Shown here piece after piece: positions 1 to 42,748 of a stretch of DNA of 42,748 nucleotides. Where the stretch lies: positions 1 through 42,748 of IMG/VR virus record IMGVR_UViG_3300013383_000009; one strand, 5' to 3'. How positions within the stretch are numbered: position 1 is the stretch's first letter; the number at the start of each line of letters is the position of its first letter. The notes under the pieces were generated by a model. The model was not told the origin of the DNA. It searched no databases and saw only the letters and a list, made by a program, of their open reading frames with translations. The translations under genes and the position numbers were made by a program. This DNA comes from a virus.

Positions 1-52
1 ACGCCGGACGCGGCGGCGTTGCCCATCCAACCGGACGCAGCGGCGTTGCCCC
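1..52. repeat. Terminal direct repeat, identical to 42697-42748 (circular-contig overlap)
   Basis: Read directly. The 52-mer acgccggacgcggcggcgttgcccatccaaccggacgcagcggcgttgcccc is present at both window ends. The minus-strand reading frame is continuous across the join. Confidence 0.95.
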
Positions 53-104
53 TCTCACCGGACGCGGCGGCGTTGCCACTCTCACCGGACGCGCGATCTT
101 CTAC
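1..104 (-). repeat. Continuation of the 27-bp tandem array across the circular junction
   Basis: Same 27-bp unit. Units at 24-50 and 51-77 are clear; 78-104 is degenerate. Confidence 0.9.
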
Positions 105-419
105 GGCATTTTCGCACCGGTCAAAAACAAACTTTACCCCCGCGTTGATAACGCCTTTCAGACCGATTTCTGCGCCGATTTTGATATGCTTGCCGCAAAT
201 CTTACTATCACCATTGTTGCGCTGGCCGTTGTCCTCCAATTCCACCTCGCAGTAGCGGCTCTCGCCCGGGTGGTAGTACCGCAGCGTGTCCAGCGCGTTC
301 TCGCAAGCGTGGAATCCATTGTTGCAAAGCGATGCCTCCTCCTCGGTATACTCGCCGCCAATCTCGTACTGGAAATCGCGGCACTTCAAATTCTTGTCGA
401 ATCCTTTGTATGCTTTCAT
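1..419 (-). CDS. N-terminal part of the junction-spanning repeat protein; conserved phage N-terminal domain (DUF7666-like, from memory)
   Basis: Not in the ORF track because it has no stop inside the window. ATG at 419-417. My translation: MKAYKGFDKNLKCRDFQYEIGGEYTEEEASLCNNGFHACENALDTLRYYHPGESRYCEVELEDNGQRNNGDSKICGKHIKIGAEIGLKGVINAGVKFVFDRCENAVEDRASGESGNAAASGERGNAAASGWMGNAAASG. It runs in frame into 42748..42237. Confidence 0.85.
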   Translation of the reverse strand, partial: MKAYKGFDKNLKCRDFQYEIGGEYTEEEASLCNNGFHACENALDTLRYYHPGESRYCEVELEDNGQRNNGDSKICGKHIKIGAEIGLKGVINAGVKFVFDRCENAVEDRASGESGNAAASGERGNAAASGWMGNAAASG

Positions 420-435
420 CTATTTTCCTCCTCGA

Positions 436-540
436 TCATTTCTTGTTGCCGGGCCTGTCCAGCTTGCCCACCAGCGCCATAAACAGGTAGCTGATGGTGC
501 CCGCGCCGATGATGGCCAGCGTCAATGTGTAACCATCCAT
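436..540 (-). CDS. Small hydrophobic (single-TM) protein, 34 aa
   Basis: Internal ATG of track ORF 436..624, preceded by GGGAGGAG. Translation: MDGYTLTLAIIGAGTISYLFMALVGKLDRPGNKK. Confidence 0.5.
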   Translation of the reverse strand: MDGYTLTLAIIGAGTISYLFMALVGKLDRPGNKK

Positions 541-542
541 GT

Positions 543-740
543 TTACTCCTCCCGCTCCGCAATCCACTTGTCCAGCAGATTGGGGAAAATCTGAAAAACA
601 CGCCGTTTCCCTCCGATAACGCACAGACCAAAAGGATACACACCCTGTTCAATCCCGTTTGACAGCGTGTCTTGCGAAATGCTCAGTCCATGCGCCCGAA
701 GATGCTCCATGCACTCTTGCAGCGACATCGTCTTAATCAT
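543..740 (-). CDS. Small winged-helix/excisionase-type (MerR-like) DNA-binding protein
   Basis: 65 aa. HTH-like LSISQDTLSNGIEQG followed by GGKRRVF...LLDKWI. ATGA-type overlap with the upstream Cro-like gene. Confidence 0.55.
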   Translation of the reverse strand: MIKTMSLQECMEHLRAHGLSISQDTLSNGIEQGVYPFGLCVIGGKRRVFQIFPNLLDKWIAEREE

Positions 741-955
741 CGTTCCTCCTTATTCGCCGCCCGGATAGCTTCCGCAGCAGCCTTGATTTCCTCCTCCGAC
801 ACGCCGTACATTTTTGCCATTTTCTTGTAATACTTCCGTGCCGGCGCCCAGTCTCCGTACTCCCAGTGTCTTACGCAGGACTGGTCAACAAACAGTTTCT
901 TGCCTACCTGTGTGCAGGAAAGATTTGCTCTATCCCGCATTTCTCTCAATGTCAA
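737..955 (-). CDS. XRE-family HTH protein, Cro-like first gene of the early operon
   Basis: TTG start 8 nt after AAGGAGGG. HTH LSCTQVGKKLFVDQSCVRHWE. Divergent from the plus-strand HTH gene. Confidence 0.75.
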   Translation of the reverse strand: MTLREMRDRANLSCTQVGKKLFVDQSCVRHWEYGDWAPARKYYKKMAKMYGVSEEEIKAAAEAIRAANKEER

Positions 956-986
956 ATTGCATTCCCTCCTTATATGTGAGATTTCA

Positions 987-1016
987 TTGACTGCGGCGGG
1001 GCGTTCGTGCTATAAT
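987..1016 (+). promoter_or_regulatory. Sigma70-type promoter (TTGACT, 18 nt, TATAAT) driving the small RNA
   Basis: TTGACT at 987-992 and TATAAT at 1011-1016. Confidence 0.65.
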
Positions 1017-1021
1017 CGCCT

Positions 1022-1136
1022 TGCAGGAGTTCAAAGACAGCGATTCTTGCTGTTAAATCCCCTCCCTGCCCGGTGCGGAGGTGGGGAGGGGAAACTCCTG
1101 CACCACGCCTCGTGTTACCGCACGGGGCGGTTTTTC
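1022..1136 (+). ncRNA. Candidate ~115-nt small RNA: three-way junction plus intrinsic terminator
   Basis: P1 is tgcaggagtt (1022-1031) paired with aactcctgca (1093-1102). P2 is acagc/gctgt (1037-1053). P3 is the cccctccc...ggggaggg hairpin (1059-1091). A terminator lies at 1106-1136. There is no ORF. Confidence 0.55.
1106..1136 (+). terminator. Rho-independent terminator
   Basis: 9-bp stem cgcctcgtg/cacggggcg, loop ttaccg, then gTTTTT. Confidence 0.75.
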
Positions 1137-1162
1137 TATCCCCGCCGCAGTCAACGCCCACC

Positions 1163-1186
1163 GAAAACTCATATTCATGAGTTTTC
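1163..1186. promoter_or_regulatory. Operator-like perfect palindrome (10-4-10)
   Basis: gaaaactcat attc atgagttttc, ending 4 bp before the -35 of the 1191 promoter. Confidence 0.6.
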
Positions 1187-1190
1187 ACAC

Positions 1191-1219
1191 TTGACACTCC
1201 ACAAAAACTGCGGTACAAT
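1191..1219 (+). promoter_or_regulatory. Sigma70-type promoter (TTGACA, 17 nt, TACAAT) for the plus-strand HTH operon
   Basis: TTGACA at 1191-1196 and TACAAT at 1214-1219. Confidence 0.7.
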
Positions 1220-1386
1220 ACCTTCGCCAAAAGAAATTGTTAAAAGCCGCTTTCGTGGGGGCTGGTGTTTTTGTACCCTTTTTCGGTGGGCCTGATATAA
1301 AGATACCTCATAATTTGGAGTTATGCAAGCCTTTTTTAACTCTTTTTTTGGAGTTTGTTAATTCTCACAAATTGGAGGGCGCTTTT

Positions 1387-1746
1387 TTGTTTAGATATGA
1401 CAGGCTTGAAGAACTTATAAAAGGAAGCGGGAAATCGAAAATATATCTTTGCAAAAAGATGAATCTCGGACCGACATATTTGCGGGACGCAAAAAAGCAA
1501 AATTCGAACATCAAAGATGAACCGCTCCGAATACTGGCGGAGGAACTCGGCACAACGCCGGAATATTTGCGGGGCGAAACGGATGACCCAAGCATAAAAA
1601 AAGCCCCCGGCATAAATGCCGAGGGATTCGTGCCGACTATGAAGGATTGGGAAGAACAGGCCGAAAACTGGACGGATGACCAAATTCTTCAAGCGATGCA
1701 GAAGCTTGTGGAGATTCAGCAGAGGAGGCGCAGCGATGGGCGTTGA
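1387..1746 (+). CDS. XRE-family HTH regulator (CI-like candidate)
   Basis: In-frame TTG at 1387, 7 nt after GGAGGG (1374-1379). HTH SGKSKIYLCKKMNLGPTYLRDAKK. The track ORF 1237..1746 has an unsupported N-terminal extension. Confidence 0.7.
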   Translation: MFRYDRLEELIKGSGKSKIYLCKKMNLGPTYLRDAKKQNSNIKDEPLRILAEELGTTPEYLRGETDDPSIKKAPGINAEGFVPTMKDWEEQAENWTDDQILQAMQKLVEIQQRRRSDGR

Positions 1747-2020
1747 GCTGACAAGGAGTGCAAAAAAGGCGCTGGCAGCTCTCTACACGCATTACTGCCA
1801 GCGCCGGGCATACGGGCAGTCGAAGCAAAACTCCACATTCTTCATGCCGATTCCAGAAGCAATAAAGGATGGGTTACAGGAGATTTGCGCTGCCGGATAT
1901 GCCGAGTATTCGCCTTTTGGTGGTGTTATCCTGATGGATGCGGGCATTGCCTACATGGACCAGAAAGACCCGGAAACCGTCCTCATGTGGGATTTACATG
2001 ACGGACAGGTCATAACCTAA
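1736..2020 (+). CDS. Hypothetical protein
   Basis: ATG at 1736 overlaps the upstream stop, suggesting translational coupling. 94 aa beginning MGVELTRSAKKALAALY. Confidence 0.6.
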   Translation: MGVELTRSAKKALAALYTHYCQRRAYGQSKQNSTFFMPIPEAIKDGLQEICAAGYAEYSPFGGVILMDAGIAYMDQKDPETVLMWDLHDGQVIT

Positions 2021-2218
2021 CTTGTTTTTCACAAATGCGGCGAAGTCACTGGCTTTATACAGGTTAGGCGTAAGCAGTGCGTTAGACACGCTGAGCCGGA
2101 CACCGCACATATCGCATTTGAAATCAACCTTATCTCCGATAAGCGGTGTTCCATTTACGAGGACAAATGTCTTTTCGCCGTCAGATGCAATCAGGACTTT
2201 TGCGTTTGATAATTCCAT
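1994..2218 (-). CDS. Hypothetical protein
   Basis: ATG (MELSNAKV...) 10 nt after GAAGGAG. Its 3' end overlaps the 3' end of the convergent plus gene by 27 bp. Confidence 0.55.
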   Translation of the reverse strand: MELSNAKVLIASDGEKTFVLVNGTPLIGDKVDFKCDMCGVRLSVSNALLTPNLYKASDFAAFVKNKLGYDLSVM

Positions 2219-2351
2219 TTTCTTCAAGCTCCTTCCATAGTTCGACTTTTTCTTTTTCCGTCAGTGTGCGCAAGGCGGACATAAAATCCGCTTTGGCGTA
2301 CACGGGATGCTCTTTTCTAATTATACCATATTTCTCTGCGATTGCAAACAT
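2181..2351 (-). CDS. Hypothetical small protein
   Basis: ATG (MFAIAEKYG...) downstream of GGAGGAA. The track start at 2399 is a GTG without an RBS. Confidence 0.5.
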   Translation of the reverse strand: MFAIAEKYGIIRKEHPVYAKADFMSALRTLTEKEKVELWKELEENGIIKRKSPDCI

Positions 2352-2404
2352 CCGTTCTATTCCTCCACAATAAGTGTTTTCACCTATACCACCAAACACG
2401 GTGT

Positions 2405-2428
2405 TTGTTGCACACTTTTGTGCAACAA
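2405..2428. promoter_or_regulatory. Operator-like perfect palindrome (10-4-10)
   Basis: ttgttgcaca cttt tgtgcaacaa, in the divergent intergenic region 2400-2643. Confidence 0.55.
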
Positions 2429-2456
2429 AATCGTAGAAAATAGAAATTTTGTTCTA

Positions 2457-2487
2457 CCCTCCCCATCCCCGCACCGGACGGGGAGGG
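2457..2487 (-). promoter_or_regulatory. Second copy (inverted orientation) of the conserved hairpin of the 1022-1136 RNA
   Basis: The minus-sense sequence ccctccccgtccggtgcggggatggggaggg folds as a 12-bp stem with loop GGUGCGG. It shares 7+9+9 identical nt with 1059-1091, and the two stem differences keep pairing. Confidence 0.55.
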
Positions 2488-2643
2488 TATTGCCCACGAA
2501 TCACCTAACGGTTTATCGTTTGCGCCTATACCATATCAAAAACAAATCGGGCGGTGCAATCCCGAAAAAGGCAATATCCCCAAATTTGGGGTTTGCAAAA
2601 TAATGCGGGCTATGCCCGAAAAAGGGGAAGAAGGCAATAAAAC

Positions 2644-3237
2644 ATGGAGAAATCGTTGCAGGACACTTGTCGGGACGCAAAACTGGAACAGCACATCACG
2701 GCGCAGGAGATAGCAGACCAATCCGGTGTGCCTTTGTCCAGCGTCAACAACTTTTTCGCATCCACATCTAAAGCACCGGGCGTGTATGCGGCTGGCCCCA
2801 TCTGCAAGGTGCTGGGGGTGTCTATGGACCGTTACTTTGGCATTGTAGAGGTTGTTTTGGCGCAAGACCAAATCAAGCAGCTCCAGCAAGTCCATGACGA
2901 GGATGTGCGCCTTGCACGGATAGAGGGCGCATACGATGAGCTGTCCAAATCAGCAGAGGAGCAGAAGAAAAAAGCAAGGCGGCAGCGCACGATGCTGTAT
3001 ATCGCATCGCTGCTGTCCGCTATTCTGCTGGGTATAGTTACATGGTATGTGGCGCTTGATTACCGTGTGCAGGACGAAGGCCTGATCCGATCTAAGACAA
3101 CCGGAACGATTGCATGGATTGTCATTGCGCTTTTGGCGGTGGGTATCGGCGTACTTACATCCGTGCTATTGTCCACTCTTGCGGCGGACAAAAAATCCAA
3201 ACAAGGCGAGGAAGCAGAAAATGAGCAACTGCATTAA
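2644..3237 (+). CDS. Membrane-anchored HTH protein (N-terminal XRE-like HTH, coiled coil, two C-terminal TM helices)
   Basis: HTH ITAQEIADQSGVPLSSVNNFF. Hydrophobic segments MLYIASLLSAILLGIVTWYVAL and IAWIVIALLAVGIGVLTSVLLSTL. Overlaps the integrase start by 17 nt. Confidence 0.75.
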   Translation: MEKSLQDTCRDAKLEQHITAQEIADQSGVPLSSVNNFFASTSKAPGVYAAGPICKVLGVSMDRYFGIVEVVLAQDQIKQLQQVHDEDVRLARIEGAYDELSKSAEEQKKKARRQRTMLYIASLLSAILLGIVTWYVALDYRVQDEGLIRSKTTGTIAWIVIALLAVGIGVLTSVLLSTLAADKKSKQGEEAENEQLH

Positions 3238-4315
3238 ATGCGGAACAGCTCTTGTCCCGGGCGCTGTATATTGCCATCTCTGTGGCAAAAAACAGGTAAC
3301 AGAGCGGCGCAAGGCATTGAAGCGGGCAAACGGCACCGGAACTGTATACAAACTGGCTGGGCGTAGAAAATCGCCTTGGGTGGCCGCAAAAAACAAAGTG
3401 ATTATCGGGCATTATGAGCGCAAAACGGACGCTCTGGACGCTTTGGAGCGGTTGAACGGCAAGAGTTTAACGGAGCGGTATAATATGACCTTTGCGGAAG
3501 TCTTTGATGCTTGGAAAGAGGAGCATTACAAAGAGATCGGCAAGCAGGGGATAGAATCATATAACAACGCCTACCGCATATTTACGCCGTTGCACGGGAA
3601 AAAGTTTCGTGATCTCCGCACCGCAGACTTTCAGGCCGTACTTGACCCACACATGACCAAGAGCCATTCCACCGTGAACAAGTACAAGCAGCTCATAACG
3701 CAGATGTCGAACTGGGCAATCCGGGAGGAAATCTGCACAACAAATTTTGCAAAGTTTGTCCGGCTGCCGGAGAATGTCAAAAAAGAAAAGGACATCTTCA
3801 CGGAGGAAGATATCCGAAAATTGGAATCCGACAACAGCGATGCGGCGAAAATTGTCTTGATGCTGCTGGCAACGGGTATGCGTATTGGAGAGCTGTTTTT
3901 TTTGCCGCTGGCAGACTATCACGGCGATTATGTGATCGGCGGTGAAAAGACCGAAGCCGGACGAAACCGAATTATCCCCGTTCGCCAGGAGGGGAAAAAA
4001 TACTTTGCCTACTTTGCGAAGCGAGCAACGGGGGAGCTGCTGTTATCCGGCTACGATGGGCAAAAAGTCCCAGCAAACTTCCGCAGGCGTGATTTTTACC
4101 CACTCCTTGACCGGCTGGGCATAGAGCGCAAGACCCCACACGCCACACGCCACACATACGCATCCCGGGCGGTAAAAGAGGGATTGCCCCCGGAAATGCT
4201 GCAAAAAATACTCGGACACGCCGATTATTCCACCACCGCAAACATATATACACACATCGACGCGCAGACACTTGTGGATGCTGTTACTAACACGTTACTA
4301 ACAAATAAGAAATAA
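3221..4315 (+). CDS. int: Tyrosine integrase with N-terminal zinc-ribbon
   Basis: ATG at 3221 after GAGGAAG. N-terminal CIKCG...CHLCG. C-terminal HATRHTYAS...LGHADYSTTANIYTH gives the R..HxxR..Y catalytic signature. Confidence 0.92.
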   Translation: MSNCIKCGTALVPGAVYCHLCGKKQVTERRKALKRANGTGTVYKLAGRRKSPWVAAKNKVIIGHYERKTDALDALERLNGKSLTERYNMTFAEVFDAWKEEHYKEIGKQGIESYNNAYRIFTPLHGKKFRDLRTADFQAVLDPHMTKSHSTVNKYKQLITQMSNWAIREEICTTNFAKFVRLPENVKKEKDIFTEEDIRKLESDNSDAAKIVLMLLATGMRIGELFFLPLADYHGDYVIGGEKTEAGRNRIIPVRQEGKKYFAYFAKRATGELLLSGYDGQKVPANFRRRDFYPLLDRLGIERKTPHATRHTYASRAVKEGLPPEMLQKILGHADYSTTANIYTHIDAQTLVDAVTNTLLTNKK

Positions 4316-4327
4316 ACAAAAAAGAAA

Positions 4328-4361
4328 AGCCTTGAAACCGTTGAGTTTCAAGGCTTTTTTT
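4328..4361 (+). terminator. Rho-independent terminator after int (A-tract upstream, so possibly bidirectional)
   Basis: 11-bp stem agccttgaaac/gtttcaaggct, loop cgttga, then TTTTTTT. Confidence 0.8.
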
Positions 4362-4406
4362 GGTGCCCCGTCGGGGATTCGAACCCCGGACACCCTGCTT
4401 AAAAGG
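4361..4406 (-). other. attP core: 3' half of a tRNA (anticodon loop CUUUUAA fits tRNA-Lys-UUU) including CCA
   Basis: Minus-sense reading: cttttaa gcagg gtgtc cgggg ttcgaat ccccg acggggc a cca. That is anticodon loop, 3' anticodon stem, variable loop, T arm, 3' acceptor strand and CCA. The 5' half is absent. It lies directly downstream of int. Confidence 0.7.
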
Positions 4407-4554
4407 CGTAAGCCAGTTCGAAAAGCGCAGTATATTGTTGCAATAAAGCGGTATAACACGGTATTTATCGGTGTTTTTCTTGTAAAAATGTTACGCTATA
4501 CTGCGCCGTATCGTTTGGGTTACTATCAAATTACTATCACTTTTCGGGCGATAT

Positions 4555-4866
4555 TTACCCATTGCGATACATGCTTTGGCAGCTCTTTACATCTTTTGCC
4601 TTGTCGATTTGCTTCTCGTGCAGATAATCATAGATAGCCTGCATGGAGGCGGGCGGTTCACCCTTCGCCTTGCGATACTGCTCAATCTGGCGTACAACTT
4701 CTCCATGTAGCAAATCCATGTGCCGCATTTCTTCCGTGGATAAATCGTAAAACAGTTTCGCAAGCGTGGGGTCGGATTCCTTGTATTTTAGGGCGCACTT
4801 TGCATATACTTCTGCATCGTGGATCTCGCTATCGATAAAATTTTCCAATTTCTCAATAACTTTCAT
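4555..4866 (-). CDS. Small helical protein, possibly ferritin-like (single ExxH motif)
   Basis: ATG after GGAGGTG. 103 aa, with EEMRH in a predicted helical context. The functional call is weak. Confidence 0.7.
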   Translation of the reverse strand: MKVIEKLENFIDSEIHDAEVYAKCALKYKESDPTLAKLFYDLSTEEMRHMDLLHGEVVRQIEQYRKAKGEPPASMQAIYDYLHEKQIDKAKDVKSCQSMYRNG

Positions 4867-4878
4867 CACGCACCTCCA

Positions 4879-5280
4879 TCAGATGCGCTGTACCCGGAGG
4901 GCAACATTACTAACTGTGGATGCCGCGCCAGTCAGTACCAGCGACAGCGCAGAGCCGGATGCGCAACACGCCTGACGCACAAGAGCGGGGAACGCCAGCG
5001 CAACAGGCGCGCCAGCCGCAGCATTTGCGGAAGCTGTCGCACCGGGAACAACCACTCCGTCCTTGATGAGCGTTGCAGTGACCGTCCCTGCCGCCGTGGG
5101 GGATACAGTGATGGACACATCGATATCATAATATCCTTTGCCAACGATATTGACAGCGTTTCCGTTCAAAGAAATATCACATCCATAGCGGCGGATAAGA
5201 CTACCCAGAGGGATAACACCATTTACGGCAACCTCCGTTGGGGTCTGCATAGCAGTGTAAATCGCAGATTTGCAAGACAT
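4879..5280 (-). CDS. Hypothetical protein resembling a BclA C-terminal / C1q-TNF-like jelly-roll domain
   Basis: 133 aa. The pattern G.YYDIDVSITVSP..GTVTATLIKDGVVVPG...GAPVALAF...LSLVLTG....VSNVALRVQRI recalls exosporium BclA C-terminal domains, by eye only. Confidence 0.7.
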   Translation of the reverse strand: MSCKSAIYTAMQTPTEVAVNGVIPLGSLIRRYGCDISLNGNAVNIVGKGYYDIDVSITVSPTAAGTVTATLIKDGVVVPGATASANAAAGAPVALAFPALVRQACCASGSALSLVLTGAASTVSNVALRVQRI

Positions 5281-5361
5281 TGTAAAATCTCCTTTCTAAA
5301 TTAAAAGGGCGGGACACCAGCCCCGCCCATAACCCGGCCAAAAGGGGCCTATCGTTCTGTG

Positions 5362-5973
5362 TCAGATGTTTGCGCCGCAGCAGCTGTTGCAGCCGCAGAA
5401 GGGGGAATTCCCGGCGTTGTAAGTGTAGCCGTTGGGATAGCGCACCACACCATACATCCGGTTATCCATCTCAAGGCTGGCAATGCGGGCGGACTGCTCC
5501 GCAATTCGTTGCTCAAGCTGGGACTTCTCCAGCGCCGCAAACTTGGCATCGATGTTGGCGTTTACGCCGTCAATGGCCCGCTTTGTGTCGCAGCAGCACT
5601 GCGCCATCTGGCTCTGGATGCTGTTGCCGGTCTGCATGATGGTCATGTTGGTGCCGTTCTGCGCCAAAGCCATCTCCTTGCCCAACTGCCCGATGCCGCC
5701 CTGCATCTCGTAACCAAGATTGCAGATGCCGTTACCGATGTTGGTCAGACGGTCGTTGATCTGCCCGAACTGCTGGCCGAACAGAATCTCCTGCTGGCTG
5801 GCAGCGGTGGCGAACTGGCCGAACTCACCCTGCCGATTCCATCCGTTGCCGCCAAAACCAAACATGAACAGGAACAGAACAACGATGAGAAACCAGCCGG
5901 AGCCCCAGCCGTTTTCTTCGTTTGTACCGCGCGTCACAGCGGCGATATCGCTAAGAGACATACCGTTCTCCAT
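5362..5973 (-). CDS. Membrane protein with Gly/Gln-rich and coiled-coil regions and a Cys-rich C-terminus
   Basis: ATG (MENGMSLS...) 8 nt after AAAGGAG. TM segment WFLIVVLFLFMFGF. Internal QCCCD and C-terminal CGCNSCCG. Confidence 0.7.
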   Translation of the reverse strand: MENGMSLSDIAAVTRGTNEENGWGSGWFLIVVLFLFMFGFGGNGWNRQGEFGQFATAASQQEILFGQQFGQINDRLTNIGNGICNLGYEMQGGIGQLGKEMALAQNGTNMTIMQTGNSIQSQMAQCCCDTKRAIDGVNANIDAKFAALEKSQLEQRIAEQSARIASLEMDNRMYGVVRYPNGYTYNAGNSPFCGCNSCCGANI

Positions 5974-6023
5974 GTGGAAAACTCCTTTCATAAATTTTTA
6001 TAAATAAACCGTGTCGACCCGGC

Positions 6024-6242
6024 CTATTTCAGGAATTGCATAAAGTCCTTTGCTTGTTTCTGCAAATCAGCAAACTGCTCTTTGCTCATTTGCCCAGAAG
6101 TTAGTAACCGCTCGATTTCCTGCTGTGCTTTTTGCGGGGTCATGCCGGCAGCAAATTTTCGGAACTCTGCCACCATCGCAAGGGGGTTATTCGGCTTTCG
6201 ACTTCCGTTTCCCATCAGCATTTGCATCATTGGATTTGCCAT
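6024..6242 (-). CDS. Hypothetical small protein
   Basis: ATG 9 nt after GGAGGA. 72 aa. Overlaps the tail of the upstream ORF by 56 nt. Confidence 0.6.
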   Translation of the reverse strand: MANPMMQMLMGNGSRKPNNPLAMVAEFRKFAAGMTPQKAQQEIERLLTSGQMSKEQFADLQKQAKDFMQFLK

Positions 6243-6579
6243 TGATTGTGTCCTCCAATCTCTTTACGCGCTCTTCCAGACTGCTTACATCCACAAGCGG
6301 GGTATCCTGATACGGAGAAACCGTGTAGGGCGTTACCGTTGCATACCCCGCGCCGTCCGTCTGTTTCATCCACACGATAGGGTCATTCTCGTCCATCAGC
6401 AGAATGGAGCTGTTTGGGGCCATTCGGAAAGCCTCTGCGCCGTTTCTCCCGTTTACCCTTGTAATTTGGCACACAAACGCTTGCGGGGCTCCTGCGGCGT
6501 TCTGAGGGGCATAATTGCCGTATTGGCCGTTATATCCCATTGGCTGATATGGATTCTGATAGTAAGGATTAAGTGCCAT
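6187..6579 (-). CDS. Hypothetical protein with Tyr/Gln/Asn/Pro-rich N-terminus
   Basis: ATG (MALNPYYQNPYQPMGYNGQYGNYAPQN...) overlaps the upstream stop. 130 aa. Confidence 0.7.
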   Translation of the reverse strand: MALNPYYQNPYQPMGYNGQYGNYAPQNAAGAPQAFVCQITRVNGRNGAEAFRMAPNSSILLMDENDPIVWMKQTDGAGYATVTPYTVSPYQDTPLVDVSSLEERVKRLEDTINGKSNDANADGKRKSKAE

Positions 6580-6716
6580 CAAAATACCGTCCTTTCTTCA
6601 CGGAACAATTCGGCAAAATATACATATATCCGCAATTCTTCCGGGTCTGGGAACAATGTCAAAATATCCCTTGCCATTTGCTCCGTGTAACCGCAAGCTA
6701 TAAGCCGTTCGTACAT
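6579..6716 (-). CDS. Small hypothetical protein (45 aa, below the track cutoff)
   Basis: ATG at 6716 after GAAGGTGG. Translation: MYERLIACGYTEQMARDILTLFPDPEELRIYVYFAELFREERTVF. The stop overlaps the next start (TGATG). Confidence 0.5.
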   Translation of the reverse strand: MYERLIACGYTEQMARDILTLFPDPEELRIYVYFAELFREERTVF

Positions 6717-6744
6717 TTTGCCACCTTCTTTCTGCTTTTATGAT

Positions 6745-6774
6745 ACAAAAAAACAGGCACCCGAAAGTGCCTGA
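6745..6774 (-). terminator. Rho-independent terminator (second of a tandem pair)
   Basis: Minus-sense caggcac tttcgg gtgcctg followed by TTTTTTT. Confidence 0.75.
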
Positions 6775-6781
6775 AAAGTGT

Positions 6782-6822
6782 CAAAAAAAGCAAAAATCCC
6801 CCCGCCGTTTAAGGCAGGGGGA
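6782..6822 (-). terminator. Rho-independent terminator overlapping the stop codon of 6809..7060
   Basis: Minus-sense ccccctgcc ttaaac ggcgggggg, followed by atttttgcttttttt. Confidence 0.65.
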
Positions 6823-7060
6823 TAAATAGTTCCTGTGCAATTTTATGATACGCTCTGCATCTGTGCCGCTTTACGGTTTCAACGGACATATTCCGCTCCA
6901 TAGATACCTGTACGCAACTTTTGCGGCGCACATCGCATTCTATGACCACCATCGCTTCATTGTCAGGAAGCAAAAAAGAATCAACAAAAGCAACGGCTCG
7001 TTTCGGCGGCAGATTTGACAAAAAATCCCTTACGGCCTTGTGGTTGCTGTTCATACGCAA
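6809..7060 (-). CDS. Small sigma70 region-4-like HTH regulator
   Basis: 83 aa. CVQVSMERNMSVETVKRHRCRAYHKI resembles a sigma region 4 / LuxR-type HTH. Confidence 0.65.
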   Translation of the reverse strand: MRMNSNHKAVRDFLSNLPPKRAVAFVDSFLLPDNEAMVVIECDVRRKSCVQVSMERNMSVETVKRHRCRAYHKIAQELFIPLP

Positions 7061-7144
7061 AACAAATAGCCGTGGAGGTGCGGATGCTTATGCACGGGCG
7101 CGAGGCCGGCGTAGCGATGTCCTCTGCGCTCTCCAGGTGTTAAT

Positions 7145-7801
7145 TTACCCCTCCCGGATATACCCGTCAAAGCCAGCGGCCTTGAGCTTGGCCAGCATCT
7201 TCTCGGCGTTGGCGCGGCTGGCGAATGCACCCACCTGGACGCGATAGAGCTTGTCGGCTGCGGGCTTGGGCTGCTCCGGGGCCTTGAAGGTCACGCCGAA
7301 GTAGTCGCAGATGCCCCGGGCGATGGCTTCGCCGATGTCGGCGGTGTGCTCCACGATCCACTTGGCCGTGGCGGCGTTGTCGTGGAACTCGCACTCGATA
7401 TACGCCGTGGGGGCACTGGGCACCCGCACCTCGTACAGGGAGGCATCCACCCGGATATTCTCGCTGGTGCCGGGGGTGATGGGGGCTAGCCGGGCAAAGA
7501 TGGCCTTGCAGGCCTTCATGCCCTGGCCGCTGCTGTTAAAGCAGAACATGCGGGTGCCGGTGACCTGGCCGTTAAAGGCGTTGGTGTGGATGGGCACATG
7601 GAGCTCTGCGCCAAAGGCGTTGGACTCCTTGCACTTATCCTGCATGGAGGGCATATGCCCCACCTTCACGGTCACGCCGCTGCGCTCCAGGGCGATGCGG
7701 CAGGCGTCGGCGATTTTGCCGCACTGGACAGCCTCGGTGGTGCCTCCGTAGGCATAGCGGTTGTCGGTCTGATTGCTGGGGGACAGATACACTTTAGCCA
7801 T
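7145..7801 (-). CDS. Endolysin: N-acetylmuramoyl-L-alanine amidase (Amidase_3-like) with C-terminal SPOR domain
   Basis: KVYLSPSNQ...HVPIHTNA...YIECEFHDN is an amidase-type pattern. C-terminal LYRVQVGAFASRANAEKMLAKLKAAGFDGYI is SPOR-like. ATG at 7801 is 9 nt after AGGAGG; the alternative ATG at 7807 is only 3 nt after it. Confidence 0.9.
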   Translation of the reverse strand: MAKVYLSPSNQTDNRYAYGGTTEAVQCGKIADACRIALERSGVTVKVGHMPSMQDKCKESNAFGAELHVPIHTNAFNGQVTGTRMFCFNSSGQGMKACKAIFARLAPITPGTSENIRVDASLYEVRVPSAPTAYIECEFHDNAATAKWIVEHTADIGEAIARGICDYFGVTFKAPEQPKPAADKLYRVQVGAFASRANAEKMLAKLKAAGFDGYIREG

Positions 7802-8009
7802 TTTCATTTTCCTCCTTATGATAGGTTGCCGTGGAGATGCACAGCACCGCGCCCAGGAACGTGTCCACGGCGGTGATGGTGGTGACGATCTCCTGGGAGT
7901 ACGGCCAGGCCCACACGGCGGACAGGGCCGCATACAGCGTGGCGATGGCCGGCAGGACGATGATGACCACCCACTTGAGAATGTCATACAGCTTGTCGGG
8001 AATCTTCAT
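7794..8009 (-). CDS. Holin (phi LC3 / Phage_holin_1-like)
   Basis: ATG after AAAGGAG. Translation begins MKIPDKLYDILKWVVIIVLPAIATLYAALSAVWAWPYSQEIVTTITAVDTFLGAVL. Lies immediately upstream of the amidase. Confidence 0.85.
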   Translation of the reverse strand: MKIPDKLYDILKWVVIIVLPAIATLYAALSAVWAWPYSQEIVTTITAVDTFLGAVLCISTATYHKEENENG

Positions 8010-8049
8010 GATTTGCTCCTTTCTGTGCCCGAAGCGGGCACCACAAAAA

Positions 8050-8301
8050 TTAATGCTTGTTTTCCAGGTCCTCGATGCGGTGGTTGGCGACCTTAATCTG
8101 CTCCTCCAGCACCGGGACGCGCCGGGCAAAATTGTTGTGTTCCCGGACCTCCCGGGTCAGCTCCTCCAGCTTGGTGTCCGTGACGGCCTGCTGCTTGTCC
8201 AGCTTGGCCTCCACGTCCTTGGTGGTTTGTCGGCTGGTGATAAGTACCCCCAGCAGCGACAGGCCGCCGGTGATCAGCGCCACGATGATTGCTTCTGTCA
8301 T
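8050..8301 (-). CDS. Membrane-anchored coiled-coil protein (XhlA-like lysis accessory)
   Basis: ATG at 8301, 7 nt after GGAGGG. N-terminal TM AIIVALITGGLSLLGVLI followed by a coiled coil. Sits upstream of the holin. Confidence 0.7.
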   Translation of the reverse strand: MTEAIIVALITGGLSLLGVLITSRQTTKDVEAKLDKQQAVTDTKLEELTREVREHNNFARRVPVLEEQIKVANHRIEDLENKH

Positions 8302-8315
8302 TTGTTTGCCCTCCA

Positions 8316-10151
8316 TTAAGCGATCTCTTCGTTCTTGGTTACCACGACACCATCGCCGGTGCCCTGGGCGGAAAAAATGATATAGCCAATATTGGCATAG
8401 TTGGCATAGCTGGCATCCAGCACGATCTTGTAGTATTTGTCCCCCAGCTTTGTCACAGTCGCCATACCGGACAGCGCCGTGTACTGCTTGCAGAAATGAC
8501 ACCCGCCAGTCATGCCGGAAAAAGCACCCAGCCGCTCATGGCCGCTGCCCTCCAGCGTTGCCCCCTTGACATAGATGACATCGGACGGCTGCACCGCGAT
8601 AGCGCCGGTACACCAGCAGGCCTCATCCGTGCCATAGTAGGGCTTGGCGGAGGATGCATAAGCGCCGTTGCGATAGCCCTTGCCGTCCCACACGCCGCTC
8701 TTGGTGTTGGGGTCTACGGCTGCCGGCAGCACGTTGGTATAGGACGGCACATACACCGCTGCCGTGATGATGATCTCAATATTGCCACTAACATCCGGGA
8801 TGCTGATAACACCGTCTGCGTAGTACAGCGCCGTCACATCCGTGCCGCCCATCTTGATCTGCACCGCTGCGCCGTCCATCACATATCCGCTGTTTGCAGT
8901 GATGGTCGCATAGTAAGCGTCGCCCTCGGTTACTGTAGTTGCCGCATTGCTGCTGGTGCAGCCGGTAAGGGTGTTGGTTACGGTGTACTCCTGCGGCGGC
9001 ACGATGACTTCCCCAGCGTCTCCGGAGATCATGGCTGCACGGAACGCTTTGATTTCCGCCGCAGTAATGCCGCTGGCGACCGCCCATGCCACAACTCGCT
9101 CATTATCATTCTCGCCGGTGTAGGTGTCCCGGAAATACTTAATGAGCGGATACCACCCGTTGCCGTTGGTGACGTTGTAGTTGCTGTTTCTAAAGCGCCT
9201 GCCGTCTACCTCATCGGAAAAGGCCGTCAGCTCGTAGTCCTTGTCCTTGTCGCTCTGAGACACGCCCAACAGCGACAGCAGCAGATACGCGATGGTTCCG
9301 GTGCGGTCTGCGCCGCTCATGCAGTGGAAGTAGCAGGGCTTGTTCGCCGCCACGCAGGCCATCACCTTTTTCAGCACCGCCACCGTCCGGGCGGAGGCCG
9401 CGCTGGTGCTGACGGCGTTGGCGTAGTAGTCAAGCGACTGATGAAAATACTCCACATCTGCGCCAAGCGGCGAGGTGGTAATGCTACCAGTCTCACTGTT
9501 GTTGCGGAGGTCAATGTCTGCCGCAATTCCGAGCCAATCCACAATGGTTGCCTTGTCGGCATTGGTGATGCTGCCAAAGTGACCGCCTCTAAATATTTTC
9601 CCGTACTTCACACGGCCACCGGTACAGGCCCAGCCGCCCAGGTCCCGGACATTCCACACGCTGGGCGTATAGATCATACGCACACCACCCTCGGGCACGA
9701 TCTTGTAGGTCTTGCCGCCGAACGCGAATGTACCGGCCTTCAGCGGCTCCAGGTTGTATAGGACCCCTTCGCCGGAAAGCGTCTCGCTCCTGGTTTTGCC
9801 GCCCTGTGCAATGGCGAGTGCGGTGTTGGCCGGAACTTTGACCTTCAGCCCGTCCGGCTCCTCCTTGCTGTAGGCCGTTGTCGCCGAATAATACGGGGTG
9901 ACCTTCGTGACGGAGTAATCGCCTGCGTTTTCGGTGTAATCCACATCGGCCAGGAATCCCGCCGCTGATGGATTCATCTGCCGGTACTGGGTAGTGTTCT
10001 CCAGGGCCTCATCCACGATGGGACTGTCGTAAATGGCCGTAATGGCCGCCGCCATATCCCCGATTTTGTAGGTATCCGTCCCGCCGGTCTTGGCCCGGAT
10101 GGCGCTGGCAATAGCCTGCACGGAGGATTCTTCATACAGCCTTTTTGCCAT
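8316..10151 (-). CDS. Tail fibre / receptor-binding protein with an internal PTP-type (Y_phosphatase3-like) domain
   Basis: 611 aa, last gene of the tail module. WNVRDLGG...FRGG...DIDLR... and FHCMSGADRTG (HCX5R[S/T]; Cys codon at 9321-9323). The C-terminal ~250 aa are beta-rich. Confidence 0.85.
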   Translation of the reverse strand: MAKRLYEESSVQAIASAIRAKTGGTDTYKIGDMAAAITAIYDSPIVDEALENTTQYRQMNPSAAGFLADVDYTENAGDYSVTKVTPYYSATTAYSKEEPDGLKVKVPANTALAIAQGGKTRSETLSGEGVLYNLEPLKAGTFAFGGKTYKIVPEGGVRMIYTPSVWNVRDLGGWACTGGRVKYGKIFRGGHFGSITNADKATIVDWLGIAADIDLRNNSETGSITTSPLGADVEYFHQSLDYYANAVSTSAASARTVAVLKKVMACVAANKPCYFHCMSGADRTGTIAYLLLSLLGVSQSDKDKDYELTAFSDEVDGRRFRNSNYNVTNGNGWYPLIKYFRDTYTGENDNERVVAWAVASGITAAEIKAFRAAMISGDAGEVIVPPQEYTVTNTLTGCTSSNAATTVTEGDAYYATITANSGYVMDGAAVQIKMGGTDVTALYYADGVISIPDVSGNIEIIITAAVYVPSYTNVLPAAVDPNTKSGVWDGKGYRNGAYASSAKPYYGTDEACWCTGAIAVQPSDVIYVKGATLEGSGHERLGAFSGMTGGCHFCKQYTALSGMATVTKLGDKYYKIVLDASYANYANIGYIIFSAQGTGDGVVVTKNEEIA

Positions 10152-11527
10152 CAGTAGCTCACCTCCGTACCGTCCGCGATCTCCACGGTTTGGGCGCTGC
10201 TGCCGTCATAGGTAACGGTGGTACTGCCGATCTTGATGGTCAGCGCGTTGGGATTCTTCAGCGCCGTGGGCACGCTGGGAATGTTCACAGTCTTTGCCGC
10301 GCTCCCGTCATAAGAGCCGGATGCAGCGCCGGCGAAGGTAAGAGCGTTGGGGTTCTTCAAGGCTTCCGGCACAGTCGGGATTTGTGCAATGATCCGCTGC
10401 GCCGCCGCCTGGAATGCATCATACTGCACCAGGTCTGTCGCATGGTCCGGCTTGGTCAGCTTTTCCGGCGTTACGATACCCGTAATGGCATCCAGCACGC
10501 TCTTGTTGCTGAACGATGGGACATCCTCCGGCTTTACCGGCGCGTACCCCAGCGCGGCGGCGATGTTTGCCGCCGTCACATTCGCATCGGAGCCGGGTTC
10601 ACCCTGCGGGCCTTGCGCTCCGGGGTCACCCTTCTCGCCCGGATCACCCTTTTCTCCGGGGTCGCCCTTGGGCCCTTGCGCTCCGGCAGAGCCGGGCTCA
10701 CCCTTGTCACCTTTTTCTCCCTTCAGCGCCGCTAACTGCTCCGCCGTAAAGTCAGCGTAGGTAAACGCCGCGCCCTTTTCGCCGGGCTCACCCTGTGGGC
10801 CAGTCTCGCCCTGCGGACCGGCAGGGCCTTGTACCCCGGTAGGCCCAGGGTCGCCCTTGTCACCCTTTTCTCCTTTTTCACCGGGATTGCCCTTGTCGCC
10901 CGGGTCGCCCTTGTCGCCCGGATCACCTTTATCACCTTTTTCACCAGGTTCTCCCTGCGGTCCGGTTGCCCCTTGAGCGCCCGGTGTGCCCGGGTTTCCT
11001 TGCGGCCCCTGGGGGCCGGGATCGCCCTTGTCACCTTTTTCTCCCTTCAGCGATTCCTTTTGCTCGGCGGTTAGGTCCTCAAATGTCATGGTGCCGTCCG
11101 CGCCCTTAGGCCCCGCCGGTCCGGGGTCGCCTTTGTCGCCCTTGGGGCCCTTGATCTTGTCGGCCTTCAGCATTTCCGTAAGCTGGGCATACACATTTTC
11201 GGGGGGGGGCACGGGTGTGCCTCCCTTAGTGTAGATAGACGACTGAGCCGTCCACACCGCAGATGTGGTGGAGTGCATGTCCCCGGCGTAGATGCCCACC
11301 AGGATAGCCCCGGGGACGGTGATGATGGGCATCGCCACCGTGTCGCCGGTAAATACCACATCGTGGGTAGGCCCGTCAAAGCAGACCACGCGCATGGTCT
11401 TCACCGCGTACTCGGCCCATTCCTCGTCCAAGTCCCAGCGCACCACATAATCGCTGTTGCCGCAGACAATCGCCTCATGCTCGTATATGGGGTGTTTGTT
11501 CCGTATTTTAATCGTCAGTTCCGGCAT
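10151..11527 (-). CDS. Collagen-like (G-X-Y repeat) tail fibre protein
   Basis: Long runs of [19 protein letters not shown] and similar between about aa 130 and 310. Confidence 0.9.
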
Positions 11528-11624
11528 GGTTTCCCTCCTCCTTTACTGCCGCCAGCAGCGCGGCAAACATAAACCCCACACAAGATGCTGCTGGGATAAT
11601 CAGTAGTAACCACAGGGGATTCAT
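11508..11624 (-). CDS. Small hydrophobic protein (38 aa, below the track cutoff)
   Basis: ATG at 11624 after GAGGAGGTG. Translation: [38 protein letters not shown]. Overlaps the next start. Confidence 0.5.
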
Positions 11625-11637
11625 ACAGCACACCTCC

Positions 11638-13902
11638 TCAGCTTGCGATCCATATCCCTGCAATGTAGATGCCGTACCCTGCGGGTATATCCTCCTTGGG
11701 CCGGATCTGTATGGTGCCGGTCGTACTCAGTCGCACGTCCATATTCTTTAGGCTATATACACTCAAGGCGTAGGTCGATGTTGGGATGTGATCGCCGATG
11801 CTGGCCACGTCATAGGTCGTTCCCGCCGGCATCGCCGCGTTCGTCTCGCCATATACGCGCAGGATGCCAAGGCCAAGCGCAGAAATATGCCGCGCCGTGC
11901 CGCTGAAATTCTTCAGATACGACCCGGACGCGCCAATTGTAATGTTGGCTGGGGTAAAGCCCAGCAACGTTAGTTTCCCAGACACGTCATCATAGCTGGC
12001 TATTGATTTATCGTTTTTTGCGTCATACACACCCAGCGCCGTAGTAGATGATCCTACGCCGCCGTAAATGCGCACATTATGCACATTTGCAGCCACGTTT
12101 GTGGTTTTAAAATGTATGTTAGAGCCGTTGTCCGTAGTCGCATTGCCACCCATAAAAAGGTGTTGATTTGCGTGCAGTTCTCCATCGATATAGGTATTGA
12201 GCCCAATTTGCAAGGCTCTACTTTTGTCACAAAGACGCCCGATTCCAACGGATAGCATGGATTTTGCCCAGTGGAGCAACACAAACGATGCGGAAATGTC
12301 CCGCATGCTGGAATTGCTGGTGCTGAAAGCATCCGTTGCCACCACGCGTACCGTGTAGCGCTTATTGGTATCTGCGGGGAAAATGGTGGTGATGTTTTTG
12401 GGGGCATACTTATCGGCGGTCGGTATCGTCGGCGTTACCTCCGTCCACAACCCCGTGCCGCCATATTCGCGGTACTGCACCTTGTAAGCCGCCGTATTAT
12501 TATCTGATAGCGCAGTGATGGCGGCGGTAAAGGTGACCTTGCCGTACTCTCCCGTGCGGCTCGCTGTGCCGTCTTGCTTGCAGCGGGTGGCGGAGATGGA
12601 TGAGATGGTGGGGACACTGTACGGCGCTACATCATAGCTCGCCGACCATGTACCCGTGCGCCCTCGGCTGTCCGTTACGATACAGGTGACGTATACCTTG
12701 CCATTGTAAGGCAATATCCCCGTCGTGCCGGTCTGCGCGTCGGCAGAATACAGTGTGCTGGAGCCTGCCGACCAGCCCACTTTAATCCTGTATGATTTGA
12801 TGGCGCTGCCTTGTATACCTGTCCCGGTGATTTTAACTTCGATCTTGCTGCGCAGCTGCACAAAGTACCCGCCATAGTTGGTTTTGACCTTTGTGGGGTC
12901 GCTCACGGCCACTGTCAGCGATGGCACCTCGCTTGCCGGGATCGCCAGCGTTACCGTACACTCCGACCGGCCCACATAGGCGGTGCCGTTGTAAGTCTCG
13001 CAGATGATCGTTGCCGCCAGCTTTGTGCTGTTGGGCGCGTTGGTAGCCAGACTAACAGGCGGCGTCCAAGAGTAAGTTCCCGCTGTGCCATCATATTCCG
13101 TGAGCCGCACGGCGCTTTTGCTGCCGACCTTGTAATATAGCTTTTTTGTGAGGCCCACATTGTTTTGGGTGGTCTTGATAGCAAGGGCTGTTCCGAGGGT
13201 GCCTGTGCTGGGTGCCGACACCGATGCGGCCGGAACCGACAGCGTAACTGTGCATTCCGACCGGCCTACATAGGTATCGCCGTTGTAGGTATTAGTAATG
13301 ATCTTTACCGTCAGCGTTTTGCTGTTGGGTGCCTTACTGGCCAGGCTAACAGGCGGTGTCCAGGAATAAGACGTACCGGCGCTCGCCGTTATCGTTACCG
13401 CTTCGTTGTTCCCGATTTTGTAATATAGCTTATCAATAAAGCTTGTGCTCTTGCGGTCAATCTTGATAGCAAGAGCTGTGCCGAGAGTACCAGTGCCGGG
13501 TGCTGATACGGTAGACGCCCGGGGAATGGTGGGCAGGGTGAAGCTCTTGGCTGCGGCGGTGTAGTCGCCGTTGCCGAACAGCCATCCGGTAAACGCCGCC
13601 ACGGTGAAGCTTTTGGTGCCGTCTGGGTTGTGGCTCAACTCCAGCGTGCCCGAAGCAAAGGTGCGATCCTTGTAGTCCGTAATGTTGGAGTAGGTGCCGC
13701 CGTCGTACACCTTTACCCCGGCGATGGTCACCGCCGACATTTTGATGGCCTTGTCATAATACTGCTCTCCCGGGGTCAGGCCGCAGGACCAGGCGATGGT
13801 GGTCTTGTTGCCGGAGATGCTTTGGCTGCCGGAGATGGCCCATTTCACCCAAAAGTATGAGCCGTATTTTGTGTTTGTTGTAATTGCGCCGCTGGTGGCC
13901 AT
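11638..13902 (-). CDS. Minor structural / tail-tip protein (DUF859-like N-terminus) with an internal ~97-aa tandem duplication
   Basis: ATG 6 nt after AAGGAGG. N-terminal SGAITTNTKYGSYFWVKWAISGSQSISGNKTTIAW. Repeats VSAPGTGTLGTALAIK...GRSECTVTL occur twice. Confidence 0.85.
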   Translation of the reverse strand: MATSGAITTNTKYGSYFWVKWAISGSQSISGNKTTIAWSCGLTPGEQYYDKAIKMSAVTIAGVKVYDGGTYSNITDYKDRTFASGTLELSHNPDGTKSFTVAAFTGWLFGNGDYTAAAKSFTLPTIPRASTVSAPGTGTLGTALAIKIDRKSTSFIDKLYYKIGNNEAVTITASAGTSYSWTPPVSLASKAPNSKTLTVKIITNTYNGDTYVGRSECTVTLSVPAASVSAPSTGTLGTALAIKTTQNNVGLTKKLYYKVGSKSAVRLTEYDGTAGTYSWTPPVSLATNAPNSTKLAATIICETYNGTAYVGRSECTVTLAIPASEVPSLTVAVSDPTKVKTNYGGYFVQLRSKIEVKITGTGIQGSAIKSYRIKVGWSAGSSTLYSADAQTGTTGILPYNGKVYVTCIVTDSRGRTGTWSASYDVAPYSVPTISSISATRCKQDGTASRTGEYGKVTFTAAITALSDNNTAAYKVQYREYGGTGLWTEVTPTIPTADKYAPKNITTIFPADTNKRYTVRVVATDAFSTSNSSMRDISASFVLLHWAKSMLSVGIGRLCDKSRALQIGLNTYIDGELHANQHLFMGGNATTDNGSNIHFKTTNVAANVHNVRIYGGVGSSTTALGVYDAKNDKSIASYDDVSGKLTLLGFTPANITIGASGSYLKNFSGTARHISALGLGILRVYGETNAAMPAGTTYDVASIGDHIPTSTYALSVYSLKNMDVRLSTTGTIQIRPKEDIPAGYGIYIAGIWIAS

Positions 13903-13914
13903 AATCACCCTCCT

Positions 13915-15588
13915 TTAACTGATGATTACATCTTTGTCATCGTCCGCCTGGATAATCACGTTGCCGATCATAATGGCGGACACGGTAAGACGTTTGGCTA
14001 TCACGCCTTCCGAGGTGATTTCTAACTCCGCTATGTTGTCCCGAAGAAACTGGAGTGTGTTATTGGCAAGGAGTAGGCTTATCGGGCTGTCAGATTTGCC
14101 AATAACAATGCCGTCATCGCCGACTGTAAACGATGTTGTGACCTTTTCCAGCTCTGTCCCAAAGCCGCTTATCTCAGCGCGAATGCCATCCGCACTCTGC
14201 GAAATCATGCTTTCGGCGGTAGCGCTGCTGATTTTAGATTCCAGCTTCCCGTTGATAAAGGTCAGCGCATCGGAAAGTCCATCAACAGCATCCTGCGAAA
14301 CAGATCCAATAACCAGTGATGTGCCGGCAATCCTACCATCATCCGTAAGGGCGATGTTGCTGATGGTCTTACCGCCATCGGCGGAAAAGCCCAGGCCACC
14401 GTCGGACATGATCCACATCTTGGTATCATCTTCCACGGTGGGCGTATTGCGGAGCTGCCAGCCGGTGGGGTAGCCGTCCTCATCATAGTTGATCTCGAAA
14501 TATCCGCCCTTGGCCCCGATGATTTTTTCCGTGGCGCTCTTAAACGCTTCCCGTACTGCGTCGTACTGCTGCTGTACCTTTTTTTGTGTAGGAGATTCCA
14601 CGGAGTACTCCGCGTCCTCGGTGCCATAGCAGGTGATGTCAGCGGACATGCCGCCCTTAATTGTCATGCGCTGCTCCATGACGTAGACCGTCATAGCCTT
14701 GCCGTCTCGCCCGGTCACGGTCACGCTGTCCCCGGCCTCCACGGCGGGGTTTCCGCGCCACTTGAGCTTACAGGGCATAAGGGACTTGCCGGAAATTTGA
14801 GCAAGCACCACTGCGGCCTGCTCGGCGGTCATATAGGGGTTGGTGGATGTGATGCCCAGCCCTGTGCCGACGCTGATGGGGTTTTCCTTCGTACCGGTCA
14901 GTAGGCTGTTGATGGTAAATGCGCTGTCGGCGGTCAGCTCCAGGCCGTCCATATACTGGACGTCCCATCCAAGTGTCAAGCCACTGTCGGCGTACCAGCA
15001 AAACACAAGGTTGCCTGTGGCGTCAAACTTTGCGTTGCATCCAATCAGCCCGGCCAGCCATCCTAACTGCTGCCGCAGAGAACCGGAATAGGGTGTGGCG
15101 ATTTGTATGTCCGGCATAGTCACGCTGGGCGCGGTCACACGAGCCTGGGTGCAAATGTCTACAAGCATCTGCGTCGGCGTGGCCGGGAATGTGATAGTGG
15201 GCATATAGTCCTCTGTCAGCCCAGCCATACGGTCGTAGCCTGTGACAGTTACCCACAGCTTCCCACTATCCTCTACGCCATCTGAAGGGATGTAGTATTT
15301 ACCCTTTTGCACATACTGGGCTTTACCGCCCACCATGATACCGGCAGAGGGGATAAAATACGCACCGTTCAGCGGCAGATTGTCCTGCTTGTAGAATGTA
15401 ATCTTGCAGCTGGACGAAAACGCCGCGCCGATGGTCACGCCGTCCGAGGAGCCAAACTGCTCCGTTACAACAATCTCCTGTATCTCCGATGCTGGAAGGT
15501 CTGTCGTCCCGTTGAAATTTACCTTGCTGGTTATTTCACGCCCCGGCGCAGAACACGCGGCGTTAAATGCGTCTGTTACAGTATGCAT
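13915..15588 (-). CDS. Tail-associated (Tal-position) protein
   Basis: 557 aa, second ORF after the tape measure. The call rests on position and size. Confidence 0.8.
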   Translation of the reverse strand: MHTVTDAFNAACSAPGREITSKVNFNGTTDLPASEIQEIVVTEQFGSSDGVTIGAAFSSSCKITFYKQDNLPLNGAYFIPSAGIMVGGKAQYVQKGKYYIPSDGVEDSGKLWVTVTGYDRMAGLTEDYMPTITFPATPTQMLVDICTQARVTAPSVTMPDIQIATPYSGSLRQQLGWLAGLIGCNAKFDATGNLVFCWYADSGLTLGWDVQYMDGLELTADSAFTINSLLTGTKENPISVGTGLGITSTNPYMTAEQAAVVLAQISGKSLMPCKLKWRGNPAVEAGDSVTVTGRDGKAMTVYVMEQRMTIKGGMSADITCYGTEDAEYSVESPTQKKVQQQYDAVREAFKSATEKIIGAKGGYFEINYDEDGYPTGWQLRNTPTVEDDTKMWIMSDGGLGFSADGGKTISNIALTDDGRIAGTSLVIGSVSQDAVDGLSDALTFINGKLESKISSATAESMISQSADGIRAEISGFGTELEKVTTSFTVGDDGIVIGKSDSPISLLLANNTLQFLRDNIAELEITSEGVIAKRLTVSAIMIGNVIIQADDDKDVIIS

Positions 15589-15591
15589 GGC

Positions 15592-15966
15592 TCACCTCTC
15601 GATGAAGTTCATGGATATTTCGCCCCATAGCCACGTTCCATCCGTCTCAGGGCGCAGAATGGGCGCAGAACGATCACCCACATAGCAGGTGATCGTTCTG
15701 TTGGTTCCCGTAAGCGCATCCGGGTATGTAAGCTTGAAAAACGGCTCGCTGACGGCTGACAAAAGCGCCGACATGTCTGCGGCACTCATCGGTAGCCAGG
15801 AGCACTCAATCTTTCGCTTGACCGCCACGCGGTCGCGGAACAGGTCGCCGTTTTGATTTCGCCCGCTGCCGTCGCCGTCCAGGTCAGAAATGCTCCATTT
15901 TATCTCGGCGGGAGCAGGTAAAACAACGACCGTCCCGGCATTCTTGGTAACTTTTAATACGTCCAT
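15592..15966 (-). CDS. Distal-tail-position protein
   Basis: 124 aa, directly downstream of the tape measure. Confidence 0.7.
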   Translation of the reverse strand: MDVLKVTKNAGTVVVLPAPAEIKWSISDLDGDGSGRNQNGDLFRDRVAVKRKIECSWLPMSAADMSALLSAVSEPFFKLTYPDALTGTNRTITCYVGDRSAPILRPETDGTWLWGEISMNFIER

Positions 15967-15975
15967 TACTGCTCC

Positions 15976-18282
15976 TTACACCACCAGCGGGCTTGCGCCG
16001 GTGGCACGCACCACAGCGTTGTTTTCTTTCACAATAGTGTCAAATATTTTTTTGCCGTTCACGCTGTCCAGCACGATCGTGATATGATTTACTCCGCCGC
16101 CGTTTTTGACTTCCTCCCGGACGATCTGGCGGATCAGATCGGCGGGAGCCTCGATGTTCGTGCCGTGCTTTTGGTCGCCCAACACGGCCAGGAATTCCCG
16201 ATTTGCGGGGATGACAGCGCCCTGGGCCAGGCGGGGAATATGGACATTGCCCCAATTGACCCGGCCAATGTTCACGCCGGGGATCTTGTTCAAGATGCCC
16301 GTGATGCCATTTACCATATCGCTTACGCCGCCCAGCACCCAGTTAATGCCCCGTTCAATACCCGAGATCAAGCCGTTCATAATGGTTTTCCCAAGGTTCA
16401 GCCACCAGGCCGAAGTGAATACGGGGGCAATATAGGCGTTCCAGAATTCTTTGATTTTTTGCCAGACGTATTTAATCTTGTCTCGGATGAAATCCCAATT
16501 GGGTGCGATTGCCGCCGCCAAACTAACGCCACCGGCAAGCAACATTCCAATGCCCAGGGGTATTCCCACGCCCGAAAAAATAAGCATAAGCCCGAGGACA
16601 ACAAGAAAACCGCCGATCATAGCAAGAGTTTTGCCAAGAGGACCCCGAAGTGCCTGCGTAATACTGTCCCAATTGGGCGCAATTACGGAAAACGCAAACA
16701 TGGCGATTCCGGCAACGATCATGCCAATGCCCACAGCCATCATACCGGGCACCATTGCCAGCAAAAGGCCAAACACAACAATATACGGGGAAATTTGTCT
16801 GAATATTTTCGTGAGTGCTTCGGTCATATTTTGGCCAAGCAGCTCCCAGTTCGCCGCCACTTCCCCCACAGCAAACAGCGCAATACCGGCAATAATCAAG
16901 CCAATACCAAGTGCCTGCTGCCCGGGGACAAACAGCAGCACGGCACCAAACAGCGCAATGTAAGGGGAAATGTCGATTAACATATTTGCAAGGGCTCCCA
17001 CAAGGTTTGTGCTGAGCAGATCCCAGTTTTCCGCCACTTCCCCGACGGCGAACAGTGCAATACCGGCAATCAGCAGGCCAAGGCCCATAGGGATATTCCC
17101 GGTCATCATGAGCACCACGCCGAGAATAGCAATCATCGGGCCGATAGCAATCAGAATTTTTGAAAGACCCGTTTCTACAAGCGTCTTTGCTGCCTCTCCG
17201 CCGTCGGATGCATAAACACCGTATACTGTCAACGCGCCCGCAACCATCATCGCAATGCCTACCCCGACATGGCCGGAAAAAGCAAGGATGGCTCCAATTG
17301 CAAGCAGCGCAACGCCTGTCATTAGGGCCATTACGGCATTTACGCCGCTCCCAATATCGCTATCAAAGTTAACTGCATTCCCGCCGCTTTCGCTCCCGCC
17401 TCCTGCGTCGTCGCCGCTTATTGTGTTAAGCTCGTCAAACGGTGCCAAATACTTGCTTGCTTTTTTTGCCGCGCTCCCTACACCCTCGATGGCGTTTTGC
17501 TGATCGTTTAGGCTTTTTGCCGCCTTTTTCGAGGCGCTATAAGTTGAGCCAAAAAGCAAGGACAACAGACGAGACGCACCGGTCAGTGTATATGTGATGA
17601 TTTTTGCCAGGGCCGTAAAGGCGGGGATCGCAATATTGACAATCGGTTGCGCCAGTGTGCGCAGCTCGCCTTTTAGTCGAGCTACCGCATTCATAGCATC
17701 ATCATTTGTCTGTATGGCAGACCACATATACTGCTTAATTCTCCGCAGCGCGGCGGTAATAATTGTAAATATAAATACCCGCTTAGCAAGGCCCTTAATG
17801 CGCCCGACCAGTTTGTTGAAACTTTTTTCTGCTTTTTCAGCTGCAGGAGATAACGCCTTTGTTGCCGGGGCAAGTGCCTGGGCGGATTTTTGCGCCCCTG
17901 CAACCTGTTTTTGTAAATCTGCGGCTTTTTCTTTTGCCGCATTTAATCTGCGTTCGGTTTCTCTAATTTTTTCATTTGCTTTATCCACTTTATCTGCAGC
18001 AGCGTCAAATTCTTTTTGTAAAGCAGATACATTTTTTTCTTGTTCGAAAATAGAATCGGATGTAAAAAACTCTTGTCCGCTTTTCATGTATTCCAATTTT
18101 GCTTTTGCTGCATCTAATTGTGCGCCGAGCTGCGCAGATTGACTTACAAGAGCGGTTTTTCCTGTGTTTTGTTCCTTCAGCTTTTCGGATATTCTTTCTA
18201 TTTTCTGCGTAATGGAGTTAAGCTCTTTCTGCGCCTGCTTGTCATCAACGTTCACTTCCACCACGACAGCCCCGTCCGCCAT
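15976..18282 (-). CDS. Tape measure protein
   Basis: 768 aa. N-terminal coiled coil and a central block of repeated hydrophobic segments (IAGIALFAVGEVA.NW.LL...). Conserved position after the chaperones. Confidence 0.92.
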   Translation of the reverse strand: MADGAVVVEVNVDDKQAQKELNSITQKIERISEKLKEQNTGKTALVSQSAQLGAQLDAAKAKLEYMKSGQEFFTSDSIFEQEKNVSALQKEFDAAADKVDKANEKIRETERRLNAAKEKAADLQKQVAGAQKSAQALAPATKALSPAAEKAEKSFNKLVGRIKGLAKRVFIFTIITAALRRIKQYMWSAIQTNDDAMNAVARLKGELRTLAQPIVNIAIPAFTALAKIITYTLTGASRLLSLLFGSTYSASKKAAKSLNDQQNAIEGVGSAAKKASKYLAPFDELNTISGDDAGGGSESGGNAVNFDSDIGSGVNAVMALMTGVALLAIGAILAFSGHVGVGIAMMVAGALTVYGVYASDGGEAAKTLVETGLSKILIAIGPMIAILGVVLMMTGNIPMGLGLLIAGIALFAVGEVAENWDLLSTNLVGALANMLIDISPYIALFGAVLLFVPGQQALGIGLIIAGIALFAVGEVAANWELLGQNMTEALTKIFRQISPYIVVFGLLLAMVPGMMAVGIGMIVAGIAMFAFSVIAPNWDSITQALRGPLGKTLAMIGGFLVVLGLMLIFSGVGIPLGIGMLLAGGVSLAAAIAPNWDFIRDKIKYVWQKIKEFWNAYIAPVFTSAWWLNLGKTIMNGLISGIERGINWVLGGVSDMVNGITGILNKIPGVNIGRVNWGNVHIPRLAQGAVIPANREFLAVLGDQKHGTNIEAPADLIRQIVREEVKNGGGVNHITIVLDSVNGKKIFDTIVKENNAVVRATGASPLVV

Positions 18283-18305
18283 AAAATCACCTCGTTTCGC
18301 AGGCC

Positions 18306-18854
18306 TTACACCCAGCGGCTGATTATATCATCATCTTCTTCTGTGTACTTGCGCTTAAAGTCCACAAGATGCTTATTTTGCTTGTAAAATTCCTGATCGG
18401 ATTTATCCAGCTTTTGATTTTTGGATTTCTTTTTTCGGATGCTTACCACTTGGGCAAATGTGCAATCACCTATTTCCTGGTATGCGGCTATAAATGTCCA
18501 CCAGTGCAAATATTCAAGGGAGCGGATTTCCGTTCCAAGAACGCGATTTATGGGGCTTGCAATCGTCGGGAAATCCTGCTGCCAATCCATGAGTTTAGGG
18601 CGCTTTTCATCCCGGCATTCTTCCTCGCCGCAATTGATAAAGAATATGCATTGCCGCACCGCGTTCTCATATTCCATGTATGGGATATTCTCGTAATCCG
18701 GGTAAAACATTTCCATCACTGCCTCTGCCTTATCGGCACTGTCAAGCTCCGGATCAGCAAGCATTTCCAAAATATCCAAGATTTCCCGATAATCAGAGCG
18801 GATGGCGTATTCCTTACCGCCCAGCTCCACAGATTTTGGCAGGCTGTATCTCAT
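18306..18854 (-). CDS. Tail assembly protein (bacteriophage Gp15-like)
   Basis: 182 aa between the chaperone and the tape measure. MRYSLPKSVELGGKEYAIRSDYREILDI resembles the Gp15 family, by eye. Confidence 0.75.
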   Translation of the reverse strand: MRYSLPKSVELGGKEYAIRSDYREILDILEMLADPELDSADKAEAVMEMFYPDYENIPYMEYENAVRQCIFFINCGEEECRDEKRPKLMDWQQDFPTIASPINRVLGTEIRSLEYLHWWTFIAAYQEIGDCTFAQVVSIRKKKSKNQKLDKSDQEFYKQNKHLVDFKRKYTEEDDDIISRWV

Positions 18855-19291
18855 TTGTGGTACTTCTTGGTGTACTTGCTAATGCGCGGGTTGGTAAGCT
18901 TCTGTTCCCGGGCATACGCAGTATCCATTTCGTCCACCAGCGCAAAAAGCAAATTTGCCCAAATAGGAAATCCGTTTGCCAGTGCGTAAAGATTCAGCTC
19001 ACCAAAAAGCGGGGTGCAAATATCAAACCCGAATACTTCTCCGTTGATGATCTCCCGCATTTCCCGGTCCATCTTTTGGCCAATGTCAAAAATTTCCTTT
19101 TTATCGGCGTTTTTTTGCACTTCGTCCTTATAACCCTCGTTCATTTTGTCGAGTTTTTCAAACGCAGAAAAAAGCCGGCGAGACAGGCCCATATCCAGCG
19201 GGTTAAACGCAAATTCACATTCTTTCCCGTCGGTAGTCACAAAAGTTTTAGTGACTACGCCGGTATCAATTTTGATGATATTTTCGCTCAT
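18851..19291 (-). CDS. Tail assembly chaperone
   Basis: ATG (MSENIIK...) 5 nt after GGAGGA. Lies between the major tail protein and the Gp15-like gene. Confidence 0.75.
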   Translation of the reverse strand: MSENIIKIDTGVVTKTFVTTDGKECEFAFNPLDMGLSRRLFSAFEKLDKMNEGYKDEVQKNADKKEIFDIGQKMDREMREIINGEVFGFDICTPLFGELNLYALANGFPIWANLLFALVDEMDTAYAREQKLTNPRISKYTKKYHK

Positions 19292-19353
19292 GGTGTCCTC
19301 CGATTTATTTGTATATTGCGTGATAATGGGGCGGGAAACCCCGCCCATATTTT

Positions 19354-19878
19354 TTACTGTGCGACAGTAAACTCGATCTTGCCGGTAGTGCCCTTCGCCA
19401 CGGTTCCCAAAGTGCGGGTCCCGCCGTAGGTAATCTCACTGGCGATGTTTAGTGTACCGCCGCCCTCGCCGCCGATGGAAGTAACGGCAATGGCGCAGGA
19501 ATCATAACGCTCGGCAAACTTTGCATCGCCGCTGGTGGCGTAAAAATGCCCGATCATCATGTCCTGGTTGGCCAACGCCTGCGCATCGTGGTCTTTTACG
19601 GCCAAATTCCACATCTTCACGGCTGCAGCATCGCCGGCATCCAAGGGGATGGGGTCAAAGGTCTGTGTAATAACGGGCTTTTTCATGGTTGTGAATGTGT
19701 TCCCAAGCACATCCTGCTTGCTCTCCTGGCTCCAATCCATTTCCTCGCTGGTGTCCTCTACCCGCTTGCCGATAGCGCTCCACACAGGGGCCTCGGCGGA
19801 GCCCGTATTCAGGTATGCGATCAAAAGTTCGCGGTCAATGGTCTGACCTTCCGGTGTTGTAAAAGTCAAATCTGGCAT
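19354..19878 (-). CDS. Major tail protein
   Basis: 174 aa in the conserved position. No sheath gene is present, which points to a siphovirus-type tail. Confidence 0.85.
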   Translation of the reverse strand: MPDLTFTTPEGQTIDRELLIAYLNTGSAEAPVWSAIGKRVEDTSEEMDWSQESKQDVLGNTFTTMKKPVITQTFDPIPLDAGDAAAVKMWNLAVKDHDAQALANQDMMIGHFYATSGDAKFAERYDSCAIAVTSIGGEGGGTLNIASEITYGGTRTLGTVAKGTTGKIEFTVAQ

Positions 19879-20324
19879 TATGTATTCACCTCGTAATTCA
19901 TTTTCATTAGGATTTGATGATCTTCGTCGCCGTTTTCATACACGGCAAACAAAGACGATCTTGTAGTAGGCTCCAGGCTTACAACGCGTTTCCCGGTACC
20001 AATGTCGGGGCGCTTGCCGGTCGCCCAATCTCCGATAGCGTTTAGCGTTTCATCCGCTGACAGCCGTTTGTCCATGCTGTTGCCCGGCTTAACCCGGTAA
20101 ATGATTTTGAATTGGTATTCCGCTTGGTAGCCCCCTAAAACATATCGTTTAACGATATAGGCCGCCTGGATGGTAGAAATGGCCATTGCGGCGGTGTCGG
20201 CGGGCAGAAACTCAAATCGTATCAAATCTACCGGCAAATCCGGATATGTGTTCAGCCAAACCAGCAGCTTGCGAGATACCTTGTCTTCTTCCGCTGCCGA
20301 TACGGTTTTTTTAACTTTGTCCAA
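19878..20324 (-). CDS. Tail terminator / head-tail joining protein
   Basis: There is no in-frame ATG near the 5' end. TTG at 20324 (LDKVKKTVS...) is the best start. Function inferred from position. Confidence 0.6.
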   Translation of the reverse strand: MDKVKKTVSAAEEDKVSRKLLVWLNTYPDLPVDLIRFEFLPADTAAMAISTIQAAYIVKRYVLGGYQAEYQFKIIYRVKPGNSMDKRLSADETLNAIGDWATGKRPDIGTGKRVVSLEPTTRSSLFAVYENGDEDHQILMKMNYEVNT

Positions 20325-20730
20325 ATTTTTCCACCGCCTTTTCAGCTGCGCGCAGCCATTTATCCAAGTTCTGAGCCTTGGATGCCTCAAACCAGTGGGA
20401 TTGTGCTTGCGGATGCATAGCCTTGGAAAACACAAGGTTTCGGTCTGTCACAACCTTTGTCCCGCCCTTCGGCGCGTAGGTGCTGCCGGTTTGCGGATCA
20501 ACCATGACTTTGCCGTAGTACAAAAACCGCGCATACGGCCCAGGGTAAATAATTTTATTCCCGTCTAACCTCGTCCGTATTGTTAGAGAACCTGTAAGCG
20601 CGGGAACAAATGGGGCAGTATCTTTCATGACCTGCTGGCCCACAATGCTTTCCGCCCGGGTACAGTTATCAGCCAGTTTGTCCCTGATGGACTTCATACC
20701 GTCAAAATGCATCGAAAAGGTAACGCCCAC
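20311..20730 (-). CDS. Tail completion / HK97 gp10-like minor structural protein
   Basis: GTG at 20730 lies 7 nt after AGGTGG. The YARFLYYGK motif is typical of this family. Confidence 0.75.
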   Translation of the reverse strand: MGVTFSMHFDGMKSIRDKLADNCTRAESIVGQQVMKDTAPFVPALTGSLTIRTRLDGNKIIYPGPYARFLYYGKVMVDPQTGSTYAPKGGTKVVTDRNLVFSKAMHPQAQSHWFEASKAQNLDKWLRAAEKAVEKFGQS

Positions 20731-21180
20731 TTATTTGCCACCTACTTCCCAATGCTGCATATCCGCGCTGCCAAAGTCTTTTGCGTCAACCTTAGTCACA
20801 TTCCAGCAATTATCGTGCGCCAATGCCACGCCCTCGTTGTCCGTTACAAATTCGCCTTTGACAAAAAATGTATCGCCACCGTTGCCGGTGGTAGATAGCG
20901 TCCATAGGCCCGCCCTGTCGCTTGAGGCAAAAAATGCTTGCGGCTCTGTATATGTCTTGGGCTTTCCGCTAAATCCATCCACAGCTTTTACCGTAAATGG
21001 GATATACAGGTTTACTGCGTCGGCGCCTTCAAGCCCGCTTTTGCGCACGTTAACTCCCTTTGCCGCCTCGCAGAACACGCCATCAAGCACGGTTACATAT
21101 AGGTTTGTGACATCTTTTAGCGTGGCAGGGTCCGGTTCACGCACGACGTTGTAAACCGTTACAGTGTGGGGAGTGTACAT
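20731..21180 (-). CDS. Head closure / head-tail adaptor protein
   Basis: ATG (MYTPHTVTVYNV...) 6 nt after GGAGGTGG. Function inferred from position. Confidence 0.7.
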   Translation of the reverse strand: MYTPHTVTVYNVVREPDPATLKDVTNLYVTVLDGVFCEAAKGVNVRKSGLEGADAVNLYIPFTVKAVDGFSGKPKTYTEPQAFFASSDRAGLWTLSTTGNGGDTFFVKGEFVTDNEGVALAHDNCWNVTKVDAKDFGSADMQHWEVGGK

Positions 21181-21596
21181 CTGCAACCACCTCCGCGATA
21201 CAGCAGCCCTGTATGGGCAAAGTATTCCGTGCAAGTTTCGGCGAGCATTTTCCGCGCGTTATCCGTGGCGCCCAGAGCAGCTGCAGCTGATTCACCGCCC
21301 GTCGCAAGTGTGCGGGAATAACCTCCCACAGTCTCGCTTTTGACTTCTGCGTCATTAGCGGCAGCACTCGCAAGATTCTTCATGGCAAGCGCCTGCGCAG
21401 CTTCGATGACTGCGTACTTGTCGACCAGCGCGCAGCAACACATCTTTACAGCGTCCATATCAGCGTTGTTTTTCGCCCGGTTTTGGGTGTAGTAATCGAG
21501 GAAGGAGCTGGCCCGAACAGCCAGACGCGGAAAATCTTCCTCGCTCACAGAACCCATATAGATTCCGGCGTAGTATGTATAATCAGCGTATGTCAT
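21159..21596 (-). CDS. Head-tail connector (gp6-like)
   Basis: 145 aa directly after the capsid gene. N-terminal YADYTYYAGIY...SEEDFPRLAVRAS is typical of gp6-like connectors. Confidence 0.75.
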   Translation of the reverse strand: MTYADYTYYAGIYMGSVSEEDFPRLAVRASSFLDYYTQNRAKNNADMDAVKMCCCALVDKYAVIEAAQALAMKNLASAAANDAEVKSETVGGYSRTLATGGESAAAALGATDNARKMLAETCTEYFAHTGLLYRGGGCRCTLPTL

Positions 21597-21616
21597 ACGG
21601 GTCAGCTCCTTTCAAA

Positions 21617-22828
21617 TCAAGAAACGGTAACGGTAGCAGTTCCGGTCTTGGTGCCGTCCTGCTTGGACTTGGCCGTGACGGTGATACTGGTCTTAGTCTC
21701 AGCGGAGGCGATAGTCAGCAAGCCGTCTTCGCTGATCTTAGACTTTGCGCCATCCTGGCTCCACTCGACCTCGCCGTTGATGATGCCCTCGCCGGTAACG
21801 ACAGCAGTAAACGCCTTGCTGTCGCCCTTTGCCACGGTGGCGGTGGCAGGAGACACGGTTACAGAGGACACGGTGCCCGCCTTCCCATACACAGAGAAGG
21901 GGAACGGGTTGGCAATTTCGGCGTTGTAAGCGTTGATGGGGTTTGCAATCTCCCAGCCAAGGCGCATAACGGCACGCAGCGCGACCATATCGTTTTGCAT
22001 GAGGTTGTAGGTAATGGCCTTGGTGCTGGGGTCCTGAATAACGCCCTCGGAGAAAATCTTAAAGGTCATATCCTGCCGAATGGCGTAGACAAGCTGGCTC
22101 CAGTCACCGACGATCATCTGCGCCTGGGAAGGATCGAACGCGCCGTTCATGGGGAAGTACATATCCATGCCGTCCAGGCCGTAGCGGGTAGACCCCTGCA
22201 TATCGGACTTGAAGATAGGCTGGCCGGTGGTGTCTTTCAGACCACGGAGCTTGCCGCGCATTTGGATGGCGGACATAACGCCGTTGGGGTTAAAGCCGTC
22301 CAGCTCGACCTTGGAGATCAGGCCGTTCTCGCCCATGATGTCGCTGAAAATGTCGGAGCTGATGGGCACACCGTTGCCGGCAGCGACAGCAGCAGGAACA
22401 ACGCCAGTGCGCCAAGTGCTCGGCTTGTTCGTGCCGAACAGGATAGCCGCGTCGATGACCTTGCCGAAAGCCTCGGTCAAACGGGGCTTGACCTCGCCCC
22501 AAATGTCATAGTCCGCATCGTCCAAAGCGGCTTCAGGGATGGGGACGATAACAGCGATCTCCTCGGCGTACAGCTTCTTCTTGTCCCACGCCATCTTGGT
22601 GGTCTGCTTGAATGCGTCGCCGGCGCCGCTGTCGGTAGCCTCGCCGTTCACGAAGTACGCGGAGGGCAGAGCATCCAGCACATTGATGGTTTGGGTCTTA
22701 CTGGACATGTTGGCCAGTCTGCGGCCCATACGAAGAACTGCGGATTCGGCGATAGCGCCCTGCATGATTTCACGGGATACGGGTTCCGGGATAAGACCGG
22801 AAAGTGCGGATCGATCAATAGTTGCCAT
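21617..22828 (-). CDS. Major capsid protein (HK97 fold) with C-terminal Ig-like (Big_2-type) domain
   Basis: 403 aa. The C-terminal ~85 aa (VTVSPATATVAKGDSKAFTAVVTGEG...TATVTVS) follow an Ig-like pattern. Confidence 0.92.
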   Translation of the reverse strand: MATIDRSALSGLIPEPVSREIMQGAIAESAVLRMGRRLANMSSKTQTINVLDALPSAYFVNGEATDSGAGDAFKQTTKMAWDKKKLYAEEIAVIVPIPEAALDDADYDIWGEVKPRLTEAFGKVIDAAILFGTNKPSTWRTGVVPAAVAAGNGVPISSDIFSDIMGENGLISKVELDGFNPNGVMSAIQMRGKLRGLKDTTGQPIFKSDMQGSTRYGLDGMDMYFPMNGAFDPSQAQMIVGDWSQLVYAIRQDMTFKIFSEGVIQDPSTKAITYNLMQNDMVALRAVMRLGWEIANPINAYNAEIANPFPFSVYGKAGTVSSVTVSPATATVAKGDSKAFTAVVTGEGIINGEVEWSQDGAKSKISEDGLLTIASAETKTSITVTAKSKQDGTKTGTATVTVS

Positions 22829-22843
22829 TTTTAAAACTCCTTT

Positions 22844-23350
22844 TTACTTTAGTGCGCTGCGAATCAGCGAGTTCATCGCAGCATTGGTTTCAGATTTTTT
22901 CCCGCCGCCGCCCGCAGGTGCCGTCCAATCAAACGTTACCTTTTGGCGGTTCTCCGTGAGCTTATCGACGGCCTGTTCAAAGGTGGTTTTGTCATCTACC
23001 ATTTTCAGCGCCTTAAACGCGACAAACTCCGCGTCATCGCCGGTCAGCCCTTTAGAAAGCACGTATTTGTCGCGCTTCATCTGCTCGATCTCCGCCTGTG
23101 CGGCGGTCAAGGCTGACTTGCTGTCCGCAAGCTCCTTATCGCGCTTTGCCTGCCGATCCTGCTCGGTCTGCTGGCCGTCTTTCCATGTGCGGTATGCGGT
23201 GATTTCTTCCTCGCTGGGGATGCCCTTCATTGCCTTTGCAAGGCGCTTGCCGATCATGGCATCCACTTCCTCCTGCGTGAAGGTCTTCGCAGGTGTGGCC
23301 TCCGGCGCATTGGCCGGGATCTGATTGGTATTGGGGCTAATTTCGCTCAT
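22844..23350 (-). CDS. Scaffolding protein
   Basis: 168 aa, acidic and coiled-coil, immediately upstream of the capsid gene. Confidence 0.85.
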   Translation of the reverse strand: MSEISPNTNQIPANAPEATPAKTFTQEEVDAMIGKRLAKAMKGIPSEEEITAYRTWKDGQQTEQDRQAKRDKELADSKSALTAAQAEIEQMKRDKYVLSKGLTGDDAEFVAFKALKMVDDKTTFEQAVDKLTENRQKVTFDWTAPAGGGGKKSETNAAMNSLIRSALK

Positions 23351-23416
23351 TTGATTTACCTCCGTTTATTTACTGGGCCGTCGCCCAGCGGTTTACCGCC
23401 TCTCGGCATGGGTTAA

Positions 23417-23462
23417 CAACAAAAAAGAGCCAACCTGTAAGAAACTCTTACAAGTTGGCTCT
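23417..23462 (-). terminator. Strong rho-independent terminator inside the head module
   Basis: 17-bp stem with one mismatch, agagccaac[c/t]tgtaaga. On the minus strand it is followed by TTTTTTGTTGTT. Confidence 0.75.
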
Positions 23463-23504
23463 TCGTGCCACTTCCGCGCGCTCAATTGCGCTTCGGGAAT
23501 GTAT

Positions 23505-23633
23505 TTACTTTTTCAGCTCCTCCGCCTTAATGACCTGCGCCTTGACGCTGCCATCTTTCATGCACTTCAGCTGCACCCGCAGGCCGTTTTTCAACGCCCG
23601 TTCAATGGCGGCTTTTAGTTTATCGTCGATCAT
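23505..23633 (-). CDS. Small hypothetical protein (42 aa, below the track cutoff)
   Basis: ATG at 23633 after AAGAGGTG. Translation: MIDDKLKAAIERALKNGLRVQLKCMKDGSVKAQVIKAEELKK. Confidence 0.5.
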   Translation of the reverse strand: MIDDKLKAAIERALKNGLRVQLKCMKDGSVKAQVIKAEELKK

Positions 23634-23643
23634 GCAGCACCTC

Positions 23644-23961
23644 TTAAGGAATTAAATCCGCAACACCCTTTGCTGCTTTATAGAGCCGTTTCATAATGGC
23701 ATTTTCCTGCAAATACTCCAACCCCTTCAGCGTTATGCGTATTTTGCGAGGATTTTTTAAGCAAAGATCGCCGGTCACGCTGGTATACAAATCCGCATTC
23801 TTGATAAGACCCGCATCTTGCAGCATTTCTAAGTACCGATATAAGCGTTCGGGGGAAACTCCCATCGTTTCAAATTGAAGATCTTCAATATTAAATGCGG
23901 GCAGGTCCATCGAACGCTCCAGCGCAACAAGTAATTTGTAAATTGCCTTAAAGTTATCCAT
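23644..23961 (-). CDS. YjcQ-like protein
   Basis: 105 aa. ...YRYLEMLQDAGLIKN...ITLKGLEYLQEN resembles the YjcQ family, by eye. Confidence 0.7.
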   Translation of the reverse strand: MDNFKAIYKLLVALERSMDLPAFNIEDLQFETMGVSPERLYRYLEMLQDAGLIKNADLYTSVTGDLCLKNPRKIRITLKGLEYLQENAIMKRLYKAAKGVADLIP

Positions 23962-24167
23962 TACCCAATCACCTCAATGCTCTCGATTTCTTCCGGATAA
24001 AAAATCTTGATTTCGCCGCTATCCGCTTCTATTACTATGTTATCTTGGTCATCGTCAGATTCAAGCGCATCTAATACAGCAATTACCTTGCCCTCAAACA
24101 ATTCGCCCATTGCTGTCAAAAGTTTTACGCGTGGAAGTTGATTTGCATAATCCCATATGTTTACCAT
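23961..24167 (-). CDS. Hypothetical small acidic protein
   Basis: 68 aa, tightly packed between the MuF-like and YjcQ-like genes. Confidence 0.65.
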   Translation of the reverse strand: MVNIWDYANQLPRVKLLTAMGELFEGKVIAVLDALESDDDQDNIVIEADSGEIKIFYPEEIESIEVIG

Positions 24168-25811
24168 TTATTTGTCCTCCTTCGGGCTTGTTGGTACAAC
24201 ATGGGTGCCCTTTTTTGAGTAATAAATACCCGCGCGCTTTGTGTTATGATAAGCGTTATTTTTATAATACCGGCCTATCACACGATCTGCGTCGGTAAAC
24301 TCTATGATTTTAACCGCTCCGTTTTTTTGCGTTTGCACCACAACCGTTCCAGTTCCCACATATCTATCCACAAATTCCTGCGCTTCTTGCATCGTGATTG
24401 TCATAACGCTTTGCGGAGTTTTCCCTTTTGCAAGTCTTTGCGCCTTATACCTCTCAAACTCCGCCGTTCCTTCGATGTGGCGGGCTTGCACCTGTGGTCT
24501 AATTTTTGTGGAAATCTCTCCGCTTGCAATTTTCTCTTTTAGTATAGCAATATTTTTTCCGTTTTGCAACGCAGCTTGTGCGGCTTCCGCTTCGCGCCTT
24601 GCTTTTAATGCTTGCGCCGCCGCCTCGCTTTTTTCGTCGCCGTAAAGCACTTTCAGCCGCTCTTTCTGCTCCGGCAGCCCCGCCGCTTTGCTAAACTCCT
24701 TGTATTTGGCATTTAAGCGCCGCATCTTGATGTTTGCGGTGGTGGCGTCTTCGGTAAGCCCAGCGGCCTCGTATGCGTTTTTGAGCCGCTTTTGCTTGCG
24801 TATGGTGCGCTCTATGCGGCGCTGCATCTGCGTGGCTTCGTATGCGGTGTATTTCTTACCGTCATACTCGCAGCCCAGGCCGTCGTCAATGTGGTAAAGC
24901 TGCTCGTCGGTATAGGTACGCTCCGACACGCCCTCGACCCAAGGAAAGCGCCGGTGTCGGCAGTTTGCACCCTCCAGGCCGTCCACCGCGCCCAGGCCGC
25001 ACACATCATATATGCTGGGGTAAATATCGCCGCTGCGGGTGGAGTAAACCTTGCCCTGCCAGTCCTTATGAGATGACCACGGCGACGGGCCGGGCACATC
25101 ACGCGCCCCTGCGTGTGCGGACACCTCATAATACGGGGTTTCTAAGTATTCCGCCGATTGCTCGGTATATTTGGCGCAGAGCTCGGAAACCCCCGTCATT
25201 ACCGCCCTGCGGGCCGCCACATCAATCGAATCATGGTGGCCACTCTCATAGTCCACAATTTTTAATCCGCTGTCTGCAAGCTGTTTTACCGCAGTTTTAA
25301 TGGCCTGGTTATAGCTAATCGCGCCGCTTTGGATTTGCATTACCGCATTGTCCAGCGCCCAGGCGTAGGCTTTGGCCGGGGGCAGCATTGTGCGCCCGTT
25401 ATCCACCAAAAAGCCCATCGACTGGGTTATGTTGCGCAAATCCCGCTTTGTCTGCTGGTATATTGCCCAGGTGTCCTCAATGCTCACCAGCGTTTCCGGC
25501 TGCGTGATATGCGCCAGGTCGATGACGCTGGTGTAATACTTTTGGTTGCGCTCCACAACATCATTCAGCAGCTTGTTTAGCTTCTGTTCGCTGATGCCGG
25601 TGGTCTTGCGGATTGCCTTTTTGATTTCTTTCAAATCAATGCCGTGTGACCGAAGCGCCCGAATGTCCTGTACTGTGACTTCGTTCAGCTCGTCCGCAGC
25701 CTTGAGCCGTGAGCATATCTCTATGAGCAACGTATCTTCTAGCCCGCGGTACAGCTCCGCCAGTTCTTCGGGGAGCGCATCAAGTAATTCCGGCTGAAAC
25801 GGATATTTCAT
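24168..25811 (-). CDS. Minor capsid / head morphogenesis protein (MuF / SPP1 gp7-like) with an extra C-terminal domain
   Basis: 547 aa. The first ~330 aa look MuF-like, followed by a coiled-coil linker and then a ~110-aa globular domain ending RAGIYYSKKGTHVVP. Confidence 0.85.
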   Translation of the reverse strand: MKYPFQPELLDALPEELAELYRGLEDTLLIEICSRLKAADELNEVTVQDIRALRSHGIDLKEIKKAIRKTTGISEQKLNKLLNDVVERNQKYYTSVIDLAHITQPETLVSIEDTWAIYQQTKRDLRNITQSMGFLVDNGRTMLPPAKAYAWALDNAVMQIQSGAISYNQAIKTAVKQLADSGLKIVDYESGHHDSIDVAARRAVMTGVSELCAKYTEQSAEYLETPYYEVSAHAGARDVPGPSPWSSHKDWQGKVYSTRSGDIYPSIYDVCGLGAVDGLEGANCRHRRFPWVEGVSERTYTDEQLYHIDDGLGCEYDGKKYTAYEATQMQRRIERTIRKQKRLKNAYEAAGLTEDATTANIKMRRLNAKYKEFSKAAGLPEQKERLKVLYGDEKSEAAAQALKARREAEAAQAALQNGKNIAILKEKIASGEISTKIRPQVQARHIEGTAEFERYKAQRLAKGKTPQSVMTITMQEAQEFVDRYVGTGTVVVQTQKNGAVKIIEFTDADRVIGRYYKNNAYHNTKRAGIYYSKKGTHVVPTSPKEDK

Positions 25812-26427
25812 TTGCTTTCCTCCGCTTCACAATATCGTCATAGTGCGGCTTTACCCGTATCACGTTCCAATCACATTCTTCCGGTACTCTGCCGTAAAAG
25901 ATTACCCATTCTGGCGATAGCCGCTTCATCATTTCTTCATAGCCGCGCAGAAACAGGCGTTTGCTTTCCTTGTTTTGCTGTGTGCCTACTGAGCTGACCG
26001 CCACCACGCCGCCGGCAGGCTCACCATCAAAGCACCAGTTATAGCTGCTCTCGTCGCTCCACGAAATCGTTGGGTAAACCGTCATGCCGTGTAGCTGCCA
26101 ATATGCCGCCATCCGGTGTTTGCGATAGTGGTTGTATATCTGCATCGCAAGCGGCATATCCGTGTATGTTGAGAAATCAGGTGAACATACCGCCGCAAAC
26201 TGCGACAGCTTCTGGATGTATTTATCCGGCGTGTTCCAATGGCGGATGAATTGGTAATCATCCACGAAAAAATGCACGATCTTGCTTGCGGGGTCTTTTT
26301 CTGCGTAATGGTAATTTACTGGGATAAACTCGCCCTGCGGGTATGTCTTAACCGGCTCAATCTGAGGGATGCCGTACTTCCCAACGCCGGGGAATGTGAA
26401 CTTGTCGAGATTTTCAAAGTTGATCAT
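25780..26427 (-). CDS. DUF4417-like protein
   Basis: HFFVDDYQFIRHWN.PDKY...PDFSTYTDMPLAMQIYNHYRKHRMAAYWQ..G..V matches my recollection of DUF4417. Start ATG at 26427 (MINFENL); the alternative is 26463. Confidence 0.75.
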   Translation of the reverse strand: MINFENLDKFTFPGVGKYGIPQIEPVKTYPQGEFIPVNYHYAEKDPASKIVHFFVDDYQFIRHWNTPDKYIQKLSQFAAVCSPDFSTYTDMPLAMQIYNHYRKHRMAAYWQLHGMTVYPTISWSDESSYNWCFDGEPAGGVVAVSSVGTQQNKESKRLFLRGYEEMMKRLSPEWVIFYGRVPEECDWNVIRVKPHYDDIVKRRKANEISVSAGIT

Positions 26428-26484
26428 ATAACCCCCAGCAAACAAAAATGCCGCAAGATACATTTCTGTACCTTACGGCATAAT

Positions 26485-26551
26485 CGCGAGCGCACGGAAT
26501 CGAACCGTGACTTCCTCAATCAAGGTGTGCGACCATTACACCACCACTCGC
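26485..26551 (-). ncRNA. tRNA-like element B (67 nt): canonical acceptor, D and T arms with a truncated anticodon arm
   Basis: Minus-sense GCGAGTG GT GGTG-TAATGGTCG-CACA ... CACGG TTCGATT CCGTG CGCTCGC G. Only 16 nt (c CCT TGATTG AGG aagt) lie between the D and T arms, against 22-23 in a canonical tRNA. No CCA is encoded. Confidence 0.5.
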
Positions 26552-26555
26552 TGAC

Positions 26556-26623
26556 AATAAGCGCCCGGATTCGAACCGGAGTTTCCGTTGGCTCGGCGTT
26601 TTCCCCCTAAACTACGGCTTATT
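26556..26623 (-). ncRNA. tRNA-like element A (68 nt): acceptor, D and T arms with a truncated anticodon arm
   Basis: Minus-sense (A)ATAAGCC GTA GTTT-AGGGGGA-AAAC g CCG AGCCAA CGG aaac TCCGG TTCGAAT CCGGG CGCTTAT T. Same 3-bp/6-nt mini-hairpin layout as element B. Its 5' end overlaps the stop codon of the upstream gene. Confidence 0.45.
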
Positions 26624-27010
26624 GTTTCTTCGATTATGCCATATCCTATTTATTTTTTCAACCAGTTTCTTTTCTTCTGTGGTCAAATTTGAGAAGCCTT
26701 TTGCGCTATCATTTTCGCTGTGATTGTATCCATGATGAGTATGCGGCGAAATGCCTTTGTGCGGCTTATCAAGGTCAATCTGCTTAACACGCTTGTTTGA
26801 CGTGTCATAATACGAAATGAATTTCAGCTGGTCGGCTTCATTGACCGTCGCATACACGCGTCCGCGTGTCATAGTTTCCAACGGGGCGGTTGCTGACCCG
26901 TTGCTTGCTTTAACGAACTTAATATTTCCGTCTCTGTAAACTGTCCTGTACTCGCTGCCGTAAGGCTTGCCCTTTGCGCTCATGCCGCTGCTTGCGCCGC
27001 GTCCACCCAT
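26612..27010 (-). CDS. Hypothetical protein with MGGRG N-terminus and His-rich motif
   Basis: 132 aa. Begins MGGRGASSG. Contains HKGISPHTHHGYNHSEND. The start overlaps the upstream stop (TAATGGG). Confidence 0.75.
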   Translation of the reverse strand: MGGRGASSGMSAKGKPYGSEYRTVYRDGNIKFVKASNGSATAPLETMTRGRVYATVNEADQLKFISYYDTSNKRVKQIDLDKPHKGISPHTHHGYNHSENDSAKGFSNLTTEEKKLVEKINRIWHNRRNNKP

Positions 27011-27456
27011 TATTTTTTCTTCCTTTTCTTTTTCATCCCTCTACCAAAGAACGAATCTACAGAGTTTTGCAAATTATTTTGCGCCCGCTTATATGTGGAA
27101 GATGTAATTTCCCGTTGTTCCCTGTTGGGGTTATAATGCTCTCTAAAATACCGTTTTGCGTAATCTTCCGCGCTTTCTTTTTTCTCTGTGTTATTTTTCT
27201 TTGGAGCTTTTTTCTCCGCAAGGCTTTTAATCATTTTTCCGGTTAGGTTGTCCACTTGTCTTTGTGTAATATCGTAATCCCGCATAAAAGCTTCTTTTCC
27301 GATTGCTTGTTTTACGCTCTCAACAAATGTTGGGGATTTGAGCAATTTTTCTGTCCCCAAGTATGCGTTAGACTTTGCGCTTTTCCAAAATTCGCTACGC
27401 TCTACAGCAGAACGCACCGCGCCAAGCCCGCCCCCGGCTCCACCTCTACCGCCCAT
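27010..27456 (-). CDS. Hypothetical basic protein with MGGRG N-terminus
   Basis: 148 aa. Begins MGGRGGAGGG. C-terminal GRGMKKKRKKK. The start overlaps the portal stop (TAATGGG). Confidence 0.75.
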   Translation of the reverse strand: MGGRGGAGGGLGAVRSAVERSEFWKSAKSNAYLGTEKLLKSPTFVESVKQAIGKEAFMRDYDITQRQVDNLTGKMIKSLAEKKAPKKNNTEKKESAEDYAKRYFREHYNPNREQREITSSTYKRAQNNLQNSVDSFFGRGMKKKRKKK

Positions 27457-28880
27457 TACTCTACCTCCTGTTGCTGTTCATCCGTCATGTCCTGCATCTT
27501 TGGCAGCGCCGCCTTTGCGGTGGCCTCGTCCTCGTTCATCCACCGCATACGGAACTCCCAATCGTTCATGATGCCCGCCTGCAAGAGCTGCATATCGCGG
27601 GCAAAGTCGGTCTGCTTGTCCTCAATGATGCTGTCATCAAAGTCGATGGATATTTCAACGTCCTCATTTAGCCCCGCGTTCATGGCCGTGTTGCCCAACC
27701 GAAGCAGAATGCGGCACAGCTCCTTCAATGCCTGCTCCAAGATGATCTCGTGTTTTTTGATGGTGCGGAACATAGTGGAGTTCTCGCTGATGACCTGTGT
27801 GGCAGTCGCTACGCTGCCGCCGTCGAAACGGTAATAGGTCTCGCCGAAGCCGCACTTACTGGACAGTACATTCAGTTGGTCTTGAAGTCCTACATTCAGC
27901 TGCTCAGTTCTGAGCGTCGGGGAAATTGTCTCTACGACGTTTCCTTGCTGCGTATCCTCTGGAAGCAGATAGAAACGCCGGTCGTTGTCGTCAAGCGTCG
28001 GTTCGTCGTCTTCCCACCTTGTGGCGGGCATTTTGACCATCATCATCATGGGGCCGTTCTCGAACTCATTGACGTAGCAGTCATATGCACAGTCAACGCC
28101 TCGCAGAACGTCGATTGCATTTGCATACACAGGGATACCAACCGGAAGCAGGTAGTCAAGATTGTTTGCGATGTTCGGTCTGTCGATGACGAACTGCCTC
28201 TTGTCGCTTCCCGTATGTACCACAGGGGGGATCCGCTCAAAGCCCGGAACATTGGTGAGCAGCGCGTCGGCAAGCGTCTCGTTTTCGTATCTGTAAATAC
28301 TATTCTCGATGACATAAAGACCGTTTTTGTCTTTCCGGTGAATCTGCAAATACAGATAATTCTTTCCGGCTCGTGTGACTACGCTGTCGAACGCGCATTC
28401 TGTGATAAATCCATTCTGCCAAGCCAGCGGAAAGATGTGCTCAATCGTCACATAGTCCAGCTCTACGCCGGAAACATCCCCCGGCACGATCTCACCGCTT
28501 TCGTTGACGGCCTGCCCAACCACACGCGGAATGTACGCCACAGTTCCGAGCGCTGACTTCATTTCCTGCATTTCATTTGCCTTGACCGTGAAGTTGTTCG
28601 CCGTCAGAACTTTGTCAATAAACTCCTGCTCCTTCTGGCCTTCAAGCGTGATCTGAACCTTCTCATTCATCAAGAGGTTTGCCCAGTCCTCACAAACCTT
28701 TTTCGCCATACCGAGGCTTGCACGGTTGCACTTTGTCCACTTATGCCCGTTATATCGCCGGTATTGATGAAAACCCTTGACTTTGCCGACGTACCACGAC
28801 TTCCAAAGGAACACGTATGTATAGAATTCCTCTGGGATCGTCGTATACCCGAGTTCCTTTAATTTATCGATAACCGTCAT
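27456..28880 (-). CDS. Portal protein (SPP1 Gp6-like)
   Basis: 474 aa directly after TerL with an ATGA overlap. The N-terminal pattern ...FYTYVFLWKSWYVGKVKGFHQY... resembles SPP1-type portals. Confidence 0.9.
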   Translation of the reverse strand: MTVIDKLKELGYTTIPEEFYTYVFLWKSWYVGKVKGFHQYRRYNGHKWTKCNRASLGMAKKVCEDWANLLMNEKVQITLEGQKEQEFIDKVLTANNFTVKANEMQEMKSALGTVAYIPRVVGQAVNESGEIVPGDVSGVELDYVTIEHIFPLAWQNGFITECAFDSVVTRAGKNYLYLQIHRKDKNGLYVIENSIYRYENETLADALLTNVPGFERIPPVVHTGSDKRQFVIDRPNIANNLDYLLPVGIPVYANAIDVLRGVDCAYDCYVNEFENGPMMMMVKMPATRWEDDEPTLDDNDRRFYLLPEDTQQGNVVETISPTLRTEQLNVGLQDQLNVLSSKCGFGETYYRFDGGSVATATQVISENSTMFRTIKKHEIILEQALKELCRILLRLGNTAMNAGLNEDVEISIDFDDSIIEDKQTDFARDMQLLQAGIMNDWEFRMRWMNEDEATAKAALPKMQDMTDEQQQEVE

Positions 28881-30115
28881 GCAATAACTCCCATTCTGCG
28901 GCTGACAGGCTCTAACGCATATCTCGTCGCGTCAATCAGGTGGTTGTTCGCGTCAGGGTAGCCGCTAATAATGTCGCCGTCTTTGCTTCTTTCGTATTCG
29001 TACCCCACAAATTCATCATAAGCATGTGGGGTTCTCTTCCTGTCTATTACGATTGTGCGCCGCTGCAGAAATTTCATACCATATTCCACGGACCCGGGGC
29101 CCTTTACCGCCTCAAGTGCCGGAAGTCCCATCGCGCGGAAGTCTGCCACGCTCTTAGGCTCTGCACTATCGCAAATAGTTCGCACGTTTTTATATCCTCG
29201 CTGCTTGATTATTGTCGCGCTTTGCTCATTGGATAGTTTGTTTTGGTAAATTTCATCCAGCAAGTAAATGGTTTCGCGCGCCCGGTCGTAGTGCAGCCGG
29301 ATAAAAGCAAACGGATCGGGAAACCACCCAAAGTCAACGCCCTGGTAAATCTTATCGAATCTTTTAAATTCGTCATCCGTGATTTCCCGCAGTTCCAGCT
29401 TGTCGAACACATTGCCGCCCGTACCCACAGGAATGCCTAAATACTCATGCTGGTACGCTCTCTCGTCCGTGGCCTTGAGATGTTCCGCTTCCGCTAAAAA
29501 CTGCTCACCCAGCCACTCTGGCGGGGCTTGCAAGTATGTTGACTTGTGGCACAGCCTGTCTGTGCGTTCTTCTAGGCTGTCCTTGTTCGCCCAGTTATCG
29601 CGGCTTATCGGCGGGTTGTAGCTTTCAAAGTTCCAATACTTCGAGCCACCGCGCATGGTCGATTGCAAAATCGTTCGTATCTCGGCACGACCGGCAAACT
29701 GGTCTTTTTCTTCAAAGTGTGTCACGGCAATGTAGCCAAACGGCACCTTGATAGACTTGATCTTCATGGGATCGTCAGCACCCCGAAACATGATTTTCTG
29801 CCCGGTAGGCTTGTAGATTAGCTCCATCGGGGAAACCTTTGCTTCCCAATACGCCGCCATACCCAACTCACCGATTGCCCAGATATACTGTGCGTACACG
29901 CTATCGCGGATGGTGTTTGCCACCTTTCGCAGCACGAGCGCGTGTGTCCCCGGATTGTTTATCAGCAGCAGGGGGACAAGTACAGACACAGTGGAGGACT
30001 TCAGTGAGCCGCGCCCGCCACTAAAATCGTAGTGCGTATGCCTGTGGTAAAACACATCGTGAGCCACATCGTAAAAAGCCGAGCCGATTTTTTCTGACAA
30101 GAGAATATCAGACAT
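28877..30115 (-). CDS. terL: Terminase large subunit (PBSX / Terminase_3-like)
   Basis: ATG at 30115. Walker-A-like GGRGSLKSS near the N-terminus, followed by a C-terminal nuclease-type region. Confidence 0.92.
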   Translation of the reverse strand: MSDILLSEKIGSAFYDVAHDVFYHRHTHYDFSGGRGSLKSSTVSVLVPLLLINNPGTHALVLRKVANTIRDSVYAQYIWAIGELGMAAYWEAKVSPMELIYKPTGQKIMFRGADDPMKIKSIKVPFGYIAVTHFEEKDQFAGRAEIRTILQSTMRGGSKYWNFESYNPPISRDNWANKDSLEERTDRLCHKSTYLQAPPEWLGEQFLAEAEHLKATDERAYQHEYLGIPVGTGGNVFDKLELREITDDEFKRFDKIYQGVDFGWFPDPFAFIRLHYDRARETIYLLDEIYQNKLSNEQSATIIKQRGYKNVRTICDSAEPKSVADFRAMGLPALEAVKGPGSVEYGMKFLQRRTIVIDRKRTPHAYDEFVGYEYERSKDGDIISGYPDANNHLIDATRYALEPVSRRMGVIA

Positions 30116-30521
30116 CAATAACCACCTTGACGGAATCCGTGCTTATTTTTGTCTCGCTCACTTCACGCCAACCGAAATTGCATCCAAGCGAGAATTTCGC
30201 GCCGTTCGCACCATCTTTGTCGTAGAGCCGAGATTCGGCGTATTCTTCGCATCTGGACTTTGCGCGCGTAACCGTGTCCGCAAACTCCGGTCTCCCCTGA
30301 TAATCAATCAGCGCCTGCCGCCCTGTGAACCCAAGCGACAACGCCAGCCCCGTTACCGTCGGCGGCTTTGCGTTGATGATGATCGGCACGCCGTATTTAT
30401 CCCGTACAGCGCAGCCGTCATCACCGATAAAGGGTTTTCCTTCGCACTCTTTGAAATAAGCGTCAATGGCGTCTTGCATCGCCTTTACGCTTTTCCATTT
30501 TCTTGGCGCTCCGCCAGCCAT
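30108..30521 (-). CDS. terS: Terminase small subunit
   Basis: ATG (MAGGAPRKWKSVKAMQDAIDAYF...) after AAGGAAG. PPTVTGLALSLGF is an HTH typical of TerS. The track's N-terminal extension is unsupported. Confidence 0.8.
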   Translation of the reverse strand: MAGGAPRKWKSVKAMQDAIDAYFKECEGKPFIGDDGCAVRDKYGVPIIINAKPPTVTGLALSLGFTGRQALIDYQGRPEFADTVTRAKSRCEEYAESRLYDKDGANGAKFSLGCNFGWREVSETKISTDSVKVVIDV

Positions 30522-30726
30522 GCGCTCACTTCCTTTCGTTTTGCTACCAGCCCCCACCCCTTGGCTACAGTAACAGTCTTTCCCCGCCCATGCGGCCTTC
30601 TGGAAGCTCTCAAACATGGGTTACACAGTCTGCCCGCAGAGGGGCAATGTCTTTTTTGCCGCTCACTTTTGAGCGCTGATTTTGTAAGTTTACTTTCGCC
30701 AGCGAATTTTCGTTGATGACTTATCC

Positions 30727-31383
30727 CTACGCAGACAGACGCTTTGTGTTTGTCTGCATAATGAACTCTTTTACTTGGTCATATCCCCATCCGCAGTCTA
30801 CAAGACCGCTCACAAGGCGTTCCATAGACTGCACAGCAGACAGTTCATCGGAAGAAAAGCAATCACGCGGATTTCCTTTTTTATCAAGGCCGTATTCCTC
30901 CCGCAGTTGTTTTGCGTCCTTGCCAAATAACGCCTTGTAAATACAGTTCGTATAGACGGAATATGCGTGCCCGTGCATACGGTCATTTTCTGCGGACTGT
31001 TGCAGTGCTTTTGTCAGAGCGTGCCTTACCGCTACGCCTTTTTCTCTTTCGATCAGTTTCCCGCGCAACGCAGCTTCCATCGCATTAAACTGCTTTATGT
31101 ACGCTTCCTTAAATTTCATGGCGAGTTCTCCGGTATAACCCATTGCAAGAATGGTAAATCCGTCCCTCGTCATAATATACATGGGCAGCTTTTTGCCTTG
31201 TACGGTATCGTAAGAGGAAGGCCCAAAATTGGACTGTCGAAAATCGTCGCTACAGCCCAATTCGCGTATGTCTCTCAAAATGTGCTTGTGTTCTTTGCCA
31301 AATGTCTCAGCAACATCAAGGCTTGTGCATACCGCGCGGTCTTCTTTCCCAACTTTCATAATTTCTACCAGCATTTTTATCAA
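30727..31383 (-). CDS. Rha-family phage regulatory protein
   Basis: SLDVAETFGKEHKHILRDIREL...MTRDGFTILAMGYTG matches the Rha (Phage_pRha) N-terminal pattern. Confidence 0.85.
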   Translation of the reverse strand: MIKMLVEIMKVGKEDRAVCTSLDVAETFGKEHKHILRDIRELGCSDDFRQSNFGPSSYDTVQGKKLPMYIMTRDGFTILAMGYTGELAMKFKEAYIKQFNAMEAALRGKLIEREKGVAVRHALTKALQQSAENDRMHGHAYSVYTNCIYKALFGKDAKQLREEYGLDKKGNPRDCFSSDELSAVQSMERLVSGLVDCGWGYDQVKEFIMQTNTKRLSA

Positions 31384-31389
31384 TCCTTT

Positions 31390-32073
31390 CCTGTTGATTT
31401 TTGGTAAGCAGACTATTTAGGACGCATCCCTTGTAGCGGTCTGCCAGCGCATATCCGCACTTTCGGGCAGGCGCTATGCCATTTGCCCACGGCAGCGGTT
31501 CTCCGCTTTTGGAGCGGCGCTGCGGTCCTGCCCCGCTTTAGCACTTCAGGGAAAGTCCCCGTCACTCGCTGTGGTCTCCCCTTACGGGGCACCTGCGCCA
31601 CATATTGGTCGTCTTCCCGCTTAGATTGTCACACGCTACCGGCAAATACGCTTCGAAAAGTCGTATCCCCTATTCCGTCTGGTCAAACCGGTCTTGACGC
31701 ATCAAGACAAGCGCAGTTTTCAGCGAGCATTGTCATTTCCATGTGAGCCACGACGAACGGTCTCACAGTGTCCGGGCGCTACCCGGCCTCTTGTGCAAGC
31801 GGCTGGACTCGAACCAGCGACCAATGGAATTCAATCGCATATCCATTTGCGCGATAAAGCTCTACCGACTGAGCTACGCCTGCATATAACAACAGCCCAT
31901 AGGTTTCCCTACAGGCTGTTTGTGCCGGTATGACCTTTCGGTGCCAGAAGGTGCGCCCATTACCGACGGCGCATATAGTATCGAAAGGAGGAGAGATGAA
32001 AGCTACATGGTGTAGCCGGGGTGGATGTCTTGGCTTTTGCCCAATCATCCACTATACACATTTTACCACATCA
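31390..32073 (-). ncRNA. Candidate large structured non-coding RNA (class unresolved; GOLLD/ROOL-like context)
   Basis: No credible CDS in 684 nt. An extended -10 (TGgTAAAAT, plus 32060-32068) sits at the 5' side. Many minus-sense hairpins carry GAAA, GUAA or UGCG loops. A tRNA-like module is embedded. Confidence 0.5.
31794..31883 (-). tRNA. tRNA-like module, 90 nt, with a non-canonical 40-nt D-to-T region (identity unresolved)
   Basis: Minus-sense GCAGGCG TA GCTC AGTCGGTA GAGC ...40 nt... GCTGG TTCGAGT CCAGC CGCTTGC A. The best anticodon arm is ATGCG-AUUGAAU-TCCAT (one C.C mismatch, anticodon UGA), preceded by a 17-nt insertion. Alternative helices ATCGC/GCGAT and AATGGA/TCCATT interleave. 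No CCA is encoded. Confidence 0.55.
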
Positions 32074-32538
32074 TTAAGTGGAATTTGTGCCATCTTTTGC
32101 GTAAAGGCCGCTATATTTGGCCACATCCATCAAAAATTGCTCTTTCCTCCGGCTAAATGTCCTCTCGCTGATCCCCGGAATCACGATCTTGTTGCGAGAG
32201 TATTTGTGCTTGCCCTGGCAGTTGCGCATGATGCCATATATCAGTTGCCGCCGGATCGTCTCGCTGCTAATATCTCTGCCGCAGCGGTCTATAGCGTATT
32301 CCACCGCCAGCATCTTCTGCGTCTCTGGCCAGTGCTCTATGGCGGCCAGTTGCTCCGCCTTGCTCTCGGCGGGTCTGCCAGCGCCTTGTCCACTTGGCAT
32401 GCCCTCCGTGGCTCTATGCGTTCCGTCGAGGATTTCCGCCCGGGCCTCGCGATATGCCCGCACCCGGCGCGGGTATCCTCTCACATAAGCAATGCACTCC
32501 AACCGCACATCATAAGGCAGCGTCGCCTTTTTGCTCAT
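32074..32538 (-). CDS. Putative late-gene transcriptional activator (RinA/ArpU-like)
   Basis: 154 aa upstream of the packaging module. IAYVRGYPRRVRAYREARAEIL plus a C-terminal HTH-like ISERTFSRRKEQFL. The call rests on position and pattern. Confidence 0.6.
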   Translation of the reverse strand: MSKKATLPYDVRLECIAYVRGYPRRVRAYREARAEILDGTHRATEGMPSGQGAGRPAESKAEQLAAIEHWPETQKMLAVEYAIDRCGRDISSETIRRQLIYGIMRNCQGKHKYSRNKIVIPGISERTFSRRKEQFLMDVAKYSGLYAKDGTNST

Positions 32539-32548
32539 TTGCCCTCCT

Positions 32549-32842
32549 TTACTCCGCGCTGTTTACCAGCTTATATTCGCCCCGCAGGGCCTTTTCGATG
32601 TCCGCCATCTTGATATATCCGTTGTTTTTTGCCTCCACCAGCTCCACAAGGCATTGCTGTAGGTATTCCAAGCTCCGGGCGTCGTGCTCGTCCGCCGTCT
32701 CCTCCCTCACATGGAATCCGCACTTGTCCAGCAGCACGCAGGACACATTGTCCATGCATTGTTTGGTTCCATCCAGGCGGCCCAGCTCATAGGCTTTGGC
32801 CGGATTATTGGGCACCGGTCTGCCGTTGGTTCGCTTGAGCAT
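32549..32842 (-). CDS. Hypothetical protein
   Basis: ATG (MLKRTNGRPVPNN...) 6 nt after AGAGGTG. Confidence 0.65.
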   Translation of the reverse strand: MLKRTNGRPVPNNPAKAYELGRLDGTKQCMDNVSCVLLDKCGFHVREETADEHDARSLEYLQQCLVELVEAKNNGYIKMADIEKALRGEYKLVNSAE

Positions 32843-32972
32843 CACTGTCACCTCTTTCCTCAAATCTGCACACGCCGGGGGTGTCCGCCACAGGGCAGAA
32901 GTCTGCACACATCGGGCAGTCAGCGTTGACGCAGACTTCATCCTGCATCCACTTGCAGTTAAGCATCGGCAT
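32805..32972 (-). CDS. Small Cys-rich protein (55 aa)
   Basis: Translation: MPMLNCKWMQDEVCVNADCPMCADFCPVADTPGVCRFEE.... Overlaps both neighbours. No clear RBS. Confidence 0.35.
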   Translation of the reverse strand: MPMLNCKWMQDEVCVNADCPMCADFCPVADTPGVCRFEERGDSDAQANQRQTGAQ

Positions 32973-33255
32973 CAACAGCCTTTCTCGCGCTGGAGCTACA
33001 AAAATCGTGCCCCCAAGCATCATGCTTGTGCAGCTTACACCAGCTCCATTTCTCAGCTTCGTTTTCCCCGCTTGACCAATATGCGCAATCACGGCAATGC
33101 ACCACGCGCACAGCGTCCACAACAGTAGGCTCTTTGTCGATCACCGCGCCCAGCAACTTTAACACTAAAGTATAGCCGGTTTCTTTTTTGGCTTTGCCCG
33201 TTTCGTCAAGCAATCCCGCCTTAAAAGCATCCGCATCAATCAGTCGCATTGTCAT
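32959..33255 (-). CDS. Hypothetical protein
   Basis: 98 aa, ATGA-coupled to the upstream gene. Contains CRDCAYW...C...H...C. Confidence 0.65.
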   Translation of the reverse strand: MTMRLIDADAFKAGLLDETGKAKKETGYTLVLKLLGAVIDKEPTVVDAVRVVHCRDCAYWSSGENEAEKWSWCKLHKHDAWGHDFCSSSARKAVDADA

Positions 33256-33503
33256 ACATCCTCCAACATTTCTTTGATTTTTTCGGCGTTTGCCCTAATA
33301 ATATCCATTACCACATCGCTTTGAATGTGGTGTGCAAACACCGCCTTGTCTGTCGCATCAGCATTGTAATACCCAGTGAATGTCTCCCCATCCGGTGATG
33401 TTGCCGCGATACACAGGCATGCCGGCTTAAAATCGGTGATAACCTTCAGCGATTCCTCCAGCCATGCCGCATACGGCTGCTTTGTGATGTCTTCCATCTC
33501 CAC
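33252..33503 (-). CDS. Hypothetical protein
   Basis: 83 aa, tightly packed in the operon. Confidence 0.65.
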   Translation of the reverse strand: MEMEDITKQPYAAWLEESLKVITDFKPACLCIAATSPDGETFTGYYNADATDKAVFAHHIQSDVVMDIIRANAEKIKEMLEDV

Positions 33504-33704
33504 TTACCTCATATGCCTTTTCCCGGCCTTAGCAAATCTCGCGCTCTGCCTTACAAAGCGCTCCCGGGCATAGGTGTTGGATTGATCCACCCACGGCTTT
33601 TCCTCCAGCCGCTGGGCCTCGTAGCCCTGGAATGTTTCGCACGTCTTCCGGCATCTCCCGCACGGGAGCCTGTCGGGGCAGTCCTGTACACATGGGCTTT
33701 TCAT
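33504..33704 (-). CDS. Small Cys-rich protein
   Basis: ATG (MKSPCVQDCPDRLPCGRCRKTCETF...) overlaps the upstream stop. Confidence 0.55.
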   Translation of the reverse strand: MKSPCVQDCPDRLPCGRCRKTCETFQGYEAQRLEEKPWVDQSNTYARERFVRQSARFAKAGKRHMR

Positions 33705-34150
33705 GCGCTCCACCTCACAATCTTTTCCCGCACGCCCCATTGCAGGGCGTCCTCGTGGCTGTCAAAGTACAGATCCAGCCGATTCCCGGCAATAGCCCCG
33801 CCGGTATCCTGCACGGTGTATGTATGTCCGTCTATCTCCAACTCCGTGCCCATCGGCAGCACGTCCGGGTCTGCGGCGATAGTCACGCCCTGGGTGGCCT
33901 TTTCGCCGGTAGCTGTGTAGCCATTTGCGTACGCCCCACAGCATTTTTCACACGGGCAGTATGCCGTAACGGTGAACATGTCTGTCCGAGTTTCCCGTGC
34001 CTCCTGTGGATCATTGCGGGGTAGCACCACCACCGACGGCAGCACCACAGGCTCCGGTGCCTTTTTACTGCCATCGGCTGCGGACGCAATGCCCAAGGCC
34101 CCCAAGGTTGCCACAAGCAGTGCTGCAATTAATACGTTTCTTTTCACCAT
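33701..34150 (-). CDS. Secreted 3D-domain protein (RlpA/MltA-like double-psi beta-barrel)
   Basis: Signal peptide MVKRNVLIAALLVATLGALGIASA. FTVTAYCPCEKCCG...TATGEKATQGVTIAADPDVLPMGTELEI...VQDTGGAIAGNRLDLYFDSHEDALQWG matches the 3D-domain pattern. Confidence 0.85.
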   Translation of the reverse strand: MVKRNVLIAALLVATLGALGIASAADGSKKAPEPVVLPSVVVLPRNDPQEARETRTDMFTVTAYCPCEKCCGAYANGYTATGEKATQGVTIAADPDVLPMGTELEIDGHTYTVQDTGGAIAGNRLDLYFDSHEDALQWGVREKIVRWSA

Positions 34151-34728
34151 TCCACCGTCACCTGCCCTTCGTCCGGCAGCAATACCCGCAGGTTTGCTAA
34201 CAGGGATTCCCGGTCGCCGCTCATCTCCAGCCGGGCATGCAGCAATTTTGCACCGGCATTTGGTTTTTCGGATTTCAGAGCATCGGCAACGGCGTGCCCC
34301 CCCTCAATCTGCGCATCTGCTGTATGTACGGCCACCGCGTCTGCATTGGCCCACTCCATAACCTTGCGCTGCCACATTTTTTCGTTTCGGACACCGCGCC
34401 GAAACGGCGCACCTACCAATTCGGCCTCATGTCGTATCGTTGCATCACAAGCGCCCATTTCCTCCGCCAGCCATTTGACGGTGCCGCCGAATGATTGCAT
34501 GTTCCGGAAAAATTCTCGCTTCAGGTCCTCCGGCATGGCCTTGAACTGATGCCACGGCATAGGCCGTGTGATGTTATAGCTTTTCACCTCTCCGTTTTTC
34601 TCCTTTCTCTGTTTTGCGGTAAGGGCGTCGCTGGGCAACGAGCACCCACTGCGCTTTCTGCTTATGTGGGCAAATGCCCCTCGTGCCGCACGCTTTTTCA
34701 GCATGCAATCGTAGTCAAAATCATTCAC
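34144..34728 (-). CDS. Hypothetical protein (possible HTH)
   Basis: The start is uncertain. GTG at 34728 lies 8 nt after AAAGGGG; the track start is a TTG at 34755. Confidence 0.6.
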   Translation of the reverse strand: MNDFDYDCMLKKRAARGAFAHISRKRSGCSLPSDALTAKQRKEKNGEVKSYNITRPMPWHQFKAMPEDLKREFFRNMQSFGGTVKWLAEEMGACDATIRHEAELVGAPFRRGVRNEKMWQRKVMEWANADAVAVHTADAQIEGGHAVADALKSEKPNAGAKLLHARLEMSGDRESLLANLRVLLPDEGQVTVEW

Positions 34729-35104
34729 CAACGTCACCCCTTTCGTCTGGATCAAATTCCGGGCAGCTTATTACCAAGTAAGATTCCGATTTCCGGCCCG
34801 GCATCCCGGGTGATTTGACCGCCACCCAGCCCGGCACCGGTTCAAACCGTATCTTCTTGGCGGTGTCCAGCTCCGTCCAGGCGCAGCGGCCAACGGCCTT
34901 TTGACATCTCCAGCAGAGTGTTCCCCCAATGGATACGTTGTCGGGGTTTTCTCTCTTTTCCTGTCGTATGCGGCGCAGTTTGCGGTCGATTGCTTCGCAC
35001 TGTTTGCAAGCCGTTCTCCACTTGTTGGCACCCTTGCTGTAATAGTTTGAAATCGGCTGCTCCACGCCGCACACCCTGCATACGCGCGTCTCAGTCAAAC
35101 TCAC
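34721..35104 (-). CDS. Zinc-ribbon protein
   Basis: GTG at 35104 overlaps the upstream stop (GTGA). Motifs CRVCG...CKQC and CWRC...C. Confidence 0.6.
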   Translation of the reverse strand: MSLTETRVCRVCGVEQPISNYYSKGANKWRTACKQCEAIDRKLRRIRQEKRENPDNVSIGGTLCWRCQKAVGRCAWTELDTAKKIRFEPVPGWVAVKSPGMPGRKSESYLVISCPEFDPDERGDVGE

Positions 35105-35382
35105 GGCGCCCCTCTTTTCCCGCGTTGGCCGCTCAAGATGTCTGCAGCCGCCCGCAAGTCGTCCGGCATCCCAACGGGGCATGTAAAAGCGTTTTCGTCT
35201 CCCCACTTGGCATATTCCAGCAGGATGCGTGCGATTTGACCCGCGTCACGCTCTCGCACGGTGTCATCGTTTATGTAGTGCTTACATTTTTCGTCGCGCA
35301 CCAAAAATCCCCCCGTGCAATATGTCCCGCAAATATCCTCGCGCATCCTTGCATACCAGCAAGTCGTACACGGCGCACTCAT
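35101..35382 (-). CDS. Small Cys-rich protein
   Basis: ATGA overlap with the PP-loop gene. Begins MSAPCTTCWYARMREDICGTYCTGG. Confidence 0.65.
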   Translation of the reverse strand: MSAPCTTCWYARMREDICGTYCTGGFLVRDEKCKHYINDDTVRERDAGQIARILLEYAKWGDENAFTCPVGMPDDLRAAADILSGQRGKRGAP

Positions 35383-36518
35383 CCTTTCCCCTCCTCCAGC
35401 AAATCCACCTGCCCATCAAACTCTATCGAGTTTTTTGCTTCCGTCTTCTTTTTCTCCGCGCCTTCTTTTTTTCGGTGCTCCTTGTATTCGTTGTATTTTT
35501 GGCGGTAAATGTAAGATTTCCCAAAGATGCTCCACGCGGCCTTCACAACGTTAGGTTCATACGGTCGAATCAGCTCCAGGTCATCCACGGCCTTGTAGGA
35601 GATGGGGCAGCCGCAGCAGCCGGTACGAGTCAAGCCGTAGACCTCGTATGCGTCAGAGTATCGCACGCCGTAGAACTCTTTGTACCACGCCTTATCTGCA
35701 TCCGAGACGTAGTACAGAGGCCGAAGCCGGTACTGTCCGGTGCTAGTTTCTGTAAAGCAGAGTGATGTATTGTCCTTTCGAGGCACGGATCGCATGCCTC
35801 CCTCGTCCCGACGTTCGCCGGTGATAATCATGTCAAAGTCCTTTTGCACCCGGTGGGCCACCTGCTTTTTGCAGTAGTCGCAGCATTTTGCGCTGATTGG
35901 GAAGTCGGGAGGATACTCACCAATAAAGTCACGCATATACTTGCTGGAATTTATGACCAGCTGGATATTGGGGCGCGGCTCACCTGCCGAGTTACAGCAG
36001 CACAAGAAATTCAATACGCTTTCGCATTTTGGATAGCGTTCCCGCAACTCCTGCCGCTTCGCCTGTTTATCTTCCGCCGCGTCGTATTCTTCGGCCACCG
36101 ACAGGGGGACGCCCTTTTTTTGCCATTCGGACAGACCGGCGGACATGATTTTTGATACAAATGGGATCCCATACTTCCTGGATGCGGTGACGATGCTCAC
36201 CTTGGGCCTGTACTCTGTGATCTCCACGCCGTATTTCTCCGCCGCAGCCTTCACATGATCCTTTGTGGCCTTCATTTCCAGCCCCGTATTAAAAAAGGCG
36301 TATTTTACCGGTGGCAGATTGAAAATCTTACGGGTGCGCTCGATCAGGTCCAGCAAAATATCGCTGTCCGCGCCGCCCGAGTAGGAGCATATCGCGCTTG
36401 GATGCTGCGTCAGATGTTTGGCGATAATGCTTTCAATAGCCTGGAACTTTGCCGGGGCATCAAAATCCGCATAAGGCGGTCTGTCGGTGTATACCCGGCT
36501 TTTGTATGTATCTTTCAC
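35379..36518 (-). CDS. PP-loop ATP pyrophosphatase / PAPS-reductase-family protein with Cys-rich C-terminal half
   Basis: SYSGGADSDILLDL is an SGGxDS PP-loop. Cys clusters CCCNSAG, CCDYCKK and RTGCCGCP. Confidence 0.85.
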   Translation of the reverse strand: MKDTYKSRVYTDRPPYADFDAPAKFQAIESIIAKHLTQHPSAICSYSGGADSDILLDLIERTRKIFNLPPVKYAFFNTGLEMKATKDHVKAAAEKYGVEITEYRPKVSIVTASRKYGIPFVSKIMSAGLSEWQKKGVPLSVAEEYDAAEDKQAKRQELRERYPKCESVLNFLCCCNSAGEPRPNIQLVINSSKYMRDFIGEYPPDFPISAKCCDYCKKQVAHRVQKDFDMIITGERRDEGGMRSVPRKDNTSLCFTETSTGQYRLRPLYYVSDADKAWYKEFYGVRYSDAYEVYGLTRTGCCGCPISYKAVDDLELIRPYEPNVVKAAWSIFGKSYIYRQKYNEYKEHRKKEGAEKKKTEAKNSIEFDGQVDLLEEGKG

Positions 36519-36540
36519 TTCTTATCTCCTCCTGAATTTT

Positions 36541-36933
36541 TTAACATTCCGTTTCATCCATCTCCCGGATAAACACCACCGTCCGGGGGTTATCCTTGTC
36601 GTACAGTACCCGGCTCCCGTCATGGCTCACGATAACGCCGCTGTGGTCGTCCTTGAGTACTCCGGCCCTTACAAGCACATCGTCGATGGATTCCAGCAGG
36701 TTGGTCAAGTCCACCCTGCGCCGGGTAGGCATGTAAAACAGGCATTTGACCTCCACGGGGGTCTCGAACGGCTCGCGCGGGCGCTGCGCCTTGCAAAACC
36801 AAACCGCTTTTGCTTCGTAGCCCTGGTACTGCTTGGACGGCATGATAAACGGCTTTCCCGTTTTGCTGCTGTGCATGATCCGCATCGAGTTTTTCTTTGT
36901 GATGGGTGGCAGCGGCACCGTGATTTCAATCAT
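36541..36933 (-). CDS. rusA: RusA-family Holliday junction resolvase
   Basis: PPITKKNSMRI...RRVDLTNLLESIDDVLVRAGVLKDD matches the RusA pattern. Confidence 0.85.
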   Translation of the reverse strand: MIEITVPLPPITKKNSMRIMHSSKTGKPFIMPSKQYQGYEAKAVWFCKAQRPREPFETPVEVKCLFYMPTRRRVDLTNLLESIDDVLVRAGVLKDDHSGVIVSHDGSRVLYDKDNPRTVVFIREMDETEC

Positions 36934-37117
36934 CGTCTCCCTCCCCTATCGGCACGGCCACGTACTTGGGCCGTCCTTTGGCTCGCTTGCCGCCGTATAC
37001 GGCCCGGTAGATCGTCCGCCAGCTTACGCCGCACATGTTGGCCAGCTCTATGATGGATTCCGAAACGGCATCCGGCAGCTCGTATTTGTCGCGGCTCACT
37101 CGCATGTATACTGTCAT
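36926..37117 (-). CDS. Small HTH protein
   Basis: ATG at 37117. Contains IIELANMCGVSWRTIYRAV. Confidence 0.6.
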   Translation of the reverse strand: MTVYMRVSRDKYELPDAVSESIIELANMCGVSWRTIYRAVYGGKRAKGRPKYVAVPIGEGDDD

Positions 37118-37118
37118 T

Positions 37119-38804
37119 TCACACCGCCATTCCATCCATCAGTTCTGCCATCGTAGCAATTTTCTTCCCGCACCACTCCGGAAGGTTTGCGCGCACCAGC
37201 GCAGACGCCACCGGCGGGCACACGGCATTGCCGCAACGGGCCACCTGCTTAGTCCTCCCGTATTCGTTTCCCAAATAGTCGTGGTCGATGATGTAGTCGG
37301 GCGGGAATCCCATCGCGTTATACAGCTCGCGGGGCGACAGCATCCGCAGTCCGATGTCTGCGATGTAGTACATGGTCCCTCCGATCTCCAGCAGAAGCAC
37401 ATCATTCTCCGCCAGCGTATAGCCGCAGAACTCGTTCAGCAGGGCGCGTATCTCCGGCCAGTATCCAAGATCGTCGCCGCTGCGCATCTTTGTCAGATAC
37501 GCCTTGCACACGGCAAACTCCCCGGCGCTGGCGGTCACGGTCTGCATCGGGTCCTTTGCGCCATGTCCCAGGTCATCGCCCTTGAACTTCACAACATGAG
37601 CAGCGCATACCGCATTGTGGTCAATGGCTGTTACCGTAGGCAACGGCTCCACTGCCTTTCCGCCCACAACACCGCCGTAAAACTTGGCGATATGTGTCGC
37701 TATCACCGCCTCCCGGTCATGGCTGGTGACGGTGTGCATTGGCTGCTGTATGTCCAGCGGCCTGCCGCCGGTGTAATACTCCACCAAATTGGCGCAGGTC
37801 AGGCCGTAGCGGTTAGATGCGTCCACGGTGTTGATAGGCGTTCCCAGTCCGGAAGCGCGGACGCTCTCCGTCTGCTCCGTGTGATACTGGATCAGCGCGG
37901 GCGCCACGATATCGCCGGTGTGTTTTGCCGTAATGGTCTTGTGTGCATCTGTCACAGGTGCAATATGTCCGCTTCCGGAATGGTTGCACTCAACCAAGAA
38001 CGGATGCCCGCTGCGGATGGTAAACTTGTCCACGCCCCGGATGATACGCCGCACGGTGTTCTTCGCCAGCGGCCGCACTGCCTTTAGACCGTATTCGGTT
38101 ATGATCTCCGCCTTTGTTGCAAACACCGACGGACAGGGCAGACTCCAGTCGATGATCTCCGCCGCGCTGCGCCACTTGGGCCGCCCGTCTGCGCCAGTCT
38201 TGCTGTGGGTGGGCTTCGGCCACACGATGGGCTTGCCGTCACAGCGGGCAATCATGTAAAACCGTTTGCGGGAGGTAGGCGCTCCAAAGTCCGCCGCCAC
38301 CAATTCCCGGAACTCCACGGTGTAGCCCAGCGCCTCCAGTTGGCTGATAAACCGCCGGAAAGTCGTTCCTGCCAGCTTCTTCACCGGCTTACCCTTACGC
38401 ACAGGCCCCCAGGTCTGAAATTCCTCCACATTTTCCAGGATGATGACCCTGGGCCGCACCTCCGCCGCCCAGCGAAGAGTGATCCACGCAAGGCCGCGAA
38501 TTTTACGATCCACCAATGCCGCGCCCTTGGCCTTAGAGAAGTGCTTGCAGTCAGGCGAAAACCACGCCAGCCCCACGGGGCGGCCTCTGCAAACGGATTT
38601 TGGGTCTACATCCCAAACGGACGCTTGCAGGTGCTCCGTATACGGGTGGTTTGTGCGGTGCATAAGGATGGCATCCGGGTCGTGGTTAATGGCAATCGCC
38701 ACCTGTCTTCCGGTAGCCAGTTCAATGCCGGTGGATGCCCCGCCGCCACCGGCAAAGTTATCGACGATAATCTCTCCCGTCATCGTCTCCTGCGCGAATA
38801 TCAT
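37119..38804 (-). CDS. DNA (cytosine-5) methyltransferase with a very long variable region
   Basis: Motif I DNFAGGGG, motif IV-like FSPDCKHFS, motif VI ILENVEEF, C-terminal CGNAVCPPV. About 330 aa separate the ENV motif from the C-terminal motifs. Confidence 0.88.
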   Translation of the reverse strand: MIFAQETMTGEIIVDNFAGGGGASTGIELATGRQVAIAINHDPDAILMHRTNHPYTEHLQASVWDVDPKSVCRGRPVGLAWFSPDCKHFSKAKGAALVDRKIRGLAWITLRWAAEVRPRVIILENVEEFQTWGPVRKGKPVKKLAGTTFRRFISQLEALGYTVEFRELVAADFGAPTSRKRFYMIARCDGKPIVWPKPTHSKTGADGRPKWRSAAEIIDWSLPCPSVFATKAEIITEYGLKAVRPLAKNTVRRIIRGVDKFTIRSGHPFLVECNHSGSGHIAPVTDAHKTITAKHTGDIVAPALIQYHTEQTESVRASGLGTPINTVDASNRYGLTCANLVEYYTGGRPLDIQQPMHTVTSHDREAVIATHIAKFYGGVVGGKAVEPLPTVTAIDHNAVCAAHVVKFKGDDLGHGAKDPMQTVTASAGEFAVCKAYLTKMRSGDDLGYWPEIRALLNEFCGYTLAENDVLLLEIGGTMYYIADIGLRMLSPRELYNAMGFPPDYIIDHDYLGNEYGRTKQVARCGNAVCPPVASALVRANLPEWCGKKIATMAELMDGMAV

Positions 38805-39112
38805 CCTTGCACCCTCGCTTTCTCCAGCAGCTCCTCCACAGTCATCTGCCCTGGCACCTGCATGGCATCCGCCAGCCGCTTATAAGTGGTCAGCTCGTCC
38901 AAAAACCGCGACAAGTACATGTCCAGGAGCATCTTCTTTTCCTCCTCCGTCTCGGCCAATTTATACCCGCCCTCTGGCAGCGCCACAATGGGCACACCCT
39001 GCCGCCGCTGGGCACGGATCATGTGGCGGTTAGCGCGATCCGGCATCCCAGTCAGCGCTTCCAAGTTCTTCCGGGTGTATGTAATGCCCGGAGCCATTAC
39101 CCAAGTTTTCAT
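38801..39112 (-). CDS. Hypothetical protein
   Basis: ATG (MKTWVMAPGITY...) 6 nt after TAGGAGGG. Confidence 0.6.
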   Translation of the reverse strand: MKTWVMAPGITYTRKNLEALTGMPDRANRHMIRAQRRQGVPIVALPEGGYKLAETEEEKKMLLDMYLSRFLDELTTYKRLADAMQVPGQMTVEELLEKARVQG

Positions 39113-39123
39113 CCATCGCCCTC

Positions 39124-39759
39124 CTACCATCGCATAAACTCCGCCAGGCTATTGTCCGGCTTATTTTCCTTGGGATCGGCAGGCTTTGCCCATCTTTCCC
39201 ACTTTTCGGCATTTCGGCAAGCCGCTTTCCAGTCTTTCATGGGGGTCTTGCCAACCATCCAGCCCTTCGACGCGTAGAAGTCAATAAATTCCTGCGGGTC
39301 TACCGGAGAATGGCGTTCAGCCACATAGGACTGCACCTCTGCCAAGGTGGGCGGGGTAAAGCGCTTCGCGCGTATATCACCCTTGCTATCGTTAGATAGC
39401 TGGGCATTGGTTTTGGTTTCGGTTTTGGTTTCGGTATTGCCATTTTTGCCATTAGCAACTATGGCTTTGCTATTTTTGCCATTAGCAAAAATGCGTTTGC
39501 CATTTTGCCATCTTGCGGCGGCTCCGGCCTTGCCCGACTCGCGCCGGGTGGTAGAAATGTCGTCATAGCTCGCCTTAAACCGATCCTCCTGCGCCATTAC
39601 GCGCTTGGCATAAAATCTCTCATTGCCACAGAGCGCCAACTGCTCTCCCGTCATGCTGTATACCAGCAATGCCCGCGTTAGCCGCCCGAACTCTGCATCG
39701 TTGAGTGCTTCCATCTCCTCTAAATAGTCATAAGGGAGTGCAGCATAGTTTCTTGCCAT
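39124..39759 (-). CDS. Putative replication initiation / replisome organizer protein
   Basis: 211 aa upstream of... and adjacent to SSB in the replication block, containing iteron-like DNA repeats. The functional call rests on position. Confidence 0.6.
   Translation of the reverse strand: MARNYAALPYDYLEEMEALNDAEFGRLTRALLVYSMTGEQLALCGNERFYAKRVMAQEDRFKASYDDISTTRRESGKAGAAARWQNGKRIFANGKNSKAIVANGKNGNTETKTETKTNAQLSNDSKGDIRAKRFTPPTLAEVQSYVAERHSPVDPQEFIDFYASKGWMVGKTPMKDWKAACRNAEKWERWAKPADPKENKPDNSLAEFMRW
39437..39512. repeat. Iteron-like repeats (TTGCCATT x4 plus one variant; 17-bp repeat x2 with 30-bp period)
   Basis: ttgccatt occurs at 39437, 39446, 39476 and 39497, with ttgccatc at 39505. atttttgccattagcaa occurs at 39442-39458 and 39472-39488. 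A 12-bp tandem ggttttggtttc x2 lies at 39409-39432. Confidence 0.6.
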
Positions 39760-39771
39760 CGTGACACCACC

Positions 39772-40170
39772 TTAAAACGGAATGTCGCCGTCATCCTCCA
39801 GCAACTCCTCAAAGGTCTGCGCAGGGGGCTTGTCCGCCGGGGTGTCATCGCGCTTGCTGTCCGCAAAATACAAATGGTCGGCCTCGATCTCTGTTGCGGT
39901 GCGCTTGTTTCCGTCCTTGTCCGTCCATTTGCGGGTCTGCAGATGACCATCTACGATGATCTGTCTGCCCTGCGCGAGGTACTTCGCGGCAAACTCGGCG
40001 GCACCCCGCCAGGCAACGATCTCAAACCAGTCCGTGATCTTCTCGCCGGACTGGGACTTGAAATCCCGGTCGCAGGCAATGGAAAAGCTGGTCACGGCCA
40101 CGCCGTTCGGTGTCTGCTTCAGCTCCGGTGTTTTGCCGATCCTTCCCGCAATGGTTACTCTGTTTAACAT
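39772..40170 (-). CDS. ssb: Single-stranded DNA-binding protein
   Basis: OB-fold N-terminus MLNRVTIAGRIGKTPELKQTPNG and acidic tail DDGDIPF. Confidence 0.93.
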   Translation of the reverse strand: MLNRVTIAGRIGKTPELKQTPNGVAVTSFSIACDRDFKSQSGEKITDWFEIVAWRGAAEFAAKYLAQGRQIIVDGHLQTRKWTDKDGNKRTATEIEADHLYFADSKRDDTPADKPPAQTFEELLEDDGDIPF

Positions 40171-40466
40171 TCTTCGTCCTCCTGTTCTGCAAGGTAGTTT
40201 TTGCCAAACTCCTTTATAAAGTCTTCTTCCGTCCAGCCCTGCTCCCGCATGGCTTTTAATTGGCCGTAGCGCTTTAACCGGCGCATTTGGCCATCGTTTT
40301 TGTGTACTGCCGTCTTAGCAAAGATGTGGCATCGGTTATGGCACAGGTACACAACAAGGCCGTATTTCTCGCTCTTCCTGCGATAGGGACCGGGGAATAT
40401 GTGGTGAAGATCCAGCGGATCCTGTGCGCCGTTTCTGCCGCACAAAAAGCATCTGCGATTATCCAA
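40164..40466 (-). CDS. HNH-like zinc-binding protein
   Basis: CFLCG...LHHIF...LCHNRCH. Confidence 0.6.
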   Translation of the reverse strand: MDNRRCFLCGRNGAQDPLDLHHIFPGPYRRKSEKYGLVVYLCHNRCHIFAKTAVHKNDGQMRRLKRYGQLKAMREQGWTEEDFIKEFGKNYLAEQEDEEC

Positions 40467-41010
40467 TGGCCTGTGCCTCCCCCCATCTTGATTTCAGTGC
40501 GTCCAGCTGCTGGGGCGTCATGGTCTCGATGCCGTTCTCTTTGCAGTCCTGCACTACCAGGTCAACGAGCCGTGACATCTGCGCCGTGTCGTAGTCGCTG
40601 GAGGATATGAAAGAGCGGATATTGTGGTAGCCCTTAATATTACGGCACGGCCCCAAGTCCTCGATCATGCGGCCTATATGCCCACTGCACCATACTCTCT
40701 CCCATGCGTCTATCCGGTCTTCCCGCACCGGCACGATCTCATAATTCCCGCCTATATCCGGGATGTAAGCCCGATATATGCCCTCGGGACTGATTTGCAG
40801 CTTATCAGCCAGCCTGCCCACCAGCACCCAAAAATAAGCATTGGCATCCAGGCTCCGGCCCTTGCGCTTGATTTGCGCCACATACTCCTTGCCGGGTTGC
40901 AACTCGTCGCAAACGTCCATCGCGGATTGGGGAGATTGCACCCGCAGGCACAGCCACGCACCTTCGCTGTCCTGCTGCCACCGGGCGGCGGTCACATTAA
41001 CCTGCTGCAT
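40459..41010 (-). CDS. NinB/Orf-like recombination mediator
   Basis: RSLDANAYFWVLVGRLA and C-terminal LDALKSRWGEA parallel lambda NinB (RSLDQN..LWA.LGD, ...WKARWG). Confidence 0.65.
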   Translation of the reverse strand: MQQVNVTAARWQQDSEGAWLCLRVQSPQSAMDVCDELQPGKEYVAQIKRKGRSLDANAYFWVLVGRLADKLQISPEGIYRAYIPDIGGNYEIVPVREDRIDAWERVWCSGHIGRMIEDLGPCRNIKGYHNIRSFISSSDYDTAQMSRLVDLVVQDCKENGIETMTPQQLDALKSRWGEAQAIG

Positions 41011-41584
41011 CGCGCTCCGCCTTTACCTCGCGCATACATGCCACGCAGAGCGGGGCGTTGTAATGCCGCTTCGCGTACTGAACAATATCCTTTGCAGGCC
41101 ACGGCGCACCGGATTTTTTGGTGGAAGCCGTGATCTCCTCGCCGCATCGGTCGCACATGATGGGCGCGTTACGCTCCTTGTCGTCCAGCTCTGCGGAGGC
41201 GATCTTGTCGGGGTCCTCGCCTGTCGGCAGTGCAAACGTGCGCAGCCACATGTACTTGAACGCATAGGTCATGGCCTTGCCGCTGCCCTTGTCCTGTGTG
41301 TCTGCCCCGTCTCCGCAAGACGCAATCTCTATGTACTCCTCCGGGGCCTCTACATTGACCATCCGGTACATCACATCCACATGGGTGATGTTGCCGGTGC
41401 GGTTGGCCGTCTGCATAATGGGGTACACCACCAAGCCGTGCTTTAGCATTTCCCCCCGCATGATCGCGGTTACCTTCTCCTCGCTTAATGCCTTATATTT
41501 GGTGTTACCAAACTCCACATGATCGTCCTTAGCCAAATACTGCACGTCCCGCATAATGGACGATATCTTCTCGTAGATGTTCAA
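40997..41584 (-). CDS. erf: Erf-family single-strand annealing protein with C-terminal zinc ribbon
   Basis: MNIYEKISSIMRDVQYLAKD...GNTKYKALSEEKV...GKAMTYAFKYMWLRTF matches the Erf pattern. C-terminal CDRCG...CVAC. Confidence 0.8.
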   Translation of the reverse strand: MNIYEKISSIMRDVQYLAKDDHVEFGNTKYKALSEEKVTAIMRGEMLKHGLVVYPIMQTANRTGNITHVDVMYRMVNVEAPEEYIEIASCGDGADTQDKGSGKAMTYAFKYMWLRTFALPTGEDPDKIASAELDDKERNAPIMCDRCGEEITASTKKSGAPWPAKDIVQYAKRHYNAPLCVACMREVKAERDAAG

Positions 41585-41778
41585 ATTTCGTCCTCCTCAA
41601 TTTTTAGTGGGCAATACATCCCCGCGCCCTTGGTGTCGGGCAGGTACTCCCCCGTGCGTCGGCACTGATTGCGGGAGTATGTCTCCAGCAGTGGGCATAG
41701 GGCGCAGCAAACTTTCCCCTCCGGGAAAAATATCTCCACGGTGGCCTTGGTGTACCACCTTACGCCGCTCTCGCTCAT
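41581..41778 (-). CDS. Small Cys-rich protein
   Basis: ATG (MSESGVRWY...) overlaps the upstream stop. Confidence 0.55.
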   Translation of the reverse strand: MSESGVRWYTKATVEIFFPEGKVCCALCPLLETYSRNQCRRTGEYLPDTKGAGMYCPLKIEEDEI

Positions 41779-41975
41779 TCCCAATCGTCCTCCTCTACAT
41801 ACTCCTCGTTGTCGCCGACGCACTCGCCACAAAGCCAAATGCCCTTGTAGTGCAGCGCGATGTTATCCATGATTCGGCAGCCGCAGCAGTCACACACGGG
41901 CCGATTGGCCAGGCGGTTATCCTGCTCTTCTGCGTAGCACTCCGCATCCCATGCGGGGTCAATCGTCCTTTGCAT
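41775..41975 (-). CDS. Small zinc-ribbon protein
   Basis: ATG (MQRTIDPAWD...) 6 nt after AAGGAGG. Contains CDCCGC...CGEC. Confidence 0.6.
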   Translation of the reverse strand: MQRTIDPAWDAECYAEEQDNRLANRPVCDCCGCRIMDNIALHYKGIWLCGECVGDNEEYVEEDDWE

Positions 41976-42237
41976 CGCCTGCCTCCTTAGTCCATACATC
42001 CCGAGTAACTCGCGTGATCTCCGGGATGCCGCCCCGGTACATGGCCTGCAGCACTACGTCCGCGCCGGTGCCGCAAACAACAATCTCCGATTCCGTGATT
42101 GCCTTATAGCCCCCTAACGTCATATCGGCGTTTTTGCCGCATAACGTATCCCCGATTGCCACGAGCGGGACGGATGACCGAAACACATGCCGGATACCGC
42201 ACCATTCTGCCGTTGCAACATAATAATGTCCAATCAT
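41959..42237 (-). CDS. Hypothetical protein
   Basis: ATG (MIGHYYVATAEW...) overlaps the stop of the repeat protein by 1 nt. Confidence 0.6.
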   Translation of the reverse strand: MIGHYYVATAEWCGIRHVFRSSVPLVAIGDTLCGKNADMTLGGYKAITESEIVVCGTGADVVLQAMYRGGIPEITRVTRDVWTKEAGDAKDD

Positions 42238-42748
42238 CACTCCGCCTCCACGATCTTGCCGCCCCGCATGGTATACCAAGTGTCGGCCTTGATGGTATCG
42301 CCGTCCACCTTTTCCATCACCGCGTTAATTATGTTGCCGAGCTCGTCATGCTCGGTAACCACAATCCACGTACCGATCTTACCCCGGGCGCGGCTGTTGA
42401 TCCCCCACGCTACGGCGATGCACTGATTGCCATCTGCTGACGCGGTGCCAAACGCGCCGGATGCAACAGCCGTGCCCATCGAACCGGACGCGGCGGCGTT
42501 GCCCATCAAACCGGACGCAGCGGCGTTGCCACTCTCACCGGACGCGGCGGCGTTGCCCATCAAACCGGACACGGCGGCGTTGCCCTTCCAACCGGACGCG
42601 GCGGCGTTGCCCTTCCAACCGGACGCAGCGGCGTTGCCCAGCGAACCGGACGCGGCGGCGTTGCCCTTCCAACCGGACGCGGCGGCGTTGCCCATCACGC
42701 CGGACGCGGCGGCGTTGCCCATCCAACCGGACGCAGCGGCGTTGCCCC
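42237..42748 (-). CDS. C-terminal part of the junction-spanning repeat protein (continues from 419..1)
   Basis: The frame is open to the window end. GNAAASGxx repeats are followed by the globular tail ...IAVAWGINSRARGKIGTWIVVTEHDELGNIINAVMEKVDGDTIKADTWYTMRGGKIVEAE. Confidence 0.85.
   Translation of the reverse strand, partial: GNAAASGWMGNAAASGVMGNAAASGWKGNAAASGSLGNAAASGWKGNAAASGWKGNAAVSGLMGNAAASGESGNAAASGLMGNAAASGSMGTAVASGAFGTASADGNQCIAVAWGINSRARGKIGTWIVVTEHDELGNIINAVMEKVDGDTIKADTWYTMRGGKIVEAE
42477..42748 (-). repeat. In-frame 27-bp tandem repeat array (10 units here) encoding 9-aa units GNAAASGxx
   Basis: Units of the form cNNNNNaccggacgc[g/a]gcggcgttgcc recur every 27 nt. The translation is GNAAASG plus 2 variable residues. 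Confidence 0.95.
42697..42748. repeat. Terminal direct repeat, identical to 1-52
   Basis: Same 52-mer as the window start. Confidence 0.95.

Follow-up and report, generated by a model that had tools for sequence, protein, structure and literature searches.

Gene anatomy

What is encoded between the divergent Cro-like and CI-like (HTH) genes in the genetic switch of a temperate human-gut phage: a small RNA gene in its own right, or only the leader of the neighboring gene? The DNA analyzed here (42,748 nucleotides, IMG/VR record IMGVR_UViG_3300013383_000009; hereafter the window) carries at positions 987-1154 what we describe as a small-RNA gene. A preliminary description of the same sequence had proposed for this locus a near-consensus promoter, a strong intrinsic terminator, a bracketing pair of perfect 15-bp inverted repeats and, for the HTH gene downstream, a promoter of its own, and all four were recovered (Table 1). 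The two repeat arms are the only exact copies of the 15-mer in the window, and we estimate the chance expectation for such repeats at ~1e-4 per 551 bp. Because the left arm contains the -35 hexamer, it lies upstream of the transcription start. In more than 100 related assemblies the promoter grammar is kept, as are the T-run of the terminator and both arms of the repeat.

The TGAGATTTC box next to the cassette promoter resembles the half-site ATGAGTTTTC of a palindrome (1163-1186) that stands directly 5' of the -35 of the second promoter, and the box is kept beside the left repeat in relatives. The leader of the second promoter (1226-1300), tested as a possible second small RNA, was unstructured (z = +0.6).

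Table 1. Coordinates of the features discussed in the text, numbered from the first letter of the window.
Feature	Position	Strand	Details
TGAGATTTC box, candidate operator half-site	976..985	+	directly 5' of cassette -35; proposed function
Cassette promoter (predicted)	987..1016	+	TTGACT 987-992, 18-nt spacer, TATAAT 1011-1016; consensus 11/12; TG extension 1008-1009
Left arm of perfect 15-bp inverted repeat, TTGACTGCGGCGGGG	987..1001		includes -35 hexamer 987-992; left cassette boundary
Extended -10 element TGCTATAAT	1008..1016	+	TGnTAnnnT grammar retained across all cassette types
Three-way-junction RNA body, 81 nt	1022..1102	+	P1 1022-1031 with 1093-1102; P2 1036-1054; P3 1058-1092
P3 hairpin	1058..1092	+	loop GGUGCGG 1072-1078; belongs to conserved hairpin family with covarying stem
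Intrinsic terminator	1106..1136	+	10-bp stem 1106-1129, loop, then U-run GTTTTTCT
Right arm of 15-bp inverted repeat, CCCCGCCGCAGTCAA	1140..1154		right cassette boundary
Second promoter (predicted), for downstream HTH gene	1191..1219	+	TTGACA, 17-nt spacer, TACAAT; 11/12
hp2, P3 paralogue	2455..2489	-	14-bp hairpin, loop GGUGCGG; between HTH-TM/integrase operon and leftward small-gene operon
hp2 transcript promoter (putative)	2530..2559	-	TTGCAC 2559-2554, 18-nt spacer, extended -10 TGATATGGT 2538-2530

RNA fold and non-coding status

The minimum-free-energy fold of positions 1022-1137 is exactly the three-way junction (P1, P2 and P3) plus terminator that had been proposed, at -68.4 kcal/mol (z = -7.1), and none of 200 shuffled sequences was as stable. 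The junction alone folds at -50.4 kcal/mol (z = -6.8). The open reading frames that a mechanical search places across the RNA lack a Shine-Dalgarno sequence and extend through the terminator, and among 22 variants from relatives they are disrupted by 1-nt indels and a 3-nt length difference; the earlier characterization of the transcript as ORF-free therefore holds in substance.

The preliminary description had been unable to place the junction and pointed to Rfam, where indeed no family matched the ~115-nt RNA, either across 900-1450 at E <= 10 or across the whole window at the gathering threshold. Searches of 900-1450 and of 2340-2660, the region around hp2, at both the gathering threshold and E <= 10 returned chance-level matches only. 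The ~115-nt structured RNA is previously undescribed.

Two other RNA types were considered and rejected. The junction sequences CAAA and AAA do not fit a hammerhead or a purine-riboswitch-like junction, and Rfam gave no match to either. A retron ncRNA was set aside as well, there being no reverse transcriptase among the neighboring or early genes scanned and the left repeat lying upstream of the transcription start rather than within the transcript.

An exchangeable cassette slot

The locus was compared with about 190 related loci, and it was from this comparison that cassette polymorphism, FuFi-1 allelism and hairpin paralogy emerged, all of them beyond the reach of single-sequence reading. 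From repeat to repeat, the stretch between the Cro-like and CI-like genes is a polymorphic slot that holds interchangeable cargoes. The 61 distinct repeat-to-repeat units comprise type A (the cassette version carrying the RNA of the window), FuFi-1, peptide and other units. All four classes occur between identical left and right flanks, the peptide being a 43-aa product that matches phrog_5079 (E = 3.6e-9) and the fourth class another small gene, and the extended -10 grammar is common to them all. FuFi-1 (RF02986) was recognized in sibling cassettes at 95-119 bits against an Rfam gathering score of 59.6; there the frame consists of the -35-bearing repeat arm, the extended -10, the structured RNA, an intrinsic terminator and the second repeat arm. 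Since this same frame of promoter, terminator and repeats holds FuFi-1 or a small protein gene in sibling phages, and since the RNA of the window has its own promoter and terminator and the HTH gene a separate promoter, the earlier view of an independent gene rather than only a leader is borne out. We regard an independent small-RNA gene in a polymorphic cassette slot as very probable.

FuFi-1 RNAs are terminator-capped and rarely found in 5' UTRs (Weinberg et al. 2017, PMC5737381). The RNA of the window shares with them the slot frame, in sibling phages, and the general character of a stand-alone, terminator-capped, phage-borne structured RNA, a likeness of context and not of membership. The two are unrelated in sequence and structure, with no RF02986 hit in 900-1450 at E <= 10. 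They differ also in size, the window RNA being at most half as large (an 81-nt body versus a 175-position model; the matches in these loci span 157-264 nt), and the window RNA has neither the GGUAAACAAAUUUGG core nor the upstream mini-ORF of these FuFi-1 cassettes. With the FuFi-1 cassette as query, one unannotated faecal phage was found among GenBank phages.

Phage morons are reportedly promoter-gene-terminator units inserted between conserved phage genes (Juhala and Hendrix, 2000). Likewise, the unit in the window has an autonomous promoter and terminator, its presence and content vary among otherwise syntenic phages, and it sits in the lysogeny region. It differs from morons in that its cargo is a non-coding RNA and in that conserved 15-bp inverted repeats mark its limits, with the -35 provided by one of them.

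Distribution and variation of the type A RNA

Type A is limited to a narrow clade of human-gut phages in which all variants are at least ~93% identical. A pattern search of IMG/VR with the junction and P3 loop returned the close clade only, plus chance matches, and a metagenome scan added 18 near-identical type A copies and two chance matches. No match was found among GenBank phages by blastn with the intergenic region. GTDB species genomes, searched for a possible host, yielded no relative of the Cro-like protein and just three chance matches to the cassette promoter pattern.

An alignment of 21 near-identical type A variants has 94% of cells paired, with a single compensatory change (C-G to U-A) in the terminator and none in P1-P3. 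Because the variants are so similar, covariation lends no support to P1, P2 or the junction, and mismatches without compensation occur in P2 and P3 of a few variants. Of ~25 variants from many independent human-gut assemblies, all but one keep an intact promoter, junction, P3 loop and terminator; the exception (locus L182) has a natural deletion of the terminator. One type A variant has a substitution in the P3 loop (GGUUCGG).

The GGUGCGG-loop hairpin family

The P3 hairpin has a paralogue, hp2, with which it shares 27 of 31 positions when hp2 is read on the minus strand, and the similarity between the type A RNA and the hp2 leader spans hairpin and linker. hp2 adjoins the integrase module in every relative and keeps the same genomic position in at least three otherwise diverged phage groups. 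In the hairpin family, 17 distinct variants share one invariant 7-nt loop, and compensatory changes occur in 6 of the 13 stem pairs (26 cells). The covariation score is 0.464 versus 0.200 for shuffled alignments, with 0 of 500 shuffles reaching the observed value and slid controls at or below 0.13. Each of 16 tabulated variants contains one to three G.U pairs, which occur in the GGUGCGG polarity only and so show that the hairpin is selected on that strand (for hp2, the minus strand). The covariation among relatives that the preliminary description had proposed as a check is thus present in the P3 stem, as part of this family, and absent from P1, P2 and the junction.

Every copy of the hairpin begins 40-43 nt downstream of a TGnTAnnnT element, and the combination of promoter grammar and spacing recurs in four unrelated flank groups. 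In the leader module, a promoter is followed by a small 5' hairpin, a linker rich in A/U and then the GC-rich GGUGCGG hairpin, which begins at about +33 to +36 of the transcript. The promoter that we infer for the hp2 transcript lies 41 nt 5' of hp2 and falls below the threshold of the consensus scan. P3 shows all four features that characterize the family: the loop, a stem of ~13 bp that covaries, G.U pairs confined to one strand and the 40-43 nt spacing.

A possible RNA mimic

The explanation that we favor is tentative and, taken as a whole, somewhat short of probable. In this reading the stretch 987-1154 is a self-contained, moron-like gene for a ~115-nt ncRNA, in which a strong promoter of the extended -10 type precedes an 81-nt three-way junction and its intrinsic terminator. 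Its product is one of at least four interchangeable cargoes in a repeat-bounded slot in a group of human-gut Firmicute phages and, at the same time, a paralogue of the hp2 leader module beside the integrase module, but free-standing and capped by a terminator. Assuming expression, the RNA would most likely act in trans as a mimic or competitor: P3 shows the same loop as hp2 and would therefore bind, or compete for, a putative hp2-recognizing factor, whether protein or RNA. Through mimicry of this kind the immunity region would be tied to the regulation of the integrase-proximal operon, whether that of the resident phage or that of superinfecting relatives. As a mechanism, read from sequence comparison, mimicry is possible but doubtful. 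Among ~30 lysogeny-region and early-operon proteins searched with Pfam (subsets also with PHROGs, NCBIfam and PADLOC), no RNA-binding protein partner was recognizable. Phages with FuFi-1 or the peptide in the slot have no second GGUGCGG hairpin and manage without one, and a mimic would therefore be dispensable. The fixed distance from the promoter could instead indicate a cis-acting, co-transcriptional role for the hairpin.

Decoy and mimic RNAs are known elsewhere: GlmY mimics GlmZ for RapZ, and AgvB and AsxR are prophage anti-sRNAs. The SprY sponge is a further decoy-type RNA (PMC12197685). The arrangement proposed here resembles these four in that a free-standing copy of the recognition element of another transcript would compete for its partner. 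Organism and sequences differ, making the resemblance purely functional, and a partner of the window RNA is hypothetical.

Alternative explanations

The immunity regions of other temperate phages encode antisense RNAs, namely P1/P7 c4, P4 CI and P22 sar (PMC12197685), and the preliminary description had drawn the analogy with P4 CI and P1/P7 c4. The RNA of the window is likewise a small structured RNA in such a region, presenting in a loop a recognition sequence that recurs in the phage. If it acted in this way, the P3 loop would kiss the CCGCACC loop of a plus-strand transcript across 2455-2489, for example cI-operon read-through into the HTH-TM/integrase operon, which would be blocked or cleaved. 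The 27/31 match between P3 and the hp2 minus strand is consistent with such pairing, as is the detection of no plus-strand terminator between 2020 and 2644. A duplex scan of both phage strands found only the antisense of the RNA itself, the hp2 plus strand and background-level sites; apart from its own antisense, the hp2 plus strand is the one place in the phage that strongly complements the exposed P3 loop, and the best for the loop region (-34 kcal/mol), but unrelated sites score equally. Against an antisense role, the G.U pairs of hp2 become one to three A.C mismatches on the plus strand, and the conserved, putative promoter reads hp2 in the minus direction. In locus L192, moreover, we read a probable HTH-TM promoter downstream of hp2. 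Within a phage, the stems of P3 and hp2 show no co-variation with each other, and hp2 recurs in the same polarity as P3, not as its complement. The phage-wide scan placed no complementary site 5' of the Rha-type regulator, beside an antirepressor gene or over a ribosome-binding site. Unlike the known antisense RNAs, which are processed from a longer transcript, the RNA of the window has its own promoter and terminator. It matches no Rfam family and therefore no c4- or CI-type model, if Rfam holds one. The analogy is not established, and we consider an antisense role unlikely.

The RNA could also be a functionless passenger, a duplicated fragment of the hp2 leader caught in a recombination-prone moron slot and persisting in one young clade. 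The narrow distribution at >= ~93% identity would fit, as would the uncompensated mismatches, the lack of covariation in P1 and P2, and the existence of decayed FuFi-1 cassettes (L016, L018 and L002), which are truncated and lack a promoter. However, the near-complete preservation of the type A elements (with the single terminator loss and single loop variant described above), a folding z of about -7, and a closing helix P1 and dedicated terminator that exceed simple duplication all argue for a function, and a passenger has only a small probability.

A third reading places the function in the slot rather than in the cargo: convergent transcription and cis-antisense control of the Cro operon, in which the strong cassette promoter and its RNA would interfere with cro and the 15-bp repeats, paired as a stem, would keep the cassette out of the cro leader. 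The cro start is just 31 bp away from the left repeat, a gap in which no acceptable promoter reading leftward was found; the candidates for cro were a 9/12 site at 1243-1215 and, as a poor -10, TGAAAT at 986-981. Were the lytic promoter to lie to the right of the cassette, the cro leader would be antisense through it. The cassette terminator, read from the sequence, is not bidirectional, in the predicted fold of a hypothetical leftward leader the repeats form closing stems, and the tolerance of unrelated cargoes would be accounted for. Yet the site at 1243-1215 is weak and putative. By our tally, none of six independent substitutions in the repeat arms is compensated, and they divide 3:3 between the strands, so that there is no RNA-level selection on the repeat stem, and the neighboring repeat pair 1156-1167/1280-1291 likewise lacks compensation. 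This reading also leaves the copying of hp2 by P3 unexplained, and we judge it quite unlikely.

In phage HK022, putL and putR are antitermination RNAs of two stem-loops just downstream of phage promoters. The RNA of the window and the hp2 leader are similarly two-stem-loop RNAs at a set promoter-proximal position, with copies in two transcription units per phage, and could be cis-acting elements that modify RNA polymerase and drive terminator read-through; transcripts from the cassette promoter would in that case run on into the cI operon, with hp2 acting likewise for the leftward operon. The conserved two-hairpin layout, its distance of 40-43 nt to the -10 element, which is fixed across four unrelated sequence contexts, and the natural terminator deletion in L182, an indication that read-through is tolerated, are in line with this possibility. 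On the other hand, a strong and apparently efficient terminator follows immediately, within 4 nt, cI has its own consensus-like promoter, and the same frame carries FuFi-1 (terminator-capped, rarely in 5' UTRs; PMC5737381) or a peptide gene. With no sequence similarity to the put RNAs and no Rfam match, a put-like role is improbable.

A riboswitch or attenuator of the downstream cI-like gene, the other option raised in the preliminary description, would suit a three-way junction with a terminator behind it and a gene downstream, and a 12-bp pairing between the 5' half of P3 and the 3' half of the terminator is conceivable; but this option is not supported and has a very low probability, given that an 11/12 promoter intervenes between terminator and HTH gene, that the alternative pairing (-32 kcal/mol) lies inside the genome-wide background and is broken, uncompensated, in common variants with the terminator arm GAGACGG, that no Rfam aptamer matched, that the slot is allelic with a stand-alone small RNA and a peptide gene, and that the same cassette occurs 5' of two unrelated cI alleles. 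Scarcely credible, too, is an inverton (invertible promoter) or MITE-like element bounded by the repeats: these perfect inverted repeats do enclose a promoter, and homology with unrelated flanks stops at the repeat ends in L148, L065 and L192, but orientation relative to cro is constant in the ~100 instances with a cro-side flank, the flanking sequence shows no target-site duplication, there is one copy per 42.7-kb genome, and no dedicated recombinase is adjacent. In cassettes without a cro-side flank (e.g. L148 and L065) the promoter end also faces a divergent neighboring gene; L057 was a spurious coding-region match in this orientation survey.

Implications for phage biology

These results add a compact structured RNA to the short list of small-RNA genes in temperate-phage genetic switches, here in uncultivated human-gut Firmicute phages. 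The orphan family FuFi-1 gains a precise context, as a strongly promoted, terminator-capped cassette between cro-like and cI-like genes that is allelic with other small cargoes. A conserved promoter-proximal GGUGCGG hairpin with solid covariation is defined beside the integrase module across the phage group.

More speculatively, and with little probability in our view, the slot might be an exchangeable "RNA weapon rack" for phage-phage competition, with type A a decoy of the universally conserved GGUGCGG leader hairpin, which would itself control the integrase-proximal operon. If so, lysogens would express slot RNAs (type A, FuFi-1) that act on relatives whatever their repressor immunity type, which would amount to RNA-based superinfection interference across immunity groups and would give FuFi-1 its first functional context. 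More generally, a small RNA that copies the GGUGCGG hairpin suggests RNA mimicry in lysogeny control.

Architecture of the small-RNA cassette

All elements listed in the preliminary description, a promoter, a structured RNA, a terminator and 15-bp inverted repeats between the divergent Cro-like and CI-like genes, are present in the sequence (Table). The minimum free energy fold of 1022–1137 is exactly the proposed three-way junction of helices P1, P2 and P3 plus the terminator hairpin (−68.4 kcal/mol, z = −7.1), and the junction folded alone gave z = −6.8. The RNA contains no AUG; the mechanical ORFs crossing it lack a ribosome-binding site, and relatives show 1-nt indels and one 3-nt length difference. 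The suggested Rfam search was run with Rfam 15: the RNA had no match at gathering thresholds, and only chance-level noise was returned at E ≤ 10 over 900–1450.

The genome is that of a temperate, siphovirus-like human-gut Firmicute phage (∼42.7 kb). Early genes continue from the window's other (right-hand) end, which fits a circularly permuted genome. Directly after the integrase gene, the stretch 4330–4400 contains a hairpin bordered by an A-run on one side and a T-run on the other, resembling a bidirectional terminator, and then the tRNA 3′ half, which is probably the attP core. Elsewhere, a tRNA-Ala of ∼90 nt (anticodon CGC; 31794–31883, minus strand) was found by Rfam (46.5 bits) and also called by ARAGORN; it carries an insertion, with 34 nt in place of the tRNA model's 17. 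Inside the cI-like coding sequence (1604–1625, minus strand), a leftward terminator-like hairpin and T-run sit in the C-terminal part, KKAPGINAEG, which is common to different cI alleles. Counted over the whole window, 32 9-mers differ from CCGCACCGG/CCGGTGCGG by at most one mismatch, about twice the shuffled frequency (16.7 ± 4.1; 0/100 shuffles reach 32).

Table. Coordinates of features in and around the cassette and the integrase module.
Feature	Position	Strand	Description	Source
HTH_31/HTH_3 protein	737–955	minus	72 aa; left neighbor of cassette	
TGAG(A/T)TTTC boxes	976–985; within 1163–1186		abut −35 of both rightward promoters	
Cassette promoter	987–1016		TTGACT, 18-nt spacer, TATAAT; 11/12 plus TG extension	consensus scan
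Inverted repeat	987–1001 / 1140–1154		perfect, 15 bp	repeat finder
P1 repeat	1022–1031 / 1093–1102		10 bp	repeat finder
Terminator	1106–1129		10-bp stem, then T-run	consensus scan
Second promoter	1191–1219		TTGACA, 17 nt, TACAAT	consensus scan
Weak HTH_3 protein	1387–1746	plus	119 aa; right neighbor of cassette	
Inferred hp2 promoter	2530–2559	minus	hp2 41 nt downstream of extended −10	
Tyrosine integrase	3221–4315			
tRNA 3′ fragment	4355–4400	minus	3′ half of tRNA gene, GGGGTTCGAATCCCC...CCA	

An exchangeable slot

A total of 39 IMG/VR loci were collected via the Cro-like protein, and ∼80 more via a scan for the 15-mer. The 39 loci align to the window up to 1001, and alignment resumes at the terminator or right repeat, with a variable length between. 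Clustering of 61 distinct repeat-to-repeat units yielded four groups. The cargoes are type A, the RNA of the window (168–171 bp units); a 43-aa Lys/Ser/Thr-rich peptide of the function-unknown family phrog_5079, whose leader sequesters its Shine-Dalgarno sequence (283 bp); FuFi-1 (several units of 354–428 bp, plus 5′-truncated derivatives); and rare others. The long units were assigned by Rfam to FuFi-1 (RF02986), scoring 95–119 bits where the gathering score is 59.6. FuFi-1 has been described as a widespread RNA that ends in a terminator, seldom lies in a 5′ UTR and lacks a known function (PMC5737381).

The four cargo classes were seen between identical left and right flanks, and the same cargo with its repeats also lies beside unrelated neighbors (loci L148, L065, L192 and L142), where homology stops at the repeat ends. 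The type A cassette itself sits ahead of two unrelated cI alleles. Every class has its −35 within the left repeat, uses an extended −10 (TGnTAnnnT), and has a terminator with the right repeat behind it. The exchangeable cargoes, their independence of the flanks, the kept frame, and the allelism of FuFi-1 with the window's RNA thus establish an autonomous, moron-like gene and not a cI leader. Together with its own promoter and terminator, they bear out the original view of an independent gene, and we consider it very probable that an independent sRNA gene occupies this polymorphic cassette slot.

Another cargo type within these repeats was observed at L139, whose 338-bp cassette seems to encode a small protein in the direction opposite to the cassette promoter. 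Three loci (L016, L018 and L007) have two additional small genes between cro and the left repeat; the FuFi-1 cassettes of L016 and L018 are 5′-truncated and without a −10, and so are probably decaying. Ahead of the FuFi-1 RNA, and outside the Rfam model, the cassettes of L004 (upstream of 3001, reverse strand), L059 (35–388), L040 (262–684) and L192 (2501–2890) contain a conserved mini-ORF preceded by a Shine-Dalgarno sequence; it starts MT(K/N)LL(T/I/F)LP(V/A)P, has 16–18 codons in the two read through, and may encode a leader peptide.

Inverted repeats and candidate operators

The 15-bp repeats are genuine and conserved and mark the edges of the cassette; the left arm provides the −35 and the right arm comes after the terminator T-run. 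Their retention next to differing Cro and CI alleles makes it unlikely that they serve these proteins as operators. Helical phasing was not seen across cassette lengths of 168–428 bp, and arm substitutions lack compensation. Most economically, the repeats are read as conserved joints for cargo exchange by homologous or illegitimate recombination.

Judged by sequence, the conserved Cro-like protein probably has its operators in the TGAG(A/T)TTTC boxes. Just upstream of the second promoter's −35 is a perfect 10-4-10 palindrome, GAAAACTCAT-ATTC-ATGAGTTTTC (1163–1186), with its central 4 nt in either orientation among relatives (ATTC or GAAT), and a matching half-site abuts the cassette promoter −35. 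Directly upstream of cI are repeats specific to each cI allele (TTTGGAGTT twice in the window, at 1304–1322 and 1337–1355; a CTTCAAG...CTTGAAG palindrome in phages with a different cI N-terminal domain, in the equivalent region of L033). These are probably repressor-specific operators, ∼350 bp from cro.

Comparative support for the junction

Searches of IMG/VR and ENA human-gut assemblies provided 22 distinct type A variants, all at least ∼93% identical. Across them the named structure is 94% paired, with a few uncompensated mismatches, and is intact in independent assemblies. The sole compensatory change lies in the terminator, with none in P1, P2 or P3. Neither a degenerate pattern search of IMG/VR nor a search of GTDB genomes recovered diverged homologues. 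With no covariation and no diverged homologues, the junction rests on thermodynamics (z ∼ −7) and on this intactness, and the comparison weakly supports it.

The type A cassette of L182, an ENA human-gut contig, has lost its terminator by a natural deletion between two direct copies of CCCCGCCGC, one of which follows P1 in most type A variants while the second forms the core of the right repeat; its RNA would thus read through towards cI.

A conserved GGUGCGG hairpin family

BLAST of the RNA against the window identified a second copy of P3, the hairpin hp2, on the opposite strand at 2457–2487 (27/31 identities); the whole hp2 hairpin occupies 2455–2489 (minus strand). This hairpin, which has no Rfam entry, is present in all related phage groups and in nearly all related loci regardless of cassette type. 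In all 17 distinct variants of P3 and hp2 the 7-nt loop reads GGUGCGG, while the 13-bp stem covaries, with six pairs changed on both sides (26 cells) and a covariation score of 0.464 versus 0.200 shuffled (0/500 shuffles reach 0.464; slid controls ≤0.13). All 16 tabulated variants contain 1–3 G·U pairs in the GGUGCGG polarity, which the other strand would render as A·C mismatches; the hairpin is therefore selected as a single strand, minus for hp2 and plus for P3.

In at least three phage groups with differing Cro, CI and flanking sequences, hp2 always occupies the intergenic stretch from which two operons diverge, the HTH-transmembrane protein/integrase operon and a leftward one made up of small unknown genes (2351–1994 in the window). 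All P3 and hp2 copies begin 40–43 nt past an extended −10, with a −35-like hexamer 17–18 nt farther upstream, a spacing found in four unrelated sequence contexts, and the segment between always comprises a small hairpin, then an A/U-rich linker of 5–8 nt. The hairpin family is functional: its loop sequence is constrained, its polarity known and its distance to the transcription start fixed. Similarity between type A and the hp2 leaders spans the hairpin with its linker, extending into part of the preceding arm in the L192 group. Given the shared hairpin, linker and spacing, type A is a free-standing paralogue of the hp2 leader module with an extra closing helix, P1, and its own terminator.

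A candidate operator of the integrase-proximal divergent promoters is a perfect 9-4-9 palindrome (TGTTGCACA-CTTT-TGTGCAACA, 2406–2427) in the gap separating hp2 from the leftward small genes; the L142 and L192 groups have analogous palindromes at the equivalent place.

Possible function and alternative explanations

The RNA may act in trans via P3, mimicking hp2 and competing for whatever recognizes the GGUGCGG loop. Such action would tie the integrase-proximal operon to the immunity region, or hamper relatives that superinfect. Its logic would resemble that of GlmY/GlmZ or of prophage anti-sRNAs, in which RNAs serve as mimics or decoys. Examples of sponge RNAs are given in PMC12197685. We favor this mimicry only tentatively and with low confidence. 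No recognizable RNA-binding domain was found in the scanned lysogeny-region and early-operon proteins (Pfam; for subsets, PHROGs, NCBIfam and PADLOC), and a duplex scan of the phage gave no specific RNA target except the plus strand of hp2.

A rival generic to the slot is convergent transcription, or cis-antisense control, of a cro leader that would start right of the cassette. Its appeal is that the gap separating cro from the left repeat offers no suitable promoter; against it, the leftward promoter is weak and only putative, and the repeat arms lack compensatory evolution. A passenger without function in a young clade is a further rival. Kissing-loop antisense action on a plus-strand transcript over hp2 is possible if transcripts of the cI operon read through, since 2020–2644 contains no plus-strand terminator, but is disfavored by the strand evidence for hp2, which speaks for the minus strand; this would be the c4/CI-like model of the earlier analogy. 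The fixed distance from the promoter suggests a put-like, cis-acting antitermination module, against which stand the strong terminator directly after, cI's own promoter and the allelic cargoes of the slot. The riboswitch-like attenuator originally considered was rejected, with Rfam noise only, a second promoter serving the downstream gene, and a candidate antiterminator pairing that stays within background and is broken in common variants. An inverton or MITE was rejected as well, the cassette keeping one orientation relative to cro in about 100 instances and the 15-mer having no further exact copy anywhere in the window.

Significance

Phage sRNA genes and morons are already-known kinds. New here are the type A RNA family, which forms a narrow clade; a repeat-delimited, exchangeable slot carrying RNA in the switch region; the allelism of type A with FuFi-1 in that slot; and a GGUGCGG leader-hairpin family copied by an sRNA. 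The orphan Rfam family FuFi-1 thereby gains a testable context, and the finding suggests that RNA mimicry may function in lysogeny control.

Follow-up and report, generated by a model that had tools for sequence, protein, structure and literature searches.

A Putative Tail-Tip Protein with a PtpB-Like Cysteine Phosphatase Domain in a Probable Siphovirus of Gut Clostridia

The viral DNA that we have analyzed (IMG/VR record IMGVR_UViG_3300013383_000009, positions 1 to 42,748; henceforth the window, a stretch of 42,748 nucleotides) contains at the end of its tail module a gene for a 611-aa protein, in which an intact and strictly conserved cysteine phosphatase domain of the Pfam family Y_phosphatase3 is combined with beta-rich modules. 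We propose that this protein is the subunit at the far tip of a side fibre in a temperate siphovirus of anaerobic gut Clostridia, with a five-part, phosphatase-bearing design that would act on host-surface phosphate, and we judge the chances of this composite proposal to be about evenly balanced. The host of the siphovirus is probably a member of the Oscillospiraceae, and the role of the protein is most likely that of a virion-borne phosphoesterase acting on a phosphorylated envelope polymer. An earlier note on the same DNA had described the gene as the last and largest of the fibre genes; it does come last in the tail module, but it is exceeded in size by the gene at 11638..13908, whose product, the DUF859 tail protein, has 756 aa.

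The Gene and Its Relatives

The reading frame at 8316..10151 (minus strand) has an ATG start and a GGAGG ribosome-binding site. This ATG and the stop codon of the preceding gene, which codes for a collagen-like protein, overlap, and the two genes are translationally coupled. At the other end, the stop codon of the phosphatase gene overlaps with the probable start of the following gene, for a small membrane protein. The AlphaFold2 model of the whole 611-aa protein has a pLDDT of 91.8, and neither a signal peptide nor a transmembrane segment was found in the protein. The features discussed below are all on the minus strand.

8316..10151, minus: whole gene, modular, presumed tail-tip protein of 611 aa in five parts (N1, N2, PTP, C1, C2)
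10002..10151, minus: N1, aa 1-50, two-helix N-terminal adaptor, presumed docking module onto the shaft
9672..10001, minus: N2, aa 51-160, beta-rich domain, with strands at 102-153 in the model
8997..9671, minus: cysteine phosphatase domain (Pfam Y_phosphatase3, PtpB-like), aa 161-385, from Pfam, PDB sequence matches and Foldseek
9633..9656, minus: WNVRDLGG, aa 166-173, N-terminal signature of Y_phosphatase3, from motif search
9582-9593, minus: FRGG, aa 187-190, from motif search
9504-9518, minus: DIDLR, aa 212-216, from motif search
9297..9329, minus: P-loop FHCMSGADRTG, aa 275-285, with predicted nucleophile C277, phosphate-binding R283, and D282
8748..8996, minus: C1, aa 386-468, Ig-like beta-sandwich repeat, all-beta in both models
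8319..8747, minus: C2, aa 469-611, terminal beta-sandwich, presumed receptor-binding head

Relatives of this protein are numerous: more than 2200 homologues, 467 clusters at 50% identity matching with E < 1e-30, and at least 232 IMG/VR stretches encoding them. Some are already labelled 'tyrosine phosphatase family protein' in NCBI and UniProt, where they derive from Caudoviricetes MAGs. The gene is under purifying selection, with a whole-gene dN/dS of 0.07-0.09; locus L021/L054, whose copy is truncated or frameshifted and yields absurd dN/dS values, was left out. Searching 50,697 deposited phage genomes (INPHARED) with tblastn retrieved no cultured phage having the protein; there were only three matches, all weak and partial, of which two come from faecal, uncultured 'Bacteriophage sp.' entries and the third from a Listeria phage entry of 1.7 kb. 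From the genome collections, the scan gave just one MAG contig, of 3 kb, with the label uncultured Anaerotruncus sp., which makes for a weak host assignment.

Identity and Boundaries of the Phosphatase Domain

The earlier note had suggested a phosphatase fold for aa 160-350, and this is borne out by both profile and structure searches. Pfam PF13350 (Y_phosphatase3) matches aa 163-312 with 104.7 bits, against a cut-off of 22.2, and E 1e-29; it also matches 70 of 70 aligned relatives. The profile of the phage family retrieves, among PDB sequences, the PTP of C. difficile (8dhi, E 9e-21) and M. tuberculosis PtpB (E 1e-11), and the same proteins are the top Foldseek matches (8dhi and 1ywf/2oz5, E ~3e-8, probability 1.00), followed by Siw14, TpbA, DUSPs and laforin. 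The segment of ~180 aa first delimited at 9117-9665 corresponds to aa 163-345 and does contain the phosphatase; the folded domain is longer, however, since its helices run on to ~aa 385 in the AlphaFold2 model. Because the preceding beta domain is also kept in distant and cellular relatives, we consider the conserved unit to span ~aa 52-385.

Assignment to the PTP-like phytases, also put forward in the earlier note, was not upheld. These phytases, which we take to be Pfam family PF14566, are distinct from PF13350, and the phage protein has no match to the phytase family model. At E <= 0.01 the Pfam scan of the protein gave PF13350 and one sub-threshold match to PF22785, nothing else, PF13350 being the only phosphatase family above its cut-off; nor does the phytase family appear among the nine Pfam families matched by the 70 relatives.

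Active Site and Its Conservation

The four motifs noticed originally, including that with the catalytic C277, all lie where they had been placed. Within the P-loop, the CX5R signature is formed by C277 and R283, and the HCX5R(S/T) pattern by HCMSGADRT at aa 276-284; after the P-loop helix, DYELT at aa 305-309 provides the DY-x-x-(S/T) motif. The signatures NxRDxGG, (F/Y)R(G/S) and DY-x-x-(S/T) are all present and align with the motifs of 8dhi and PtpB.

Conservation of the catalytic Cys and Arg in related proteins, on which the original suggestion depended, is nearly absolute. In divergent relatives (~30-60% identity), C277 is retained in 147/147 and R283 in 147/148 aligned domains, together with H276 (139/147), G280 (148/148) and D282 (147/148), while N167, R169, D170, G172 and G173 are invariant in the aligned relatives. 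The catalytic residues are all invariant across 120 close homologues, and of 77 IMG/VR loci, 76 have an unbroken CX5R motif, the sole exception being a truncated copy. Sequence entropy in the close homologues is lowest in the PTP core (0.17 vs 0.28-0.56 elsewhere), and dN/dS is 0.03-0.05 for the PTP domain vs 0.05-0.29 for the other domains; by these sequence measures, no other part of the protein is under as much constraint as the PTP domain. A chance occurrence of CX5R is ruled out by HMM, fold and conservation. The idea of a dead pseudophosphatase can be rejected because the nucleophilic Cys, which is the residue lost in known pseudophosphatases, is kept in all 147 aligned domains. The domain has a phosphatase fold, intact active-site motifs under strict conservation and a record of purifying selection, and from its sequence it would be expected to be capable of catalytic turnover.

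This evidence needs to be set against several differences from the characterized enzymes. The phage domain resembles PtpB (1ywf, 2oz5) and the C. difficile PTP (8dhi, 8dhj) in its match to the PF13350 HMM, in NxRDxGG, HCxxGxDRTG and the DY-x-x-(S/T) helix, and in fold, but its identity to them is only ~18-20%. It is devoid of the 30-50-residue insert that both enzymes have between the DLR strand and the P-loop strand; this insert, which bears the general-acid region and in PtpB carries the reported general acid Asp82, has no counterpart in the phage domain. No Asp equivalent to Asp82 could be aligned, and the candidates for a general acid are D282 (invariant, in the P-loop), D170 (invariant), D214 (Asp in 106 and Asn in 33 relatives) and D241, which in distant relatives is only Asp, Asn or Ser (34, 20 and 13, respectively). 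The P-loop Lys of PtpB is replaced by Ala in the phage domain (A281; Ala in 119 of 148 relatives), which has in addition a subfamily motif, GGW-x-C-x-GG, following WNVRDLGG (W174 in 145/149 and C176 in 138/149 aligned domains). Whereas PtpB is a free secreted enzyme, the phage domain sits in a five-part protein of adhesion type. PtpB is of triple specificity, acting on pTyr, pSer/pThr and phosphoinositides (PMC13275282).

Flanking Domains and Exchange of Modules

N1 forms two helices (8-22 and 30-40) and is modelled with lower pLDDT, 50-78. Alignments with distant and cellular relatives start at ~aa 46-56, and one relative, P0127, which has the Y_phosphatase3 unit four times over, begins directly with N2-like sequence; N2 travels with the phosphatase domain and may contribute to substrate binding. 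C1 occurs in one to seven tandem copies among relatives (seven in P0263), some of which score as Big_2. C2, with four conserved cysteines (CWC...CHFC), is the variable part of the protein, being found in only 18/150 representatives. A separate model of the C-terminal 229 aa reached a pLDDT of 95.5, and the beta-rich C-terminal part that had been noted earlier proves to consist of two beta-sandwich domains in the models. A PDB fold search with this 229-aa model gave nothing significant, only generic Ig-like and pilin-like matches (best E 0.019), and no recognizable carbohydrate-binding relative of the head. In BFVD, the non-catalytic parts matched the folds of Dit, tail and tail-fibre proteins and of a GDSL-lipase-like siphovirus protein. 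Gram-positive endolysins, too, are built of an enzyme domain with binding domains C-terminal to it, an observation that counts against a role in the virion.

The same modules recur in other combinations. In locus L022, the N1 adaptor (83% identity over 40 aa) precedes BspA-type leucine-rich repeats (LRR_5) in the same position. In P0193, the enzymatic slot is taken by a calcineurin-like metallophosphoesterase, which lies between an N1-like adaptor and domains corresponding to C1/C2 (E 2e-35, with 38% identity over 265 aa). This sister family has ~145 members, on contigs of ~40 kb; since the contig of P0193 is only 4.1 kb, we have used for phage context another member, P0283, which directly follows a BppU_N baseplate gene. 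Both types may coexist, as in L030, where the PTP fibre gene and one for a Metallophos plus Big_2 protein lie two genes apart. In other relatives the PTP domain is preceded by segments that match Phage_fiber_rpt and tail-fibre PHROGs (P0228 and P0261), and P0221 has segments that match tail-protein PHROGs. The subfamily extends outside phages as well: cellular relatives in Bacteroidota-like genomes have Metallophos fused to two PTP domains and lipoprotein-type signal peptides, which imply that they act outside the cytoplasm. As judged by sequence comparison, the enzymatic slot is thus subject to modular exchange, and the design of a conserved N-terminal anchor with exchangeable distal modules is found here in N1 with LRR_5, in the N1-like adaptor with Metallophos and in the restricted distribution of C2.

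Genome Context

The gene order runs from the tape measure protein (TMP, 15976-18282) through tail proteins (13915-15588 and 11638-13908, the latter with DUF859) and the collagen-like fibre (10151-11527) to the phosphatase gene, followed by genes for a small membrane protein, a holin and an amidase. The neighbours are as follows, the start codons of holin and endolysin having been picked by eye.

10151..11527, minus: collagen-like fibre shaft protein of 458 aa, ending in ...IADGTEVSY (Pfam Collagen E 2e-28, many tail-fibre PHROGs)
8050..8316, minus: small membrane-anchored coiled-coil protein (phrog_1863, E 2.5e-15) that opens the lysis cassette, with its likely start at M63 of the listed ORF, at 8316
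~7794..8009, minus: Dp-1-type holin (Pfam Phage_holin_Dp1 E 1e-24, PHROG holin match)
~7145..7807, minus: Amidase_3 plus SPOR endolysin (Amidase_3 E 3e-12, SPOR E 3e-9, PHROG endolysin match)

Profile searches of PHROGs and NCBIfam with the 611-aa protein gave no match, and the argument for a tail protein consequently rests on genome position. The junction between the shaft end and the adaptor, ...DG(T/S)EVxY* / MAKKLYEE..., is conserved in 65/77 IMG/VR loci, although the upstream proteins span 165 to 694 aa, and it recurs on differing phage backbones, including the siphovirus studied here and P22-portal elements; the gene preceding the adaptor always ends in ...DG(T/S)EVxY*. Such context, together with the LRR_5 and metallophosphoesterase variants and the fusions to tail-fibre repeats, offers indirect evidence for the assignment of the 611-aa protein to a tail fibre, from which we infer that it is present in the virion and docks via the N1 adaptor. 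A mini phage-like element without lysogeny genes encodes the same protein at 87% identity. On the other side of the gene, adjacency to holin or lysin genes is also seen in L001, L025, L037 and L038, and in L025 the phrog_1863 protein again follows directly. Morons and genes accessory to lysis are also typically found just before the lysis cassette, and in this respect the position speaks against a virion role.

Proposed Mechanism and Known Systems

In the mechanism that we envisage, the N1 adaptor (aa 1-50) would dock onto the C-terminus of the collagen-like shaft protein, the beta domain and a catalytically competent PtpB-like cysteine phosphatase (aa 52-385) would form the enzymatic module, and the Ig-like spacer with the variable beta-sandwich head (aa 386-611) would add cell-surface binding. 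Upon host contact, C277 would act as the nucleophile and R283 would bind phosphate, which would be removed, as monoester or possibly anhydride, from a phosphorylated envelope glycopolymer or a surface protein; a phosphorylated envelope component is the presumed substrate. In favour of a phosphoester target are the metallophosphoesterase in the slot of P0193 and its sister family, the neighbouring pair in L030 and the cellular fusions of Metallophos to PTP domains. In an anoxic habitat, an exposed catalytic thiol could be tolerated. It weighs against the proposal that those phosphate polymers of Gram-positive walls that are known best are phosphodiesters and poor substrates for cysteine phosphatases. 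Direct depolymerization of teichoic acids is less likely, since these are phosphodiester polymers and cysteine phosphatases typically hydrolyze phosphomonoesters or phosphoanhydrides. The reaction would be a receptor-modifying step like that of tail-fibre esterases and deacetylases, not a cleavage of the backbone.

Comparison with known systems helps to define this proposal. The phi29 protein gp12 is a trimeric beta-helix that cleaves the backbone of its polymer, whereas a cysteine-phosphatase fold would be expected to remove a terminal or substituent phosphate, not to cut a phosphodiester backbone. This tail appendage of a Bacillus phage degrades wall teichoic acid in adsorption to its Gram-positive host (PMC9863714). 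The likeness lies in a virion tail appendage acting on a phosphate-containing wall polymer, which for the 611-aa protein is the proposed role. Another parallel is offered by the esterase-type fibres. Protein gp63.1 of G7C is an esterase/deacetylase tail fibre of this kind; Vi-specific Salmonella phages have an acetyl-esterase domain, and S. thermophilus phages of the 5093 group have receptor-binding proteins of esterase fold (PMC9863714). These fibres are likewise receptor-modifying and modular, in that their N-terminal anchor is conserved while the distal part can be exchanged, but they apply serine-hydrolase chemistry to O-acetyl groups, while the 611-aa protein would use thiol-phosphatase chemistry on phosphate esters.

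Outside phages, the glucan phosphatases laforin and SEX4 combine a cysteine-phosphatase domain with a carbohydrate-binding module and act on polysaccharide phosphomonoesters. They resemble the phage protein in joining a cysteine phosphatase to beta-sandwich binding modules, and laforin is among the fold matches (4r30, 4rkk), though a much weaker one (E ~0.004-0.02); both are eukaryotic, intracellular members of the DSP family, not of Y_phosphatase3. A further parallel is provided by the metallophosphoesterase tail-tip proteins (P0193, P0283 and ~145 relatives), which share the N1-like adaptor, the C1/C2 domains at 38% identity and phage-sized contigs. In their catalytic module, the cysteine-phosphatase fold is replaced by the calcineurin-like fold with its binuclear metal site (PF00149), and they too are uncharacterized.

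Alternative Explanations

The role of the domain could be seen in another way, namely that the PTP fold has been co-opted as a lectin-like receptor-binding site, a phosphate-recognizing module with little or no turnover. This would agree with the purely binding domains that the slot also holds (LRR_5 in L022), with the lack of a clear alignable general acid and with a P-loop that is without the Lys of PtpB and PTEN-type loops. Binding, however, has no need of a nucleophilic Cys, and yet this is never lost from the aligned domains, where it is accompanied by His, the P-loop Asp and Arg. Moreover, the alternative occupant of the slot, a metallophosphoesterase, is an enzyme of unrelated fold, which indicates that the occupants have their chemistry in common and not a shape for binding. 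We consider a pure binding function unlikely.

The neighbourhood of the lysis genes invites a different scenario, in which the protein would not belong to the virion but would be released through the holin lesion and modify a phosphorylated wall polymer from within, aiding the amidase or the escape of progeny, with its C-terminal domains as a wall-binding module. The gene lies directly upstream of the cassette of membrane protein, holin and amidase, its stop overlapping the next likely start, and the holin/lysin adjacency in four other loci, the enzyme-then-binding-domain order and the lack of a signal peptide would all fit. Its coupling with the upstream fibre gene is nonetheless tighter, with the junction retained in 65/77 loci; tail-fibre repeats and tail-protein segments occur in fusion with relatives, it is a BppU_N baseplate gene and not lysis genes that precedes the Metallophos sister protein, and the adaptor is common to an LRR protein without obvious lysis role. 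On these grounds a lysis function appears rather improbable. More remote still is the possibility of a moron, lysogenic-conversion factor or ejected effector, which would act on host phosphoproteins or lipids (for example, in the control of capsule by BY-kinases) or alter the surface of the lysogen to exclude phages. The end of a late operon is a common moron site, cellular relatives exist, and the closest characterized relatives (PtpB and similar) are secreted effectors acting on proteins and phosphoinositides. But the protein has no export signal, its Ig-like and beta-sandwich domains are of the type usual in modules for extracellular adhesion, its gene is co-oriented and translationally coupled inside the late operon, PADLOC models of defence proteins matched no families at E <= 0.01, and the 87%-identical protein belongs to an element devoid of lysogeny genes. 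We regard this last explanation as very improbable.

Significance for Phage-Host Recognition

The enzymes known from tail fibres and spikes are glycanases, lyases, esterases and peptidoglycan hydrolases. The earlier note knew of no characterized virion phosphatase of this type, and our literature searches likewise found none: no paper was retrieved on phage tail proteins with a phosphatase fold, whether PTP-type or calcineurin-like, or on the phage relatives labelled 'tyrosine phosphatase family protein'. A protein so named in Stenotrophomonas phage DLP3 is not comparable, having 156 aa and lying in a DNA-metabolism region, and PMC7291167 is not a precedent, for its mention is a reference title only. 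Phosphatases are absent from a review, published in 2023, of how phages adsorb to Gram-positive bacteria (PMC9863714).

The presence of an intact, conserved PTP-type domain in a tail-tip protein suggests an uncharacterized way for phages to act on phosphate groups of the host surface. To our knowledge, next to nothing has been reported on the receptors used by phages of gut Clostridia, hosts that are abundant but have been little studied, and the phosphatase domain points to a phosphorylated envelope component as receptor or barrier. The domain is compact and well modelled, with C277S as the obvious catalytic-dead mutant, and tail-tip phosphoesterases could serve as probes of phosphorylated cell-wall polymers.

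The interchange of cysteine phosphatase and metallophosphoesterase suggests, in evolutionary terms, a general 'phosphoesterase slot' in tail-tip proteins. We advance tentatively, as a possibility that we hold to be somewhat doubtful, a broader picture: phages of gut Clostridia may carry a large unrecognized class of virion-borne phosphoesterases, with PtpB-like and calcineurin-like folds swapped in one scaffold of adaptor, Ig-like domain and head. Removal or cleavage of phosphate esters on a wall glycopolymer would then be obligatory for adsorption, and the thiol version would be viable only in anoxic habitats. A virion-displayed cysteine phosphatase, if true, would be a new chemistry in phage-host recognition.

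The phosphatase gene and its genomic context

The window is the genome of a temperate siphovirus, the principal genes of which are arranged as follows.

Principal genes of the window (position, strand, product)
28877-30118, -, terminase
27456-28880, -, portal
21617-22828, -, major head protein
15976-18282, -, tape measure protein
13915-15588, -, tail proteins
11638-13908, -, DUF859 tail protein
10151-11527, -, collagen-like fibre protein
8316..10151, -, phosphatase protein (ORF of 611 aa), after the collagen-like gene and before the phrog_1863 gene
after the phosphatase gene, -, small membrane coiled-coil protein (phrog_1863)
after the phrog_1863 gene, -, Dp-1-type holin
after the holin, -, Amidase_3 + SPOR endolysin
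3110-4315, +, integrase

The phosphatase gene has the ribosome-binding site GGAGG and an ATG that overlaps the stop codon of the gene upstream (10151..11527). Its product, in which neither a signal peptide nor a transmembrane segment was found, contains all four of the landmarks that an earlier note had recognized in a phosphatase segment at 9117-9665, a stretch corresponding to aa 163-345.

Motifs in the 611-aa ORF (minus strand)
aa 166-173, WNVRDLGG
aa 187-190, FRGG
aa 212-216, DIDLR
aa 275-285, FHCMSGADRTG (CX5R = C277...R283)

Elsewhere in this genome, the DUF859 tail protein carries an internal duplication, the sequence ...STVSAPGTGTLGTALAIK...SYSWTPPVSLA...ECTVTL... being present twice, with two matching stretches each in Pfam and PHROG. 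The tRNA-Ala (anticodon CGC) at 31793-31883 (-) is unusually long, with 91 nt; since the Rfam tRNA model of 71 positions was matched end to end over 90 nt, it would contain an insertion or intron-like segment.

Fold and domain architecture

In the Pfam scan, aa 163-312 matched PF13350 (Y_phosphatase3) with 104.7 bits versus a gathering score of 22.2 (E 1e-29), which on sequence grounds is far above chance. The scan returned just this family and a sub-threshold PF22785, and does not sustain the earlier suggestion that the family includes PTP-like phytases, which form a separate Pfam family, PF14566. Sequence searches matched Mycobacterium tuberculosis PtpB (1ywf, E 5e-8) and a Clostridioides difficile PTP (8dhi, E 1e-4), and a profile of 70 relatives matched the same proteins with E values of 1e-11 and 9e-21, respectively. 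The AlphaFold2 model computed from the alignment of these 70 relatives (mean pLDDT 91.8) had its best PDB fold matches in 8dhi/8dhj and 1ywf/2oz5 (E about 3e-8, probability 1.0), followed by Siw14, TpbA, DUSPs, PTPMT1, laforin and poxvirus VH1-type phosphatases. Its structural neighbours are cysteine phosphatases rather than the non-phosphatase fold by which the earlier reading would have been refuted; that the fold is that of a phosphatase and the active site intact is almost certain. Five parts emerge from the model and domain-wise searches taken together.

Domain plan of the phosphatase protein
aa 1-50, N1, two helices of lower model confidence
aa 51-160, N2, beta domain
aa 161-385, PTP, phosphatase domain with four helices beyond the P-loop helix
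aa 386-468, C1, Ig-like repeat, present in 1-7 copies in relatives
aa 469-611, C2, terminal beta-sandwich, in only 18/150 representative relatives

Distant and cellular relatives, too, have N2 alongside the PTP domain, and the functional enzyme unit therefore spans about aa 52-385 rather than the segment of ~180 aa originally delimited. A separate model of aa 383-611 (pLDDT 95.5) had no significant PDB neighbour. Of 120 close homologues, 116-120 keep the four cysteines of C2 (aa 512, 514, 551 and 554; window 8319-8747) in CWC...CHFC arrangements, which may serve as a metal site or pair up in two disulfides within what is presumably an extracellular head domain.

Conservation of the catalytic residues

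Searched exhaustively, 1.84 billion cluster representatives yielded 467 clusters with E < 1e-30, and most of the top 150 cover N2, PTP and C1. Among the aligned PTP domains of relatives with 30-60% identity, the catalytic cysteine and arginine, on the conservation of which the earlier reading depended, are essentially fixed (C277 in 147/147, R283 in 147/148), as are D282 (147/148) and G280 (148/148), with H276 in 139/147; N167, R169, D170, G172 and G173 are invariant, and a subfamily-specific motif, GGW-x-C-x-GG, is kept (W174 in 145/149, C176 in 138/149). All these residues are invariant in the 120 close homologues (84-100% identity), and variation among these is lowest in the PTP core (mean entropy 0.17 vs 0.28-0.56 elsewhere). 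Pairwise comparison with 13 loci at dS of about 1 gave the PTP domain a dN/dS of 0.03-0.05, compared with 0.05-0.29 for the remaining domains. Of 77 IMG/VR loci, 76 have an intact CX5R motif, the sole exception being a truncated copy. In the L021/L054 copy (IMGVR_UViG_3300045988_177357) the gene is broken after 265 aa, ahead of the P-loop, and homologous sequence resumes downstream of the break; this is either a pseudogene with a frameshift or an artefact of assembly.

An insert of 30-50 residues that separates the DLR and P-loop strands of PtpB and the C. difficile enzyme is absent from the phage domain. The proposed general acid of PtpB, Asp82, lies in this insert; in the phage domain, the invariant P-loop residue D282 is a candidate for that role by analogy with myotubularins.

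Probable association with tail fibres

Several independent, though indirect, strands of evidence suggest that the phosphatase protein would be present in the virion, and it is probably a virion or fibre component. The tail-fibre label proposed earlier is favoured by gene context, by the junction with the upstream gene and by domain fusions, while no PHROG match was found for the protein itself; nor was it present in any cultured phage of the INPHARED collection. The upstream gene ends in ...IADGTEVSY, and in 65 of 77 IMG/VR loci the pattern [DN]GxE[VI]x[YFW]* precedes MAKKLYEE..., although the lengths of the upstream proteins range between 165 and 694 aa and only about half of the loci have a collagen-like one. 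At this junction (window 10151; L001, L006-L018, L022-L025, L041-L117), ...(I/V)ADG(T/S)EV(S/A/E)Y* overlaps or abuts the ATG of MAKKLYEE(A/S)SVQAIANAIRxKNG.... It looks like a cassette boundary for swapping fibre tips, and is possibly a recombination site.

Junction and phosphatase protein recur together on unrelated phage backbones: the siphovirus of the window, two phages with a P22-type portal (L037 and L025, the latter with the order collagen-like gene, PTP, 104-aa membrane protein, holin, CHAP lysin) and a chromosomal mini-element of 15 kb (L001-L004, L032-L035). In locus L022, the N1 adaptor (83% identity over 40 aa) instead bears BspA-type LRR_5 repeats (E 4e-79), in the same position after a collagen-like gene. 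Tail-protein segments are also fused to the enzyme in longer relatives: ahead of the PTP domain, P0228 and P0261 have Phage_fiber_rpt and tail-fibre PHROG segments, and P0221 has tail-protein PHROG segments. Foldseek searches of viral models matched three full-length 'tyrosine phosphatase family proteins' in gut phage MAGs labelled Myoviridae, Ackermannviridae and Siphoviridae, and the flanking domains matched Dit, tail-tube-extension and tail-fibre proteins.

The N1 adaptor also occurs as a stand-alone ORF of 83 aa (L023:10001-10777, L024:4818-5570), followed in L023 by a stop and an in-frame ORF of 171 aa, the L024 counterpart of which has 163 aa; there, the pair of collagen-like gene and adaptor adjoins portal/terminase and not the end of the tail module.

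The mini-element is a compact phage-like element of about 15 kb (e.g., L001:1363-16194), with a phosphatase protein of 87% identity. Three small genes, terminase, P22-type portal, Prp protease, capsid, a 92-aa gene and a 666-aa gene are followed by the phosphatase protein, Amidase_2, holin and three more genes; integrase, replication and lysogeny genes are absent from its gene content. Contigs from several independent samples carry it at one chromosomal site, beside a gene for an SLH-domain surface protein; possibly the element is a domesticated particle locus or one of GTA-like type. These flanking SLH-protein genes and a single MAG labelled Anaerotruncus sp. are the only hints to the host.

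A sister family with a different phosphoesterase

The same adaptor and head enclose another enzyme in P0193 (L039:204-3782; 1192 aa), which begins with an N1-like adaptor, MAQYLIQDTTITNIANAIREKTG... (E 4e-4), and ends with C1/C2 modules (38% identity to the phosphatase protein over 265 aa, E 2e-35), with a calcineurin-like metallophosphoesterase (PF00149) at aa 75-304 in between. Its family has about 145 tail-tip-like members, nearly all annotated PF00149 and many on contigs of about 40 kb. The start codon of one member, P0283 (L040:9001-11559), overlaps the stop codon of the BppU_N baseplate gene immediately before it, and in locus L030 a fibre-repeat + PTP protein lies two genes from a Metallophos + Big_2 protein (L030:12014-14359). 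Other members bear collagen or CW_binding_2 domains. Immediately upstream of the BppU_N and Metallophos tail genes of L040, an ORF called as 6295 residues (L040:1-7805) runs off the locus end; no Pfam family matched its product, which would be a giant protein of the tail or tape-measure-like.

The N2 + PTP subfamily is not restricted to phages, given its cellular relatives. Those of Bacteroidota-like type have lipoprotein-type signal peptides; they include P0182 (L028:8001-11555), a putative lipoprotein with Metallophos and two PTP domains among housekeeping genes, and another protein with fn3 and two PTP domains. The Firmicutes-like P0127 (L036:5094-8066) has four Y_phosphatase3 stretches and adjoins two polysaccharide deacetylase genes.

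Possible function

What property do two unrelated phosphoesterase folds share, that they are found with the same adaptor and head? The combination argues for phosphate-ester chemistry at the cell surface, and the swap lends independent support to the surface phosphate hydrolysis envisaged in the earlier note. The phosphatase protein would be the tip subunit of a side fibre, in which N1 docks onto the shaft C-terminus, C1 and C2 add surface binding, and the N2 + PTP unit acts hydrolytically on an envelope glycopolymer or surface protein, releasing a phosphate substituent bound as a monoester or possibly as an anhydride. Its removal would be a receptor-modifying step analogous to that of tail-fibre esterases. 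Action on a phosphorylated envelope component is a tentative proposal, with chances slightly below even. Since cysteine phosphatases do not normally cut phosphodiester backbones, dephosphorylation is a likelier activity than outright depolymerization of teichoic acid, and it may follow the action of a diesterase, for which the Metallophos proteins are an example. A less confidently modelled basic loop (aa 312-332; consensus R-x-R...RRR in relatives) occupies the position of the PtpB lid and could contact an anionic polymer, and an exposed catalytic thiol fits an anoxic habitat. Functionally, phi29 gp12 stands near the proposed tip (PMC9863714).

A module that only binds, recognizing phosphorylated ligands, is disfavoured by a nucleophile that is never lost and by the Metallophos swap in the enzymatic slot. 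The evidence is divided on an accessory of the lysis phase with a wall-binding C-terminus: the gene adjoins holin and lysin genes, but it is disfavoured by the junction with the shaft gene, by the fusions to fibre segments and by the BppU_N neighbour in the sister family. Nor is a moron or effector favoured, considering the missing export signal, the adhesion-type domains, the lack of a PADLOC match and the occurrence of the protein in an element without lysogeny genes.

Automatic annotation has already named the family: DAG72128.1, which shares 88% identity with the phosphatase protein, is entered as 'MAG TPA: tyrosine phosphatase family protein [Caudoviricetes sp.]', and UniProt has three entries. 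Our literature search found no paper that notes or studies phage tail proteins with a domain of the cysteine-phosphatase or metallophosphoesterase type, and the word 'phosphatase' is absent from a 2023 review of adsorption to Gram-positive hosts (PMC9863714). We would place the proposed fibre-tip enzyme among the enzymatic, modular tail fibres, as a catalytic class so far undescribed on virions. Its interest lies in the size of the family, in a hypothesis that the catalytic-Cys mutant C277S would put to a sharp test, and in its bearing on the receptors of phages of gut Clostridia.

Follow-up and report, generated by a model that had tools for sequence, protein, structure and literature searches.

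Several RNAs that do not decode are nevertheless built like a tRNA. In vertebrates, mascRNA/MEN-beta (RF01684) originates as the 3' part of a long transcript, from which RNase P and RNase Z free it, and CCA is then added. The known type III antitoxins are short tandem repeats that are cut by their toxin. Bacteria and phages contain Y-RNA-like YrlA RNAs, which passages of Chen et al. (2014, PMC4201824) present as noncoding tRNA mimics in which the D/T elbow is kept.

The most relevant RNA here is F41 (srn277) of Streptococcus pneumoniae TIGR4, to which the Rfam family SpF41_sRNA (RF02435) corresponds. The passages on F41 in PMC3395615 describe a species of 103 nt on a Northern blot, the deletion of which attenuates sepsis in mice, and mention Tn-seq fitness defects, while those in PMC12323649 give its presence in only 4 of 385 pneumococcal strains. 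In Grad-seq, F41 is recovered in low-molecular-weight fractions; it is bound and tail-trimmed by the 3' exonuclease Cbf1, and it pulls down RNase Z (PMC7196914). As RNase Z is likewise pulled down by most csRNAs in that study, this binding is not specific to a tRNA shape. Neither 'tRNA-like' nor 'prophage' occurs in the text of the Grad-seq paper, and the F41 passages of the other two papers call the RNA neither tRNA-like nor phage-borne. Our literature searches found no description of an F41-type RNA as a phage tRNA mimic.

The locus considered here lies in a window of 42,748 nucleotides, which is the whole of the IMG/VR virus record IMGVR_UViG_3300013383_000009. Two tRNA-shaped elements, A and B, stand there between two protein-coding genes and together make up one self-contained phage small-RNA gene with a predicted promoter and terminator. 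The features are, in the direction of the minus strand:

27456..27010, minus strand: MGGRG-148 gene, for a small basic protein with the same MGGRG N-terminus as MGGRG-132
27010..26612, minus strand: MGGRG-132 gene, phrog_9479 (E 1.8e-52), with its stop codon inside domain A
26661..26633, minus strand: small-RNA promoter from the promoter scan, within the last codons of the MGGRG-132 gene
26623-26556, minus strand: domain A, tRNA-shaped, between the MGGRG-132 and DUF4417 genes
26552-26485, minus strand: domain B, tRNA-shaped, head to tail after A
26481..26440, minus strand: intrinsic terminator from the terminator scan, a 15-bp hairpin (26481-26448) followed by UUUUUGUUU (U run)
26427..25780, minus strand: DUF4417 gene (Pfam DUF4417, 1.1e-56), the usual neighbour of the cassette

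Both elements possess acceptor, D and T arms, and in both the anticodon arm is replaced by a 12-nt stub hairpin. Element A consists of the acceptor strands AAUAAGC/GCUUAUU, with a C.C mismatch at 7:66, the D arm GUUU-AGGGGGA-AAAC, the stub CCG-AGCCAA-CGG, the linker AAAC and the T arm UCCGG-UUCGAAU-CCGGG. The corresponding parts of B are GCGAGUG/CGCUCGC, GUGU-AAUGGUC-GCAC, CCUU-GAUU-GAGG, AAGU and CACGG-UUCGAUU-CCGUG. A preliminary description of this DNA had placed two minus-strand tRNA-like elements at this position, and both are indeed recognized by the Rfam tRNA model and by the family model introduced below. Its spacing of 4 nt between A and B is correct, and so is the short distance between the D and T arms, which amounts to 17 nt in both elements (1 nt, the 12-nt hairpin and the 4-nt linker).

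Some finer points have to be adjusted. A stub of 3 bp with a 6-nt loop, as was proposed for both copies, describes A, but family-wide a 4-bp stem with a tetraloop (CCUU-GAUU-GAGG) is the better drawing. The 7-bp acceptor stem does not hold for A, which has 6 bp and the C.C mismatch at 7:66, followed in the fold by an outward extension from -1:73 to -3:75. This mismatch is typical across the family, with respect to which A carries compensatory changes at 1:72 and 2:71. Of the T arms, said to be perfect, that of A contains one U.G pair in its stem. Finally, the stop codon of the MGGRG gene is not where A begins. The TAG (26614-26612) corresponds to positions 9-11 of A, and the element therefore also overlaps the last three sense codons of MGGRG-132.

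Searched locally with the Rfam tRNA model (RF00005), A (26622-26556) reaches 31.2 bits and so passes the gathering score of 29, while the score of B (26550-26486) is 28.1 bits; the centre of the anticodon arm measures 6 nt in both, versus the 11 expected by this model. The sole match in the whole-window Rfam search at gathering thresholds is a 90-nt tRNA at 31794-31883. ARAGORN, which had been suggested as a check, called neither A nor B at its default, mitochondrial, mammalian-mitochondrial or intron modes and returned no canonical cloverleaf with an anticodon for them; only at -ps90, with the score threshold lowered to 90%, was B forced into a 'tRNA-Gln(ttg)'. The family covariance model gives 72.6 bits for A (E 3e-20) and 76.6 bits for B (E 2e-21). 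The cloverleaf of the elements has its acceptor, D and T arms as well as a tRNA tertiary core, and neither in A and B nor in the family is there a 5-bp anticodon stem with a 7-nt loop and a conserved anticodon. CCA is not encoded in the elements and position -1:73 covaries as a base pair, so that the discriminator base would not be free and mimicry of a mature tRNA 3' end would require processing.

The predicted promoter comprises a -35 TTGAAA (26661-26656), a 17-nt spacer, a TG (26641-26640) and a -10 CATAAT (26638-26633); in the promoter scan this arrangement (TTGAAA-17-TGnCATAAT) is near-consensus, with 10 of 12 matches plus the TG. It is embedded in the codons of the C-terminal helix of MGGRG-132 (...LVEKINRIWHN...). 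In most related loci the -10 ends 6 nt before the element, so that transcription is expected to begin with the first nucleotide of the acceptor stem; the predicted start in the window, at about 26626-26625, is the first base of the extended acceptor stem of A. Among 42 distinct related loci, the TGn-extended -10 is found in 40 and a -35 (TTGnnn) at exactly 17 nt in 38, with a distance from the -10 to the element of 6-13 nt that equals 6 nt in most of them. The Asn codon that closes the -10 is AAT in 33 cases and AAC in none, versus a ratio of 168:118 elsewhere in the same genes. The TTG of the -35 is kept in 37 of 37, and the amino acid encoded by the first codon of the -10 varies (Y, H, D, N, E). 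Such synonymous-site constraint indicates that the promoter is selected as DNA.

At the other end, the terminator folds as a separate domain when the predicted transcript of 189 nt is modelled (z = -3.5), and the predicted transcript of about 185 nt would have three independent domains: A, B and the terminator. A terminator also follows the element in the related loci that were inspected and is part of the Rfam SpF41 model. The true start of the DUF4417 gene is the ATG at 26427; a longer reading frame, to 26463, runs into the terminator.

This organization bears on one of the roles put forward in the preliminary description, namely that the elements are RNase P/RNase Z signals punctuating the polycistronic mRNA. 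In this late mRNA, a cut at A would also remove the stop codon of MGGRG-132. Both enzymes recognize such a shape, RNase Z is pulled down by F41, and the elements lie between co-directional genes and overlap the upstream stop codon. However, the element has a conserved promoter of its own, with the predicted start on its first base, and is followed by its own terminator. Copies that stand alone with both signals occur where no operon exists, and F41 accumulates as the full 103-nt species from promoter to terminator. With its own promoter and terminator, and with its persistence without the flanking operon genes, punctuation as the main role is decidedly improbable.

An element of this type follows every phrog_9479 homologue examined, at about 150 loci; in the 65 IMG/VR loci fetched by MGGRG-132 and in three phage records, it stands right at the gene end in all. 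A pattern finder for the acceptor and T arms was too noisy and was replaced by a covariance model, the seed of which excludes two loci (L019 and L021) where MAFFT had misplaced the 3' strand of the D stem. For the 15-sequence seed, pairing in the stub-bearing cloverleaf amounts to 94%, with both-side changes in 14 of 21 pairs. In 39 distinct model-aligned sequences, 93% of the cells are paired, versus about 42% in slid controls, and both-side changes in 20 of the 21 pairs support all four helices. This includes the mini-hairpin, for which the preliminary description had recommended looking for covariation among relatives. The tertiary core is kept as well. The Levitt pair 15:48 is G:C in 16 and A:U in 13 cases, with no G:U or A:C; position 19:56 is G:C in 48 and U:G in 8, all 8 being members with a UUGAAAU T loop; 62 of 65 members retain U8:A14, and all 65 retain T54:A58.

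The stub has a constant shape and a variable sequence, its forms including CCUU-GAUK-GAGG, CCGC-GNRA-GCGG, ACGG-UGAGAG-CCGU and others, and some members have an insertion of 30 to >100 nt in its place. This variation of sequence, and not of form, argues against a base-pairing seed. No canonical anticodon arm or full-length tRNA is found at the homologous position among the approximately 150 loci. Since the tertiary contacts are kept and no canonical anticodon arm occurs, the RNA is selected for its likeness to a tRNA body rather than for decoding, of which it is incapable with a stub instead of the anticodon arm. The tRNA-grade acceptor, D and T arms could also be taken as a sign of decoding tRNAs with an odd anticodon arm, for instance with an 8-nt loop that acts as a frameshift or stop suppressor. 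However, the replacement of the loop by GNRA tetraloops in many members and by the long insertions in others implies that there is no conserved anticodon. Moreover, an encoded CCA is lacking, -1:73 is paired, 7:66 is usually mismatched, and F41 keeps its terminator hairpin. We therefore give this possibility practically no credence.

The same comparison disposes of the idea that these are decayed tRNA genes, remnants of a tRNA cluster in a phage. tRNA genes are common in phages, and under relaxed ARAGORN settings B is weakly like tRNA-Gln(UUG), but a full-length tRNA is present at 0 of about 150 related loci, and elements of Streptococcus, Clostridia, Negativicutes and Coriobacteriia all have the same stub, with compensatory changes in all helices and in tertiary pairs. 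The probability of decay is therefore negligible, and the relic option of the preliminary description falls, whereas its view that the shared architecture reflects selection is borne out by a stub in all of the approximately 150 loci and by covariation in every helix and in the tertiary pairs. The two observations that it had named as speaking against it, canonical tRNA calls and full-length homologues with respect to which the present copies carry deletions, were not encountered. The promoter and terminator, the strict coupling to the MGGRG-132 gene and the identity with the SpF41/F41 family had escaped that description. In the scan of one genome per species with the RNA pattern, members occur in many Streptococcus species, Gemella, Megasphaera, Blautia, Acetatifactor and Clostridium, and furthermore Collinsella, Slackia, Eggerthella and Atopobium. 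A loose DNA-pattern scan of genomes also gave unrelated matches (Sphingomonas and others), which the covariance model filtered out.

Most relatives carry a single unit, and A and B of the window are two diverged units. Two close relatives (L001 and L002) have one element only. The A+B pair is found in three other, complete metagenomic contigs (L189, L190 and L192), and in a fourth (L191) the second copy is cut by the contig end; the MGGRG-132 proteins of these four are 84-92% identical to that of the window. The four contigs contain pair-preserving substitutions, such as a change in the D stem of A from GUUU/AAAC to GUUC/GAAC, which implies that both copies are maintained. One of the four tandem-bearing contigs has a different gene context.

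The genomic linkage was followed from each of the partners. Starting from phrog_9479, the RNA is present in 68 of 68 loci and in further sets of 18/18 and 4/4, and a DUF4417 gene is found within 3 kb, upstream or downstream, in 66 of the 68. DUF4417 lies on the same strand as the cassette, except in three reverse-oriented loci (L001-L003), and stands beside it irrespective of the position relative to terS, terL and portal. Starting from DUF4417 (80 loci), 18 carry the RNA together with phrog_9479, 62 lack both of them, and none is discordant. When the RNA pattern is taken as the starting point, phrog_9479 is directly upstream in 66 of 74 loci on viral contigs, and in seven of the eight exceptions the RNA stands by itself close to an end of a contig of 8-11 kb. 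With one genome per species, the full phrog_9479 gene is present in 19 of 46 loci; in the other 27, a promoter-bearing stub of the gene, the RNA and the terminator are left. Orphan genome copies are located, for example, downstream of eno in streptococci or beside RelBE-like pairs. One of these short contigs, L323, has no structural genes; its products include a cI-like repressor, a replisome organiser and a DnaC-like loader, besides a weak match to TerS, and it looks like a PICI-like satellite.

The RNA comes after each phrog_9479 gene found, and in phages the two are strictly coupled; they therefore constitute one cassette. This cassette is usually beside DUF4417, and the RNA can persist alone. 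Its occurrence alone in satellites and chromosomal remnants indicates that phrog_9479 is not needed in cis. Two candidate partners were dismissed on the basis of these counts: DUF4417 as an obligate partner, as the RNA is absent at 62 of 80 DUF4417 loci, and the MuF-Ntox50 toxin, as MuF is within reach in only 13 of 68 loci.

These locations could be reminiscent of a role at the DNA level, in which integrases or terminase would use the element as a site of attachment or recombination, or as a packaging signal resembling a tRNA gene. Integrases often target tRNA genes, and the element has terS, terL or portal genes in its vicinity, sits at the termini of satellite-like elements and, in streptococci, lies close to eno. 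Against this, G.U wobbles and strand-specific covariation point to a folded RNA as the object of selection, the element lies between a conserved promoter and terminator, its homologue in pneumococcus is an abundant RNA, and the position relative to the packaging genes varies. A role of the DNA itself is thus highly improbable.

The proteins encoded beside the RNA provide few hints of their own. MGGRG-132 has >1000 homologues, and there are 469 clusters at 50% identity. The AF2 model of phrog_9479 is beta-rich with a C-terminal helix, and its best Foldseek match in the PDB has an E of 0.41, to ToxR and SidI fragments, which is uninformative. The residues D79, H84, H90, H92, H97 and E99 are invariant, and these His, Asp and Glu residues suggest a metal site. 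According to a profile search, phrog_9479 nearly always makes up a protein on its own, about 130 aa long; in two representatives its core is fused to a ParB N-terminal domain. ParB_N is also fused to DUF4417 in one related locus (L052), and the ParB_N-DUF4417 fusion is common in phages (2025 preprint). The fusions of ParB_N to either DUF4417 or the phrog_9479 core thus link the proteins of the module.

The stop codon of MGGRG-148 overlaps the start codon of MGGRG-132 (27010), and MGGRG-148 belongs to no Pfam or PHROG family. Such tandem MGGRG genes recur in relatives, with five of them in L052. The AF2 model of DUF4417 (pLDDT 83) has only weak, TIM-barrel-like Foldseek matches in the PDB (E of at least 0.025), and a sequence search of the PDB yielded nothing informative. 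PADLOC and NCBIfam gave no informative match for phrog_9479 or DUF4417, and among the neighbouring proteins there is no defence or toxin match in PADLOC.

On the basis of these observations, it is possible to outline how the system may work. The carrier would be a temperate gut phage of Firmicutes (Bacillota). A strong promoter of the sigma-A type in the last codons of MGGRG-132 would start a transcript at the first base of domain A, and this RNA, of about 185 nt, would contain the two tRNA-shaped domains and end at the intrinsic terminator. Each domain keeps the features behind the L-shape of a tRNA, with the acceptor/T helix, the D arm, U8:A14, 15:48, the contact of G18/G19 with the T-loop, and T54:A58. 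We infer that the RNA acts on a protein by its tRNA shape, and not by base pairing. It might titrate a factor, from the host or from a rival element, that reads the acceptor and elbow of a tRNA; or it might be an RNA partner or an antidote for phrog_9479, the protein always co-inherited with it in phages. On balance, it is probable, though far from certain, that the locus is an autonomous small-RNA gene of the SpF41 family encoding a protein-binding mimic of the tRNA shape, which is either a decoy or a partner of phrog_9479. The latter is the most concrete candidate partner of the RNA. The suggestion of the preliminary description that the elements are decoys or substrates for enzymes recognizing the acceptor/T minihelix agrees with these observations and may form part of this reading.

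The protein is never found without the RNA and the RNA is often found without the protein, which fits an antidote or cofactor relationship. It could therefore be imagined that the RNA is dedicated to phrog_9479 as an antidote or cofactor, in the manner of a type III toxin-antitoxin pair, that the mimic, made constitutively, binds this small, His-rich protein and neutralises or activates it, and that orphan copies provide immunity to, or interference with, phages that carry the protein. The counts fit this idea (68/68, 18/18 and 4/4 loci for the protein; no protein at 27 of 46 genome loci and on seven satellite-like contigs), as do a strong predicted promoter independent of the phrog_9479 operon and the invariant His, Asp and Glu residues, which suggest a metal site. 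But the coupling may merely follow from the physical overlap, with promoter and stop codon shared, the protein matches no defence or toxin model and no known fold, and short tandem repeats cut by a toxin are not the case here. This dedicated pairing is hence rather unlikely.

More broadly, and as a tentative suggestion, the tRNA mimic, phrog_9479, the other MGGRG proteins and ParB_N/DUF4417 may make up a phage ribonucleoprotein module of a kind not described before. In such a module, the tRNA shape would capture or disarm a factor of the host or of a rival element, for example a defence enzyme acting on acceptor ends, or control the activity of the protein, and PICI-like satellites would have taken the RNA alone for use against helper phages.

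Several implications follow from these results. An orphan Rfam family and the virulence-associated F41 can be identified as a tRNA mimic of mobile elements, with an intact core and no anticodon. The family is widespread, in gut Clostridia, Negativicutes and Coriobacteriia, in Streptococcus phages and in PICI-like satellites, and its putative promoter is written into the coding sequence of the partner gene. The co-inheritance with phrog_9479 and the link to ParB_N/DUF4417 provide testable partners for three function-less families. If the RNA is a decoy or an antidote, it would represent a new way for mobile elements to exploit the shape of tRNA, and if the ribonucleoprotein module exists, it would offer a mechanism for pneumococcal F41.

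When the locus is set beside known systems, various degrees of resemblance become apparent. Like the window elements, mascRNA is a non-decoding, tRNA-like cloverleaf with a shortened anticodon arm, and B scores 32.7 bits (E 7e-5) with RF01684, below the gathering score of 42.5. It is, however, eukaryotic, whereas the window element has its own predicted promoter and terminator, and the resemblance is one of analogy, not homology. The tmRNA/SmpB system shares with the locus a bacterial RNA with an acceptor/T helix and elbow, without an anticodon arm, and a small dedicated protein. In contrast, the window RNA has a D stem and no tag reading frame, and its 3:70 pair is A-U or G-C, not G.U. ARAGORN finds no tmRNA in the window, and the phrog_9479 model has no match to SmpB structures. 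YrlA, also a noncoding tRNA mimic that keeps the D/T elbow, differs in topology, and the Rfam search of the window gave no match to its family. The two ends of the YrlA RNA lie at the Ro-binding stem, its 'acceptor' being closed. Phage tRNAs (RF00005) have the same acceptor, D and T arms and tertiary core; the elements differ from them in that they lack a 5-bp/7-nt anticodon arm, an anticodon and an encoded CCA, and in having a paired -1:73 and a mismatched 7:66. Tandem, near-identical short repeats beside an endoribonuclease toxin, the hallmark of a type III antitoxin, are not present.

The closest system is SpF41. Streptococcal phage members of the family (Javan83 and others) reach 84-108 bits with RF02435. 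B with its terminator reaches 44 bits (E 8.6e-6), less than the gathering score of 52, to which no part of the window attains, and A has no match. Homology is nevertheless shown by a common covariance model: model R1, made from window-type sequences, scores four loci (L003, L026, L047 and L020) at 52-79 bits, and these loci likewise obtain 84-108 bits with RF02435. For true SpF41 members, a range of 52-65 bits was obtained with the window-based model. The architecture is also that of RF02435, with a closing stem, the stub hairpin, the T-arm hairpin and then the intrinsic terminator. The two agree in their junction, in the CCUUGAUKGAGG stub, in the T arm and in the terminator, and the streptococcal phage members follow the same gene family. 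On the other hand, the streptococcal loci contain a single copy with a longer acceptor stem of 9 bp that includes bulges, whereas the window has two diverged domains in one predicted transcript; furthermore, the Rfam structure line draws the D region unpaired. To judge from these models, the window RNA is a diverged, dimeric and homologous member of the SpF41/F41 family. The RNA family itself is therefore known, while its tRNA nature, its breadth, the embedded promoter and the protein linkage appear to be new.

Besides the tandem tRNA-shaped RNA (26623-26556 and 26552-26485), the window has another tRNA-like element, which ARAGORN and Rfam detect:

31794-31883, minus strand, 90-nt tRNA-like element

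ARAGORN calls it tRNA-Ala(cgc), and Rfam scores it as a tRNA with 46.5 bits. While its acceptor, D and T arms are well formed, the anticodon arm is replaced by 34 nt instead of the 17 nt expected, and the middle of the element does not form a 5-7-5 arm. It lies downstream of a terminator-like hairpin and upstream of a Rha-family gene, and is matched by one fecal phage record, with 91% identity. With this element, the phage may have three non-canonical tRNA-like RNAs.

Several small basic proteins encoded in tandem, two in the window (27010-27456 and 26612-27010, minus strand) and five in the related locus L052 (2294-4422), are otherwise unrelated but have a common N-terminal start, MGGRG(A/G)xSG. 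This suggests that they share a signal or docking peptide. A ParB domain takes the place of this N-terminus in P0250 and P0280, the fusions of phrog_9479 proteins to ParB_N. Downstream of the tandem RNA, the mechanically called DUF4417 reading frame begins at 26463, within the terminator hairpin; homologues and a GGGGG ribosome-binding site indicate that the true start is ATG 26427 (window 26427-26463). The gene at L003 3430-4107 (Streptococcus phage Javan83_0030), a tblastn match to DUF4417, is annotated as 'DNA modification methylase', a label that is probably wrong.

A minor capsid gene in the window carries a toxin domain and is directly followed by a small reading frame:

24168-25811, minus strand, Phage_min_cap2 minor capsid protein with C-terminal Ntox50 toxin domain (E 3e-17)
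23961-24167, minus strand, 68-aa ORF, phrog_1865

The latter may encode the immunity protein for the Ntox50 domain, and together the two would constitute a MuF-type polymorphic toxin.

In PICI-like elements of 8-11 kb, the RNA occurs alone at the end and has a TGnTATAAT promoter and a terminator of its own. In streptococcal chromosomes it adjoins eno or RelBE-like pairs. Stand-alone loci are:

L323, element near 7810-7880 (whole contig 8.2 kb)
L273, L289, L295, L329, L338, L345, other loci
L095, L101, L121, L132, genome loci

The F41 locus of pneumococcus (SP1142/SP1143) could be another such stand-alone locus. The related phage contig L014 has, at 3556-3626, a GP20-b cis-regulatory RNA (RF03003, 48.3 bits), unrelated to the tandem RNA.

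Finally, some members of the RNA family have a larger insert (~30, ~90 or >100 nt) instead of the 12-nt stub:

L016 3403-3551
L011/L012 3391-3475
L032-L036, e.g. L032 3000-3082
L022/L023/L068

The 30-nt inserts have UGAUGUAUGG...CCACUG in common, which bears a slight likeness to a k-turn (box C/D-like) motif.

Follow-up and report, generated by a model that had tools for sequence, protein, structure and literature searches.

A mosaic interval in a gut prophage predicted to encode an array of small structured RNAs with tRNA-like modules

Coding status, strand and mosaic inheritance of the interval

We propose, with a probability of roughly 60%, that the 690 nt between two genes of a prophage constitute a co-transcribed, head-to-tail array of small structured RNAs that would be cut apart by host tRNA-processing enzymes. 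The interval lies at positions 31384-32073 on the minus strand of the window, by which we mean the whole stretch of 42,748 nt analysed here. In the reading direction of the genes on either side, the array would consist, in order, of a 5' hairpin with a CU-rich tract, a module termed M1, a tRNA-like scaffold lacking a usable anticodon arm, and the modules M2, M3 and M4.

Consistent with the first-pass annotation, which had described the interval as free of ORFs, we found no conserved ORF in it. Each of the three sense frames contains 5-12 stop codons, and the variable sites of M1 and M3 are distributed over the codon positions as 35/26/38 % and 35/35/30 %, with no third-position excess, as compared with 23/15/62 % in the adjoining regulator gene. 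A 62-aa ORF (31413-31601) is interrupted by an in-frame TAG in the majority of homologues, and an 89-aa ORF (31779-32048) passes through the tRNA-like module; these two facts and the missing codon periodicity speak against protein coding. On the plus strand, a 227-aa ORF (31930-32613) has a strong ribosome-binding site but runs antisense to the regulator gene, and at its site relatives have a 7-codon ORF only.

The short hairpins listed earlier were all recovered, namely CAGCC-UG-UAGG-GAAA-CCUA-UG-GGCUG (31893-31918), ACC-GAAA-GGU (31933-31942), GUCUUGA-UGCG-UCAAGAC (31691-31708), CCCC-GUAA-GGGG (31578-31589) and CCGGG-UAGCG-CCCGG (31772-31786). Folding of the whole interval showed a moderate gain over shuffled sequences on both strands (z of -2.4 for the minus and -3.0 for the plus strand), so thermodynamics alone is weak evidence and is not strand-specific; the strong evidence for structure beyond chance comes from comparing homologues of M3 and M1, whose compensatory changes are given below. 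It is the paired columns of M3, with 72 G.U against 12 A.C combinations, that indicate a minus-sense RNA, as had been suspected from the loop sequences. Judged by these comparisons, the interval is a non-coding, conserved and structured minus-sense region of the prophage.

The comparison set comprised ~280 gut-phage loci, 89 of them with matches to the interval. Per-position coverage over these 89 loci falls into blocks, with ~76 loci covering M1, 38 the tRNA-like centre, 51-64 M2, 75 M3, 25 M4 and 9 the Rha leader. The architectures found include M1-X-M3, M1-Y-M4, a reversed M3-M2 and M3 within arrays of Gly, Trp and Gln tRNAs. L001 and L005-L010 have the modules in the opposite order, M3 is precisely missing from L089, the island of L160 holds a 1.3-kb insert with opposite-strand genes, and in some relatives the Rha gene separates the modules. 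A strong intrinsic terminator is placed right after M3 in L087 and L089, and in some relatives the terminator behind M3 is only ~400 nt from the start. In many phages M3 occurs with no M1, M2 or M4, either in tRNA arrays or behind the RNAs known as skipping-rope and drum. The longest block inherited as a unit measures ~190 nt. These patterns imply that the interval is a mosaic of M1, the tRNA-like scaffold, M2, M3 and M4, independently inherited and shuffled.

The first-pass annotation had instead regarded the interval as a single large RNA, either a member of the GOLLD or ROOL classes or a new large phage RNA. On that account it would be one multi-domain non-coding RNA of ~650 nt, a new GOLLD/ROOL-like class with a constant core and swappable peripheral domains, the tRNA-like module included. 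Its prophage site beside tRNAs is indeed one at which GOLLD and ROOL are found, and GOLLD, a single RNA of typically >800 nt, has a constant 3' half (a universally conserved 3' domain), a variable 5' half and a linker that can carry tRNAs (PMC12286853, PMC5737381). The single promoter-like element, the lack of an internal terminator in the window, the presence of M1 and of M3 each in about 85% of the 89 matching loci, and the complementarity of the invariant M3 loop GGCAGG to CCUGCC in M4 also agree with one large RNA. However, no GOLLD or ROOL match appeared when these models and all of Rfam were searched at E ≤ 10 on both strands of 31250-32200, or when the GOLLD and ROOL models were searched at gathering score in the whole window and in 32 related loci; the tRNA model was what matched, and the other modules are not in Rfam. 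A large RNA also fits poorly with a stand-alone M3, reversed module order, and modules kept apart by the Rha gene or by the opposite-strand insert; no inter-module covariation was seen, and M1 and M3 each fold alone into their comparative structure. The long-range pair CUGCC...GGCAG (31441-31495) noted earlier does not hold as a conserved helix, its 5' partner lying in M4 (~25 relatives) and its 3' partner in a segment of ~9 relatives. As parts are present, absent, reordered and recombined independently, the ~690 nt are not one evolutionary unit, and we consider a single large RNA very unlikely. A shared primary transcript is predicted by a single large RNA and by an array alike.

M3, the tRNA-like scaffold and the modules between them

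M3 (31510-31601, minus strand) is predicted to be a cloverleaf around a 4-way junction, with a UCCA tail; the alignment-based (alifold) structure is the same as the single-sequence minimum-free-energy fold. It consists of a 7-bp acceptor-like stem, an arm capped by GUAA, an arm whose internal loop is conserved but whose tip varies, and a 4-bp arm carrying the invariant 7-nt loop GGCAGGA. Among 52 distinct sequences, 97.5% of the cells were paired, as against 34-47% in slid controls. Compensatory changes were seen at 8 of 28 pairs versus 2.8 ± 1.3 in shuffles (0/500), figures that do not test arm 2, which was fixed by the pattern used to gather the set, and that are to be read with the low diversity of M3 in mind (93% mean column identity), relatedness inflating such shuffle statistics. 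A model search in 80 Rha-anchored loci returned no divergent copies. Covariation among homologues, which the first-pass annotation had named as a check on its RNA, was thus seen in M3, and likewise in M1 as described below.

The M3 pattern was found in at least 119 IMG/VR loci. NCCA follows the stem directly in 94 of 113 copies (83%), a pyrimidine occupies position -1 in 111 of 113, and ATAT precedes the module in 86 of 113. The resulting frame, AUAU|G...NCCA, is common to the tRNA-like scaffold, to two further modules of the relatives (X1 and Y) and to a tRNA-Trp. M3 matched nothing in Rfam, including the Rfam tRNA model at E ≤ 10, and ARAGORN was silent. Its loops are GUAA, CUU and GGCAGGA, the 7-nt one not being a T-loop, which places M3 outside the tRNAs; given that and the lack of a tRNA-model score, the term tRNA-like as applied to M3 refers to topology, stem lengths and the CCA tail. 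We therefore regard M3 as a new cloverleaf, set apart from the Rfam families, whose predicted minus-strand fold is backed by covariation. Its loops and junctions are far more conserved than a mere cleavage signal would require. In relatives it often stands immediately behind skipping-rope or drum RNAs, or within tRNA arrays.

The module at 31794-31883 on the minus strand is of a different kind. As the first-pass annotation had reported, an embedded 90-nt element has canonical acceptor, D and T arms: it scores 46.5 bits with the Rfam tRNA model (gathering score 29) and is called by ARAGORN at 31793-31883, with a 7-bp acceptor GCAGGCG/CGCUUGC, a D arm GCUC-AGUCGGUA-GAGC containing GG, and a T arm GCUGG-UUCGAGU-CCAGC. 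It thus agrees with a tRNA in model score, acceptor, D arm and T arm. It departs from one in the anticodon arm, where the Rfam tRNA model leaves 34 nt unaligned versus 17 expected. The 'Ala(cgc)' solution of ARAGORN has G33 and two G.U pairs and is disrupted in L124 and L155; an alternative helix, AAUGG/CCAUU, is kept in both loci by a change of U-A to G-C and is also the minimum-free-energy helix. Relatives combine the same outer arms with at least six unrelated central segments, which have 9-12-nt loops or truncated arms. The 3' end reads A-CAA in the window and not CCA; several relatives have A-CCA and others A-CAA, and the missing CCA could be added enzymatically. By its sequence, then, this is a scaffold with no usable anticodon arm. 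The tRNA-like modules in general retain what processing enzymes recognise in a tRNA, namely the acceptor/T minihelix, the NCCA tail and the pyrimidine at -1, whereas the decoding part has been lost or replaced. One shared acceptor/D/T scaffold is labelled Ala, Cys, Asp, Ile, Val or Thr by ARAGORN, and tRNA calls in phage islands can hence be artefacts of it. A canonical-looking tRNA-Gln of L209 has its T arm and acceptor 3' strand in common with the scaffold.

Such sharing with a tRNA, together with an anticodon region that is disrupted in every scaffold variant, is what would be expected if the interval had no RNA function and held decaying phage tRNA genes. The alternative form of this idea, that of DNA-level signals (a pac site, terminase recognition sites or operator inverted repeats), draws on the location immediately upstream of terS and on GCCGGTA...TACCGGC in M1, a perfect inverted repeat in which double changes never occur. 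Decay, however, would not keep >95% identity in the acceptor, D and T arms and have the centre alone replaced, nor does either form explain M3, 93% conserved across at least 119 loci with compensatory changes. The excess of G.U over A.C is a signature of single-stranded RNA and not of duplex DNA, and the halves of the M1 repeat vary in spacing, the segment between them being replaced by others that exceed it by 6 to 17 nt, which is unusual for a dimeric operator. We regard the absence of any RNA function as the least probable of the explanations considered here.

M2 and M4 flank M3. M2 (31606-31791, minus strand, ~186 nt) has two 5' hairpins, one at 31772-31786 and one formed by GUGAGAC...GGCUCAC, conserved single-stranded UGACAAU motifs and a swappable centre with at least three variants. 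It shows only two compensatory pairs, one per 5' hairpin, so that with this little variation its consensus fold is not to be trusted beyond these two hairpins. M4 (31451-31509, minus strand) is a structured spacer after the NCCA, with a GCGG-AGAA-CCGC hairpin and a GGGCA...UGCCC pairing; its fold z is only -1.6. In L005, L006 and L009 its enclosing helix is swapped compensatorily from AGCCGC/GCGGCU to GGCAC/GUGCC, and in L086 and L110 M4 lies downstream of the different tRNA-like module Y. The structures of M2 and M4 are poorly supported overall. An ops/JUMPstart-like stretch in M2, GCCGGTAGCGTG, matches 11 of 12 bases, but we attribute it to chance in view of its E of 1.4 and its loss in M2 variant 2. 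Weak Rfam matches to CRISPR-repeat, YrlA and Plastid-ycf2 were likewise set aside as chance or as tRNA arms, and inspection for a Phi29-type packaging RNA did not find the self-complementary loop pair.

The array that we favour would work as follows. One precursor would start at a conserved extended -10 element behind a sigma-like late-regulator gene; host RNase P may then cleave at each AUAU|G junction, with the 3' ends trimmed to NCCA by tRNA-maturation enzymes, as suggested by the shape of the modules and their flanking bases. This would yield M3 and the tRNA-like RNA as stable molecules of tRNA size and set free M1, M2 and M4 between them. The most economical guess as to what the released RNAs might do is tRNA mimicry, in which they occupy or divert host tRNA-binding factors. 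A bolder version, which we hold to be unlikely, is that M3 and the scaffolds form a dedicated tRNA-mimic system, recruiting host RNase P and 3' maturation enzymes so that M2, skipping-rope and drum are excised and stabilised, the mimics then serving as decoys or sponges. Candidate targets would be factors that bind the tRNA acceptor or elbow, e.g. tRNA-targeting anti-phage nucleases, CCA-modifying toxins and T-box leaders, and the swappable central domains would be evolving 'bait'.

M1, the promoter-like element and the flanking genes

Upstream, the interval is bordered by a 154-aa ORF (32074-32538, minus strand), a putative late regulator that is sigma-like and had been called RinA/ArpU-like. 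That label is at best tentative: the protein matches PHROG 248 'transcriptional activator' at E = 3.9e-4, whereas Pfam and NCBIfam gave no match even at permissive E. In its AF2 model (pLDDT 77.5), nearly all of the top PDB fold matches are sigma factors, and these are weak (E ≥ 0.09, TM ~0.2). The family is narrow; among 158 matches, the best 120 are all at least 74% identical to the window protein. A homologue only 54% identical is found in L209, where it is again followed by an M1 copy.

Immediately after the regulator stop codon stands an extended -10-like element, TGTGGTAAAAT (32060-32070, minus strand), the TGgTAAAAT at 32060-32068 that the first-pass annotation had placed in front of the RNA. 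It is kept as TGTGCTACAAT in most relatives. The register of TG-n-TA(C/A)AAT with the 5' hairpin is held across relatives, even with the 54%-identical regulator of L209, where TAAAAT overlaps the stop codon at a fixed distance to the next hairpin. A simple sigma-70 scan called no -35/-10 pair at the element; its inferred promoter function is a matter of resemblance to the consensus. The predicted transcript start coincides with the 5' hairpin GUGGAUG...CAUCCAC (32021-32052, minus strand), which in relatives has the same GUGG...CCAC ends and a different interior. It is followed by a CU-rich stretch (31980-32000, minus strand) with UCCUCC at 31987-31992 that resembles the 16S rRNA 3' end (anti-Shine-Dalgarno). 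Both the main group and L209 retain UUCCUCC ~10 nt 5' of M1, and the motif also heads an unrelated island in L177.

M1 (31885-31975, minus strand) has a P1 hairpin (31953-31972), a variable middle with GNRA mini-hairpins and P3, a 12-bp G+C-rich hairpin (31892-31919) followed by UGUUAUAU. A candidate pseudoknot would pair the P1 loop GUCGGUA (31961-31967) with UACCGGC (31924-31930); its pairs show wobble variation only, with 3 unpaired cells and no double change. With divergent homologues included, compensatory changes were seen at 9 of 24 pairs (8 in P3 and 1 in P1) versus 2.4 ± 1.1 in shuffles (0/500), in an alignment whose divergent members were fitted to P1 and P3 of the model. The single-sequence fold has a z of -2.65. 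After P3, the divergent members have UGUUUUUAU or GCUUUUAU, tails more terminator-like than that of the window copy. These data suggest that the M1 fold is backed by covariation on the minus strand and that P3 is a covarying, terminator-like hairpin.

Downstream, the Rha 5' untranslated region with its ribosome-binding site (31384-31450, minus strand) is outside the RNA island proper and is kept only where a closely related Rha gene comes next (L002-L004). The Rha-family regulator or anti-repressor gene itself (30727-31383, minus strand) matches Pfam PF09669 at 4.3e-33 as well as PHROG families, and is succeeded by the small terminase subunit (30108-30617; PF16677, GP3_package, 5.3e-19; PHROG matches). 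A scan of the window for intrinsic terminators called none before Rha and terS, so the transcript probably continues into the Rha and terminase genes. Integrase, ERF, SSB, terminase and lysin genes are present. A protein scan of GTDB genomes returned no match; the M3 pattern has one match in a 'Clostridiales bacterium' MAG (40-kb contig), and the sole match among cultured or deposited phages is the unannotated stool contig MT836871. The best explanation is that the window belongs to a siphovirus-type temperate prophage hosted by gut Clostridia, with the interval at the early/late boundary.

This context raises the possibility that the interval, above all M1, is a cis-acting leader of the late operon that controls read-through into the packaging and late genes, the tRNA-like modules being passengers. 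P3 and its U-rich tail would then be an attenuator like tR', or the fold would act on RNA polymerase like put of HK022. In lambda, the Q gene is followed by PR', the 6S leader, tR' and the late genes, and the HK022 put RNAs act on RNA polymerase. The gene order here is the same (regulator, promoter, leader hairpin, late genes); M1 lies downstream of the regulator gene in every case, even of the 54%-identical one, at ~80-100 nt from the conserved -10-like element, and P3 combines its G+C-rich 12 bp and 8 compensatory pairs with the UGUUAUAU tail, apart from which nothing terminator-like precedes Rha and terS in the window. However, there is no relation in sequence or fold to the lambda or HK022 elements, the regulator is sigma-like and not Q-like, and a tRNA-like array intervenes. 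The window copy has a weak U-tract, P3 was not called by the terminator scan, and a pairing that would serve as an antiterminator alternative to P3 was not seen. Such a leader also leaves unexplained the conservation of M3, M2 and the scaffolds and their independent movement to contexts that lack M1 or this regulator, and the island of L087 closes with its own strong terminator before the late genes, which better fits a stand-alone RNA unit. Leader control, though compatible with the array model, is thus an improbable account of the interval.

Significance and comparison with known systems

The tRNA islands of phages are usually read as codon-usage helpers. In the islands described here, most 'tRNAs' cannot decode, yet their processing-relevant parts are almost unchanged, and the scaffolds are interleaved with conserved RNAs outside any Rfam family (M1 and M3). 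M3 occurs in well over a hundred human-gut phage genomes and adjoins skipping-rope and drum, both orphan RNAs since 2017. Should processing of the array take place in the proposed way, it would offer a testable route to how skipping-rope and drum are made, and possibly a class of phage tRNA mimics that touches host tRNA biology or tRNA-directed defence.

Two known systems resemble the proposed array in its processing. The species 1 and 2 RNAs of T4 (rnaC and rnaD) are stable small RNAs that are co-transcribed with tRNAs and matured by the tRNA-processing machinery. Like them, the modules described here would be small RNAs in a tRNA transcription unit with tRNA-like ends; unlike in T4, most island 'tRNAs' have no usable anticodon arm, and sequences and hosts are unrelated. 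The second is mascRNA, at the 3' end of MALAT1, a non-decoding cloverleaf at which RNase P cleavage defines the end of the neighbouring RNA. A structured element would similarly define the end of the adjoining RNA by cleavage in the array.

Among RNA families, GOLLD and ROOL are, like the island, encoded by phages and prophages, often beside tRNA islands, non-coding and highly structured (PMC12286853, PMC5737381), and a phage location with tRNA and tRNA-like genes within or beside the island is not diagnostic of either. Unlike them, the relatives of the island share no conserved 400-nt core, multi-junction architecture or pseudoknot set, and the island splits into units of ~60-190 nt, each inherited separately. 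Besides the lack of a model match, membership in GOLLD is countered by the length of 690 nt and by modules that vary in order and content in place of a constant 3' half with a variable 5' half; for ROOL, the supported elements amount to a single 4-way junction in M3 and a single candidate pseudoknot in M1. An IMG/VR survey by Fremin et al. (2023) listed tRNA-like candidates overlapping with erratic ARAGORN calls (Asp, Cys, Arg) and, in addition, an 86-nt RNA of Lachnospiraceae phages with high expression in stool small-RNA-seq, with no module-level anatomy or context analysis for these candidates (PMC10690425). The candidates of that survey may include M3 or the scaffolds.

Neither skipping-rope (RF02924) nor drum (RF02958) is matched in the window at E ≤ 10; in other gut phages these RNAs lie in the same islands, on the same strand and directly 5' of M3, and in L177 the cloverleaf follows within about 8 nt of a skipping-rope/drum-type RNA. 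As first described, they end in Rho-independent terminators (PMC5737381), and they resemble the island modules in size and in having conserved complex folds. Theta ribozymes are minimal HDV-like ribozymes, with a nested double pseudoknot (P1, P1.1, P2, P3, P4) that cleaves at its own 5' end, and adjoin gut-phage tRNAs at the tRNA 3' end (bioRxiv 10.1101/2023.06.13.544163). Such a ribozyme was rejected for M2 and M4, where no HDV-like Rfam match was obtained at E ≤ 10 and threading by eye found no P1/P2 strands in order. Theta ribozymes nevertheless show that processing RNAs can be set right against tRNAs in gut phages, much as the structured elements of the array would abut the RNAs whose ends they define.

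Mosaic inheritance of the interval

The RNA interval (31384-32073, minus strand) lies between a called 154-aa ORF (32074-32538, minus) and a Rha-family gene (30727-31383, minus; Pfam PF09669, 4.3e-33), which is followed by a GP3-type small terminase gene (30108-30617, minus). Beyond these features the window consists of a temperate siphovirus-like prophage, with ERF, SSB, NinB, a C5 methylase and RusA upstream of the interval and terminase, portal, lysin and integrase downstream. Among the early genes are those for a PAPS-reductase-domain protein (35379-36518), a 561-aa C5 cytosine methylase (37119-38804) and a collagen-repeat protein (42237-42722), all on the minus strand. No RNA-repair or tRNA-modifying enzyme was found in the ORFs scanned, namely most of those at 33.7-42.7 kb and six at 1.2-8 kb. 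The 154-aa ORF had been labelled RinA/ArpU-like, an identity that is not established. Its product belongs to a narrow, unnamed family, has no Pfam or NCBIfam match and gives a weak PHROG match to 'transcriptional activator' (E=3.9e-4). The top PDB fold matches of its AF2 model (pLDDT 77.5) are nearly all sigma factors (E>=0.09, TM~0.2), and a sigma-like late regulator is plausible. A 227-aa plus-strand ORF (31930-32613) runs antisense through this regulator gene behind a strong RBS, GGAGGAGAG-ATG; since relatives have just a 7-codon ORF at that site, it is a shadow ORF.

A blastn comparison with the interval covered 160 IMG/VR loci, gathered via the two flanking proteins, and a GenBank stool contig; of these 161 loci, 89 match. 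The conserved sequence is divided into sharply bounded blocks, all on the minus strand: M1 (31885-31975; ~76 of the 89 matching loci), the centre of the tRNA-like module (within 31794-31883; 38), M2 (31606-31791; 51-64), M3 (31510-31601; ~75), M4 (31451-31509; ~25) and the Rha leader (31384-31450; ~9). Relatives combine these blocks with further modules, X and Y, as M1-X-M3-terminator, M1-Y-M4, M1-scaffold-M2-M3 or M1-scaffold-tRNA(Trp)-M2-M3, the scaffold being the tRNA-like module. M3 precedes M2 downstream of Rha in L005-L010, and the order is fully reversed in MT836871, the sole GenBank match. M1 always stands behind the regulator gene where upstream sequence is available, starting ~80-100 nt past its stop codon. 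A pattern search found M3 in at least 119 further IMG/VR loci, alone, within Gly/Trp/Gln tRNA arrays or with other partners. In these loci M3 invariably has the orientation of the adjacent genes and, wherever they are identifiable, stands between early regulators and terminase or ParB-methylase genes.

In locus L089 (3750-3800), M3 is cleanly missing and ATAT-GCCGCACAAT is joined to a terminator shared with L087. In L087 (~3848-3880), this strong intrinsic terminator, GAGCGGGAGCUCCGCUC followed by UUUUU, closes the island directly after M3, ~400 nt from the island start and ahead of the ParB-methylase and terminase genes. In L160 (3813-5136; also L157), a 1.3-kb insert separates the 5' part of M2 from M3. 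Two ORFs lie in it on the opposite strand, one of 106 aa and one of 174 aa whose C-terminus is HTH-like; they may be a toxin-antitoxin pair or a moron. These varied architectures, the M3 loss, the insert and the early terminator do not fit one RNA evolving as a unit. The single large RNA pictured in the first-pass annotation is therefore disfavoured, and the best reading of the interval is a series of small structured RNAs that are independent of one another, arranged as an array. Membership of GOLLD or ROOL, the large phage RNA classes proposed there, likewise fell away: Rfam scans of the whole window at gathering score, and of 31250-32200 at E<=10 with lax filters, returned only tRNA and chance-level fragments, and neither class matched in 32 related loci. 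The interval has the defining properties of neither (PMC12286853, PMC5737381).

Non-coding status and the folds of M1 and M3

The interval is non-coding, as the first-pass annotation had held. Stop codons are numerous in each of the three sense frames, and variable sites in alignments with relatives are distributed evenly among the codon positions (M1, 35/26/38 %; M3, 35/35/30 %), whereas 62 % fall at position 3 in the adjacent regulator gene. The longest sense ORF (62 aa, 31413-31601) is broken by an in-frame TAG in most homologues. All the hairpins reported by that annotation were recovered in place. However, the folding energy of the whole interval is moderately below that of shuffles on both strands (z -2.4 and -3.0), so hairpin density alone is unconvincing, and it is comparison with relatives that shows the structures to be real. 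M2 resembles the ops/JUMPstart core at GCCGGTAGCGTG (31632-31653), which agrees with that core at 11 of 12 positions (Rfam E=1.4). A second M2 variant lacks this sequence, and the resemblance is thus probably fortuitous.

In M1, the loop of hairpin P1 (GCGCC/GGCGC), GYCGGUA, is the exact complement of UACCGGC, which lies 30-40 nt further downstream. The middle segment has at least three interchangeable versions, all built of GNRA-capped mini-hairpins, and is followed by P3, a 12-bp hairpin, and UGUUAUAU. Divergent copies, scoring 27-30 bits, were retrieved with a covariance model behind the gene for a regulator homologue just 54 % identical. Once these are added, compensatory changes are seen at 9 of 24 pairs (0/500 shuffles), and P3 accounts for 8 of the nine. 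Between the P1 loop and UACCGGC no pair changes on both sides; wobble-compatible changes number five to six, three cells are unpaired, and the two strands stay constant where the segment between them is swapped. A pseudoknot is thereby favoured but not proven. P3 resembles a weak terminator or attenuator, since it is followed by UGUUUUUAU or GCUUUUAU in the divergent copies.

M3 folds as a four-way junction, on which RNAalifold and single-sequence MFE agree. It consists of a 7-bp closing stem, a GUAA-capped arm, an arm whose internal loop (AGYGAC/GAAG) is conserved and whose tip is replaced freely, and a 4-bp arm ending in GGCAGGA, a loop that never varies; a single unpaired A precedes the tail. 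Among 52 distinct sequences 97.5 % of cells pair, as against 34-47 % when the partners are slid, and both sides change in 8 of 28 pairs (2.8+-1.3 in shuffles; 0/500). In the closing stem, 4 of the 7 pairs covary. Diversity is low, and with 93 % column identity the shuffle controls overstate significance; arm 2, fixed by the search pattern, is a candidate helix. G.U exceeds A.C in M3 pairs (72 vs 12), which indicates an RNA of minus sense in the window, as first proposed. Readings of the interval as pseudogenes or as DNA signals are disfavoured. NCCA follows the stem in 94 of 113 copies (UCCA in the window), and a pyrimidine, mostly within AUAU, precedes it in 111. M3 matches no Rfam family, tRNA included. 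Its arm-4 loop (31525-31531) also has 6-nt complementarity to CCUGCC in M4 (31466-31471); both strands are invariant, so that no covariation signal is possible, and M4 is not near most M3 copies.

The tRNA-like scaffold

The 90-nt tRNA-like module noticed at first pass (31794-31883) indeed scores 46.5 bits against the Rfam tRNA model (gathering score 29) and is called by ARAGORN. Its acceptor stem has the canonical form, as do the D arm, which carries GG, and the T arm, which carries UUCGAGU. However, 34 nt are skipped in the Rfam alignment against 17 expected, and the ARAGORN reading, Ala(cgc), requires G33 and two G.U pairs. Across relatives the outer arms are near-constant around at least six unrelated central segments, to which ARAGORN gives the labels Ala, Cys, Thr, Asp, Ile, Val, Arg or '???'. 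A large IMG/VR survey lists tRNA-like candidates whose labels from ARAGORN are erratic. The ARAGORN stem is broken in two relatives (L124, L155), which keep the alternative helix AAUGG/CCAUU, the MFE helix of the scaffold, through a U-A to G-C change. Taken together, these observations identify the module as a tRNA-shaped scaffold without a decoding arm. Because AAUGG/CCAUU is interleaved with a second perfect helix, AUCGC/GCGAU, a pseudoknot is possible.

The same AUAU|G...NCCA frame surrounds modules X1 and Y of relatives and a 77-nt 'tRNA-Trp(cca)' called by ARAGORN in many islands (L105 3745-3821, L113, L116 and others), which has a normal anticodon loop (CUCCAAA) and an irregular D arm and scores below the Rfam tRNA gathering score. 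In L209, a canonical-looking tRNA-Gln(UUG) (2380-2457, minus) follows a divergent M1 and has its T arm and acceptor 3' strand in common with the anticodon-less scaffolds, which suggests that these derive from such a tRNA.

Possible expression of the array and its relation to known systems

Immediately past the regulator stop codon stands TGTGGTAAAAT (TGTGCTACAAT in relatives), in register with the following GUGG...CCAC hairpin and not with the stop codon; the 54 % relative has TAAAAT, overlapping the stop codon, in its place. The element reported at first pass is thus present and conserved, but a simple sigma-70 scan of the minus strand of the interval called neither promoter nor terminator, so it is conservation that points to a candidate promoter behind the regulator gene. 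Within a CU-rich tract (31980-32000; UCCUCC at 31987-31992), UUCCUCC is conserved ~10 nt 5' of P1 wherever M1 occurs, is kept where the regulator is just 54 % identical (L209 ~2570-2590) and also heads an unrelated island (L177 11285-11300). It resembles the anti-Shine-Dalgarno end of 16S rRNA, and no conserved antisense ORF accounts for it.

Transcription of the array would probably start at this promoter-like element, and RNase P and 3' tRNA-maturation enzymes would probably cleave the transcript at its tRNA-like modules, releasing tRNA-sized mimics (M3 and the scaffold) and the RNAs between them. These RNAs may be stable and functional. Besides or in place of such a role, M1 may be a cis-acting leader or attenuator for the late operon, its gene order of regulator, promoter-like element and M1 being like Q-PR'-tR' of lambda.

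The feature is real and conserved, and the first-pass annotation describes it accurately. Rfam lacks at least two of the RNA families in the array, M1 and M3, which stand beside a family of tRNA scaffolds devoid of an anticodon, in a locus type already known, the phage tRNA/ncRNA island. In gut phages, theta ribozymes are placed against tRNA 3' ends. In related islands, skipping-rope RNA (RF02924, ~45 bits; L177 11637-11731, L162 2349-2443, L234 3186-3280) and drum RNA (RF02958, 82 bits; L201 1618-1723, L005 2721-2826) lie on the same strand as M3 and directly 5' of it, except for the L005 drum, which is upstream of Rha; in L177 the gap is ~8 nt and M3 begins at the usual AUAU|A junction. Both were originally described as orphan classes ending in Rho-independent terminators, whereas in these islands, the L005 drum apart, the M3 cloverleaf comes next instead.

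Follow-up and report, generated by a model that had tools for sequence, protein, structure and literature searches.

The human gut phage analysed here (complete, temperate, 42.7 kb; "the window" denotes the whole stretch of 42,748 nt) carries on its minus strand a genuine, conserved and non-canonical tRNA-like gene, in which a 36-nt domain made of an 11-nt linker, a 5-bp stem and a 15-nt loop takes the place of the anticodon arm. The possibility of an unusual phage tRNA-like gene, raised in an earlier sequence-only reading, thus holds. Judged from the sequence and its relatives, this module most likely encodes a stand-alone tRNA mimic that is processed like a tRNA and does not decode, to which we assign a probability of roughly 60%. 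The RNA would comprise about 90-93 nt and probably derives from a type-I tRNA with a tRNA-Thr-like scaffold. Full-text literature searches returned no published description of the module.

Anatomy of the module

The assignment is based on the match to the Rfam tRNA family RF00005 (46.5 bits, gathering score 29, E = 6e-7), on an ARAGORN call at 31793-31883, on the model R1 (112.7 bits), and on about 68 homologous copies. RF00005 aligns with the module from end to end, with a 34-nt local insertion in place of the 17-nt anticodon arm. In the following list, module position i corresponds to window coordinate 31884 - i, with the 5' end at 31883 and the discriminator at 31794.

31794..31883, minus strand: entire tRNA-like module of 90 nt, with 31794 as its discriminator A
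31877..31883, minus strand: 5' strand of the acceptor stem, i 1-7; partner 31795-31801 (i 83-89)
31876-31875, minus strand: U8 and A9, between acceptor stem and D arm
31859..31874, minus strand: D arm GCUC-AGUCGGUA-GAGC, i 10-25, with G18 and G19
31848..31858, minus strand: 11-nt linker from the D stem to the central helix, i 26-36, where tRNAs have 1 nt
31843..31847, minus strand: 5' strand of helix S2, AAUGG, i 37-41; partner CCAUU at 31823-31827 (i 57-61)
31828..31842, minus strand: 15-nt "anticodon" loop AUAUGCGAUUGAAUN, i 42-56
31819..31822, minus strand: variable loop GGUC, i 62-65, by direct reading of the sequence
31802..31818, minus strand: T arm GCUGG-UUCGAGU-CCAGC, i 66-82
31791..31793, minus strand: CAA after the discriminator, where most relatives encode CCA
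31601-31510, outside the module: CCA-tailed cloverleaf with non-tRNA arms
26440-26622, minus strand, outside the module: SpF41-like tandem pair; RF02435 match of 44 bits, below the gathering score of 52

The outer parts of the molecule are those of an ordinary tRNA. The acceptor stem (GCAGGCG/CGCTTGC, with a single G.U pair) is paired in 98.6% of the cells over 21 distinct sequences and shows compensatory changes at 3:87 (AU 13, GC 7) and 6:84; for the arms together, pairing across the 21 sequences amounts to 98.6-100%. The D arm, in DNA letters GCTC-AGTCGGTA-GAGC and followed by 40 nt up to the T arm, has an invariant stem, varies only by an exchange of U20 to C in its loop, and is identical to the D arm of a host-type tRNA-Thr(CGT). 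The T stem is likewise invariant, and position 59 (G, C or A) is the sole varying position of its loop. In the variable loop, C65 serves as the partner of G15 (Levitt pair), and G63, which takes the position of G46, alone varies, in two copies. The core nucleotides U8, A14, G15 with C48, G18, G19, U54, U55, C56 and A58 are intact and conserved. Acceptor stem, U8-A9, D arm, T arm and the 40-nt distance had all been described correctly before, and they lie on the minus strand.

The central domain

The linker consists, in this order, of UUU, the 5' strand of a potential helix S1 (AUCGC, 31851-31855), and the variable segment L1 (i 34-36), for which GCA, ACG, GUG and GCG occur, with UUUAUCGC invariant. 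S2 follows at the position of the anticodon stem, and the 15-nt loop that it closes contains the 3' strand of S1 (GCGAU, 31834-31838) and an invariant UUGAAU; only position 56 of this loop varies. Two perfect helices (ATCGC/GCGAT and AATGGA/TCCATT) and a mismatched arm AUGCG/UCCAU had been pointed out in this region, and all three can indeed be drawn on the sequence. The comparison with homologues, proposed at that time to find the covarying helix, singles out AAUGG/CCAUU: S2 is paired in 99% of the cells, its pair 39:59 occurs as GC in 14, UA in 6 and another combination in 1 sequence, it adds -3.3 to -5.6 kcal/mol, and it is the sole central helix with a compensatory change among the relatives. 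The AUGCG/UCCAU arm, which would present the anticodon UGA, does not stand up to this comparison, as only 47.6% of its cells are paired across relatives, no folding energy is added, and its G48.U56 pair occurs in the window only. More generally, both possible 17-nt arms fail covariation and contribute no folding energy, and a canonical anticodon arm after position 26 was rejected, as the supported stem is shifted 3' by 10 nt and encloses a loop of 15 nt.

S1 is 100% paired and invariant in the about 68 copies, and it shows no covariation; three scans in which the centre or S1 was left free gave only AUCGC/GCGAU. At least five Watson-Crick pairs between an 11-nt linker and a 15-nt loop arise in 8% of shuffles, and the ATCGC/GCGAT match taken alone is therefore not significant. 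Each of the two helices is stabilising by itself, an H-type pseudoknot of S1 and S2 is plausible from the sequence, and its loop lengths of 3, 4 and 6 nt would, by inference, be sterically feasible. Alternatively, in most relatives U43-A44-U45 can pair with A54-U55-R56, which leaves an 8-nt apical loop GCGAUUGA; pair 43:56 is UG in 13 sequences, UA in 7, and UU in one, the window. The complement of the apical loop was found nowhere else in the phage. An outward extension of the hairpin by 34:64 and 35:63 keeps pairing via one-sided transitions, and we treat it as unproven because it would use up the variable loop including the core positions G46 and C48. The module contains neither a 7-nt anticodon loop nor a conserved anticodon.

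Tool calls and the question of decoding

ARAGORN annotates the window module as a 91-nt "tRNA-Ala(cgc)", and among near-identical relatives its anticodon flips between Ala(cgc), Val(cac), Thr(cgt) and Ser(cga), so that orthologues have no anticodon in common. The proposed fold puts a G at the U33 position, breaks the anticodon stem at 29:39 in 15 of the 21 sequences, and draws the 23 nt as an open loop; the would-be variable stem is 47.6% paired. A type II tRNA with a long variable arm was therefore rejected, and the ARAGORN call, which varies between relatives, does not overturn the earlier view that the module is unusual. Its absence or degeneration in close relatives would also have spoken against that view, and the module is present and conserved there. 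No tmRNA was called on the module, SpF41 (RF02435) did not match it at E <= 10, and no non-tRNA Rfam family reached its gathering score. A stop-codon suppressor was discarded, as the long phage ORFs are uninterrupted under table 11 and no loop frame offers CUA, UCA or UUA.

Could the module nevertheless be a tRNA that works in decoding and has a hugely enlarged anticodon loop? Under the 3'-stacking rule, U51 would then be U33, G52-A53-A54 (Phe) the anticodon and the following U position 37, in place of the UGA (Ser) register suggested before. The extra bases would bulge out or form base pairs with the linker, which might protect the loop against anticodon nucleases. Such a tRNA would agree with the invariance of UUGAAU next to a would-be base 38 that is G, A or U, with the D arm shared with a genuine tRNA-Thr(CGT), and with the CCA in most copies and the location of the module within true tRNA arrays. 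We nevertheless consider it quite unlikely. The distance from the anticodon to the CCA end is fixed in tRNA geometry, and the supported stem closes 15 nt, or 8 nt after three extra pairs, never 7, so that either loop would break this distance. A U at position 37 is, to our knowledge, essentially never seen, and a modified A37 is normally required to read UUY codons. Among close relatives, the discriminator changes between A, G and U, we know of no decoding tRNA with 10 extra nt between positions 26 and 27 as present here, and the table 11 ORFs contain no recoding that would call for a special tRNA.

It speaks against the mimic reading that a real chargeable tRNA would also show a 7-bp acceptor stem, an encoded CCA and the invariant UUGAAU, whose U-U-G-A-A resembles U32-U33 plus the Phe anticodon GAA.

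Another thinkable explanation, to which we give very little credit, is a precursor with an intervening sequence, which would lose about 8 nt of the loop (17 nt in the earlier version) and, behind position 26, about 10 nt more. The two extra segments are complementary (AUCGC/GCGAU), and pattern scans detected other phage contigs with tRNA-like genes in which the D-to-T region is about 10-25 nt too long; the same scan also turned up giant-virus tRNA-Tyr examples with extra nucleotides in the anticodon-loop region. However, two separate excisions would be required, as no single excision gives a cloverleaf on the covarying stem, a bulge-helix-bulge motif cannot be drawn, and the host lineage is bacterial; the only bacterial tRNA introns known to us are group I introns of >200 nt. 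The intron search with ARAGORN, which had been recommended, gave no spliced solution, and neither group I nor any other Rfam family matched, and an intron-containing tRNA was rejected on these grounds. A splicing endonuclease, RNA ligase or kinase/phosphatase was also absent among the 40 phage proteins scanned.

A mobile cassette in gut phages

The about 68 copies of the module reside in gut viral and metagenome contigs, and 22 of the first 55 are distinct. Four upstream and at least eight downstream contexts occur, in all of which the junctions fall precisely at the tRNA 5' end and behind N73, and the neighbouring blocks, which are themselves conserved and structured, change their order around the module. 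The module is a mobile cassette whose boundaries are tRNA ends. Because it moves as a cassette through many contexts, it is not a fixed domain of one large RNA, and the suggestion that it is the tRNA-like domain of a surrounding large RNA has to be abandoned. In one arrangement (type L003), the module comes after tRNA-Gln and abuts tRNA-Trp. CCA(A) is encoded in most copies regardless of what comes next, and the group of the window has lost one C of the CCA, with the downstream block A1 joined directly at 31791..31793. The earlier statement that no CCA is encoded is hence correct for the window and its subgroup, which have CAA, but not for most relatives, in which CCA stands right after the discriminator.

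Within 50 copies, the centre outside six variable sites is invariant (pi = 0.000), the D and T arms have pi = 0.019, and the acceptor stem reaches pi = 0.153 with compensated changes; the centre was still invariant in 13 further copies. A covariance model search of 41 loci gave no more members with the same centre. Where the flanks are homologous, however, the module exceeds the neighbouring blocks in conservation only to a moderate degree, with a pi of 0.042 against 0.068 and 0.090, and recent common ancestry may therefore account for part of the invariance.

This restricted diversity needs to be considered in view of a third scenario, in which insertions wrecked the anticodon arm of a decaying tRNA gene that is now a functionless hitch-hiker in a recently expanded phage clade. 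The clade is narrow and limited to human-gut contigs, S1 has no variants, a pattern scan of GTDB representative genomes found no copy, the homologous flanks are just 1.6-2.2 times as diverse as the module, and related phages carry other aberrant tRNAs at the same locus. What makes decay highly unlikely in our view is the pattern of changes: those in stems are compensated (3:87, 6:84, 39:59), the core of the centre is as invariant as the D and T arms, whereas the acceptor stem and L1 vary, and exact tRNA boundaries and CCA survive repeated recombination into new contexts.

The host lineage is probably gut Clostridia, with Oscillospiraceae as the likely family, because relatives of the portal protein sit in MAGs and isolates of Clostridia and Oscillospiraceae. 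Around the module extends an ORF-free, hairpin-rich region of 690 nt, with a late-regulator-like gene on one side and the Rha and terminase genes on the other. The promoter scan detected no sigma-70-like promoter adjoining the module, and the promoter/terminator scan as a whole gave nothing close to it. This setting, together with the conserved and structured flanking blocks, would suit a processing mark or a domain within a longer non-coding transcript, in which RNase P and RNase Z would cut at the tRNA shape, so as to free or stabilise the late mRNA or the structured blocks alongside, and in which the excised piece would be a by-product. We regard this as unlikely, since flanks that are interchangeable and permuted in order cannot form a fixed larger fold with the module, and since punctuation alone leaves the invariant 28-nt centre and the kept CCA unexplained. 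Also, no large-RNA family of Rfam, such as GOLLD or ROOL, matched in 29500-33500 at E <= 10; this, together with the behaviour of the flanking blocks, led to the rejection of a GOLLD/ROOL-type RNA, one of the large ornate phage ncRNAs located next to tRNAs.

Two DNA-level functions were dismissed as well. An attP or integration site is opposed by the distance of about 28 kb between integrase and module, by the fact that host tRNAs share only generic 19-25-nt D-arm/T-arm stretches with it, and by the conservation that extends to its 5' half. A cos or pac site does not fit, as the terminal repeats of the record lie at its ends, distant from the module.

Proposed mode of action

How could a non-decoding tRNA mimic come about and act? 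RNase P would free the 5' end from a longer late-region transcript, and the 3' CCA, encoded in most relatives, would in the subgroup of the window be added after trimming. The RNA would then adopt the tRNA L-shape, in which either the invariant GCGAU of the loop pairs with the invariant AUCGC of the linker in an H-type pseudoknot, or the stem gains three pairs. With either of these folds, the loop could not offer a triplet for codon reading at the proper distance to the CCA end, and therefore the RNA would not decode. It may instead engage a tRNA-recognising factor via elbow and acceptor end, with the invariant centre contributing the specificity. Candidate partners could be a defence protein of the host that attacks tRNAs, an enzyme acting in tRNA processing or on the CCA end, or a T-box leader.

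At least two further tRNA-shaped RNAs are present in the same phage, and related phages combine at the same locus the same acceptor/D/T scaffold with different odd anticodon regions, namely a CCAAUAA loop, an 8-nt loop and a 79-nt CCC form. A more specific and rather tentative version, which we judge to be improbable in its entirety, would view the module as one of a phage arsenal of tRNA mimics, together with 31601-31510 and 26440-26622, that has a pseudoknotted centre and serves as decoy of a host tRNA-sensing factor. The self-contained pseudoknot might imitate a codon-anticodon duplex or bury the loop, such that the RNA could be matured and CCA-tailed, yet would be neither charged by anticodon-reading synthetases nor cut by anticodon nucleases. 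It could then act as a high-affinity inhibitor or decoy of a defence effector, of a CCA-end-modifying enzyme, or of a T-box leader, which an uncharged mimic would switch on permanently.

Phage tRNAs are known to overcome host defences that cleave tRNAs, in that they take over decoding from the host tRNA that was damaged (for example PMC11555353). If the tRNA mimic reading is true, the module would represent a different strategy, a conserved phage RNA with all features required for handling as a tRNA and without the ability to decode, and it would suggest that some factor of host or phage recognises the shape of a tRNA. Automatic annotation conceals such a gene behind another "anticodon" in each relative. 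The small size of the module, its occurrence in about 68 gut-phage contigs and the further tRNA-shaped RNAs of its genome make it tractable for structure probing, pull-downs and knock-outs.

Comparison with other tRNA-shaped RNAs

If the centre is a pseudoknot that replaces the anticodon arm, the literature searched holds no described precedent, and we know of no other tRNA-like architecture of this kind. With canonical type-I tRNAs (RF00005), the module shares the 7-bp acceptor stem, U8-A9, the 4-bp D stem with a GG loop, the 5-bp T stem with a UUCGA loop, the short variable loop with C48 as its last nucleotide, the N73-CCA of most copies, and the location in phage tRNA arrays. It differs from them by an 11-nt linker behind the D stem, where they have a single nucleotide before the following helix, by a loop of 15 instead of 7 nt, and by having no conserved anticodon, U33/R37 frame or discriminator. 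Intron-containing pre-tRNAs of the archaeal bulge-helix-bulge or eukaryotic type likewise combine a cloverleaf that is normal elsewhere with additional nucleotides around the anticodon loop, but the module has a second insertion 5' of the stem, no bulge-helix-bulge, and a bacterial host.

Phages and satellites also carry non-decoding small RNAs of tRNA shape, such as the SpF41 sRNA, whose T arm is intact and which lacks a usable anticodon arm. In contrast to SpF41, the module has a perfect D arm and an anticodon domain that is larger rather than truncated, and its centre has no sequence homology to that RNA. Plant-virus TLSs of the TYMV type and mascRNA (RF01684) share with the module the tRNA-like fold and the lack of a role in decoding that is proposed for it. 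RNase P, RNase Z, the CCA-adding enzyme or synthetases can recognise such folds, and plant-virus TLSs build one arm with a pseudoknot (PMC9976931). There, the acceptor arm is the part formed by the pseudoknot and a genuine anticodon loop is still present, whereas the acceptor arm of the module is canonical and the possible pseudoknot lies in the anticodon domain; moreover, the module is a gene of a DNA phage and not the 3' end of an RNA genome. The tRNA-like domains of tmRNA and of the bacterial Y-RNA-like YrlA (PMC4201824) also mimic acceptor, T arm and elbow without an anticodon, and thereby engage tRNA-binding proteins. Both belong to larger RNAs, their D arms are reduced, and they have the specific protein partners SmpB and Rsr.

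Location and outer arms of the module

The 42,748-bp IMG/VR record is complete and carries direct terminal repeats, and the module can be read from its sequence as follows, module position i corresponding to window coordinate 31884 - i:

31883 (5' end) to 31794 (discriminator), minus strand: tRNA-like module

An acceptor stem of 7 bp with a single G.U pair is followed by U8-A9 and by the D arm GCUC-AGUCGGUA-GAGC, and a D-to-T stretch of 40 nt precedes the T arm GCUGG-UUCGAGU-CCAGC and the discriminator A, directly 3' of which the window has CAA, not CCA. All features listed by the sequence-only reading (acceptor stem, U8-A9, D arm, 40 nt, T arm, no CCA) are present. The Rfam tRNA model aligns end to end with 46.5 bits (gathering score 29, E = 6e-7), but only if 34 nt are skipped as a local insertion where a tRNA has its 17-nt anticodon arm. 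The suggestion of an unusual phage tRNA or tRNA mimic is supported. Within window 29500-33500, no Rfam family besides tRNA matched at E <= 10.

Covariation identifies the central helix

Pattern scans in which the centre was left free recovered the same 90-nt module in viral and human-gut metagenome contigs (55 copies, 22 of them distinct, plus 13 from a later scan, i.e. roughly 68), and none in GTDB representative genomes.

Pairing in an alignment of 21 distinct module sequences
Acceptor stem: 98.6% paired; compensatory changes at 3:87 (AU 13, GC 7) and 6:84
D and T stems: invariant
Helix 37-41/57-61 (AAUGG/CCAUU): 99% paired; 39:59 alternates between U-A and G-C (GC 14, UA 6, one exception)
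Arm 44-48/56-60 (anticodon UGA): 47.6% paired; G48.U56 pair in the window only
ARAGORN stem 26-30/38-42: broken at 29:39 in 15 of 21 sequences

The comparison of homologous phages, which had been proposed for deciding between the central helices, thus singles out 37-41/57-61 with its double change at 39:59. Added to the cloverleaf, this helix contributes -3.3 to -5.6 kcal/mol and 29-33/46-50 contributes -5.0, whereas the UGA arm and the ARAGORN arm are neutral or destabilising. The conventional UGA arm of the sequence-only reading was therefore wrong, as it is poorly paired, gains no energy and depends on a G48.U56 pair confined to the window. A predicted 5-bp stem 37-41/57-61 is clear from the alignment at the position of the anticodon-stem 3' strand, just 5' of the variable loop GGUC, but its 5' linker has 11 nt versus one nucleotide in tRNA, and the loop that it closes has 15 nt versus seven.

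ARAGORN does call the window module, with or without intron search, as "tRNA-Ala(cgc)" of 91 nt. In that fold the anticodon stem contains two G.U pairs, G occupies the place of U33, and 23 nt stay unpaired as a "variable loop". A high-scoring canonical type II tRNA would have contradicted the unusual fold, but the assigned identity shifts among near-identical relatives between Ala(cgc), Val(cac), Thr(cgt) and Ser(cga), because the triplet falls on variable positions 33-37, and the stem is broken in most sequences.

The linker segment AUCGC (29-33) is perfectly complementary to GCGAU (46-50) in the loop, and together with 37-41/57-61 this gives an H-type arrangement whose loops (3, 4 and 6 nt) would be sterically reasonable. 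Both strands are unchanged in all ~68 copies, so that covariation is silent for or against this pairing, and a 5-bp Watson-Crick match between two such short segments occurs in about 8% of shuffles. As an alternative or in addition, U43-A44-U45 can pair with A54-U55-R56 (R, purine) in 20 of 21 sequences (43:56 is UG in 13 and UA in 7, and U.U in the window alone), which extends the stem beyond A42, itself bulged out, and reduces the apical loop to the 8 nt GCGAUUGA; in the exceptional window, U56 pairs with A42, which is the 6-bp helix of the sequence-only reading. An outward extension by 34:64 and 35:63, paired throughout via one-sided changes, was not adopted because it would take up the variable loop, core positions included. 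Only central positions 34-36, 39, 56 and 59 vary, and the remaining 30, among them UUUAUCGC and AUAUGCGAUUGAAU, never do.

A 7-nt anticodon loop is absent in every fold version considered. A decoding tRNA with an expanded loop, which would read with anticodon GAA by the 3'-stack rule, appears improbable. The closest host-type tRNA to the 5' half of the module is an Oscillospiraceae tRNA-Thr(CGT) with identical D arm, and its acceptor strand is GCUGGUG versus GCAGGYG (Y, pyrimidine) in the module. Among close relatives the discriminator is A, G or U, and position 73 is an identity element for most synthetases. Exceptions are threonine and E. coli glutamate identity, both of which are anticodon-dependent (PMC9976931). 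The module lacks the G3.U70 pair of Ala tRNAs, the long variable arm of Ser and Leu tRNAs and the G-1 of His tRNAs, and no route to efficient charging is apparent from these features.

An independent unit in a mosaic locus

The module is surrounded by genes that all lie on its own strand; the temperate phage carries a tyrosine integrase:

3110-4315: tyrosine integrase (protein scan)
30727-31383: Rha-like regulator, downstream of the module (protein scan)
downstream: small and large terminase subunits, portal (protein scan)
upstream: small proteins without family match and a peptidase-like protein (protein scan)
31606-31793 and 31884-31975, minus strand: intergenic mosaic of conserved structured blocks
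35379-36518, minus strand: protein with a PAPS-reductase/PP-loop domain (47.7 bits to Pfam PF01507); RusA and a C5 DNA methylase are nearby

As portal relatives of 96-55% identity are found in Clostridia MAGs and isolates, mostly Oscillospiraceae, Oscillibacter and Muriventricola, the host likely belongs to this group. tRNA thiolases are PP-loop enzymes, and no connection of the PP-loop protein to the tRNA-like RNAs was found.

The 40-nt flanks are of four sequence types upstream and of at least eight downstream, and their junctions fall exactly at the tRNA 5' end and immediately after N73-CCA (N73, discriminator). Most copies have N73-CCA-A irrespective of the sequence beyond; in the subgroup of the window, one C is lost and N73-CA is joined directly to block A1. 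The order of the neighbouring blocks is permuted between phage types:

Window: U - module - A1 - A2 - B
L003/L071: tRNA-Gln - B - A1 - module - tRNA-Trp, the latter directly abutting
L005: ~260-nt stretch with tRNA-Trp 3' of the module
L006: different spacers on either side of the module

Such varied contexts and reordered blocks mark the module as a separate element within a patchwork of tRNA genes and structured RNA blocks, and the idea of a tRNA-like domain of one large surrounding RNA fails. A processing mark or a piece of a longer transcript is unlikely. In relatives, genuine genes for tRNA-Gln and tRNA-Trp are interspersed among the blocks. U combines a long-range stem with a 13-bp hairpin that has a GNRA loop, and A1 has two hairpins.

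Diversity (pi) is in agreement with constraint: across 50 copies, it is 0.068 for the module, 0.153 for the acceptor stem, 0.019 for the D and T arms, and 0.000 for the centre minus its six variable sites. At the 21 loci whose flanks are homologous, the module (0.042) differs only moderately from A1 (0.068) and U (0.090), so that recent common ancestry accounts for part of the invariance. A decaying gene is quite improbable, as stem changes are compensated and CCA is retained, both of which still argue for selection. At L012:2312-2401, the variable-loop, T-arm and acceptor 3' segment is tandemly duplicated inside the module. A spliced precursor, in which extra nucleotides of the centre would be removed, is very improbable, since no RNA ligase, kinase/phosphatase or splicing endonuclease was found among the 40 phage proteins scanned.

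A stand-alone tRNA mimic is the most economical reading, to which we assign a probability of roughly 60%. The RNA would be made and trimmed in tRNA fashion, and its intact elbow and core would permit an L-shaped fold, while the remodelled, sequence-constrained anticodon domain would prevent any triplet from lying as far from the CCA end as is standard. A decoy or inhibitor role, a T-box and the CCA end are partner ideas that we offer as hypotheses only. In the full-text literature, we found no description of the module or of a tRNA-like RNA with an anticodon arm replaced in this way.

Other tRNA-shaped RNAs

Further tRNA-shaped elements occur in the same phage:

26440-26622, minus strand: pair of neighbouring tRNA-shaped elements, located between head genes; SpF41_sRNA match (44 bits, gathering score 52), overlapping a mascRNA-like match and a 28.1-bit tRNA match
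26556-26622, minus strand: second weak tRNA match (31.2 bits)
31510-31601, minus strand: block B

The anticodon regions of the 26440-26622 elements are all shortened. For block B, RNAalifold on 20 distinct homologues gives a cloverleaf-like four-way junction that is closed by a stem of 7 bp. Of its three hairpins, one has a GUAA tetraloop, one is long and ends in a CUU loop, and one has 4 bp and the 7-nt loop GGCAGGA; compensatory changes occur at five pairs. Its closing stem has AUAU 5', as in the module, and N-CCA-A 3' in all full-length copies; tRNA-type D or T loops and Rfam matches were not found for B. That a single phage of 42.7 kb has several RNAs of this kind, tRNA-shaped, CCA-tailed and non-decoding, suggests that they serve a common purpose.

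At the equivalent locus of related phages, other non-standard anticodon regions are found on the common acceptor/D/T scaffold:

L174, 3523-3678: 77-nt form, loop CCAAUAA with C33, encoded CCA
L188, 2026-2108: 8-nt loop
L009 (2769-2847), L016, L022: 79-nt form, CCC loop and extra nucleotides
L180 (3839-3909), L182 (3352-3432): further aberrant tRNA-like genes, missed by ARAGORN

The anticodon region is thus the part of a conserved scaffold that evolves fast and departs from the canonical form. The L174, L188, L180, L182 and L009 genes lie upstream of terminase in related Clostridia phages and include 6-nt and 8-nt anticodon loops and a 4-bp stem with 8-nt loop; one element has no GG or UUCG elbow loops and again contains ATCGC...GCGAT. 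Many unrelated phage contigs (L004, L030, L033, L041, L044, L066, L092, L108 and others) carry tRNA-like genes that have canonical D/T arms with 38-48 nt between them. These genes are distinct from the giant-virus tRNA-Tyr genes with eukaryote-type introns found in the same scan, and might represent a wider, unannotated group of phage tRNAs whose anticodon domains are enlarged.
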